NCBI GenBank assembly: GCA_002269645.1
Contig: NIVC01000384.1
Span: 310,001 to 374,000 of the forward strand
Length of the DNA stretch: 64,000 nt
DNA from: Macrostomum lignano
Taxonomy: Eukaryota
Direction: 5' to 3'
Positions 1 through 64,000 of this stretch are shown here, piece by piece. Numbering within the stretch: position 1 is the stretch's first letter; every line of letters begins with the position of its first letter. The notes beneath the pieces are model-generated. The model saw nothing but the letters and a program-made list of their open reading frames with translations, was not told the DNA's origin and searched no databases. Made by a program: the position numbers and the translations under genes.

Positions 1-3000
1 TTTGACATGGTGGCTTTTTAATGTTTGACATGGTGGCTCTTTAATGTTTGACATGGTGGCTCTTTTATGTTCTACATGGTGGCTCTCTTATGTTTGATTC
101 AGGGTTTTTTTAATGTCTGACATGGTGTCTCTTTATTGTTTGACATGGTGGCGTTTTACTGTTTGACATTATGGCTCTTTAATTTTTGACATGGTGGCTC
201 TTTTATGTTTGAAATGGTGGCTCTTTATGTTAGACATGGTGGCTCTTTAATGTTCGACATGGTGGCTCTTTAATGTTAGACATGATGGCTCTTTAATGTT
301 TGACATTGCGGCTCTTTTAATGTTTGACATGGTGGCTCTTTTATGTTGGACATGGTGGCTCTTTTTTGCTTGACATGGTGGCTCTTTACTGTTTGACATG
401 GTGGCTCTTTAATGTTCGAAATGGTGGCTCTTTAATGTTTGACATGATGGCTCTTTTATGTTTGACATGGTGGCTCTTTTATGTTGGACATAGTGGTTCT
501 TTAATGTTCGGCATTGGTTGCTCTTTTATGTTCAAAAAGGTGGCTTTTTAATGTTAGACATGGTGGCTCTTGAATGTTCGACATGGTGGCTCTTTAATGT
601 TAGACATGGTGGCTCTTTATTGTTCGACATGATGGCTCTTTAATGTTTGACATTGCGGCTCTTTAATGTTTGACATGGTGGCTCCTTTATGTTTGACATG
701 GTGGCTCTTTTTTGATTGACATGGTGGCTCCTTTATGTTTGACATGATGGCTCTTTTATGTTTGACATGGTGGCTCTTTAATGTTTTACGTGGTGGCTCT
801 TTAATGTTCTTCATGGTAGCTCTTTTATGTTTGACATGGAGTCACGAATATACTTGACATGGTGACTCGTTATTGTTCGACATGGTGGCTCTTCTATGTT
901 TGACATGGTGGCACTTTAATGTTTGACATGCTGGCTCTATAATGTTTGACATGGAGTCACATATATGTTGGACATGGTGGCTCTTTAATGTTCGACATGG
1001 TGGCTCTTTAATGTTTGACATGGTGGCTCTTCAATGTTTGACATGATGGCTCTTCAATGTTTGACATTGCGGCTCTTTAATGTTTGACATGGTGGCTCCT
1101 TTATGTTTGACATGGTGGCTGTTTTAAGTTTGACATGGTGGCTCTTTTTTGATTGACATGGTGGCTCCTTTATGTTTGACATGATGGCTCTTTTATGTTT
1201 GACATGGTGGCTCTTTTATGTTTGACATGGTGGCTGTTTTATGTTTGACATGGTGGCTCTTCTATGTTTGACATGGTGGCTCTTTAATGTTCTACATGGT
1301 GGCTCTCTTATGTTTGATTCGGGTTTTTTTTAATGTCTGACATGGTGTCCCTTTATTGTTTGACATAGTGGCTCTTTTATGTTTGACATGATGGCTCTTT
1401 AATGTTCGACATGGTGGCTCTTTAATGTTTGACATGGTGGCTCTTTAATGTTTGACCTGGTGGCACCTTAATGTAATGATGGCTCTTTAATGTTTGAAAT
1501 GGTGGCTCTTTAATGTTCGACATGGTGGCTCCTTTATGTTTAACATGGTGCTCTTAAATGTTTGACATCGTGGCTCTTTAATGTTTGACATGGTGGCTCT
1601 CTAGTGTTTCACATGGAGTCACGTCTGTGTTTGACATGGAGTCACGTATATATTTGGCATGGAGTCACGTATATGCTTTTCATGGTGGCTCTTTTATGTT
1701 TGACATGGTGGGTCTTTAATGTTTGACATGGTGGCTCTTTAATTTTTGACATGATGGCTCTTTAATGTTCGACATGATGGCTGTTTAATGTTTGTTATGT
1801 AGTCATGTGTATATGTTTTACATGGTGGCTCTTTTATGTGTGACATGGAGTCACGTATATATTTGACATGGAGTCACATATATGTTTGACATGATGGCTC
1901 TTTTATGTTTGACATGGTGGCTCTTTTATGTTTGACATGGTGGCTGTTTTATGTTTGACATGGTGGCTCTTCTATGTTTGACATGGTGGCTCTTTAATGT
2001 TCTACATGGTGGCTCTCTTATGTTTGATTCGGGTTTTTTTTAATGTCTGACATGGTGTCCCTTTATTGTTTGACATAGTGGCTCTTTTATGTTTGACATG
2101 ATGGCTCTTTAATGTTCGACATGGTGGCTCTTTAATGTTTGACATGGTGGCTCTTTAATGTTTGACCTGGTGGCACCTTAATGTAATGATGGCTCTTTAA
2201 TGTTTGAAATGGTGGCTCTTTAATGTTCGACATGGTGGCTCCTTTATGTTTAACATGGTGCTCTTAAATGTTTGACATCGTGGCTCTTTAATGTTTGACA
2301 TGGTGGCTCTCTAGTGTTTCACATGGAGTCACGTCTGTGTTTGACATGGAGTCACGTATATATTTGGCATGGAGTCACGTATATGCTTTTCATGGTGGCT
2401 CTTTTATGTTTGACATGGTGGGTCTTTAATGTTTGACATGGTGGCTCTTTAATTTTTGACATGATGGCTCTTTAATGTTCGACATGATGGCTGTTTAATG
2501 TTTGTTATGTAGTCATGTGTATATGTTTTACATGGTGGCTCTTTTATGTGTGACATGGAGTCACGTATATATTTGACATGGAGTCACATATATGTTTGAC
2601 ATGGTGGCTCTTTAGTGTTCGATATGGTGGCTGTTTAATGTTTGACATAGTGGCTATTTTATGTTTGACATAGTGGCTCTTTAATGTCTGACATGGTGGC
2701 TCTTTAATGTTTGACATGGTGGCTCTTTTATGTTCGACATGGTGGCTCTTTAATGTACGACATAATGGCTCGTTTATTTTCGACATGGTGGCTCTTTAGT
2801 GTTTGACATGGCTTTTTAATGTTTGACATGGTGGCTCTTTTATGCTTGACATGGTGGCTCTTTAACGTTCGACATGGTGGCTCTTTAATGTTTGACATGG
2901 TGGCTCTTTTATGCTTGACATGGTGGCTCTTTAATGTACGACATAATGGCTCGTTTAAGTTGGACATGGTGGCTTTTTAATGTTTGACATGGTAGCTCTG

Positions 3001-3430
3001 TTATGTTCGACATGGTGGCTCTTTTAGGTTTGACATGGTGGCTCTTAAATGTTTCACATGGTGGCTCTTAAATGTCTTACATGGTGGCTCTTTTATGTTT
3101 GACAATGTGGCTGTTTAATGTTTTACATGGCGGCTCTTTTATGTTCGACATGGTGGCTCTTTAATGTTTGACATGCTAGCTCTTTAATGTTCGACATAGT
3201 GGCTCTTTTATGTTTGGCATGGTGGCTATTTAATGTTCTTCATGGTGGCTGTTTTACGTTTGACATGGTGGGTCTTTAATGTTCGACGTGGTGGCTCTTT
3301 AATTTTCGAAATGGTGACTCTTTTATGTTTCACATGGTGGCTCTTTAATGTTTGACATAGAGTGACGTATATGTTTTACATGGTGCCCATGTAATGTTTG
3401 ACATGGTGCCTCTTTTATGTTTGACATTGT
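1..3430. repeat. Degenerate ~21-23 bp minisatellite (TTTGACATGGTGGCTCTTTAATG) with a 710-bp higher-order duplication; runs off the window edge
   Basis: The unit is read directly. Diagnostic variants recur at a 710-bp offset (gggttttttt at 1321 and 2031). Confidence 0.95.
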
Positions 3431-3479
3431 GCTTTTTTATGTTTAGCAGTTTCGTGTTTTCAAGGTGTTTTAATAAAAA

Positions 3480-4036
3480 AATCTTTTTGCAGCACTAAGA
3501 TTGGAAAGCAGGTCGCTGCATTAGCAGTCCAGTCTGTTCGCATCTATGCTATCTCTTTTCAATTGGCGAACATGATTTGTGGCCCTTATAATTCAATGCT
3601 TACAGCAAGTTGGTTAGAGTAAAAAGTTATGACATAATCAATTTCTTAGTCAGCCAGTATCAGTGTCAATTTAAGTTAGCAATATTGTTACGCAATTTCA
3701 ATCAAGTTGTGTGTGCATTTCTTTGGCACTGTTTTCAACTTGTTGTGATGCAATCTTTATCAGAATTGAAATTCAGTCAGTCAGTTTTTTCTCTAGCATT
3801 CTTACAATGCATTTCAGATCGAAAGAGCCGCTTGACCTTTGCAAAAAAGCCTGTTTTTCGAATATTTAATCCCTTTAATATTGAGCAATTTTTTAGCCAA
3901 GATGCATGTACCGTCCCAGGAAAATTTCTGATCGAATGGTGCAAGTTTGAAGAAAATCGGTTGAGCCATTTTTTCTGAAATCTATCGCATACCTACCCAC
4001 ATACATACAGACAACTCATTTTTAGTATATAGGATT
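3480..4036 (+). mobile_element. Possible non-autonomous Helitron-like (HINE/Lep1-type) relic
   Basis: The 3' part reads TGCAAGTTTGAAGAAAATCGGTTGAGCC, then a short CATA/GACA microsatellite, then CATTTTTAGTATATAGGAT. This layout resembles the 3' ends of such elements. The 5' boundary is a guess. Confidence 0.3.
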
Positions 4037-4099
4037 TCCTAAAAGTTTGTGAGATGTTTATAGTATAGTTTCTTAGAAATGCAAGATTTTTGGAATCTA

Positions 4100-4385
4100 C
4101 ACGTAGTTTCTAGGAATCGCGTAAGCTGTTTGGAATCTAGTTTCTAAGAATTGCGTTAGCTGTTTGTAATCTAGTTTCTAAGAATCGCGTTAGCTGTTTG
4201 TAATCTAGTTTCTAAGAATTGCGTTAGCTGTTTGTAATCTAGTTTCTAAGAATCACGTTAGCTGTTTGTAATCTAGTTTCTAAGAATCGCGTTAGCAGTT
4301 TGTAATCTAGTTTCTAAGAAAAAACAATATTTTTTGCAATCTCACCTAAGAATCGAGTTATTGCGATTTATTGTTTCTAAGAAAC
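4100..4385. repeat. 34-bp minisatellite (GTTTCTAAGAATCGCGTTAGCTGTTTGTAATCTA), about 6 copies plus degenerate flanks
   Basis: Tandem units are read directly. Confidence 0.9.
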
Positions 4386-4493
4386 TAATAATTCGAGAAG
4401 ACCTCAAAGTTCAAAACTATTTGAAACTGTACACGTATCTCCGCTAGAACCCCAGCTGGATCGGCGACAGCGGTTGGTTTTGCCGACATCAAG

Positions 4494-7400
4494 ATGCCGT
4501 CGATGCCGGCGCGGCAGCGACTGCTGTTCAGAAATCGCTCCAGCATGTTGATGTGCGGCGTCTGCCAGACTGGCATCGACAACTTGGCCGCTCACCTGCT
4601 GACGGTGCTGCGCAGCCTGAAGCCGCCTGCCGATCAGCGAAGCCGCAACCGGGTGGTCAGCGGCACCACCCGCTCCGCCCTGGCTGAGTACCGCAGGTCG
4701 CACGTGTCCCAACTCATTGGCGATTGCGTCTCAACTCGTATCGAACGGTACAACATCATGCGCACAGTGTTTATGTGCCCCGCCTGCCAGCTGCACTTCC
4801 ATTCGCCCAGCTCGTTCTACACCTACTTCTTTAATCACCTGGCCAGGAATTACAGGTGAGACTAATTTGGGAGGTCTTGAAGCTTAAATTTGCTTATTCT
4901 CTGCTCCCCTCCTCTGCTTAGATGCTCAAATCTGCGTCTCAGATGTTTGAATGCTTGAATCTACCTCTCAGATGTTTGAATCTTTCTCTCAGATGCTTGA
5001 ATCTACCTCTCAGATGTTTGAATCTACCTCTCAGATGTTTGAATCTGCCTTTCAGATGCTTAAATCTACCTCTCAGATGTTTGAATCTACCTCTCAGATG
5101 TTTGAATCTGCCTCTCAGATGTTTGAATCTTTCTCTCAGATGCTTGAATCTACCTCTCAGATGTTTGAATCTGCCTCTCAGATGTTTGAATCTACCTCTC
5201 AGATGCTTGAATCTGCCTCTCAGATGCTTGAATCTGCCTCTCAGATGCTTGAATCTACCTCTCAGATGCTTGAATCTGCCTCTCAGATGCTTGAATCTGC
5301 CTCTCATATGCTTGAATCTGCCTCTCAGATGTTTGAATCTGCCTCTCAGATGCTTGAATCTGCCTCTCAGATGCTTGAATCTGCCTCTCAGATGCTTGAA
5401 TCTACCTCTCAGATGCTTGAATCTACCTCTCAGATGCTTGAATCTACCTCTCAGATGCTTGAATCTACCTCTCAGATGCTTGAATCTACCTCTCAGATGC
5501 TTGAATCTTCCTCTCAGATGCTTGAATCTGCCTCTCAGATGCTTGAATCTGCCTCTCAGATGCTTGAATCTGCCTCTCAGATGCTTGAATCTGCCTCTCA
5601 GATGCTTGAATCTACCTCTCAGATGCTTGAATCTGCCTCTCAGATGTTTGAATCTTCCTCTCAGATGCTTGAATCTGCCTCTCAGATGCTTGAATCTGCC
5701 TCTCAGATGCTTGAATCTTCCTCTCAGATGCTTGAATCTGCCTCTCAGATGCTTGAATCTGCCTCTCAGATGCTTGAATCTGCCTCTCAGATGCTTGAAT
5801 CTGCCTCAGATGTTTGAATCTTCCTCTCAGATGCTTGAATCTGCCTCTCAGATGCTTGAATCTGCCTCTCAGATGCTTGAATCTGCCTCAGATGTTTGAA
5901 TCTGCCTCTCATATGCTTGAATCTGCCAATCAGATGCTTGAATCTGCCTCAGATGTTTGAATCTGCCTCTCATATGCTTGAATCTGCCTCTCAGATGCTT
6001 GAATCTACCTCTCAGATGCTTGAATCTGCCTCAGATGTTTGAATCTGCCTCTCAGATGTTTGAATCTGCCTCTCAGATGCTTGAATCTTCCTCTCTGCTC
6101 CACCTATTAGCCAGTCCATCCGCGTCCCCCCTGGCCCCCATAGGGAGGACCAGCCCGAACAGGCCCACACAATCTTGATGCACCGAATTGTCGCGTTGCT
6201 CATCGACTACGTCGCCGATCGGGTGAGCATCGACGAGGTCGAGCAATTTTTTTTCGGCGGCAGCAACAAAACCGGTGACTGCGGCTTCTTCTGCGACGCC
6301 GGCGGCCTGGAGCTCCGGCACGTTCGCAACGGCACCGGCATCTGCGTCGGGCAGCAGCGGATCACCGACTTCGCCGTCGACTGGATCGCTCCGGCCGGAT
6401 TTTCCACAGATGGTCTGACGGCCGCCGCCTCCGTCTGGCGCTCGAGATCTTCGTCCGCCACCTCCCTCGTCGTGCCCGACTCGCCGACGGCCACCGACGC
6501 GACGATCATAGTGCCGAATAATGCCGACGTCGTCTGCCAGTACTGCGGCGCCGGATTCAGCGGCCGACATCACCTGTCGGCGCTGCACAATCACCTGCTG
6601 CGCGCCCTGTTCCTTGGCTCCTGCGAGGAGGAGGCCGGTGACCTGCCAGGTGCTGCAGAGACTTCCCAGCGGCGGCATCGACTGTGCTGGTCGGCTTTCG
6701 CGCCTGCGGCACGGCCCGCCAGGTATGTTGGCTTTTTATTGATACCTGTGTCTACTGCCCCAGACTGTACACTCCCTCAATCGATATCTGTTTCCCTTAC
6801 CCCAGACTGTACACTCCCTCAATCGATATCTGTTTCCCTTACCCCAGACTGTACACTCCCTCAATCGATATCTGTTTCCCTTACCCCAGAGTGTACACTC
6901 CCTCAATCGATATCTGTTTCCCTTACCCCAGAGTGTACACTCCCTCGATCGATATCTGTTTCCCTTACCCCAGAGTGTACACTCCCTCGGTTGATAGCTG
7001 GTTCCCTTACCCCAGAGTGTACACTCCCTCGATCGATATCTGGTTCAATTACCCCAGAGTGTACACTCCCTCGATCGATATCTGTTTCCCTTACCCCAGA
7101 GTGTACACTCCCTCAATCGATATCTGGTTCCCTTACCCCAGAGTGTACACTCCCTCGATCGATATCTGTTTCCCTTACCCCAGAGTGTACACTCCCTCGA
7201 TCGATATCTGTTTCCCTTACCCCAGAGTGTACACTCCCTCGGTTGATAGCTGGTTCCCTTACCCCAGAGTGTACACTCCGTCGATCGATATCTGTTTCCC
7301 TTACCCCAGAGTGTACACTCCCTCGATCGATATCTGTTTCCCTTACCCCAGAGTGTACACTCCCTCAATCGATATCTGGTTCCCTTACCCCAGAGTGTAC

Positions 7401-8087
7401 ACTCCCTCGATCGATATCTGTTTCCCTTACCCCAGAGTGTACACTCCCTCAATCGATATCTGGTTCAATTACCCCAGAGTGTACACTTCCTCGATCGATA
7501 TCTGTTTCCCTTACCCCAGAGTGTACACTCCCTCGATCGATATCTGGTTCAATTACCCCAGAGTGTACACTTCCTCGATCGATATCTGTTTCCCTTACCC
7601 CAGAGTGTACACTCCGTCGATCGATATCTGTTTCCCTTACCCCAGAGTGTACACTCCGTCGATCGATATCTGTTTCCCTTACCCCAGAGTGTACACTCCG
7701 TCGATCGATATCTGTTTCCCTTACCCCAGAGTGTACACTCCGTCGATCGATATCTGTTTCCCTTACCCCAGAGTGTACATCCTAGAATACATTCGATCTC
7801 TAACCCCTCTCAGATGCACCGCCTGCGGCAAAATCTGTGGCAGCCTTGAGCTTCTAGCTGAACATATTGGCGACAAAATCCTGTCGACCGGGTCGGCTTC
7901 TCACCACGCGGTGGCTGAGGACATCGCCGAGATGCTTATGGACGTGGCCACCGGCCGTGCTGCTCACGAGCGGGCATGCGGCTACATGGAGAATTTCCTG
8001 CTGCTCAACGACAAATCCGTCGACGGCTGCGACGACGACGACGAATTTCCGGCTTCCGCTTCGGCGATTTCCACGAAACCTGTGTGA
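4494..8087 (+). CDS. Spliced gene for a protein with several C2H2-like (CxxC...H) zinc-finger motifs; possibly 5'-partial
   Basis: Exons 4494(or 4448)-4855, 6111-6722 and 7814-8087. Donors are AG|GTGAG and AG|GTATGT; acceptors are TATTAG| and CTCTCAG| with a CTAAC branch point. All junctions are phase 2 and in frame. Motifs: CGVC..AAHL, CPAC...NHL, CQYC...HNHL, CTACGKIC...EH. Confidence 0.7.
4912..6090. repeat. 21-bp intronic minisatellite (CTCTCAGATGCTTGAATCTGC)
   Basis: About 55 tandem units fill intron 1 of the zinc-finger gene. Confidence 0.95.
6750..7785. repeat. 42-bp intronic minisatellite (CTGTTTCCCTTACCCCAGAGTGTACACTCCCTCGATCGATAT)
   Basis: About 25 tandem units fill intron 2 of the zinc-finger gene. 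Confidence 0.95.
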
Positions 8088-10985
8088 AAAAGTTCAAAAA
8101 CAAAATCCGAAAAATTGCTTTGACATCTTTTTTGTCATGAACCGCTGATATTTACTGATGCCAACACTTCCAATTTATGAAACTGGCGAGTTAGCAATAA
8201 ATTTTTGTCTGTTTCTAAGAAATCTACGGCGAATTCTTATTTCCGCTAATTATTTTATAGCTAATATTTTATGCGAGGATAATTATCATGCATGATTATC
8301 GCCGTAAATGGATGGAAATTACGGGCTTTAGATGGGCTACCGCTACTCAGAAAATTTGCGTGTAAGCTACTTTGAGTTCAGTAGTTAGTTAAACGAAAGC
8401 ATTTTAATGTATTTTAAGACAAAACTCGTTTATAAACTATTTATTCCACATAAATCCTCTACCCACGCCCCGCCGCCCAACTTTTATTGCCTTCCTCGGT
8501 GTACCAACCTTCAATGGCGCTGGCTAATGTACATTAATTAGCTGGATCAACTAGCAATCTAGTGCGGCCCCCCTTCGGGGCGCCCAATAAGCAAGGAGCA
8601 TTAAACACCAATTCCTTCTTCACTTTTAAAATCACCTTATTCATGTAAAATTGTCACGGACAATGATATTTGCTATGAATCTCTTTTTTTCTAAAATTAA
8701 CAAACAGACAACAAAATATAGCTTTCACAGAGATAACAGACATTCCCGCTAAATAGAAAATATTCCCAAGACAGCAAGCATCCCGCCAGATAGCAAGCAC
8801 CCCCTCCAAAAGTAATTAAGCAACCGCAGATAGCAAGCATCCCCTAATACTCGCAGCAAGCATCCACCCAGATACAGCAAGCATCCCCCAGATATTGTTA
8901 AAGCATACACCTAGATAGCTAGCGATGATTGTATTGCCAAAAATAATTGGGAAATTAGTTTAATTCGATCATAGCTGCAGATCTTTTGAAGAAAATGAAA
9001 CTCGACTTTATAAAAGATAGAAAATTCAATATCGTCAATGTAGATATTCTCTAAAATTTTAAGTGTTGCTTCATTAGTGGCTTTTACAGTTTGCAGGTAG
9101 AAAAAATTTTTGTTTTGATGTGTAATTTTTTTTCAAATCTGGTTATTGTCTTACTATTGGCTCATTATACTGATTTGCGGCGACAGTTTTGGTGCTTAGT
9201 TCTATTTTAATCAAATCTTCCTTTTGAAGTCTTCGTTGGTTTTGTTTGTAAGGCAAATTTTTTTTAGAAATTGTGTTAATTTAAAATCTATTGGTACAAC
9301 TTGAATTATATTTATTTACATGTACATCTAAGTAGTGCTTGGCAAATTGAAAGAAAATTTTTACTTGTCAAACAATTTTTGTGTTAATTTCCGATTTATC
9401 TGACTTTACACCTGTAGTTTTCGCTTGTTGTTTTAAATACGTAATTTTTACTATTTTTTGTTTAAATGCACTACAATTGATAATAAAGAGTTAATTGCTT
9501 TATTAAATTTCATAAACCCGACGACGAAAATTTTAGACTTGGCAAAAAACATTTTTTAAAGAATTTTTAAGACCAATAATTTTACTTTTAAGAGAGTGAA
9601 AAGTTTGTGGTTTATTTATTTCTTGGACAAATATCTGAGGGGAGCGGCTGCACTTTGCAGGTTCAATTTTAAACACTTATTTCAGGTTTTTCATTTGTTC
9701 TCGGTAATTCATTTGGTCGCTTGATGGCAACTGCGACTTTATACCTTTAGCATGAAAAGTTTTATGAATTATAAAAAAAATTGGTGTGGATATGGGATTA
9801 GTAGCATGCATTAGTAGTATTGATTATGCAGTGACAATATAAGTAAATTTACGAAGCACAATTAATGAAAAGCGGAATAAATAATATTATGAAAATTAAA
9901 CATTAAAAAGCGACTTATCTGAAATAAATATTAGTTGGAAAAATTGATCGCTAATTTCAATTGAAGCGAACGAATTAAAATGATAAAAACAGCAAATTTT
10001 TGTAGTAGTAATAAAGCAAATTTAATTGAAAATTGAAATAAAATTGTACCAACTAGTGCTGGCTACTACTAGTAAAGCCATAAGCATGGAAATTCTTGGC
10101 AATATGGTATTTTTTGGAGAAATATTGAAAAATAAATTACTTTAAGTTCATGCAATACTAGTTATTAGTGAATTTGGCAAAGTAACAATAAGTAGTAATA
10201 GTATGTAGTGAGCGCATTAAATCATTGATTAAATATGAAATTATTGTAGCAACAATCAATAAATTTTTTTATGCAATTTCTTCCGATTCAAAAGGCACAT
10301 TTTTTAATTACTTTTTTACACATTTTAATAATTTTTAGCGTAAAATGGATTGGAAAGAATCACATTTTGACAAGGAGGTAAAAGGCATTGCAGCGTCCCT
10401 CGAACAGAAATTTAGCGAATGAGTTTTAGCGCATTTAGGTCGTGGGAATAAATAAAAAATAACACAAAAGTTGCTTGTGGACATAAAAGAAATAAACGCG
10501 GCGTGCTGCTCCACAGACTCGTTCATAAATATAGGAAAATAACTTCAATGCAGACTTCTGTGCAAGCGAGTGGGCGGCGTACGGTACCCGCGTCTTTGTT
10601 TTAACAAGATAGCTATTCAACTACAATTATAAGCACAAAGACTTGCCATTGTACATCCGGGATGTCGTGGTTTATCAAAATGTTCAACGAAAAAAAAGAA
10701 TTGTTCACTTCACGAAAAAGTCGAACTAAATATTTTAAAAATAGGAAAGTTCATAACACGAAAAAGAAAAACAATAGATAAGATTAACAAAAAGTATAAC
10801 AAAATGAACACACCGATGCATCGGTCCGCTTAATGCAGCGACACTTGAACAGAAAAAGAGCAAGAAATTAGCGAAATAAAAACCGACTTCATCAAGTTTT
10901 AAATAAGAACGAAGCGACGGCAAAATAAAAAAGTAAAAATTAAGCGAAACACGGCCGACTTTTTTCACACCTCAAATTGTCGACA

Positions 10986-20368
<9,383 letters not shown>

Positions 20369-20734
20369 GCGGGCTGCAGTTGTTGGTGGCCGCTATGGCT
20401 GATACACAAATGCAATAATTAACTGTGTGCGCCCAGTTCACGAGCGGACTGGAAATTTTTTATAACTAAAATCTGCCCTCCGAACCCCCCCCCCCCAAAT
20501 AGACTGAGTGGGGCTGGCCTTATCTGTCCTCGCGCGCGAATTCATTGGCTTTTGGCTTTGTGAACTGCACGCAGGCGTAGGGGGGGGGGGTGGGCGCATG
20601 GGTTAGCTAACTTTAGGGGGCTGCCTAGTTAACCAGCAATCTGCAGATTAGGATAGTTGGGCTTCTTGCATGGTCGCTTTTTCATTAGCTCCCGTGATTC
20701 TACATCTTGACTTTGAGAATGTGTACATGTAAAA

Positions 20735-21862
20735 ATTGAGCTTGTGAAGATTCGAGCTTGTGAAGATTCGAGCTTGCTTGTGAAGATTCGAGCTTGTGAT
20801 TCGAGCTTGCTTGTGAAGATTCGAGCTTGTGAAGATTCGAGCTTGCTTGTGAAGATTCGAGCTTGTGAAGATTCGAGCTTGTGAATTTTCGAGATTGTGA
20901 AGATTCGAGCTTGTGAATTATCAAGCTTGTGGATTATCAAGCTTGTGGATTATCAAGCTTGTGGATTATCAAGCTTGTGGATTATCAAGCTTGTGGATTA
21001 TCAAGCTTGTGGATTGTCAAGCTTGTGGATTATCAAGCTTGCGGATTATCAAGCTTGTGGATTGTCAAGCTTGTGGATTATCAAGCTTGTGGATTGTCAA
21101 GCTTGTGGATTGTCAAGCTTGTGGATTGTCAAGCTTGTGGATTGTCAAGCTTGTGGATTGTCAAGCTTGTGGATTATCAAGCTTGTGGATTGTCAAGCTT
21201 GTGGATTGTCAAGCTTGTGGATTGTCAAGCTTGTGGATTGTCAAGCTTGTGGATTGTCAAGCTTGTGGATTATCAAGCTTGTGGATTGTCAAGCTTGTGA
21301 ATTATCAAGATTGTGAATCATCGAGCTTGTGAATTAGCGAGCTTGTGAAGATTCGAGCTTATGAACTATCAAGCTTGTGAATTATCAAGCTTGTGAAGAT
21401 TCGAGTTTGTGAATTATCAAGCTTGTGAATTATCAAGCTTGTGAAGATTCGAGTTTGTGAATTATCAAGCTTGTGAATTATCAAGCTTGTGAATGATCAA
21501 GGCTTGTGAATTATCAAAATTGTGAAGATTCGAGCTTGTGAATTATCAAGATTTTGGATTGTCAAGCTTGTGAATTATCAGGGCTTGTGAATTATCAAGC
21601 TTGTGAATGATCAAGGCTTGTGAATTATCAAACTTGGGAAGATTCGGGTTTGTGAACTATCAAGATTGTGAAGATTCGGGTTTGTGAGTTATCAAGATTG
21701 TGAGTTATCAATATTGTGAATTATCAAGCTTGTGAAGACTCGAGCTTGTGAATTATCAAGCTTGTGAAGACTCGAGCTTGTGAATTATCAAGCTTGTGAA
21801 GACTCGAGCTTGTGAATTATCAAGCTTGTGAAGACTCGAGCTTGTGAATTATCAAGCTTGTG
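20735..21862. repeat. 16-bp minisatellite family (TCAAGCTTGTGGATTA / TTCGAGCTTGTGAAGA)
   Basis: Read directly; it lies upstream of the RBM46-like gene. Confidence 0.95.
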
Positions 21863-22509
21863 AAATGGACTACGAAATTCTACATCAACTGTTATATTCG
21901 ATAACAAATATAACTAGAATTGGAATTGGTAAGAGCCAAGAATACGAAGTCACATTGGAAAAAATTGAAGATACGCCTTTGCTGGCGAGGTTTCGGTTAA
22001 AAATTCAGCCCCATTATCGTACGAAGCTCGCTAAAGCGGTCTCTCAATGCACAGATAAGATATGGAGCTGCTGGGGTATTCAGTAGGATCACAACTGTCG
22101 AATGCTATAGATTAGCACAGTGCACATTGCCAATTAAGGTACACACAAAGATCAGAAGGTTGCTTCTTCAAGTCTTACTAATATTAATAAAGTTAAAAGC
22201 CATTGAAAGTTAGTATTCGAAATTTCTGCTTCAAGTTGCGCCTCGATCTGCAGAAAATGCAGTGGCGTATTAATTCCATTTATAACTGTACAGGACCTAG
22301 AAAGCTTGCATACGCGGTGACAAGGGTGAAACTTCATGAAACAGGGAGGCCCTCGGAGCCTCTACAACCTCTAGGTTCAAAGTTCTAACCATTGCGCAGA
22401 TTTTTCAATTTAACTTCAAATTTTATCAAAATGTAAATTTGTTGCCGATTTTGTTACTTTCATGTAAGACGAAGCTTTGCCTAATTGACTGCTGTTAGTG
22501 TTATCTGAC

Positions 22510-24510
22510 AGTGAGTGAAGGGCGCGCGATTCTCACAGTAGGTGAAGGGAGATTCTCATAGTTGGGTGAAGAGCGATTATCACAGTGGGTGAAGGGCGAT
22601 TCTCACAGTTGGGTGAAGGACGATTTTACAGTAGTTTGAAGGGAGATTCTCACAGTTGGGTGAAGGGAGATTCTCACAGTTGGGTGAAGGGAGATTCTCA
22701 CAGTGGGTGAAGGGCGATTCTCACAGTGAGTGAAGTGCGATTCTCAGAGTGGGTGAAGGGCGATTCTCACGGGTGAAGGGCGATTCTCACAGTTGGGTGA
22801 AGGGAGATTCTCACAGTTGGGTGAAGGGAGATTCTCACAGTTGGGTGAAGCGAGATTCTCACAGTTGGGTGAAGGGCGATTCTCACAGTGGGTGAAGGGC
22901 GATTCTCACAGTGAGTGAAGTGCGATTCTCAGAGTGGGTGAAGGGCGATTCTCACAAGTGAAGGGCGATTCTCACAGTTGGGTGAAGGGAGATTCTCACA
23001 GTTGGGTGAAGGGAGATTCTCACAGTTGGGTGAAGGGAGATTCTCACAGTTGGGTGAAGGGCGATTCTCACAGGGAGTGAAGTGCGATTCTCAGAGTGGG
23101 TGAAGGGCGATTCTCACAAGTGAAGGGCGATTCTCACAGTTGGGTGAAGGGAGATTCTCACAGTTGGGTGAAGGGAGATTCTCACAGTTGGGTGAAGGGC
23201 GATTTTACAGTAGTTTGAAGGGAGATTCTCACAGTTGGGTGAAGGGAGATTCTCACAGTTGGGTGAAGGGAGATTCTCACAGTTGGGTGAAGGGCGATTC
23301 TCACAGGGAGTGAAGTGCGATTCTCAGAGTGGGTGAAGGGCGATTCTCACAAGTGAAGGGCGATTCTCACAGTTGGGTGAAGGGAGATTCTCACAGTTGG
23401 GTGAAGGGAGATTCTCACAGTTGGGTGAAGGGCGATTCTCACAGTAGGGTGAAGGGCGATTCTCACAGTAGGGTGAAGGGCGATTCTCACAGTTGGGTGA
23501 AGGACGATTTTACAGTAGTTTGAAGGGAGATTCTCACAGTTGGGTGAAGGGAGATTCTCACAGTTGGGTGAAGGGAGATTCTCACAGTGGGTGAAGGGCG
23601 ATTCTCACAGTGAGTGAAGTGCGATTCTCAGAGTGGGTGAAGGGCGATTCTCACGGGTGAAGGGCGATTCTCACAGTTGGGTGAAGGGAGATTCTCACAG
23701 TTGGGTGAAGGGAGATTCTCACAGTTGGGTGAAGCGAGATTCTCACAGTTGGGTGAAGGGCGATTCTCACAGTGGGTGAAGGGCGATTCTCACAGTGAGT
23801 GAAGTGCGATTCTCAGAGTGGGTGAAGGGCGATTCTCACAAGTGAAGGGCGATTCTCACAGTTGGGTGAAGGGAGATTCTCACAGTTGGGTGAAGGGAGA
23901 TTCTCACAGTTGGGTGAAGGGAGATTCTCACAGTTGGGTGAAGGGCGATTCTCACAGGGAGTGAAGTGCGATTCTCAGAGTGGGTGAAGGGCGATTCTCA
24001 CAAGTGAAGGGCGATTCTCACAGTTGGGTGAAGGGAGATTCTCACAGTTGGGTGAAGGGAGATTCTCACAGTTGGGTGAAGGGCGATTTTACAGTAGTTT
24101 GAAGGGAGATTCTCACAGTTGGGTGAAGGGAGATTCTCACAGTTGGGTGAAGGGAGATTCTCACAGTTGGGTGAAGGGCGATTCTCACAGGGAGTGAAGT
24201 GCGATTCTCAGAGTGGGTGAAGGGCGATTCTCACAAGTGAAGGGCGATTCTCACAGTTGGGTGAAGGGAGATTCTCACAGTTGGGTGAAGGGAGATTCTC
24301 ACAGTTGGGTGAAGGGCGATTCTCACAGTAGGGTGAAGGGCGATTCTCACAGTAGGGTGAAGGGCGATTCTCACAGGGAGTGAAGTGCGATTCTCAGAGT
24401 GGGTGAAGGGCGATTCTCACGGGTGAAGGGCGATTCTCACAGTTGGGTGAAGGGCGATTCTCACAGTTGGGTGAACAGCGATTCTCACAGTTGGGTGAAC
24501 AGCGATTTCC
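22510..24510. repeat. 23/24-bp minisatellite (GGGTGAAGGGCGATTCTCACAGTT) with an 884-bp higher-order duplication
   Basis: The variant GATTTTACAGTAGTTT occurs at 22622/23506 and 23201/24085, both offsets 884. Confidence 0.95.
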
Positions 24511-24899
24511 ACCAACGTGCCAACTTACCCAAGCAGTCCATCACTGTGCGCTGATCAAGGGAGACAATTTCTTTTCAACGTCGTAGCTGACTTCAATTGT
24601 TTGTACAAACTCAACACTGATTCAGTTGCTAATTATTTTAGTAATATTAATTAGCATAATTAATCGATTTTTTTATTTCTAAAAAGTAATGTCACTAAAA
24701 TTTCACTTCCTCTCAATAAGACTTCTTAATCTCAAGAACGTTACAAGCCGGATTGTCTTATCAAGCGAAGTTTACTTTGTAAGGGTTTTTAAAGACATGC
24801 TGTGGGCTGTAGAAGGGTCTGGGCCATAGACAACGAGAGTTGAAATTAAAAGTAGCTGGAATCACAGATAACTACTTTAAAAATTGCTGTGTAAAGTCG

Positions 24900-25505
24900 T
24901 TTTTGGTGGGCGCCCCTGTCTCCTGGTGGGCGCCCCATCTTTTGGTGGGGCCCCTGTCTCTTGGTGGGCGCCCCTGTCTCTTGGTGGACGCCCCTGTCTC
25001 TTGGTGGGCGCCCCTGTCTCTTGGTGGGCGCCCCTGTCTCTTGATGGGGCCCCTGTCTCTTGGTGAGCGCCTGTCTCTTGATGGGGCCCCTGTCTCTTGG
25101 TGAGCGCCCTTGTCTTTTGGTGGGGCCCCTGTCTCTTGGTGAGCGCCCGTCTTTTGGTGGGGCCCCTGTCTCTTGGTGGGCGCCTGTCTCTTGATGGGGC
25201 CCCTGTCTCTTGGTGAGCGCCCTTGTCTTTTGGTGGGGCCCCTGTCTCTTGGTGAGCGCCCGTCTTTTGGTGGGGCCCCTGTCTCTTGGTGGGCGCCTGT
25301 CTCTTGATGGGGCCCCTGTCTCTTGGTGAGCGCCCTTGTCTTTTGGTGGGGCCCCTGTCTCTTGGTGGGCGCCCCTGTCTATTGGTGGGGCCCTGTCTTT
25401 TGGTGGGGCCCCTGTCTCTTGGTGGGCGCCCCTGTCTTTTGGTGGGGCCCCTGTCTCTTCGTGGGCGCCCCTGTCTCTTGGTGGGCGCCCTTGTCTTGTT
25501 GCCCC
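24900..25505. repeat. ~20-bp GC-rich minisatellite (GGTGGGGCCCCTGTCTCTT)
   Basis: Read directly. Confidence 0.93.
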
Positions 25506-26019
25506 TCTGATGTAGTGCAAAAAATAACTGAAAAGCAAAACCATCCACCAAAAATCGGCATTATTTGGAATGCTGCTCAACTTCAATTTAGTCAGTCGGA
25601 TTAACAACTGAAGTTTAATAGCTCTTGGTACCTTCTGACCATGGCCAACCAGTTGATGCAGTTATCTACATGCATACTGCAGGTTGCATCAGTTAAGTCT
25701 AATTTGTTATCTCAATTTTTGTAAGAGAGGCGCACACAAGTGTTATCTTATCGTCCAAATTACTGCAATTATTACGAGCTAGGGTAAACTCTAAAGAGGC
25801 CGCCCAGCATTCAATTGTTTGTTTATTCGGGCGATAGAAATTTTCTAGCAAACAATAATTAGGATCTGTGAATGTGCCATCGGTCACGTGACTTTGGCAG
25901 TTGGTCATGGCGTGCATTGTTTTTGTGTAAATATTCTGCGCGTAAGTCAAGTCAGAAAGGAAAATTTATTAATATACAAACAGACACCAACAATACAGAT
26001 AAAGACACGGGCTGACAGA

Positions 26020-26034
26020 CACAGACAGACAGGC

Positions 26035-26079
<45 letters not shown>

Positions 26080-26122
26080 CAGACAGACAGACAGACACAG
26101 ACAGACAGACAGACAGACAGGC

Positions 26123-26163
<41 letters not shown>

Positions 26164-26198
26164 CAGACAGACAGACACACAGACATACAGAAAGACAC

Positions 26199-26241
<43 letters not shown>

Positions 26242-26264
26242 CACACAGACATACAGAACGACAC

Positions 26265-26343
<79 letters not shown>

Positions 26344-26366
26344 CACACAGACATACAGAACGACAC

Positions 26367-26435
<69 letters not shown>
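26020..26435. repeat. (GACA)n microsatellite
   Basis: Read directly. Confidence 0.97.
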
Positions 26436-26769
26436 CATTTGCACAATGAAAAGAGTATTAACAAAGTCACACTAGTACTGCAGACCCAATTGGCAATATA
26501 ATTACAAGTCGTATTTTAAGTAACTAAAATAATGTGTATTATTTGTGAGTAAAAATATGATTTCACTTACACATTAGCATGCTTTAGACAAACAGGAAAC
26601 ATCTTTAAACAGATTCAGTCGGAATTTTTTAGAAGAAAATGTTGCAGCAATACTGACAATGAGCGAAAATAACAAATAAATATATGTTAAATACCGCAGT
26701 TGCTACTAATATTAGATAGGTTTACAGGTTAATTACCTAAAATGGACATACATTTAAAATGCAATGCAG

Positions 26770-27315
26770 ATTCTTAGGGGGGATTCTTGTGGTGATTAAA
26801 GGGCGATTCTCAGGGTGTTTAAAGGGCGATTCTTAGGGTGACTAAAAGGCCATTCTCACGGTGATTAAAGGGCAATTTTTAGGGTAATTAAAGGGCGATT
26901 ATCAGGGTGATTAGGGGGGATTCCCATGGTGATTTTCAGTATAATTCTCAGGGTGATTAAATGGCGATTCTCAGGGTGATTAAAGGGCGATTCTCACGGT
27001 GATTAAAGGGCGATTTTTAGGGTAATTAAAGGGCGATTATCAGGGTGATTAGGGGGGATTCCATGGTGATTTTCAGTATAATTCTCAGGGTGATTATTAG
27101 AGTGATTAAAGAGCGATTCTCTAGGTAATAGAAGGGTGATTCTCAGGGTGATTCTCTGGGTGATTAAAGGGCGATTTTTAGGGTGACTAAAAGACAATTC
27201 TTAAGGCGATCAAAAGGCGATTTTCAGGGTGATTCTCAGAGGGATTAAAGGGCGATTTTCAGGGCGATTCTCAGGGTAATTAAAGGACGATTCTCAGGGC
27301 GATTCTCAGGGAAAT
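26770..27315. repeat. Degenerate ~23-bp minisatellite (AAAGGGCGATTCTCAGGGTGATT)
   Basis: Read directly. Confidence 0.85.
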
Positions 27316-27365
27316 TCGCAACACAGCTTTAGCCTCTCAAATCAAGTCCTAATCCCCCCTGTCTC

Positions 27366-29721
27366 TTATCTCAAAATAGACTCATGAAAGATGTCCACCG
27401 TGGTCTCCAAGCACTGGCGCAGCGACAAGTCGTGAGTGCCCAAGTCCAGCTGCCTGGACAGCTTCCTGTACAAGCTGAGGCCCCGCCCGATCTTCACCCG
27501 CCAGCCGTTGCTGAAGTACACCTCCCGGTCGTGCAGGCTGTCGCGCAGGCTCAGCCGCAGTTGGATGCCCCGCTCGGCCAGGGACTCGGCAATGAGGTCC
27601 AGGCTCTGGCGCTGCTTAGCCGCGTCCGCTTCGTCCGGCCCGGTGACCAGGTGGATCTCCTGGAGGCAGCCGGGGCAGCGGCTGGCGCAGAGTTCGCAGA
27701 ATTGCAGAAAAAAGTGCAACTGAGGGAATGCGTAAAAGCGATTAAAAGCTTGTATCAGGAGGGGGGCGCCCAGATGAAAACGCTACCTAGGCTCTAGACG
27801 ACTCTATAACGACAAGATGTCACGGTACCAGCCGCCAAAAAGTCGTCCTAAGAGTCAATTTGAGAAGTTTTTTAATGTCTGCGACTCTAAAATCACTCTG
27901 GGGCCGTAGAGTCGCTGTAGAATCACTGAGTTGCGTACAAAGCGCATCTGTTTACGTTATTAATTGGAATCAACAGACGCTAGAGTCACTAGTGAGTTGT
28001 TCGCTATGACTTTTTAGCGATTCTTGTCACGGTCACATGAAACTTTCACTACACAGGAATATATGGTGCAGGCTAAATCTATAGTCGCACTTGCCTGGTA
28101 CATCTTTCTAATATAAGGATCCTCAACTCGAATCCACACAACTGACGCATCCTTGAAGCAGTCGCCGAAAATTCTATCGTAGCCGTAGCCAGTCTCGCCC
28201 TCGCCGATTCTATACTGAGTATGCTTTGGTTCGCTTGCTAAAAATAAAGATAAGTAAAATTGTCAAATATAAATAAATCGGTGAAAACTGCATTTATAAT
28301 GATACTACTATATTATGAAAACTGAGTAGCCAGATGCGCACATTGCGGACTAATTTGTCCAGAAGCGAGCAGCTTCTTTTTAAGAGATTCAGCGCGACCC
28401 AAATACTCTACGAGTCGAGTTCGAATAGCAGTTCGCTTGGCCACCTCGGATTCTGGCACAGTTTTGAGGAACTCCATCAACTTGTCCAGGCCTTCCTTGT
28501 AGCAGGAGAAGGCAGCAATCAATCTGTGGGCATAGAGAAAAATCAGTTGTGCAAAGAAACCTCAGCAGGACAGTCACCCTTCAATCAGCAAGGGTGCAAA
28601 CCAGCAAACTGAAGTCACCTTTTTAAATGTTTAAATGCTTGGTAGCTAAATTTCATGGATATAAAAATATTAAATTGACAATAGTTAAATATATCAAATA
28701 TATTAAATATATCTTTTGCCTTCTGTTATGTCATATTTATATTTGTATACATTAAATAATCTTGTATTTTGTTATGATATAGTTTTTACATCAGTAGATC
28801 ATGGGCCTTAAGTAGCTTAAGTGGCTGTAAGAAAGTGAGGGTTTAATAATTTTAATTAAATATTAATATGAAAATAAGCAAATTTAGAATGATAATAGAA
28901 CATATAGAAAATTAAATTAAAAAGGGCTGAGTTATTTATTGTACTAAATAATAAAATATTTATACTATGGAATAAAAATAAAAAACTTTGAAATTTAGAA
29001 AAAAAAAATTTCCACAGTAGACTCAGTGTCTCATTAAAGCTCAATGGGCCTCCCACAATTGGTATAAAGCCTAGGAATGGGGAGCAACAAAAATGTATGC
29101 ATTTTTCGGAAATATAAAAAATAAATTAATAAAAGGTCTAGATTGTTTAAACTATTTTTATGTACAAACTACAACTATAATTAAAATAACTAAAGATAAT
29201 AAGTAGGCTGTAAGTAGGCTCTTGAATTATTGTATCTATAATTCTAAAATTAACTAAATTATGCATGCCTAAAAATATCAATACCTAATTGCTGCAGCTA
29301 TTATAAAATAAACAGGAGCAAATAAAGAGAAAAATATTTAATTCTATAATGCATACTAAACTTATTGTAAAATTCATAGTAAAATAACTGCTACACATAC
29401 ATAGTAAGTTACTTAGTATGCACAAAATACTAAGAATTAGTATTCTAGTTCTATCTTATAATATGCAAAAAATGTTACTTGTCAAGAGCCATGGCTTAAG
29501 ACTAAGTTCACTAGCTGTACGAATAATCAAAAATATTTTGTTGATACTGCAGATGGCGAAGGATTAGTAATAATTATTACAGTATAGGAATACAGCTTTT
29601 TAAAGTCAAAAAACAAGAAATTGCTTGCTTACTTGTCTTCACTGTCGAATGTAACTGCTTTAAGAAGCCAACGTTTTGATACATCAAATAAGTTTTCTGT
29701 TACATCGCCTGATACTGCCAT
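27366..29721 (-). CDS. MITD1: MIT domain-containing protein 1 (N-terminal MIT domain plus C-terminal PLD-like MIT_C domain)
   Basis: Exons 29721-29633, 28523-~28342 (alternative donor 28351), 28237-28095 (GC donor) and 27719-27366. Motifs: LLKAVTFDSE, SCYKEGLDKL, EYLGRAESLK, VEDPYIR, LHDREVYFSNGWRVKIGRGL, LRQCLETTVDIFH. Confidence 0.9.
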
Positions 29722-30772
29722 GACCTAGGTATATTATTACCAATCGTGCAGCAAAACAAGATCTAGGTAAAACAGAAAACAATTCACAATAGCAAATTTT
29801 GAATTGATTGATGTATATGATTTCTTTCTACTGATTTTTACTGAAAAAAATCATGAAATAAAAATATTAACTAGATAATCTAGAATAAAAACAATTTAAA
29901 CAAAGCGCAGAAAAGAAATTAAAACAACAGCAACCAACTTTTATTTTTAAGTTTAATTACTGATTCAATTCAACGTCTAGCGAATTTTTTTAACGCATTT
30001 CTATGAAAATCGAAAATTCGAATGCTCGGTCCACTTTAACAAACCACGGTAAATACAAAATGCTGCAATGCATACAAGGTGAAGCCGTTTAAATGAGTAA
30101 TTAAGTAACATAAGGGGTGTAAATGCTTTTTCACCCCATTAATTAAGGGTTGAGATAAAGACAGACTTTACATACCCTGGTAAGCAATGTAAGTATTTAA
30201 CACTATAACTTATAACTTAACACTAACACTATTTAGCTATCTTTTAACTGAATAAAACTCATGCAGAATATTGGAATATATTATTCAGCTCAAGCCCTAT
30301 TTGATTGACAGCAGGTAAAAAAGCAACTTGAAGCAGACAGTAGCAGCCTGAAAATTCTGGAAATATGATCATTCCTGATGCAAGCAGACTGCGTGATGTT
30401 TTTTCTGCAAGCCCTCAAGACTTTTTAAGCCAAGAGGAAGGCAGTTCAGAAACCTTGTATAAATGAGATGTAATTGTGTAGCATCGCTAATAAAAGTCAA
30501 AACAAAAGCGAAGCTTCACGCATCAGATCCAACGGCCCAAATTTATGCGAGCGATATTTTTCTGATAGAATTGCAGAAATCCAGAAAAAAAACAGCTCCG
30601 ATCGACATGCCTAAAGGAACAGAAAATACTGAGAAAAAACTAACTGCCTTTATTTTGAAATGATAAATATGGAGAAAATGAATATCGTCTTTCTGAGCTT
30701 TAACTCATCACAGGATCACCGTCTAGTATCTGCTGAAACAATGGATAGCCTATAGCTGAAGCCTTACTATTG

Positions 30773-30820
30773 ATGCTGTTTATTGCTGCTGCCCCACTGC
30801 TCAGTAAGTTCTTCCGCCAT

Positions 30821-30872
<52 letters not shown>

Positions 30873-32067
30873 GTCGGACCGGACAGTGTTTTGAAACGCT
30901 GTGGCAACGCTCAATCAGTCTCAAGTTGAATCGCATCGTCGAAGTCTTCCTTTAAAGCCATTTCCCGGATATAAGCTCACATTTGAAACGATTTCGACTA
31001 TGCAATTTTTTAGCTAATTACCAAAGTTTCGAGCTCGTGAAATTTTGAATTACTTTCAGAGACCATGAGCAAATGCACTACCGAAGTATTGATAAGATCA
31101 AGTTTCACTTACGCTCGTAGCGTTGAAGAAGTCGAGCAGTCCAACTACGCTGCTCACATCGTTACCGACATTTTTGCCTGCGCATTTCTGTGCGCTAAAC
31201 GGCCGGGCTGTCTGACTTTCGGCTACTCTGTTGAGACCCTCGTCTAGATCTGCGAGATGACGGATGAGGAAGACAGGCTCTCCGATGAGGGAGCCGTCTT
31301 CTACGACAAGAGCAAGCCAGATGAGCAGCTGAGTCCACGTGATCTAACAAGAAAGTCAATATCCCGCTGCTTCTGCTCAAGCAGATCTGCTTTTTGGCGC
31401 AGCATATTTCCCACCCGCAGCCGCGAGTCCAGCCTGCACGAAGACCAGATCGGCGACCGATGACGGTCGGCTGTGGTGCCCCTTCCAGCAGCGGGTGAGC
31501 GACTCCGTCTACGAGGTCGGGTTCGATGACTCGGTGAACTTCTGGATCGGTGAGTGGCCTCTGCCAGCTGTTTACAGAATCTTAATAATAAAGCTCATTT
31601 TTTAAGCAATCAATCAATTTCAGGCTTGCAAGCCATTCACCAGCTGAGCACGGTTTTTGCCGAGGGTGTCACCCTTGCTAGTCGAAATTGTCACCTGGCA
31701 GGACGAGAAACTGATCCAGGAGTACCCCGGCTTCCGTGTTGAAAATGCCAGCACAAAATACACGATGACTGCGGGATCCTTGAATCGCAATCGTTCCAGC
31801 ACTTATAAAGACAATTTAAGGATAAATAGGGGAATGATGTTCTCAACAATGGACCAGGACAACGACATTTTTGGCTCGTATTTGGACTCGTGCTCAAAAG
31901 TTTATCACGGCAGCAGCGGATGGTGGTTTGGTAAATGCTCAAGCTCGAATCCGAATGGCTTGTACTCTCTGTCGGAGGTCAACGATCCGGAATTTATCTG
32001 CTGGAAGCAAAACAGCAGCTGGACGTCGTTCAAGGCTACTCGGCTGTCGCTGGGTCCCTCGAAATGA
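30773..32067 (+). pseudogene. Signal-peptide-like exon plus PAN/apple-like domain plus fibrinogen C-terminal (FReD) domain, disrupted
   Basis: Exon-like pieces ~30773-30803 (CA|GTAAGT), from 31060 (CAFLCAKRPGCLTFGY), 31421-31549 (WCPFQQR...NFWIG) and 31624-32067 (FSTMDQDND, GWWFGKCSSSNPNGLY, ICWK). There is an in-frame TAG at 31245-31247 and a 1-nt frameshift near 31676. Confidence 0.7.
30820..30872. repeat. (GACA)n microsatellite
   Basis: Read directly. Confidence 0.95.
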
Positions 32068-32829
32068 AAAACCAAAGTTTTCGTTTACAATTGTTCCAAA
32101 GGTCAAGTGTTTAAATCTTAAATTAATATTTATTAGTTCCTATCTCTCTGCTCTAGCTTTTCACTTAGCTTAGCTATTCTATTTTCCACAGTCAAAATTG
32201 TGTTCCTTCAATGACGAAAGTAGCTTGCCCTTCTTCTTTGTCCAGTTCATATTGTACTCCCCCAAACACACTAAATATGAGCTATAGGATAAGTCCAACC
32301 TTAAAAATTATTGTTGCAATTCTTTTTTTACCGGCTTGGCATTCATTGTTACACAATATTTTGGGCTACTGGTCCTTCCCTTCCATACATTACTCGGACA
32401 TTCCGAGGAAATGTGTGGAAGCCAAGCAATCGGACCCTCTACCGGAACGAAGCCTTTGATCAATCACATCGGTCTTGAACCACGCAGGTAGAGGACACTC
32501 ACACATCCAGAGACTCACCTTTGGACACTCTGCTGCCCGACCCCTCATCCAACCTGTCCGACCCCACCCACTCCTGGGCCTGTCCGACCGGCCTGCCCCA
32601 CCTCGCCTCCGGGGCCTCCTCATCGCTGATTGGCTACCCTTCGCTTGGCCAATCATCGACGTGGGCCAGATTGTACCATTTTCCTACTACTTACATGGTA
32701 TAGAGGGTAAATAAAACTGATCGAGGAAAGAAAGCAACGGTGCACCTAAAAAAAGAACAAATCTTCTAAAAGCAATTCTATTTTATAATTGAGATGAGCT
32801 GAATTGTTTAGAATCTCAACATAACTTGT

Positions 32830-32912
32830 CGTGCGATTCACACCCCACGAGGGCCAACCCTCCAAGGCACACAGAGGTGTACATGCCCTGTGTGAGCGTG
32901 TGTACGAGTGCG
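32830..32912 (+). mobile_element. Partial copy of the dispersed SINE-like family, in inverted orientation relative to the other copies
   Basis: GAGGGCCAACCCTCCAAGGCACACAGAGGTGTACATGCCC matches the reverse complement of the copies at 37.1, 40.5, 41.6, 49.0 and 52.6 kb. Confidence 0.65.
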
Positions 32913-33469
32913 TTTTGACAATTACTATAACATAAACAATTGTTACACGCTAAAAGTGCAAAACAAGTGTAAAAAAACAAAGACTGAAGACTAATTAATT
33001 CTCTGGCCGTTGCTAAACAAAATTTGAAGCCAAGCCGTGTTCTGATTGTTTATATTCTTTAGCAAAATAAACATGTTATTCTAAACACTGTGGGTTAAAA
33101 GTAGGATGGACAGGGCCGCAGGCATTAAGTGCAACCCTGGACAGAGGAAAACACGGCATCAGAGAGGCAGCCAGGGTATAAAATTTCACCCACTTCAGCT
33201 GACAAAGCCTACAGTCAAACAAAGGTGATCAAAACTAAAAAGGAAAATTAGTCAAACTGTGCAGGCAAGCTGATGTGATTAGTGCAGTTCTTTTAGACAA
33301 TGCTGACAAACCAGAGCCTCATCTAAGCCTCATAGCTCACTGATGAAGGGTGAATTATGAAACCGATGACTGGTAGAATTAAAAAGCGGTAGCCGGTTAT
33401 CAGCCAGCCACTGTTGACTTCTTCTAGTCGAAAATGAGTAGATTAGCGTTCTCGGTTGCAGTCTTTGAC

Positions 33470-33790
33470 CAATATTTTAAGTTTTGGTTGCTACGGGGAT
33501 GTGTCCGAAAAACCCTGGTTGCCATGAGGAAATAGCCAAAAACCTTGGTTACTGTGAGAACGTGGCCAAAAAACCATGGCTGCTATGGGGATGTGGCTGA
33601 AAAAGCCTGGTTGCTATGAGGAAATGGTAAAAAACCCAGGTTGCTATAGAGCTGGGGCTCTTAAAACCCTGGTTGTTATGGTGACGTCACTTGGCCGAAA
33701 AGAACCTGGTTGCTATGGGGATTTGGCAAAAAAATCCTGTTGCTATGCCACAGACGCGGTCATAAACACTGATTGCTATTATGAAGATGC
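33470..33790. repeat. Degenerate repeat (AAAACCCTGGTTGCTATG)
   Basis: About 8 loose copies are read directly. Confidence 0.7.
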
Positions 33791-34559
33791 TACGGAGTAC
33801 CAAAGCCCTCTATTTGCTATACATCCGAACAGCCCCTCAACCTAGTTGCTATGCAGCCTACAAAAATTCAAAGAGTTCAAGCTGAGTGAAACAAAGCATG
33901 TAAGTATATAAAAAAGAGCGGGCCAATTGGCAAGAGATAAATCTCTATCTAATAAATAAGTGAAAATTTGAAACATTTCAAATTTTTCAAATAGCATTAA
34001 ATAGTTCCAGACCACCGTTGAACTGTCAAGGACTCAACTCCTGACAAAATCCAATTCAGACGAACCTTACTGGAGACAGACAACCGATAAATTCAAAATT
34101 CAAATATCAACAATCAGCGCAAGTGCTGGGGTTATAAGAAAAATGGCACGAATTCAAACGTCAGAGTGCATAATTGTTCAAACAACAATGTCACATTAGA
34201 CATTGAGTTACATAGCACACCATATATAGTTAAATGGGAATTATTTAGTGATAATTCAATTGTGCGCATAAAACAGCTGTCAGGCAGAAGGCTGCTGATT
34301 ATTAAAGCTCACCATACTACTGAGGTAAGTAATAATCTTAAATTATTGAATGGGCATAAAATTTAATAAATATTTTTTATCGATTAGACACAAAACTGCA
34401 AATTGGTAATCAAATTGGTTTGGTAGAACTAAGACACTTCAGATATATAAGCACTCATTCACCGTTTGATCTCAGCGGCTGACCCCATGTGACCTCTGAG
34501 CAGTCGACAGTCAAGTTGACCATCCATCTCCTCTCAACGACCCAATTAAATTAACAATC

Positions 34560-35005
34560 GAAAGGGGTCAACTGACCCCTCTAGCCAGTAAACAGGGTCA
34601 ACTGACTCCTCTAGCCAGTAAGCAGGGTCAGCTGACCCCTCTAAACAGTCAGCAGGGTCAACTGACTCCTCTAGCCAGTAAGCAGGGTCATCTGACCTCT
34701 CTAAATAGTCAGCAGGGTCAACTGATCCCTCAAAACAGTCAGCAGAGTCAACTGACCCCTCTAGCTAGTTGGTAGGGTCAACTGACCTCTCTAAATAGTC
34801 AGCAGGGTCAACTGAGCCGTCTAGCTAGTCAGTAGGGTCAACGGACCTCTCTAAATATAGTCAGCAGGGTCAACTGACCCCTCTAGCCAGTCAGTAGGGT
34901 CAACTGACTTCTCCAAACAGTCAAAAGGGTCAACTGAACTCTCTAAATAGTCAGCAGGGTCAACTGACCCCTCAAAACAGTCAATAGGGTCAACTGACCC
35001 CCTAA
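34560..35005. repeat. ~30-bp minisatellite with palindromic core GGGTCAACTGACCC
   Basis: About 14 units lie immediately 3' of the GPCPD1 stop codon. Confidence 0.9.
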
Positions 35006-35032
35006 AATGGACAATCAAAGCTTGTCAAACAG

Positions 35033-38000
35033 TCACAGACAGCCGCCAGTCTGCGACGAAGATGTAGAAGCCGTCGAAGGCGACCGGCGCGGTAGCTGGT
35101 GGTGCTGGGCCAGCGGAGAAGCGGAGGAGCTCCTGCTGGTATCGGCAGCCACGCCGGTCGCAGCCTCAGTCTCATTCTCGGCCTGCTCAAAAACTGTCCG
35201 ACTGCCGAGCGCCTTCTCTGCGTGGATATAATCGTAGATGAGGGCGTCGACGCCCAGCTGTCGGAAACGGGCCTTGACCTCGGCGTCGTTGAGCCCGTCG
35301 CCCCAGACGAACAGCACCAAACCGGCATTTTGCACCCGGGCCACCAGAGATTCTTCTTTCAGCAGCTCTTCAAAGCTGGCTGACAGGCCGAGTACGCCTA
35401 GGGATAAAGCGTGGCGCATTGACGCCAGAGTGGAGTTGCAGCGGGGGTCCTCATAGGGCGGGTAGGCCTCCGACCGGCCCTGGGTGAGGAACAGCACCGG
35501 GTAGCGGTTCTGCTTCAGCTGCACCATGGTGCAACAATCGGCATCGAAGGTGCACAGAACTATTCTCCTGCGGCCGCCGCATTCGATGACGTCTTTGAGA
35601 ATTCTATTGACGTATTTATTACGCTCGGAGTAGTGCTCCACATTCTCCTCTAGCTGGCTGCCCTTCACCTTCTGAGGATATTTGATCTCGATTAGGAATC
35701 CAGTGTCCGGGTTCACCTGCGCGTGGATGCGAGGAGTGGTAGGGACTCGGTTAGCTTTGGCTGAAGCTGTTTGATTAGTACCTGTGATACCTGTGATACC
35801 TATCAGTCTAACCTGTGAACCCGTCAATTTTACGTGCGACCCCTGTCAGTCTCACCTGTGACCCCTATCAGTCCCACCTGTGACCCCTATCAGTCCCACC
35901 TGTGACCCCTGTCAGTCTCACCTGTAACCCCTGTCAGTCTCACCTGTGACCCCTATCAGTCCCACCTGTGACTCCTATCAGTCCCACCTGTGACCCCTAT
36001 CATTCCCACCTGTGACCCCTGTCAGTCTCACCTGTGACTCCTATCAGTCCCACCTGTGACTCCTATCAGTCCCACCTGTGACCCCTATCAGTCCCACCTG
36101 TGACCCCTGTCAGTCTCACCTGTAACCCCTGTCAGTCTCACCTGTGACCCCTATCAGTCCCACCTGTGACTCCTATCAGTCCCACCTGTGACCCCTATCA
36201 TTCCCACCTGTGACCCCTGTCAGTCTCACCTGTGACCCCTGTCAGTCTCACCTGTGACCCCTGTCAGTCTCACCTGTGACCCCTATCAGTCCCACCTGTG
36301 ACCCCTATCAGTCCCACCTGTGACCCCTGTCAGTCTCACCTGTAACCCCTGTCAGTCTCACCTGTGACCCCTATCAGTCCCACCTGTGACTCCTATCAGT
36401 CCCACCTGTGACCCCTATCAGTCCCACCTGTGACCCCTATCAGTCCCACCTGTGACCCCTATCAGTCCCACCTGTGACCCCTGTCAGTCTCACCTGTAAC
36501 CCCTGTCAGTCTCACCTGTGACCCCTATCAGTCCCACCTGTGACTCCTATCAGTCCCACCTGTGACTCCTATCAGTCCCACCTGTGACCCCTGTCAGTCT
36601 CACCTGTGACCCCTATCAGTCCCACCTGTGACTCCTATCAGTCCCACCTGTGACCCCTATCAGTCCCACCTGTGACCCGTGTCAGTCTCACCTGTTCCAG
36701 GCACTGGCGCAGGCTGGGAAAGGGCTGCAGCTCCACAGGATCGATATCGTCAGTGTCCAGATGCTCCTCATTGTCGGTCATCTCGGCTAGGGAGCAGAGC
36801 TTCATGCTTTGCAGACTTTCCATTGTGAAATTTTTAACAGGGACTTCAATCTGTTTGAGCTTTCGCTGCTTCAATCGCATGGTTACGGCTACGTTGAAGT
36901 CGTGAAACACAACCGGAATCTGCGGTTGAAAAAGGTGTCAAAAGGGTTCAATTCATATAGTTTAAGCAAGTCGGCCTTCCACACAACCGGCGAGAGGCAT
37001 TGCTGCCCATACCGCCGACTCCCCTGAGCAGGCACACAAGCGCGCGGATACTTCCGCAGTTATACGCACAGGCACACACTCACACAGGAGTGTACAGCGG
37101 CCCCTAACTTTATTTATCGTTAGGGATGTACACTTCACTGTGCCTTGGGCTTTGGCCCTCAAGGCCGTTAATTGCACGAGCAGAGCCAAGCCGAGAAGAA
37201 AGGTCTCACTCTATCGCAACTCCGACACTTTATATCTCCGGAAAGCTTAACCCTAGTCCCCAATGCAGAAGGAAGTGACGGAGATATGAAATCCCAGAGA
37301 TATGAAATCTCAGAGATATGAAATCTCTCAGAGATATGAAATCTCTCAGAGATATGAAATCTCTCAGAGATATGAAATCTCTCAGAGATATGAAATCTCT
37401 CAGAGATATGAAATCTCTCAGAGATATGAAATCTCTCAGAGATATGAAATCTCTCAGAGATATGAAATCTCTCAGAGATATGAAATCTCTCAGAGATATG
37501 AAATCTCTCAGAGATATGAAATCTCTCAGAGATATGAAATCTCTCAGAGATATGAAATCTCTCAGAGATATGAAATCTCTCAGATATATGAAATCTCTCA
37601 GAGATATGAAATCTCTTAGAGATATGAAATCTCTCAGAGATATGAAATCTCAGATATACAAAATCTCAGAGATATGAAATCTCATAGATATAAAATCTTA
37701 GAGATATGAACTCTCAGAGATATCAAAGCACCCCAGCCGAGATTCGATTTTGGCCCCTAATAAATGTGACTGCACTTAGAATCGAGCCCGGGCCGCTGGC
37801 ACATCATCAGAACGCCGCGCTAGACCACTAGGCTACAGCTCCCATTTCATAACCATAGACACGCCAAAACTGACTGTCCCTGTCCTACTCACGTTGTCCT
37901 TAGAGAATTGAACGTCGAATTCGACAAAGTCGGCTCCGTGGCTGGCGGCCAGATTCATGGAGTGGATGGTGTTCTCCCGCACAGTGTTAATGGATGTGTT

Positions 38001-39256
38001 CTTCTTGTGCGAATTGCCGGCGCCCCTGTGCCCAACGTCCATGGTTTTGCGCTTCACCCAGTGCCGCCTGTACGTCACCGATACGTCGTTGCGAAGGTGC
38101 GGTGACATCGAAGTGATGAACAAATACTGCAACTTGAGTGTGCCCACTAGCACCGGAGCGCCCTGCTTGCTCACCATCACCTGCGGGCAGCGGGGTGGGA
38201 CGGAAGCTGGACTGCAGTCTGATCGATTGAGGTCTGTCTCAGTGCATATTCTGTCTGCCTGTCCTATCCCAGCGTCTGCCTGTCCTATCTTAGTGTCTGC
38301 CTGTCCTATCTCAGTGTCTGCCTCAGACTGCCTGTCCTATCTCAGTGTTCGCCTGTCCTATCTCAGTGTCTGCCTGTCCTATCTCAGTGTCTGCCTGTCC
38401 TATCTCAGTGTCTGCCTGTCCTATCTCAGTGTCTGCCTGTCCTATCTCAGTGTCTGCCTGTCCTATATCAGTGTTCGCCTGTCCTATCTCAGTGTCTGCC
38501 TGTCCTATCTCAGTGTCTGCCTGTCCTATCTCAGTGTCTGCCTGTCCTATCACAGTGTCTGCCTGTCCTATCTCAGTGTCTGCCTGTCCTATCTCAGTGT
38601 CTGCCTGTCCTATCTCAGTGTCTGCCTGTCCTATCTCAGTGTCTGCCTGTCCTATCTCAGTGTTTGCCTGTCCTATCTCAGTGTCTGCCTCAGACTGCCT
38701 GTCCTCTCTCAGTGTTCGCCTGTTCTATCTCAGTGTCTGCCTGTCCTATCACAGTGTCTGCCTGTCCTATCTCAGTGTCTGCCTGTCCTATCTCAGTGTC
38801 TGCCTGTCCTATCTCAGTGTCTGCCTGTCCTATCTCAGTGTCTGCCTGTCCCATCTCAGTGTCTGCCTGTCCTATCTCAGTGTCTGCCTGTCCTATCTCA
38901 GTGTCTGCCTGTCCTATCTCAGTGTTTGCCTGTCCTATCTCAGTGTTCGCCTGTCCTATCTCAGTGTCTGCCTGTCCTATCTCAGTGTCTGCCTGTCCTA
39001 TCTCAGTGTCTGCCTGTCCTACCTCAGTGTCTGCCTGTCCTATCTCAGTGTCTGCCTGTCCTATCTCAGTGTTTGCCTGTCCTATCTCAGTGTCTGCCTC
39101 AGACTGCCTGTCCTATCTCAGTGTTTGCCTGTCCTATCTCAGTGTCTGCCTGTCCTATCTCAGTGTCTGCCTGTCCTATCTCAGTGTCTGCCTGTCCTAT
39201 CTCAGTGTCTACCTGCCTGCCTAACTGCCTGTCTGTCTGTCCGTTTGTCTGTCTGC

Positions 39257-39311
<55 letters not shown>

Positions 39312-42300
39312 CTGTCTGTCTGTCTGTCTGCCTGTCTGTCTATCATGCAGTAGCAGTCAGGCCAAACCTGCAGTATTTTGACGCCCTTGCTCTCCTGACT
39401 GCGCAGCGGCATGAGGCTGGCTTTGCCAATCAGCTGCCGGCTTTTCGGATCGCGCAGCTCGATTTCGAAAGCGGTGGACTCTAGGTCGAATGTGTCAACC
39501 TGGCGGTCAGGTATTGAAAATGAAATCAGTTTAGTGAATCAGTGAATCAGTTATTCACTACTGTTGAAAGAAACCTGGCACTGTTGACTCACCTGGAACA
39601 CCAGGTGACTATCCGGGGTGCAAAGTTCGCCAAAGGTAGCCTGAGGTCGAGTACGGCAGTCGGCGTCCGGGTCTGACGAGTCGTCATTTGGAGGCGTCGA
39701 CTCGCCGATGCTGCACACGGTGGCGGGCAGCCTGTGAAGATCAGTAGCCAATTGAGTCAAGGCAGGTGTACAACTTTACCATGTACAATTTTAGGATGTT
39801 CACCTTCAGGATGCACAACTTCAAAGATGTACGCTTGTACACTTTCAGGATGCAAACCTGGAGCATTTACAACTTCAGAATGTACTATTTCAGGATGCAC
39901 CCCGTCAGGATGTACAAAATTAGGAGCTACAACTTCAGGATGTACATCTGCAGAGTGTACAGCTTTAGGAAGTAAAGCTTCATGCAAGGATCTCACTTTA
40001 TCTAACGCTTCCTGTAATTCTGTAACAGCTCACCTGCCAGCCAGGTATTCGTCGCCATTGAGCGACTCTTCCAGTTCGCCCATCTGAATAGGCAGAGGCG
40101 CAGAGCTGCCGCCGCCACCTCCAGCGTTGCTATTGTTGGCCGCAGCGGCTGAGGCAGCGGAGGTCATCGAGTTGGCAGCGTCCGAATAAGCAGCCGAGCC
40201 GGTGCTCTCGGCTATGGAGTGCGACCAGCAGGACGCCAGGGCAGTGCGGACCGCGCGTCGGTAATTGGGCCGGAACCATTCCAGACAGCCGGGCATCAGG
40301 TGCAGATGCACCTGAGTCTGGCCGGTCAGCCAGCCACGCTGGATGCGCTTCTGCTGCTGTAGGGGCGAGAGGGAAAGTGTACATGTGAACTTTGGAGGGC
40401 GTACGCAGACACGCACTCATACACACATTCATAACACGGTGTACAGCAGCCCCGATTTTCTAATCGTCAGGCATGTACACTCACTGTGCCTTCTGGGTTG
40501 GGCCTCATGGGTGGGAATCGCGATCTCAACGCACGAAATCGAATCAATGTAGTATGTACATTGACAGGTGGGCTACAGAGACTATGCACATTGGGAAGGT
40601 GGGCTACAGAGAGTATGTACATTGGGAAGGTGGGCCACTGAGACTATGTACATTGGGGAGGTGGGCCACAGAGAGTATGCACATTGGACAGGTGGGCCAC
40701 AGAGAGTATGTACATTGGACAGGTGGGCCACAGAGAGTATGCACATTGGACAGGTGGGCCACAGAGAGTATGTACATTGGGGAGGTGGGCCACAGAGACT
40801 ATGTACATTGGGGAGGTGGGCTACAGAGACTATGTACATTGGGGAGGTGGGCCACAGAGACTATGTACATTGGGGAGGTGGGCTACAGAGACTATGTACA
40901 TTGGGGAGGTGGGCCACAGAGACTATGTACATTGGGGAGGTGGGCTACAGAGACTATGTACATTGGGGAGGTGGGCTACAGAGACTATGTACATTGGGGA
41001 GGTGGGCCACAGAGACTATGTACATTGGGGAGGTGGGCTACAGAGACTATGTACATTGGGGAGGTGGGGCCGAGAAGACGGACAGTGGACACCTAAAGGC
41101 TGAGCCACTCACACTGCCATCCTGAGCAATAACGACGCCGAACTCCGGCACGTCAACGTCGGGTTGAACAGCCCCCGTCAGGCAGTCCATCAGGGCCAGG
41201 CGCCTAGGGTTGCGAAACGATTCCCAGTGTGAGATGCACAGCGTCACTTCGCTGTCCTCGTCGTTGGGATTGTGGCAACGGGCGAGGAAGAACCTGCGAA
41301 TCGTGGGGCATTCTCATTGGATTAACGAATTCATAGTTAATATCAATAGAATAATGGGAAAATAGGTTTAAATAGGTTTTTATCAGCTTGAAGCAGTGAA
41401 CGCTATAAGTTAGCTACATTTTTATGTTCTAGCACAAAATTTCAATTTGCACTTAGCCTCGAAATTGGCTCGCTCGATTAATTAAATATCATACGCGAGG
41501 GTGAGAAATAAGGTTAAAAATCATAGACTGGCTGAAGAACTGACTTCAAAAATCTCAAACTCAAACATTAAGAGTGACACAAAACACGCACACACAGGCT
41601 CAGACAAAGTGTACAACACGACTGGGACTTTCTCATTGCCAGGCATGTACAACACACTGTGCCTTGGGGGTTGGCCCGCATTAGTTTGAATGGTATGACA
41701 ACCGCTCACGAAATTGAACCAGAGGTCGAGGCGCGATGCGTTTATCGTAGATAAGGGTGGCAGTGTAATTATAAAATGCCGTAATTGAGATGACTAATGA
41801 GGTAACGAAAGCGAGATTGTTTGTGCTCTAGCTGCCTTCAGAAGCGCTAGTGTCAATGAGGGCCAGGGTGATTTTATTGAGTGAGTCGGTGAGTGAGTGA
41901 GTGACTGACTGACTGTCCGACTCAGTGAGTGACTTGACTGACTGACTGACTGAGGACTGACTGAGTGAGTGAGTGAGTGACTGAGTGAGTGAGTGACTGT
42001 CTGACTCAGTGAGTGACTTGACTGACTGACTGAGTGAATGAGTGAATGAGAGAGTGACTGGGTGAGTGACTGAGTGACTGACTGACTGAGGACTGAGTGA
42101 CTGAGTGAGTGACTGACTGACTGAGTGCGTGACTGAGTGAGTGACTGACTGAGGACTGAGTGACTGAGTGCGTGACTGAGTGAGTGACTTGACTGACTGA
42201 CTGACTGAGGACTGAGTGACTGAGTGAGTGACTGAGTGACTGACTGACTGGGTGAGTGACTGAGTGACTGACTGACTGGGTGAGTGACTGAGTGACTGAC

Positions 42301-43069
42301 TGACTGGGTGAGTGACTGAGTGACTGACTGACTGGGTGAGTGACTGAGTGACTGACTGACTGGGTGAGTGACTGAGTGACTGACTGAGCGACTGAATGAG
42401 CGAGTAAGTAAGCAATCATTTGGAAGGTCTGAGCCCCAGAAGTTGGCACCCTGCCAGAGTACCAGTAACTCGAGAGTGGGGGCCCTTTCCGTTTTGGCGG
42501 AGTTAAGCCGTGCAATAGCTGAGATCCTTAATGCCCTTAGGTGAATTTCCGACCTACCCTGGCTGACTCAGGGCTGGTCCACGCTGTCAACCCCACCGTT
42601 TATCAGCAGCAACAACAATTGACGGTGACTCAGACACATCTAATTCGATGCTTGATATTAGGTTATAAAAACTCACCATTAAATGTAAAAAGAAACTGCT
42701 CAAAAACTCGCTGTGCTTAAAAATCATAAAAAAAGCTTTCTTTACAGAGAGGCAACAGTCGAAGCACTCTCTCAGATATCCATGCGCGCCATCTAACCTG
42801 TAGGCAACATTGCCAAGCGGCAGCGGGATCTGCACGTCCCGGCCAAATTCAATGTAGTCGGCAGTCTTCTGGGCAATAGGCATGGACTTGGCCTTCTCCA
42901 CATTCCAGGCGCCCAGCTGGTTGCAGTCGCCAACTAGGTAACAGGCAACATCGGGGGCGCCTAAGCTGCCTAACAGCTGGTCTGGCACTCGAACTCGGAA
43001 TGGCACCACCACCTGGTGCTGCCGAGGACCGCATGATGAACTGCTGCTGGTAGTTGACTTAGTTGCCAT
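35033..43069 (-). CDS. GPCPD1: Glycerophosphocholine phosphodiesterase (CBM20 plus GDPD domain, GDE5 type)
   Basis: Exons 43069-42798, 41293-41113, 40356-40034, 39731-39593, 39499-39368, 38180-37893, 36919-36692 and 35716-35033, all GT-AG and phase-compatible. Motifs: LVGDCNQLGAWN, GWLTGQTQVHL, DVGHRGAG, RENTI, GADFVEFDVQFSKD, IPVVFHD, FPSLRQCLE, IEIKYP, KQNRYPVLFLT, GVDALIYD. Confidence 0.93.
35830..36690. repeat. 22-bp intronic minisatellite (TGTGACCCCTATCAGTCCCACC)
   Basis: Read directly; it begins at the GPCPD1 donor at 36691. Confidence 0.95.
36994..37196 (-). mobile_element. Dispersed SINE-like element, long copy, intronic
   Basis: About 200 bp aligns closely by eye to 48921-49128. 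It contains two hairpins and a TG-rich segment. Confidence 0.75.
37280..37725. repeat. 18-bp intronic minisatellite (GAGATATGAAATCTCTCA)
   Basis: Read directly. Confidence 0.96.
37766..37843 (-). other. Degenerate tRNA-like sequence (SINE head or tRNA pseudogene)
   Basis: A-box TAGCCTAGTGG (37835-37825), B-box-like GGCTCGATTCT (37788-37778) and an anticodon-like loop CTGATGA. The T-arm and acceptor stems do not pair properly. Confidence 0.45.
38245..39345. repeat. 21-bp intronic minisatellite (GTCTGCCTGTCCTATCTCAGT) followed by (TCTG)n
   Basis: Read directly. Confidence 0.95.
39770..39970. repeat. Degenerate short repeat (TCAGGATGTACA core), intronic
   Basis: Read directly. Confidence 0.6.
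40400..40548 (-). mobile_element. Diverged SINE-like family copy
   Basis: GTGTACAGCAGCCCCGATTTTCTAATCGTCAGGCATGTACAC followed by TGTGCCTTCTGGGTTGGGCCTCA. Confidence 0.65.
40555..41070. repeat. 31-bp intronic minisatellite (GGGCCACAGAGACTATGTACATTGGGGAGGT)
   Basis: Read directly. Confidence 0.95.
41578..41725 (-). mobile_element. Diverged SINE-like family copy
   Basis: GTGTACAAC...CCAGGCATGTACA followed by TGTGCCTTGGGGGTTGGCCC; B-box-like GGTTCAATTTC on the minus strand near 41720. Confidence 0.62.
41880..42410. repeat. (GAGT/GACT)n compound microsatellite, intronic
   Basis: Read directly. Confidence 0.93.
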
Positions 43070-43389
43070 GCTGGTTTTAAACGTGTCAAGCTGAGCTGTC
43101 CATTTTGAAAAACAAAAACTTTTACTAAATTATTAATAGGTTGCTTTTTTACTACGGATATACTGGCGCTTATTCAAACAAGCAAACTAACGATATCAGT
43201 TGCAGTGGTAGCCTTGGCTCTGGAAAAAAAATGCATCGCGAAAAGTATAAGTAAAATAATCCGAAAATCGTTTTTTCTTTCACCTACAATTAGGAGCAAT
43301 AGCAATTAGGAAAAGTAGTGGTATTAGTTTTATAATGGTTTTATTATACACCCGTTATAGGAAAAAACAATGCACTTTGTAAGCTAAAC

Positions 43390-44165
43390 AGCCTATGTAC
43401 ATTCTTCGAGCTGAAATCCTAACTACTGGCGGCGAGGGTGGGCAATAAAATGGGGAGGGCGCAGAGACAGAGAGCCAAGCGACTCAGTTTTATTACCAAT
43501 CTAGAAGGGGGTGCGAGCGTAACAATAATGCGCAGCTAGTTAAGCGCGACAGAATAATTAATGCTGTTTGTTCCACTTTAACTGCAGCCGAAACCCCCTT
43601 GGGTAGGAAGAGGACAGGAAATAAAATTAGAGGGTGTAAAGCAGCACGTGACCCGGTTTTATTATCAGTCTAGGAAAGAAAACCTATGTACATTTCAAGG
43701 CCCGATAGCTAACGTACATTCTACAGCTGAAATCCCGGTTAATATCGGCAATAAAATGGGGGGATCGTGGCAGAACGTGACCCACCAGTTTTATATCAGT
43801 CTAGTAAAAAAGAGCAATGTACATTTCTAAGCCCTGCCAGCTAGTGTACATACTACAGCTGAAACCTCCGGGGAATATTGGCAATAAAATCGGGGAGGGT
43901 GTAGCAGAAGCACGTGACCCACCAGTTTCTCAGTCTAGTAAAGAAAAACAATGTACATTTCTAAGCCCCGCCAGCTAGTGTACATACTACAGCTGAAACC
44001 TCCGGGTAATATTGGTAATAAAGGGGGGGGGGTGGCAGAAGCACGTGATCCACCAGTTTCTCTATCAGTCTAGAAAAGAAAAACATTAGAAACTTTACAA
44101 ACTCCAGGGCATTTCGGCAATACCATGGGGAAGGTGTGGCAGTAGCACGTGACCAAGGTACTTTT
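43390..44165. repeat. Diverged ~130-bp tandem repeat upstream of GPCPD1, with an E-box (CACGTG) in most units
   Basis: The blocks GGCAATAAAAT, GCAGAAGCACGTGACCCACCAGTTT and CAGTCTAG recur. CACGTG occurs at 43645, 43911, 44042 and 44146, with a variant at 43775. Confidence 0.8.
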
Positions 44166-45237
44166 GTCTCTCTTGGAGAGGAGACCTATCACCTATCTAC
44201 TAGAAGCAGTAATTCCCGATTTTTACTAAATTGTTCAACAACCAAAAATGAAAAGTACAAAACCAAAACACCACAGTTTGTTAAGTAAAAACAACTGAAC
44301 TCACATTAACGTGTATTCATTAACATATCGAGTTGACAACACGTGTAGTATAAACCAAATTACCAATCATTTTGACATAGAGTAATGCGAATCACATTAA
44401 AGATAACCCAGATTACCAAGCTACCAATCCAATTAAAAAACTCTCTGTAAAGAAAACTTTTTTACTCGTTCCCAACTTCGTACAGACCAAAAAACTTTTT
44501 TAAGTTTCTCAAACAGTTATGATTCAAGACAAACTTAATTAAAATAGAATTAGAAAAAAGTGTTCAGGTAATTTACGTACTAAAAGGTTCCAATTGTCAA
44601 TCTTCTGGATTACCAAAATAAAAACTAAAAGACATATTGCCAAACTGTGACGTTAGACTGTAATAAATTGATCAATGCCACGATAGTGGATGGCTGTGAG
44701 AGATTGCCTAAATAAACTTATGCACATTAATCAATACGCGGAAACTACTCGTATCAGGTATGTAATATTCATAAACAATCAAAGATAAAATATACCATTA
44801 TAAGTAATATTGATGACTAATATGAATTCAATCAATACTGAGCTTTCTTATAAGTAAACAGAAAATATTTATGGCAATCGAAATAAAAATATGCAATCAA
44901 GAGACTAATAATAATCTGTCATATGACTTAATACAAACAATTAAAAATTATTACAGCAGGTCACACCGACCGTCTCATTGTAAGTAAAAACTGTCTTCTA
45001 CTATACTACTGATTAAAAACGATCAGTAGTATCAGATAAAAGAGAAAAACAAAATTAAATATAACTATTGTATTGCACATCAGCATTGTAATTATAAAAA
45101 ACAGACATATAAATAAACACTTAATATTAAGTATTTGTTTTTAACCACACGTTTGAAAGCCTGAGGTTGCTCGACGCTTCTTTCTGAGAAACGAAATTGT
45201 TAAGAACGGCTTTCTAACAGTCACTTTAGCTGCGATG

Positions 45238-48200
45238 TCAAGCCACGGTGGTCGCCTGTCCCGACTGCAACGGCTGTTTGAATATCCAGCCGCCCTCCTC
45301 ATCTTTGATGAAGTATTTCACCGGAAATTGGAGGCCGTGATCGCGACGATATCTTTCGCAATTCCGTTGACGATCTTCCAGCTGTATGATGGTAAACAAT
45401 ACAAATGAAATTATTGATAGAATGAGTGCTACTTAAGTATGCTACTTATAAAGGGGAAAAAAAGATTAGACACGGTTAGACAAGGATAATACAAGTAATA
45501 ATATAACGGATTTACAGTTAGATTAAGACACACACAGGTGAGATAGCACAGGTAGATTAAGACAGACACATGTGAGATAGCACAGGTAGATTAAGACACA
45601 CAGATGAGATAGCACAGGTAGATTAAGACACACAGATGAGATAGCACAGGTAGATTAAGACACAAACAAGTGAGATAGCACAGGTAGATTAAGACACACA
45701 GATGAGATAGCACAGGTAGATTAAGACAGACACATGTGAGATAGCACAGGTAGATTAAGACACACAGGTAAGATAGCACAGGTAGATTAAGACACACAGA
45801 TGAGATAGCACAGGTAGATTAAGACACACAGGTAAGATAGCACAGGTAGATTAAGACACACAGATGAGATAGCACAGGTAGATTAAGACACAGAGGTGAG
45901 ATAGCACAGGTAGATTAAGACACAGAGGTGAGATAGCACAGGTAGATTAAGACACAGAGGTGAGATAGCACAGGTAGATTAAGACACACAGGTGAGATAC
46001 CACAGGTAGATTAAGACACACAGGTGAGATAGCACAGGTAGATTAAGACACACAGGTGAGATAGCACAGGTAGATTAAGACACACAGGTGAGATAGCACA
46101 GGTAGATTAAGACACACAGGTGAGATAGCACAGGTAGATTAAGACACTCAGGTGAGATAGCACAGGTAGATTAAGACACAGAGGTGAGATAGCACAGGTA
46201 GATTAAGACACACAGGTGAGATAGCACAGGTAGATTAAGACACAGAGGTGAGATAGCACAGGTAGATTAAGACACACACAGGTGAGATACCACAGGTAGA
46301 TTAAGACACACAGGTGAGATACCACAGGTAGATTAAGACACACAGGTGAGATACCACAGGTAGATTAAGACACACAGGTGAGATAGCACAGGTAGATTAA
46401 GACACACAGGTGAGATAGCACAGGTAGATTAAGACACACAGGTGAGATACCACAGGTAGATTAAGACAGACACAGATGAGATAGCACAGGTAGATAAAGA
46501 CACACAGGCGAGATAGCACAGGTAGATTAAGACAGAGGTGAGATAGCACAGGTAGATTAAGACACACAGGTGAGATAGCACAGGTAGATTAAGACACAGA
46601 GGTGAGATAGCACAGGTAGATTAAGACACACAGGTGAGATAGCACAGGTAGATTAAGACACACAGGTGAGATAGCACAGGTAGATTAAGACACACAGGTG
46701 AGATAGCACAGGTAGATTAAGACACTCAGGTGAGATAGCACAGGTAGATTAAGACACACAGGTGAGATAGCACAGGTAGATTAAGACACAGAGGTGAGAT
46801 AGCACAGGTAGATTAAGACACACACAGGTGAGATACCACAGGTAGATTAAGACACACAGGTGAGATACCACAGGTAGATTAAGACACACAGGTGAGATAC
46901 CACAGGTAGATTAAGACACACAGGTGAGATACCACAGGTAGATTAAGACACACAGGTGAGATACCACAGGTAGATTAAGACACACAGGTGAGATACCACA
47001 GGTAGATTAAGACACACAGGTGAGATACCACAGGTAGATTAAGACACACAGGTGAGATACCACAGGTAGATTAAGACAGACACAGATGAGATAGCACAGG
47101 TAGATAAAGACACACAGGCGAGATAGCACAGGTAGATTAAGACACACACAGGTGAGATAGCACAAAAAGATAAGCAAAAAAGTACGCATAGACAATAATC
47201 AAAGACCGACAAACCTTTTTCTTTTCCTCGGTCGCCTTGGCAATGTCGCCGGCTCGCAGTGCCTCGGTAACGGACTCCCACAGTCTGCGCGACTCGTAGG
47301 CGCGCTGCTGATGGCGCGGCCGGACCCGCTTTGGCAGGGCGGGCAGCTGGGCAACGTGCAGCTGCCGGCGCTCACCAGTGGCCGGATTCTCGAATTCCAG
47401 TTGGCCGCTCCATTCGCCGTTAACTCGACAGGCGACGCCGCCAGCTGGGCTGCGAACTTCGGCGCTGATGCGGTGCAGCTTGCCGCCATAGAATGGCTTG
47501 GTGTGGAATATCACCGAGGCGGAGAACCGGGACTTGGCGCAGCTGATGCTCACCTGACAGCGGCAATGAGGCAGGAGTGAGGCATCTCACAAGGGGCGAT
47601 TCTACAGTAGCAGAATGTAGGATAGGGGCGATTCTACAGTAGCAGAATGTAGGGTAGGGGCGATTCTACAGTAGCAGAATTCAGGATAGGGGCGAGTCTA
47701 CAGTAGCAGAATGTAGGGTAGGGGCGATTCTACAGTAGCAGAATTCAGGATAGGGGCGAGTCTACAGTAGCAGAATGTAGGGTAGGGGCGATTCTACAGT
47801 AGCAGAATTCAGGATAGGGGCGAGTCTACAGTAGCAGAATGTAGGGTAGGGGCGATTCTACAGTAGCAGAATGTAGGGTAGGGGCGATTCTATAGTATAA
47901 TTTAGGGTAGGGGCGATTCTACAGTAGCAGAATTCAGGATAGGGGTGATTCTACAGTAGCAGAATTTAGGATAGGGGCGATTCTGCAGTTGAATCACACA
48001 GGGTCAGGCGCGATTCTGCAGTTGAATCACACAGGGTCAGATGCGATTCTGCAGTTGAATCACACAGGGTCAGATGCGATTCTGCAGTTGAATCACACAG
48101 GGTCAGATGCGATTCTGCAGTTGGAGCACACAGGGAGCACATTGGAGCATACAGGGAGCACATTGGAGCACACAGGGAGCACATTTGAGCACACAGGGAG

Positions 48201-51200
48201 CACATTGGAGCACATTGGAGCACACAGGGAGCACATTGGAGCACACAGGGAGCACATTGGAGCACACAGGGAGCACATTTGAGCACACAGGGAGCACATT
48301 GGAGCACATTGGAGCACATTGGAGCACACAGGGAGCACATTGGAGCACACAGGGAGCACATTTGAGCACACAGGGAGCACATTGGAGCACATTGGAGCAC
48401 ACAGGGAGCACATTGGAGCACACAGGGAGCACATTGGAGTACACAGGGAACACATTGGAGCACACAGGGAGCACATTGGAGCACACAGGGAGCACATTGG
48501 AGCACAAACCTTGTCTCCCAGTTCGACCCAGGGCACGGTGAGAATAGACCTGGCGTAGGCGCTGGGCAGCTGGATGCTGTAGACCTCGCCGTGGCCAAGC
48601 AGATGCAGCTGCAGTTTACCAATCATGTTGACACCGATACTCATTCCCATGAACTTGCTCTTAGTATAGATGCTGGCATTCAGCCAAATCTGCTTCTGCG
48701 GACACTCCAGATAGAATGCGGTCACTGGCGGATGGTGCGAAACCTGCTCGGCCGTGTACACCAACTGGGTGCTGCCGTCGCCTAGTAACCAGGAGCAGTG
48801 GAAAGTCTCGCCAATTAGCGGGTTGTACGGCTTCTTGGCGATAGCGCCCTGAGTGAGTTGGTTGTACAGTATTAATTTTAATTAGAGGTAGGGAGCCGTG
48901 TGCACCCTAGCGCACTTTAAGAGGCATTACTGCCCATATCACCGACTCCCCTGAGCAGGCGCACAAGCACGCGGATACTTACGCAGTCATACGCACAGGC
49001 ACACACTCACAGGAGTTTACAGCGGCCCTGACTTTATTTATTGTTAGGCATGTAATGTACACTTCACTGCGCCTTGGGGGTTGGCCCTCAAGGGTGTAAA
49101 TTGCACGAGCAGAGCCAAGCCGAGATTCCAGTTTACGAGTAGACATCTAAGATAAAAATCACCTGACCAGTTTCTATAATAGCGATTTATTGCACAACAA
49201 TATTCTAATTTATCATCTATACTACTCACCCTTGGCTATCTTTAGTATGGCATGCAAAATTAGCATAAACAAAATGTTTACTACCAGGTGGTTGCACAAT
49301 AACAAAATGCATTTTTTACTTCTATTCGTTTTTTATAGCACTAATTGCCAGTATTTAACATATTCCCTGTCAGTGGAAATGAAGGCGATTTTCAGAGAGT
49401 ATCAGAGGCGATTTTCAGAGAGTATCAGGGGCGATTTTCAGAGAGTATCAGGGGCGATTTTCAGAGAGTATCAGGAGCGATTTTCAGAGAAGATCAGGGG
49501 CGATTTTCAGAGAGTATCAGGGGCGATTTTCAGAGAAGATCAGGGGCGATTTTCAGAGAGTATCAGGAGCGATTTTCAGAGAAGATCAGGGGCGATTTTC
49601 AGAGAGTATCAGGAGCGATTTTCAGAGAGTATCAGGAGCGATTTTCAGAGAAGATCAGGGGCGATTTTCAGAGAGTATCAGGAGCGATTTTCAGAGAGTA
49701 TCAGGAGCGATTTTCAGAGAGTATCAGGGGCGATTTTCAGAGAGGATCAGGGGCGATTTTCAGAGAGGATCAGGGGCGATTTTCAGAGTATCAGAGGCGA
49801 TTTTCAGAGAGTATCAGGGGCGATTTTCAGAGAGGATCAGGGGCGATTTTCAGAGAGTATCAGGGGCGATTTTCAGAGAGGATCAGGGGCGATTTTCAGA
49901 GAGTATCAGGGGCGATTTTCAGAGAGGATCAGGGGCGATTTTCAGAGAGGATCAGGGGCGATTTTCAGAGTATCAGAGGCGATTTTCAAAGAGTATCAGG
50001 GGCGATTTTCAGAGAGTATCAGTGGCGATTTTCAGAGAGTATCAGGGGCGATTTTCAGAGAGTATCAGGGGCTTCTAATAATAACTTCCACCCGTACTCA
50101 TCTTTTAGTGTTGGAACAGAGTTTAGCCTACTTAGGGTCCCAATGTCCCAATACCTATTTTTGCACAGAAAGACCCTTTAAACACAAATTAATAATGCAT
50201 TTATAATGCATTTATATATGGGATATTCAAAACAGATGTTATAATGCTATTATAAAGATGTTTTTAAAAGACTAATAACCAATAATGCATAGGAAAAAAG
50301 CCAAGCAATTAATAAGTTATTTAATGGAAAACAACACGACGCTAAAACAGCTGGTTAATTAGGCGCACTCACCTTCTTCGGGTTAAAAGTATTCTAAGAA
50401 AAAGCGACATTGTGTGTTAGAGGTTAGAACTGATGAAAAAGCGCTGCTATACGAGTCTAAGACACAAATATTTTAAACAATAAAATAAAAACATACATAC
50501 AAGTGAATTATTGCATTTTAAAAATACTTTAGTGAGACAAAAGCGCGCAAGACACACACGAGAGCGTTTATTCAATTGTGCTCAAGTCAAACGGGTAGGC
50601 TTGTGCGCAATAAAATCATTGTTGCGTAACTGGACTTTTCAAGATTGAGAATCATCATGACTATGAACTGTCAAGATTATGAACTGTCAAGATTATGAGC
50701 TGTCAAGATTATGAACTGTCAAGATTATGAACTGTCAAGATTATGAACTGTCAAGATTATGAACTGTCAAGATTATGAACTGTCAAGATTATGAACTGTC
50801 AAGATTATGAACTGTCAAGATTATGAACTGTCAAGATTATGAACTGTCAAGATTATTAACTATCAAATATTAAGAACTAATAAAGATGATGAATTATCAG
50901 GATTATGAATTAACGGCAGCTTATGAAAAGTTAAAATTGTGATGCTTGGATCTCCTCAAAGTTAAGACAGGATAAATATAATAACACTGAGACTCACCTT
51001 CCTGCCAGCGTGAAAGCTGGTCAGAAACCACTCCAGCACGGCAACCATACGGGACTCGGGATCCGGCAGGTCGGCAACCCGCAGGAACAGCTCCGGATGA
51101 AGCATGGAATCTGCGAACATCTCCAGTAGGGAGCGCTTCTCCAAGATGAAGGTCGGCAGCACAACCCTAGTAAGATCCATGCCGAGTTTGAGCTGCTGCA

Positions 51201-54200
51201 ACAGGTGCAAGATCACCGATTTGTGCTCTTCCACGCTGCCGAGATCCGACTCCAGCTCCGCCGGGCCGTCCTCTTCATCGTCGGCGTGCGGCACCGGAAA
51301 CAGCGGCGCCTCCAGCATCTCTGGCAGCGGCACCGAGGACAGGGGCCCGGGCGCCGACAGCTGCGGCGAGACCGACGTTGACGACGAAGACGCCACGGCT
51401 GGCAGATTGGTGGCACTGCGGGGCGGCAGATTAGTGGCTTGACCTGTCTGCCTACCAGACTGACAACCAATCCCACTGACTTATCTACCTGACAGCCTAC
51501 TAGCTTACCTACCTGCCAACCTACTAGCCTACCTACCTGCCAACCTACTAGCCTACCTACCTGCCAAACTACTAGCCTACCTACCTGCCAACCTACTAGC
51601 CTACCTACCTGCCAAACTACTAGCCTACCTACCTGCCCACCTACTAGCCTACCTACCTGCCAACCTACTAGCCTACCTACCTGCCAACCTACTAGCCTAC
51701 CTACCTGCCAACCTACTAGCCTACCTACCTGCCAACCTACTAGCCTACCTACCTGCCAACCTACTAGCCTACCTACCTGCCAACCTACTAGCCTACCTAA
51801 CTGACAACCTACTAGCCTACCTACCTGCCAACCTACTAGCCTACCTAACTGCCAACCTGAAAAACTACTAAACTAGCAACCTACCTATTAAAACTTCTAA
51901 CATATAACCAATCAACTTACCTACCAAAAAATCTAAGCTATCTACCTATCATTTATCTACCCTACCTTACCCACCTATCTCCGTCAACCGTCCCTAGCGG
52001 TTTCTCTCCGCTGCGTGTACCAGTCTAGGTTTTTATACTGACTGCATGCCTGTGTGTAAGGGTGCCTGTTTTTCTACTAGCTAACCTACAACCTACCTAC
52101 CTACCTACCTACCCACCTACCTACCTACCAACCTACCTACCTACCCACCAACCAACACATATGAATAACTAATCTATACTTTAGAAAATTTGGACTCTCA
52201 AATGTCCCAGCGCCAATTCTAAACCATGGCCAGAACAGTAGTTATTCAGACAAAAACCAGCGAAGCAAAATTGAGAATTTATTATCGCAACATTAGAAGT
52301 CGACTTAGCAACTGAAGGTGAGTACATGTTTTATGCAGATGGGAAGCCACTAGCGGAGCTTGGGGGAGAGAGAGAGCATAATCTTGACAGGTAGGCAGGC
52401 CGCACCAATCCATTAATTAATTAAAGCTAATTATCCCGAATCACTGACAGCCATATAAGGTCAGAGTTGCACAGACAGTAGAAGAGCAATAATCTAAGTT
52501 GCTATGGAAACCAACTGAGAAACTCAATCACACTAACTAGCTGTCCTAGACTTGCAGACGAGTGTCCATTAATTTTTAACAGTCAGTCAGTCAGCTGGCA
52601 ATACTGAGTATTTCACATATCACAGAGTGCACAGCGGCCCTGACTTTCTAATCGTCAGGCGCATGTACACTCTCTGCGCCTTGGGGGCTGGCCCTCATTG
52701 GTGCGAAAAGCATTACAACAACCCTCAGTCGGTCAATTTTCCTCATCATCATCTGTCCTCTCACCTGAGCGATTTCTGATCATTATTATTAGACCTGACG
52801 CCGGAGCCCGCAGTCAGGGAGGACGCGGCGCGCAGGTGCTGCAGCACAGGCAAGTCAGAGGCGCTCAGGTGCAGCATGTCGGATGATTCGTCAACTGCCA
52901 GCTGCGGAGTAAAAATGAAGGACATACCGAGTCGTAAATGCACTTTTTCGTTTTCAACTCCACAGTTAACTCAGCCGGTTGATTGGCAAACTAACTTACA
53001 TGCACGCGCAAGCTGAGCACACAGACAATAGAATGCCTTTAGTTAGCAAAGTGAAAGTATAAGTTCCTTTCTGTTTCGTAACTATTCTAACTATTGAAAT
53101 AAGAGAGCCACGGCCTCTCTAGGAAAAGTGGGACTGTGGGAGAAGTGGCTGAGGACAGCCAGATCAGTCCAGTAACTGAAGGGGATATTTAACACGGCTG
53201 AGAGGTGGGTAGGGGTGTGGAAGAAGAGTATTAACCCCTCCCCTCCCGCATGGAAAGCGCTCATCGTTGGACTTGGGACCGATGCCAACCAATTGGAAGT
53301 CGGCCAAAGACGGATTTAATCCCACTCAAATTCAACCTACTGTGTCTGTGAGCCTCCCCTCCCCCTCTTCTGCCTGCCCGTCTGGATAAATATAATAGAG
53401 GAAACACTCTTGCCGCCTGCCTAACCCAACTAAAAATGAGTTCTGGCGCGCCATCGGATTCAAAATAGGGACTTGAGGTACTCTTGTTGCTAGCATAATC
53501 TGAAACAGAACCGGAAATCCCCTAGGACAGAATTGGAAGAATTGGAGAAACAAACGCATAAGCAGTCGAGATGAGCAACCGGGGGGAGGACATTGAGAAT
53601 CGAGAGAAGTATTTCCGAGCAACTGTTCGCTTCCGTTGCTGCTGCTAAGCACTGGCCTAAATCCCGAGAGGAGCGAAGGAAGTGGTAGATGAAGAGGCAG
53701 AGCCGGGCGAGGGGAGGTGGGCCAAGATGGGGGCAGACGCGGGAGGCTGGAAGCGGGGTTTTTTATTTTATTTGAGTACGCGCTCAGGCCTAGGCGAACA
53801 GGCGGACAGACAAGCAAGTGAATGGTTTGTGTGTAGCACTCGGGGTTGGGGCCCACACTCATGATGCGCGATGAGGCCCAGGCGGATCGGAGGGAGACAC
53901 ATAAAATAAACATGAGCAAGGCTAGGATCGGCTAGGCTCGGCGGCAGGGCGAGGACGCCACTGGCGTTAGGGAAGTTCTTTGGTCGAACTGGACTACAAA
54001 CAGATCGATACCAATATATCCAATTAGTGGCTAGTCAGTACAAAATGCAACAAAGCGAAACCTTGGCGAGTAGGTGAATAACTGGATTAATCAGTGCCTT
54101 TATAAGTGCCTCCAACATCCACCACAGCTGGCAGAAGTCCTGAATCCACATCAGTAAGACAATCTTTATCTGTTTATAAGTGCCTCCAGTATCCACCACA

Positions 54201-57200
54201 GCTGGCAGAAGTCCTGAATCCACATCAGTAAGACAATCTTTATCTGTTTATAAGTGCCTCCAACATCCACCACAGCTGGCAGAAGTCCTGAATCCACATC
54301 AGTAAGACAATCTTTATCTGTTTATAAGTGCCTCCAACATCCACCACAGCTGGCAGAAGTCCTGAATCCACATCAGTAAGACAATCTTTATCTGTTTATA
54401 AGTGCCTCCAACATCCACCACAGCTGGCAGAAGTCCTGAATCCACATCAGTAAGACAATCTTTATCTGTTTATAAGTGCCTCCAACATCCACCACAGCTG
54501 GCAGAAGTCCTGAATCCACATCAGTAAGACAATCTTTATCTGTTTATAAGTGCCTCCAACATCCACCACAGCTGGCAGAAGTCCTGAATCCACATCAGTA
54601 AGACAATCTTTATCTGTTTATAAGTGCCTCCAACATCCACCACAGCTGGCAGAAGTCCTGAATCCACATCAGTAAGACAATCTTTATCTGTTTATAAGTG
54701 CCTCCAACATCCACCACAGCTGGCAGAAGTCCTGAATCCACATCAGTAAGACAATCTTTATCTGTTTATAAGTGCCTCCAACATCCACCACAGCTGGCAG
54801 AAGTCCTGAATCCACATCAGTAAGACAATCTTTATCTGTTTATAAGTGCCTCCAACATCCACCACAGCTGGCAGAAGTCCTGAATCCACATCAGTAAGAC
54901 AATCTTTATCTGTTTATAAGTGCCTCCAGTATCCACCACAGCTGGCAGAAGTCCTGAATCCACATCAGTAAGACAATCTTTATCTGTTTATAAGTGCCTC
55001 CAACATCCACCACAGCTGGCAGAAGTCCTGAATCCACATCAGTAAGACAATCTTTATCTGTTTATAAGTGCCTCCAACATCCACCACAGCTGGCAGAAGT
55101 CCTGAATCCACATCAGTAAGACAATCTTTATCTGTTTATAAGTGCCTCCAACATCCACCACAGCTGGCAGAAGTCCTGAATCCACATCAGTAAGACAATC
55201 TTTATCTGTTTATAAGTGCCTCCAACATCCACCACAGCTGGCAGAAGTCCTGAATCCACATCAGTAAGACAATCTTTATCTGTTTATAAGTGCCTCCAAC
55301 ATCCACCACAGCTGGCAGAAGTCCTGAATCCACATCAGTAAGACAATCTTTATCTGTTTATAAGTGCCTCCAACATCCACCACAGCTGGCAGAAGTCCTG
55401 AATCCACATCAGTAAGACAATCTTTATCTGTTTATAAGTGCCTCCAACATCCACCACAGCTGGCAGAAGTCCTGAATCCACATCAGTAAGACAATCTTTA
55501 TCTGTTTATAAGTGCCTCCAACATCCACCACAGCTGGCAGAAGTCCTGAATCCACATCAGTAAGACAATCTTTATCTGTTTATAAGTGCCTCCAGTATCC
55601 ACCACAGCTGGCAGAAGTCCTGAATCCACATCAGTAAGACAATCTTTATCTGTTTATAAGTGCCTCCAGTATCCACCACAGCTGGCAGAAGTCCTGAATC
55701 CACATCAGTAAGACAATCTTTATCTGTTTATAAGTGCTAATATCAGTAATAGTCAGGAATTATCACTAATATCAGGAATTAGACAAGCTAATGGAGCGGC
55801 AATTAGCCAAGACTTTTTAAACAAATTAAACTAGCTGTATGATAACCCTGGGGATAGGAAATTCAATTATCAGGAACAGAGTGGCGCAAATTAGCATTGG
55901 CAACGTGCCAGCAGTGCTGACGACTGCCTTTTGAAAGACAAAAAAAGATTAATCAAATTCACAAAGTCGATTAAATTGCGTTCAAAAAGCGAAAAAAGAT
56001 CCGTGCCACAGCAAGATAAGGAAAGCGAAGGAAAACCGCAATTTAAAAAATGAGGTCAAATAATACGCACAAAAAACTTAAATTCGAATTTTTTAAACAA
56101 AATACTGCAAAGTGTACTTATTACTCTTCTGAAAAGCAAATTTTCCTGCCAGACATTCTCCTGCCAGTGACATTTGCCCGTCAGTGACATACGACTGTCA
56201 GTGACATTTGCCTGTCAGTGACATTTGCCTGTCAGTGACATTTGACTGCCAGTGACATTTGCCTGTCAGTGACATTCGACTGTCAGTGACATTTGCCTGT
56301 CAGTGACATTCGACTGTCAGTGACATTTGCCTGTCAGTGACATTCGACTGTCAGTGACATTTGCCTGTCAGTGACATTCGACTGTCAGTGACATTTGCCT
56401 GTCAGTGACATTCGACTGTCAGTGACATTTGCCTGTCAGTGACATTCGACTGCCAGTGACATTTGCCTGTCAGTGACATTCGACTGTCAGTGACATTTGC
56501 CTGTCAGTGACATTCGACTGTCAGTGACATTTGCCTGTCAGTGACATTCGACTGTCAGTGACATTTGCCTGTCAGTGACATTTGCCTATCAGTGACATTT
56601 GCCTACCAGTGACATTTGCCTACCAGTGACATTTGCCTATCAGTGACATTTGCCTGCGAACCGTAGCTTTAAAGCTGAATTTAGACTACGCGTACATCCA
56701 AACCCGAATTTAAACCTCAAACTAAACGCTAACTATGTTCTTTATGCGTATAATGTGGCTACCCCAATACTAAAGTAGCAAGTGAAGTTAATAACTGTTA
56801 AAAAATGAGATAAAAAACAAGGCCCAGCATAAACTTACAGACACAGGTATCGCGTCTTTAAATTTGCTACTATTACTAAAAAGGTATAAGAAAAAATGCA
56901 ACAGAGTTTAATTGGCAAACACATCTAACCTCCCGGGGACAGGCACCTGGCTAATGCAAGTTAAAAAGCAATTTTAGCATACAATAGCTAGGCACAGCAA
57001 AAAACTGTACAGCAACCATGCAAAACTATCTTTTGTTAAAGCAATAACCAACTATGACTTAGTTAAACTATTCAATACTAAGGCAAACACACATACACAC
57101 ACACACAACTTACACTCCATATCAATATTTGAGGCTTTCCGTAGTTGAACATTTGATACAGAGAATTCACTAATAGACACAATGATAGTGAGGCACAGTA

Positions 57201-60200
57201 TGGTCTAAGTCAAGCACAGATGAGAACTGATAAGCTGATAAATGGAAGTTGATTAGAGAAGTTACGAGACTAAAGATAGCGAGTAGCAACTAAAAGCAGA
57301 CCTTTACTGAGCGCTTAGAAGCGGATATATTTATGAATTTTCATCGGCTGTTTACGTCGGCAATGAAGGGGCGGGCTAGTGAAACTGCGCGTGAAACAGA
57401 ACAAAAAAGATAGTAAAAAACATTAATGCTGTATCAAGTTATAGAATTGCGCAAAACAACTGATACAGGCTAGATATTGCATTACTTAACAGATTAGGAT
57501 TAAAATACTGCAGTTGGAAGCTACTGACTTTAGTCTTAGCTTTAATTTAATTTTATACTATATTTGCATTATTTTATATACTGCTATATTAATTATCACA
57601 TCGAAAGCAAACCGCTCTAGGAAACTAAGAGCATAGCAACTGGGGATCTGGAAGGCTGGCCCAGCAATTGAGGATCTGGGAGGCTGGCCCAGGAACTGGG
57701 GATCTGGGAGGCTGGCCCAGCAACTGAGGATCTGGAAGGCTGGCCCAGGAACTGAGGATTTGGGAGGCTGGCCCAGCAACTGAGGATCTGGGAGGCTGGC
57801 CCAGCAACTGAGGATCTGGAAGGCTGGCCCAGGAACTGAGGATCTGGGAGGCTGGCCAAGGAACTGAAGATCTGAGTGGCTGGCCCAGCAACTGAGGATC
57901 TGGGAGGCTGGCCCAGCAGGATCTGGGTGGCTGGCCCAGCAACTGAGGATCTGGGAGGCTGGCCAAGGAACTGAGGATCTGGGTGGCTGGCCCAGCAACT
58001 GGGGATCTGGGAGGCTGGCCCAGCAACTGAGGATCTGGGAGGCTGGCTCAGCAACTGAGAATCTGCGAAGTTGGCTCAGCAACTGATCTGGGAGGCTCGC
58101 CAAGGAACTGAGGATCTGGGTGGCTGGCCCAGCAACTGGGGATTTGGGAGGCTGGCCCAGCAACTGAGGATCTGGGAGGCTGGCCTAGCAACTCATACTT
58201 TACAAGAACGTGAGGAGTAAACTCACCGAACAGGGGTTCAGCTTCAACCGGGCGGTAGTCAGACTCTCTCTGCAGGACTCCAACGATCTGATAGCGGCCA
58301 GAGCAGTCGCCTTAGCAACCAGGACGTCTCTATCCAGACAGGCCAGCTGACGAGACTGCTGCTCAGCCGCCTCAGTGGCAGCCGGTTTACCACCTGGCAG
58401 AGAATATATCAGCGACTCCAGACCGGAAAATGCTGCCCCAAGGCTGACTGACAGCTCGCGCAAACTCGGCGCCGAAGCGTCGCCAGCGCCAGGCGGACGA
58501 CTGCCAGCGCCGCTGGTTTGATAAGCGACAGGAGCTGGGAAGTAGCTGACGTTGCCGCTCGAATGCGATTTGCTCACCTTGCGGTTGGCAACCGGGGCGA
58601 GGCGATCAGACTGCTCCATCGGCTGCTCAGAATGATCGGCAGATTGCGATTTCTGATGCAGACCCTGCTGCTGTTGCTGCTGCTGCTGGTCTTGCAGGGC
58701 CTGGTCGCAGGACTGACAGCCGTAGATATCGGGCAGAGAAGCCGGGTTGAACTGGAATTAAATGGTTTTAAAATTGACACAGTCGGATCAATGATTGAAT
58801 TTCTGGGATAATTGGGACGTATTTTCAATTCGGATTTTAAATATGACCTTCCTAATGCGAGTGAAATTCAAGATCCCAAGTTCTGTGAAAGTAAAAACTG
58901 CGGAATTACAGAAAATTTAATAAAATTATGAAAATCTGACCCCATATTCGGTAAAATTATGGAAATCTGACCCCATATTCTGTAAAATTATGGAAATCTG
59001 ACCCCATATTCTGTAAAATTATGGAAATCTGACCCCATATTCTGTAAAATTATGGAAATCTGACCCCATATTTAGTAAAATTATGGAAATCTGACCCCAT
59101 AGTCGGTAAAATTATGGAAATCTGACCCCATATTCGGTAAAATTATTGACATCGGATCCCATATTTGAATCTTGCTTGCAAATATTTGCTTTCAAATATT
59201 ATAAAGAAGCCTGTTCTGATTCTTGAATTCAAAAAAAAACTCTCGTCAATTCCATTTCAAAGTATTCCTTTTAAGCGAAACCTACTTTAGCAAAAAGCAT
59301 CTCTCTGTGTTTGAGAATTTGTTTCAATTTTATTTCTTTAGCGAAAGCTTTCAAGCAACTAACATCACCCCAAACTCCGTTACATGTATACAAAGGAAAA
59401 CTTGATCAACTAAAAAGCATAGCCACTCACACTGCCAAGCTGTTTGCACTGATCTGAACAGAATTCCGCTACAGCTCGGATTCTCGTCACCCAATACTGC
59501 CTCTCCTTGGCGTCGTTGGCTGCGGGAATATTTGCACTACTTACAGTAGGTCGGTAAAAGAATAAATTCATGGCTGTGAGGATATTTGCACTCTACTAAC
59601 AGTAGGTCGGTAAAATAATAAATTCATGGCTGTGGGGATATTTGCACTCTACTTACAGTAGGTCGGTAAAAGAATAAATTCATGGCTGTGGGGATATTTG
59701 CACTCTACTTACAGTAGGTCGGTAAAAGAATAAATTCATGGCTGTGGGGATATTTGCACTCTACTAACAGTAGGTCGGTAAAAGAATAAATTCATGGCTG
59801 TGGGGATATTTGGACTCTACTTACAGTAGGTCGGTAAAAGAATAAATTCATGGCTGTGGGGATATTTGCACTCTACTTACAGTAGGTCGGTAAAAGAATA
59901 AATTCATGGCTGTGGGGATATTTGCACTCTACTTACAGTAGGTCGGTAAAAGAATAAATTAATGGCTGCGGGAATATTTACACTCTCTAAGAATCAATTA
60001 ATTTCTAATATAAAAGTAAATGGATATACAGACTACGCCATTAAACTACGCAGATGCAATAGTCTTAAAAAACATTTTGCATACAGGCAAAATAAACATG
60101 AAAAAAGCAGACCGCTCACCCCTTAGTTTGAATACTTCTCCGGTGTTAGCGTTGACGCTAAAAGTTTGTGAATCCTCTTCGCTAGGAGTGACAATTGCGA

Positions 60201-61947
60201 ACTGAAAAAATATGTGCATTTTAAATATACACGCGTGAGCATTGAGTACTGTACAGTTTAAGCATTTTAACTTTAAGCTGACTGCTAAACTTATCTATAA
60301 ATTATAATCAACGAGCAACACAGTGCTTTAGTAGGCCGTATGTTAATCACAATCAGTCAGAACTAATAGTAATTCAATTAATGTTAACTAAAACAAGGCT
60401 CACAGTCAACGGCAGTTCGCCACGCCTCTTCAGACCTCTGTGCTCTTCTTTCTGCAAATTAATAATCAACCATATAGTATGAATCCTGTGACAGACAAGT
60501 TTGATAAAAATGAAAAATTATCGAGCTTGCCTCATAGTACTCAAGTAATCCGGCCTCAGAGTTGAGCACAACCCAGCGTGGCTGGTAACCCTTGACAACG
60601 TTTGTAAATTTTAACAAATTACCCTCAATGCGCTTCCTGCAATACAGTGTTAAAGATATGAATTATACGCTCCATGATTGTCAATCTCCAACTGCCTGAT
60701 TGTCACTCTCCAACTGCCTGATTGTCACTCTCCTATCTGCCTGCCTGTCACTTTCCCACTGCCTACCTGTCACTCTCCCACTGCCTGACTGTCACTCTCC
60801 TATCTGCCTGACTGTCACTCTCCTATCTGCCTGACTGTCACTTTCCCACTTTCCCACTGTCTGACTGTCACTCTCCTAACTGCCTGACTGTCACTCTCCT
60901 AACTGCCTGACTGTCACTCTCCTAACTGCCTGACTGTCACTCTCCTATCTGCCTGACTGTCACTCTCCTATCTGCCTGACTGTCACTCTCCTATCTGCCT
61001 GACTGTCACTCTCCTATCTGACTGACTGTCACTTTCCCACTGCCTACCTGTCACTCTCCCACTGCCTGACTGTCACTCTCCTATCTGCCTGACTGTCACT
61101 CTCCTATCTGCCTGACTGTCACTTTCCCACTGCCTACCTGTCACTCTCCCACTGCCTGACTGTCACTCTCCTATCTGCCTGACTGTCACTCTCCTATCTG
61201 CCTGACTGTCACTCTCCTATCTGCCTGACTGTCACTCTCCTATCTGCCTGACTGTCACTTTCCCACTTTCCCACTGTCTGACTGTCACTCTCCTAACTGC
61301 CTGACTGTCACTCTCCTAACTGCCTGACTGTCACTCTCCTAACTGCCTGATTGTCACTCTCCTAACTGCCTGATTGTCACTCTCGTAACTGCCTGACTGT
61401 CACTCTCCTAACTGCCTGACAGTCCCTCTCCCACTGCCTGCCTGTTACTCTGCTAACTGCCTGACTGTCACTCTTCCACTGCCTGACTGTCCCTCTCCCA
61501 CTGCCTGATTGTTACTCTGCTAACTGCCTGACTGTCACTCTGCTAACTGCCTCATAGTCATAGTCACTCTCAAACTGCCTGACTGTCACTCTGCTAACTG
61601 CCTCATAATCATAGTCACTCTCCCACTGATTTGTTCTCTCTTGATTGTCTCTTGCCCAGTGCCTAGTTGTCAATATTTTTTGCTATCTGAATTAAAATAA
61701 AAACAAAAAACAAATGGCCACTCACCTTAAGCACAGCAACTCTTCTTCTTTTTCAAATTTCTACAAGTAAGAAAGAATTTAAACAAAAAGACCTTAGTAG
61801 CATTCTCAAGAATAAACAAAGCTGAAAAAACAAATAAAGATACCAAGCATTTACCTTTGCTTGTTGCATAACCAATTTTAATTGTTGTTTTTCAAACTGT
61901 GTGAGATTTTGCATCTCAGCCAGGGAATTATCAAAGTCAGTGTCCAT
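45238..61947 (-). CDS. Oxysterol-binding protein-related protein, ORP9/10/11 class (PH domain plus ORD), with an extra N-terminal helix
   Basis: Exons 61947-61855, 61760-61726, 60636-60531 (GC donor), 60451-60404, 60201-60120, 59519-59431, 58751-58227, 52901-52765, 51415-50998, 48848-48510, 47553-47215 and 45381-45238. PH motifs: [46 protein letters not shown] motifs: [79 protein letters not shown]. Confidence 0.9.
45530..47160. repeat. 32-bp intronic minisatellite (GATTAAGACACACAGGTGAGATAGCACAGGTA)
   Basis: About 50 units are read directly. Confidence 0.96.
47588..48505. repeat. Three abutting intronic minisatellites: 32-bp (GGGGCGATTCTACAGTAGCAGAATGTAGGGTA), 33-bp (GATTCTGCAGTTGAATCACACAGGGTCAGATGC) and 21-bp (GGAGCACACAGGGAGCACATT)
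   Basis: Read directly; together they fill the intron 47554-48509. Confidence 0.93.
48921..49128 (-). mobile_element. Dispersed SINE-like element, long copy, intronic
   Basis: Closely similar to 36994-37196. Confidence 0.75.
49385..50072. repeat. 23-bp intronic minisatellite (GCGATTTTCAGAGAGTATCAGGG)
   Basis: Read directly. Confidence 0.95.
50655..50910. repeat. 16-bp intronic minisatellite (GATTATGAACTGTCAA)
   Basis: Read directly. Confidence 0.93.
51490..51860. repeat. 24-bp intronic minisatellite (CCTACTAGCCTACCTACCTGCCAA)
   Basis: Read directly. Confidence 0.93.
52620..52712 (-). mobile_element. Partial SINE-like family copy
   Basis: GTGCACAGCGGCCCTGACTTTCTAATCGTCAGGCGCATGTACAC followed by TGCGCCTTGGGGGCTGGCCCTCA. 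Confidence 0.68.
53226..53327 (-). ncRNA. Degenerate twister-ribozyme-like motif
   Basis: The minus strand reads UAA-AUCC-GUC, a P3-like stem GCCGAC/GUUGGC, then CGGUCCCAAGUCC, and later GAGGG. This is the order of elements in a P1-type twister. P2 and P4 pair imperfectly. Confidence 0.35.
54104..55738. repeat. Highly homogeneous 74-bp intronic tandem array, about 22 copies
   Basis: Unit: GTGCCTCCAACATCCACCACAGCTGGCAGAAGTCCTGAATCCACATCAGTAAGACAATCTTTATCTGTTTATAA. Confidence 0.97.
56165..56655. repeat. 17-bp minisatellite arranged as 34-bp dimers (CAGTGACATTTGCCTGT / CAGTGACATTCGACTGT)
   Basis: Read directly. Confidence 0.95.
57635..58192. repeat. 28-bp intronic minisatellite (GCTGGCCCAGCAACTGAGGATCTGGGAG)
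   Basis: Read directly. Confidence 0.94.
58920..59165. repeat. 31-bp intronic minisatellite (TAAAATTATGGAAATCTGACCCCATATTCGG)
   Basis: Read directly. Confidence 0.92.
59520..59985. repeat. 56-bp intronic minisatellite containing a copy of the adjacent 3' splice site
   Basis: About 8 units. The minus strand has GCAAATATCCCCACAG|CC, against the real acceptor GCAAATATTCCCGCAG|CC at 59520. Confidence 0.93.
60675..61625. repeat. ~23-bp intronic minisatellite (CTGCCTGACTGTCACTCTCCTAT)
   Basis: Read directly. Confidence 0.94.
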
Positions 61948-64000
61948 CAAACAGACAGATGCCCACTTACTAGTATTTTAATCATTAAAACATAGACATT
62001 AATTGGATCCTCAGGGGCTTAGGTCTTAGCAACTATTATTGTTAAAATAGGATTATAGAAATTAAAAGACATCTGGAATAAATATTTTTATTTGCAATTT
62101 ATTAGCTTTATTTTTAATATAGATGACATAGCTAAGATATTTATGATTCTTGAATATTCACCTAAAAATCCTAGGATCAACCCTTAATACCTCTTTAAAA
62201 ATTGATCAAACCTAGCTTTTAACTTATAAAAATATTTACAAGTAAATAAGTTAACAACTCAGGCGATATAAAGAAAAGGTTAAATTAGAGAACAAATTAG
62301 TGAAGTTAAATGAAATTTAGGTTAAAAATTTTGCTTTTAAAAAATTGAGTTAATATAAGAAAATGAATTTCAAATACATAATTTAAAACTTAAAATAATA
62401 TTATAATATTCAATAAAAACACTTAGTTATGCCCTATTGTTTAGTTATTGGTAGGTGTATACAAGAATGAAAATTGAAGTTTTTTATTTTATGCTAACGT
62501 AAATTAATTTTTAGTTACTACCAACTCATATTATTATTAGGGACTGTAACTATTATTGCCCAAAAACTAGATTTTTTATAAATATCTTTAATATAACTTT
62601 TTTTACTTGAACTATTTTTATGTTTATTATGTCATTTCATTTTTACCTTTTTATCTATTAGGTCTATCTATTACGCAGCATAAATCTAGCCTTTATTCTA
62701 CCCCCTTCTCTTGCTCTAACACAGAATAGTAATATAGCCAATAAGCCAAAACCTTAGCAAAAAGACCTTAAAATATCAGTCCTAGGCCTAAAATACATAG
62801 GGGATTATAAAAATGTTTGTTATAACATAAATTTAATTCTTCTTTCTCCTTATAAGTGAAATAGTACATAAAATTTCTTAAATTTAATTTTCTAAAGTTG
62901 TTTTCCAATTGGGAGCAATAAAGCTAAGCTGTTGAAAAAGTAATAATAATGAAAATTTTGTCAAACTTTTTAGCACATTTAATATCAAGTCAAGATTAGT
63001 TAAGAATAGAAAAAAACATATTATTATATTTTTTAACTTATAAGCTATTTCTATACTTATTGATTGAATGATTCAAAGATTGGCCATTACAATTAAATAT
63101 ATAATAATAATATTAAATGGCCATTTTTATACTAAGGCAACGATATATACTTATATTTCATCTAAAAATTCTATATAATAAAAAGTATATCATATGTATG
63201 CAATGGCATAGGATTATAGCCATAGGCCTAGTTTTTTGGTAATAAAAGATTTTAATGATAATAGACATAGTCATTTTGGTAAAAAACAAAACTTTAATGA
63301 GATATTTTAGATAGAAATATTTTATCTTAAAACTTATGTCATAGCCATAGGCCTAAGGTCTATAGTATAAGTAGGCCTAATAGTTATTAATTTAAAGGTT
63401 AGGCTAGGCCCTATTTAAAATAGTTAACTAATGTTTCATTATTTAGGCTTACTAGGCCCTAGGCCTACTAAACTAGATTTAGGTTTATACCATATATAGC
63501 CTAGCCTAGGCTAGGCCTATATACAAAATATAAACATTAACAAAATAACTATACAAAGTAATATTATGAAATTCCTGTCATTTCAATAGTATTAATATTA
63601 TGACTGTATACTATAGTACTATTTAAGAAATTCACAAACTTTTCTTATGAAGACAGAAGACTGAGAGTGTTTGTTTTGTTGCTGTTGCAGAAGTAGCTTG
63701 TTGTTAAAATGACTATTTGCCAACAAAATATCGATTACTAAAACAATTTATCGCCAAAATAACCTGCATCTATGCCAAGATTCTCAGTGCTAAACTGAAC
63801 ACTTACAGCTGAATTTTGACCATTGAACCCTTAACCCTTAGCTAGCTAACCCACTTAGAAGGGTGCAGTGCGTCTCAAGCCATTGAAGCCAATGGCAATG
63901 ATGGCTAAATACTACTGTATTTTTAATTTGTTGTAAAAAAAACTCTGAAAATTATTATAAAAATAAAACGCTAGCTGTTTACTGACATTTTAATAATGCA

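Follow-up and report, generated by a model that had tools for sequence, protein, structure and literature searches.

An ancestral N-terminal helix with similarity to the Rab-binding SHD1 helix in an ORP11-like gene of Macrostomum lignano

Gene structure and ORP11-type identity

The window analyzed here (i.e., the whole 64,000-nucleotide stretch of Macrostomum lignano contig NIVC01000384.1) contains an ORP11-like gene, all features of which lie on the reverse (−) strand; exons 1 and 2, at its 5′ end, encode an ancient N-terminal α-helix. Coding exon 1 (61947–61855; 93 nt) starts with an ATG at 61947–61945, with an in-frame TAA upstream at 61980–61978, encodes the first two thirds of the helix, and ends at the donor AAG/GTAAAT. 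Intron 1 (61854–61761) interrupts the coding span of the helix (Leu15–Leu42; 61728–61905), which was delimited with an AF2 model, the helix family alignment (A1), and a leave-one-out HMM. Coding exon 2 (61760–61726; 35 nt), located between the acceptor TTACTTGTAG (ending in TTGTAG) and the donor TTAAG/GTGAGT, encodes the end of the helix, a linker, and two nucleotides of the Arg43 codon. It is followed by intron 2 (60637–61725), which consists mostly of a 23-bp minisatellite (60675–61603, approximately 40 copies). The PH domain starts in exon 3 (60636–60531; Pfam PH E 3.6e-12, PH_8 E 5e-10), which has the acceptor TGTATTGCAG and a GC donor (GCAAGC) resulting in a GC-AG intron, and continues through exon 4 (60404–60451) and exon 5 (60120–60201) to exon 6 (59431–59519), which encodes the C-terminal helix of the domain. 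The remaining part of the gene (45238–58757), located with a tblastn guide, covers the linker/coiled region and the ORD, with ORD exons at 51288–50986, 48875–48504, 47556–47212, and 45381–45241; the C-terminus was located as well, with the stop codon at 45240–45238.

The six exons down to 59431, when translated, are identical (0 mismatches) to residues 1–151 of A0A1I8FXJ8, a public 746-aa M. lignano protein model with the same N-terminus as the joined exons. A preliminary description, made from the letters alone, had proposed two small AT-rich exons that join the PH exon in frame at position 60636; both the splice sites and the public model agree with this, the peptide written there for the three joined exons is exact, and the GC content of exons 1 and 2 is indeed low (0.35 and 0.31, respectively; 0.44–0.54 in the next exons and 0.26 upstream). 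It is very improbable that exons 1 and 2 represent a prediction artefact or chance reading frames, with the true start elsewhere. While the start codon sits in a weak Kozak context (T at −3), an independent public model has the same N-terminus, and exons 3–6 contain no Met, so that an upstream coding exon is needed. In addition, the M. lignano peptide scored 32.1 bits against an HMM of the same region built from 27 orthologues (leave-one-out), as compared to a maximum of 12.1 bits for approximately 1000 shuffles, indicating that exons 1 and 2 are coding and conserved rather than chance open frames; the conservation of intron positions across phyla (see below) also argues against an artefact.

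The assignment of the gene to the ORP10/11 type, also proposed in the preliminary description, is borne out by several features. The AF2 model matched the human ORP11 PH domain (2D9X) in Foldseek with an E of 8e-13, 51% identity, and an rmsd of 0.9 Å over 102 columns; the ORD signature EQVSHHPP is encoded at approximately 48.7 kb (Pfam Oxysterol_BP E 5.9e-29); and the orthologues are named ORP11-like. No FFAT motif was found in A0A1I8FXJ8 and nine orthologues with the regular expressions [ED][FY][FY][DE][AC]x[ED] and [FY][FY]D[AC]; ORP11 has previously been described as lacking FFAT (PMC11302984). The predicted helical linker includes a stretch weakly alignable to ORP11 residues 244–275, a coil region (E 0.011); members of this subfamily exchange PS for PI4P and use linker coils to heterodimerise with ORP9. 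Human ORP11 and ORP10 (OSBPL11 and OSBPL10), which partner with ORP9 at ER-Golgi and ER-endosome contacts, thus share the PH domain, the ORD, and the absence of FFAT with the M. lignano protein; however, they have a low-complexity N-terminus and no SHD1-like helix, whereas in non-vertebrate orthologues the helix directly precedes the PH domain.

Distribution and predicted structure of the helix

Among ORP11-like proteins, the helix is an ancestral feature of metazoans and not a local novelty of the M. lignano gene. A word-indexed search with the 150-aa N-terminus returned nine proteins, none with the extension, and was replaced by an exhaustive HMMER search. Helix carriers are found among ORP11-like proteins of sponges (Halichondria, Oscarella), cnidarians (Hydractinia, Paramuricea, Exaiptasia), molluscs (Pomacea, Bulinus), chelicerates (Limulus, Tachypleus, Stegodyphus, Euroglyphus), a nematode (Trichuris), flatworms (Macrostomum and the two schistosome-like sequences P0012 and P0029), and a hemichordate (Ptychodera). 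The survey of invertebrate orthologues proposed earlier therefore finds the extension in many non-vertebrate ORP11-like proteins, and the expectation that vertebrates lack it also held, as vertebrate-like and insect-like sequences are devoid of the helix. Two full-length ORFs on contigs hardly longer than the CDS (P0021, 754 aa on a 2378 bp contig; P0174, 752 aa on a 3597 bp contig) show that a single mRNA encodes both the helix and the PH domain, while helix-less isoforms arise through alternative first exons. Cnidarian, hemichordate, and chelicerate genes have the helix-interrupting intron at the same position, following "A[KQ]", as determined from exon-1 read-through ORFs and isoform pairs. 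A search of a 5.8-billion-protein set with the A1 profile (E up to 10) matched cnidarian exon-1 fragments only, which are informative on the intron position and include no other families. For Fasciola gigantica, a tblastn search for homologous helix exons in the 10 kb preceding the PH exon gave a best match with an E of approximately 10; as introns there probably exceed this flank, the result is not informative.

The consensus of the helix family (A1) is L-[ST]-x-x-E-[KR]-x-x-L-x-x-V-M-x-R-A-x-E-F-x-x-x-E. The M. lignano copy has drifted from it, with Arg15 of the consensus replaced by Gln (Gln29 of the protein) and Glu18 replaced by Lys, suggesting that affinity or partner of the flatworm copy may differ from the family norm. 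In the AF2 model of a 151-residue fragment, the helix comprises residues 17–42 (pLDDT 90–94; pTM 0.79) and the PH domain begins three residues past its end.

This predicted geometry bears on one alternative, which we regard as possible but rather unlikely, namely that the helix belongs to the PH domain as a structural or regulatory extension, or forms a dimerisation module, and has no Rab partner, so that any likeness to SHD1 reflects amphipathic convergence. The helix might pack on the long C-terminal PH helix, resulting in autoinhibition or stabilization, or it might mediate helical dimerisation similar to that of SKAP-Hom. The high AF2 confidence values are consistent with a helix whose position with respect to the PH domain is fixed, and its conserved face could be packed on this domain rather than free. 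Foldseek also lists the SKAP-Hom fragment with helical dimerisation and PH domains (1U5E), which likewise has N-terminal helices directly before a PH domain, and the biology of ORP9, ORP10, and ORP11 depends on helical dimerisation (PMC11302984). However, the dimerisation coils known from ORP9 and ORP11 follow the PH domain, in the region that separates it from the ORD, and do not precede it. The SKAP-Hom match was rejected as a true structural match because of its rmsd of 11.6 Å, the likeness being limited to topology; identity amounts to 16%, and SKAP-Hom forms a four-helix-bundle dimer with no sequence relation to the ORP helix.

Similarity to the Rab-binding SHD1 helix

Comparison of the ORP consensus with the SHD1/α1 helix of rabphilin, Noc2, RIM, and Slp showed agreement at L1, [ST]2, E5, L/I9, V12, M/L13, R15, A16, a hydrophobic residue at 19, E23, and R29; by its sequence, the helix family thus carries the SHD1/α1 pattern L-[ST]-x-x-E...V-[ILM]-x-R. 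Pfam FYVE_2, the only Pfam family matched by many of the 28 helix family members tested, matched eight of them (best E 3e-4), with every match at profile positions 1–34, and none of the 28 in the reversed control; the best member reached 21.4 bits, which is below the gathering threshold of 27.2 bits, with 34 of 118 profile positions present. Against the PDB, the A1 profile matched rabphilin-3A (1ZBD_B, E 0.09), Slp2-a (E 0.27), and melanophilin (2ZET_C, E 0.49), all on SHD1, while the reversed profile matched none of the three; E-values of 0.09–0.5 are non-significant singly, and a better score was obtained for a helix of the unrelated MtrG (E 0.0024). Alignment of A1 with an SHD1 alignment of 11 sequences (two of them verified) in hhalign yielded a probability of 97% (P 8e-11, score 48), and use of only the two verified SHD1 sequences still yielded 94% (score 33). 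The reversed control yielded 0.7%, and 199 of 200 column shuffles scored ≤11.7; the remaining shuffle (score 130 over four columns) was excluded as a numerical artefact. With an SHD1 HMM, the scores of orthologue helices reached 36 bits, as compared to a shuffle maximum of 13.3.

The M. lignano copy clearly belongs to the ORP helix family but is a degenerate SHD1 match, with Gln29 at a position where both this family and the Rab effectors have Arg. Its peptide alone was close to non-significant against SHD1, with 4.2 bits for the SHD1 HMM and a probability of 24% in hhalign (P 8e-4), and it had no match to Pfam FYVE_2 at E up to 10, so that the profile comparison suggested in the preliminary description assigned this peptide to no Rab-binding family. 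Single-sequence matches of the peptide in Pfam and the PDB (Gp-FAR-1, designed helical proteins, and troponin T) were considered noise, indicating that the signal needs the orthologue profile. The resemblance to a Rab-binding helix noted earlier hence stands at the family level, where it is in register and direction-specific, but is not evident for the M. lignano peptide taken by itself; overall, the earlier interpretation is partly supported.

With regard to the PH-appendage alternative described above, the SHD1 match is in register, includes the polar positions E5, R15, and E23, and is lost on reversal or shuffling, which would be unexpected for a generic packing helix.

In rabphilin-3A, Noc2, and RIM (FYVE_2; 1ZBD), the first helix has the pattern L-T-x-E-E-K-x-x-I-x-x-V-I-x-R-A-E-K-M-E-x-x-E...R, which agrees with the ORP consensus at the positions listed above; however, the ORPs lack the zinc finger, the second helix, and the SGAWFF motif, and the helix is followed by a PH domain instead. 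In known Rab effectors, SHD2 adds affinity and specificity. The SHD2 motif [ST]G[ADE]W[FY] was found nowhere in ten full-length members, and no CxxC was found in their first 120 residues, in agreement with the earlier remark that no zinc finger follows the helix. The "RWF" of the PH domain was considered as a stand-in for the WF of SHD2 and rejected, since WF is present in 21 of 31 helix-containing and 55 of 100 helix-less sequences, and Macrostomum has WV. Slp1/JFC1, Slp2-a, and melanophilin have a short N-terminal helix as main Rab contact, which the ORP profile matches in register in Slp2-a and melanophilin, whereas Slp and Slac2 proteins differ in having "QRD" where ORPs have "RA", and always contain SHD2 with a WF dipeptide; no clear ORP counterpart exists for D25 and R35, on which Rab27A binding by melanophilin depends (A16; R29 is offset). 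Slp1/JFC1 has no zinc finger, and SHD1 is its main Rab8A-binding element (PMC2018616), SHD1 alone is necessary and sufficient for melanophilin binding to Rab27A (PMC9120966), and a 28-residue SHD1 peptide from Slp2-a docks onto Rab27A in the native manner (PMC8864489). As Slp1 and Slp2-a lack a zinc finger and SHD1 alone is enough in melanophilin, the absence of a zinc finger from the ORPs, which had been raised as an objection to Rab binding, is a lesser objection than feared.

The same comparison bears on a second alternative, that the helix docks a partner other than a GTPase of the Rab3/8/27 type (e.g., a different small GTPase, a motor adaptor, or some membrane protein) and has only ancestry or shape in common with SHD1. 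This would be consistent with the absence of SHD2 and its WF motif, the source of Rab27 and Rab3 specificity in known effectors, and with the ORP-invariant A16 and E18-F19, which are not found in Slp and Slac2 proteins. However, R-A and the hydrophobic residue at 19 are common to rabphilin ("ARAEKME"), the best match among Rab effectors, and repeated matches among the members were seen for no Pfam family besides FYVE_2; we judge a non-Rab3/8/27 partner to be quite unlikely.

Possible role in targeting of lipid exchange

The SHD1 resemblance, which concerns approximately 30 helical residues and is the entire basis for reading the helix as Rab-binding, suggests a putative, previously undescribed targeting route for an ORP11-type lipid exchanger; a literature search for links between ORPs and SHD or rabphilin found nothing relevant. 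Mammalian ORP10 and ORP11 have no ER-binding FFAT and no strong membrane address, and rely on ORP9. To our knowledge, both proteins have been studied almost only in mammals. Previous work has shown that the PH domains of ORP9 and ORP11 alone confer weak Golgi targeting (PMC11302984), which makes a second targeting determinant plausible.

Our preferred reading, which we hold tentatively and at somewhat less than even confidence, is that the ancient ORP11 helix may serve as a minimal, SHD1-only site for a GTP-bound exocytic Rab of the Rab3/8/27 group. Together with the PI4P-type PH domain, it would form a coincidence detector for Rab-GTP and PI4P, which might direct the exchanger to certain carriers or to subdomains of the Golgi; through the alternative first exons, the choice of promoter would turn Rab targeting on or off. 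The preliminary description had suggested a Rab-targeted sterol/PS-PI4P exchanger for secretory vesicles, of which the Rab binding, the vesicle target, and the lipid specificity are all putative. A broader version of this proposal, in which the ancestral metazoan ORP10/11 would have been a direct exocytic-Rab effector, acting as a two-key PS/PI4P exchanger on secretory carriers, with a promoter-toggled helix that shares ancestry with SHD1 and was lost in vertebrates and insects, seems more doubtful. With a conserved helix of the Rab-effector type, non-vertebrate ORP10/11 proteins would gain an independent, GTPase-controlled address, non-vesicular PS/PI4P exchange would be tied directly to the exocytic Rab machinery, and the SHD1 helix would represent a portable module beyond the rabphilin, RIM, and Slp families; the proposal also offers a clear example of a domain lost along the vertebrate stem. 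Within the ORPs, ORP1L binds Rab7 through its ankyrin repeats. The proposed arrangement would resemble ORP1L in that an N-terminal region before the PH domain binds a Rab, and Rab and phosphoinositide together define the target membrane; ORP1L differs in its use of ankyrin repeats instead of a single helix, in the Rab bound, and in belonging to another ORP subfamily.

Exon structure and identity of the ORP gene

Both small minus-strand exons that the preliminary description had placed in front of the PH exon were confirmed, and their spliced product is exactly the peptide it proposed. Coding exon 1 (61947–61855, 93 nt) begins with the ATG at 61947, downstream of an in-frame TAA at 61980–61978, and ends at the donor AAG/GTAAAT; coding exon 2 (61760–61726, 35 nt) lies between the acceptor TTGTAG/ and the donor AAG/GTGAGT and is joined through a split Arg codon to exon 3 (60636–60531), where the PH domain starts. 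No methionine is encoded in exons 3 to 6, so that some upstream coding exon is needed. The G+C content is 35% in exon 1 and 31% in exon 2, 44–54% in the exons that follow, and 26% in the upstream DNA. An exhaustive HMMER search of 1.84 billion representative proteins found residues 1–150 of the window product to be identical to those of UniProt A0A1I8FXJ8 (746 aa), named "Oxysterol-binding protein", from the free-living flatworm Macrostomum lignano; the six translated window exons, from 61947 to 59431, correspond to its residues 1–151 with zero mismatches. Both small exons are thus used by an independent public gene model, and it is very unlikely that they represent an annotation artefact. Exon 3 ends in a GC donor (60529–60530; GAG/GCAAGC) instead of GT, and the exact agreement with the public protein confirms this intron 3 join as well.

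The coding sequence continues to a stop codon at 45240–45238, and its ORD exons contain EQVSHHPP and match Pfam Oxysterol_BP. The closest solved relative of an AlphaFold2 model of residues 1–151 (pLDDT 93, pTM 0.79) is 2D9X, the PH domain of human ORP11 (51% identity, rmsd 0.9 Å). The product was searched for an FFAT motif and has none, as is also the case for ORP11 (PMC11302984). The earlier ORP10/11-type assignment is correct. In the ORD exon at 50986–51288 (minus strand), A0A1I8FXJ8 diverges from the open frame of the window after "...DLTRVVLP": it continues as [33 protein letters not shown], while in the window a single open frame encodes the conserved [52 protein letters not shown]. Inside the ORD, A0A1I8FXJ8 is probably mis-spliced or frameshifted, or derived from another gene copy.

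Distribution and anatomy of the N-terminal helix

The same N-terminal element was found in 31 of the 149 best representatives of the orthologue set, including sponges (Halichondria panicea, Oscarella lobularis), cnidarians (Hydractinia, Paramuricea, Exaiptasia), molluscs (Pomacea, Bulinus), chelicerates (Limulus, Tachypleus, Stegodyphus, Euroglyphus), the nematode Trichuris, flatworms, and the hemichordate Ptychodera flava. Among these 149, it is absent from insect-like sequences and from vertebrate-like ORP10 and ORP11, as had been surmised for vertebrates. For several helix-bearing members, the contig that holds the full-length ORF exceeds the CDS only slightly, indicating that these are transcripts. 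Predicted isoforms of Pomacea, Limulus, and Ptychodera carry an alternative first exon in place of the helix, and the members of each pair part exactly at the positions of the window's exon boundaries; cnidarian genomic ORFs read through "...EKA[QK]" into a GT-starting intron at the place of the window's K31/K32 boundary; the two-exon structure is therefore old. An HMM of the 27 other helices gave the window's 45-residue peptide a score of 32.1 bits (maximum of about 1000 shuffles, 12.1). The helix is ancient and widespread. A side observation concerns the PH strand GWQxR[W]F: 35 of 100 helix-less sequences, but only 1 of 31 helix-bearing ones, have Tyr or Phe at the Trp position; this skew may merely reflect the vertebrate lineage.

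The alignment consensus is L1-[ST]2-x-x-E5-[KR]-x-x-L9-x-x-V12-M13-x-R15-A16-x-E18-F19-x-x-x-E23 ... R29. At 100 degrees per residue, conserved positions 1, 5, 9, 12, 13, 16, 19, and 23 fall inside a 120-degree arc, i.e., on a single helix face. AlphaFold2 predicts the helix at residues 17–42, ending three residues ahead of the first PH strand; the high confidence of the model is consistent with an intramolecular or dimerising helix beside the PH domain, the main rival to a Rab-binding role. In the flatworm copy, a conserved Arg is replaced by Gln29 and a conserved Glu by Lys32.

Resemblance to the SHD1 helix of Rab effectors

The proposed likeness to Rab-effector helices holds for the orthologue family but does not show in the window's copy taken alone. 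A Pfam search with the window's peptide gave no match, at E up to 10, to FYVE_2 (PF02318), the rabphilin/Slp Rab-binding domain, and a PDB search matched only designed helices and troponin T. FYVE_2 was matched by 8 of 28 helix members (best E 3e-4), with every match falling on profile positions 1–34, which represent the first helix, and was the only Pfam family matched by many members; with reversed sequences, FYVE_2 was matched by 0 of 28 and no family recurred more than twice. The helix-family profile, searched against the PDB, aligned on the SHD1 of rabphilin-3A (1ZBD_B, E 0.09), five Slp2-a/Rab27A fusion sequences (E 0.27), and melanophilin (2ZET_C, E 0.49), all absent from the matches of the reversed profile. 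Comparison by hhalign with 11 SHD1 helices, of which two are verified (PDB search result, PMC8864489) and nine are background sequences, gave a probability of 97% (P 8e-11, score 48); the two verified sequences alone gave 94% (score 33), the reversed control 0.7% (score 11), and 199 of 200 column shuffles scored at most 11.7, the remaining one being excluded as a numerical artefact. An SHD1 HMM gave 33–36 bits for the helices of Pomacea, Bulinus, and sponge-like sequences (shuffle maximum 13.3) and just 4.2 bits for that of Macrostomum. At the level of sequence, the family signal is clear. The register presumably places ORP E5, V12, M13, and R15 on melanophilin E14, V21, V22, and R24, and the ORP stretch R-A-x-x-hydrophobic aligns on rabphilin R-A-E-K-M.

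Unlike FYVE_2/SHD effectors, the helix-bearing ORPs have no SHD2: the motif [ST]G[ADE]W[FY] occurs nowhere in ten full-length members, and FYVE_2 scores are all under the gathering score. Because this defining feature is absent, these ORPs are not members of the FYVE_2/SHD family. As had been noted, a zinc finger is also missing (no CxxC within the first 120 residues of the same ten), as in Slp1/JFC1, which binds Rab8A mainly via SHD1 (PMC2018616). Given this case, the report that melanophilin SHD1 is both required and by itself sufficient for recognising Rab27A-GTP (PMC9120966), and the 28-residue Slp2-a SHD1 peptide that, tethered to Rab27A, adopts the docking seen in the full complex (PMC8864489), the missing zinc finger is not decisive.

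The best-supported reading is that the helix is a predicted SHD1-only GTPase-binding site working together with the PH domain; alternative first exons would then set whether the lipid exchanger has this second address. Conservation, anatomy, and sequence similarity are observed; we infer the Rab partner, the membrane, and the functional consequence. We hold Rab binding by the helix family to be a serious but tentative possibility, and are less confident of it for the drifted flatworm copy; a partner other than a Rab is possible. The gene itself is already annotated. Our literature search returned no paper connecting ORP10/11 or OSBP-related proteins to the Slp homology domain or rabphilin, and an SHD1-like helix on ORP11-like proteins appears to be undescribed in the literature searched. 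The case can be described as an ORP with a Rab-effector-type helix or, seen from the other side, as an SHD1 helix away from the domain it normally belongs to.

Tandem arrays and neighbouring genes

Tandem arrays are unusually abundant throughout the window. A 23-bp minisatellite (60675–61603; about 40 copies, 371-bp higher-order period) occupies nearly all of ORP intron 2, which separates the helix exons from the PH exon. A 56-bp array (59517–59986; 8.4 copies, 95% matches) adjoins the exon 6 acceptor (59519); every unit has an acceptor-like "ccacag", giving this intron a row of potential cryptic acceptors. A third array within an ORP intron (period 222 bp, about 54038–55727, minus strand) contains no fewer than eight open frames of 51 aa that are nearly identical ([28 protein letters not shown]...) and is probably satellite rather than coding.

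Three further minus-strand genes were identified. The neighbouring gene at 35036–43129, with a CBM_20 starch-binding domain (43129–42590, E 3e-4) and GDPD exons (38336–37836 and 35845–35036, E down to 8e-26), is a GPCPD1/GDE5-like glycerophosphodiesterase. A MITD1-like gene (27369–28561) has MIT (E 5e-10) and phospholipase-D-like MIT_C (E 2e-33) domains. An RRM gene (about 17000–20392; RRM_1 E 7.5e-16) has an hnRNP-Q/R (SYNCRIP)-like appearance, and in its open frame at 18088–17777 RRM-like sequence continues straight into a microsatellite-encoded TDRQ repeat.
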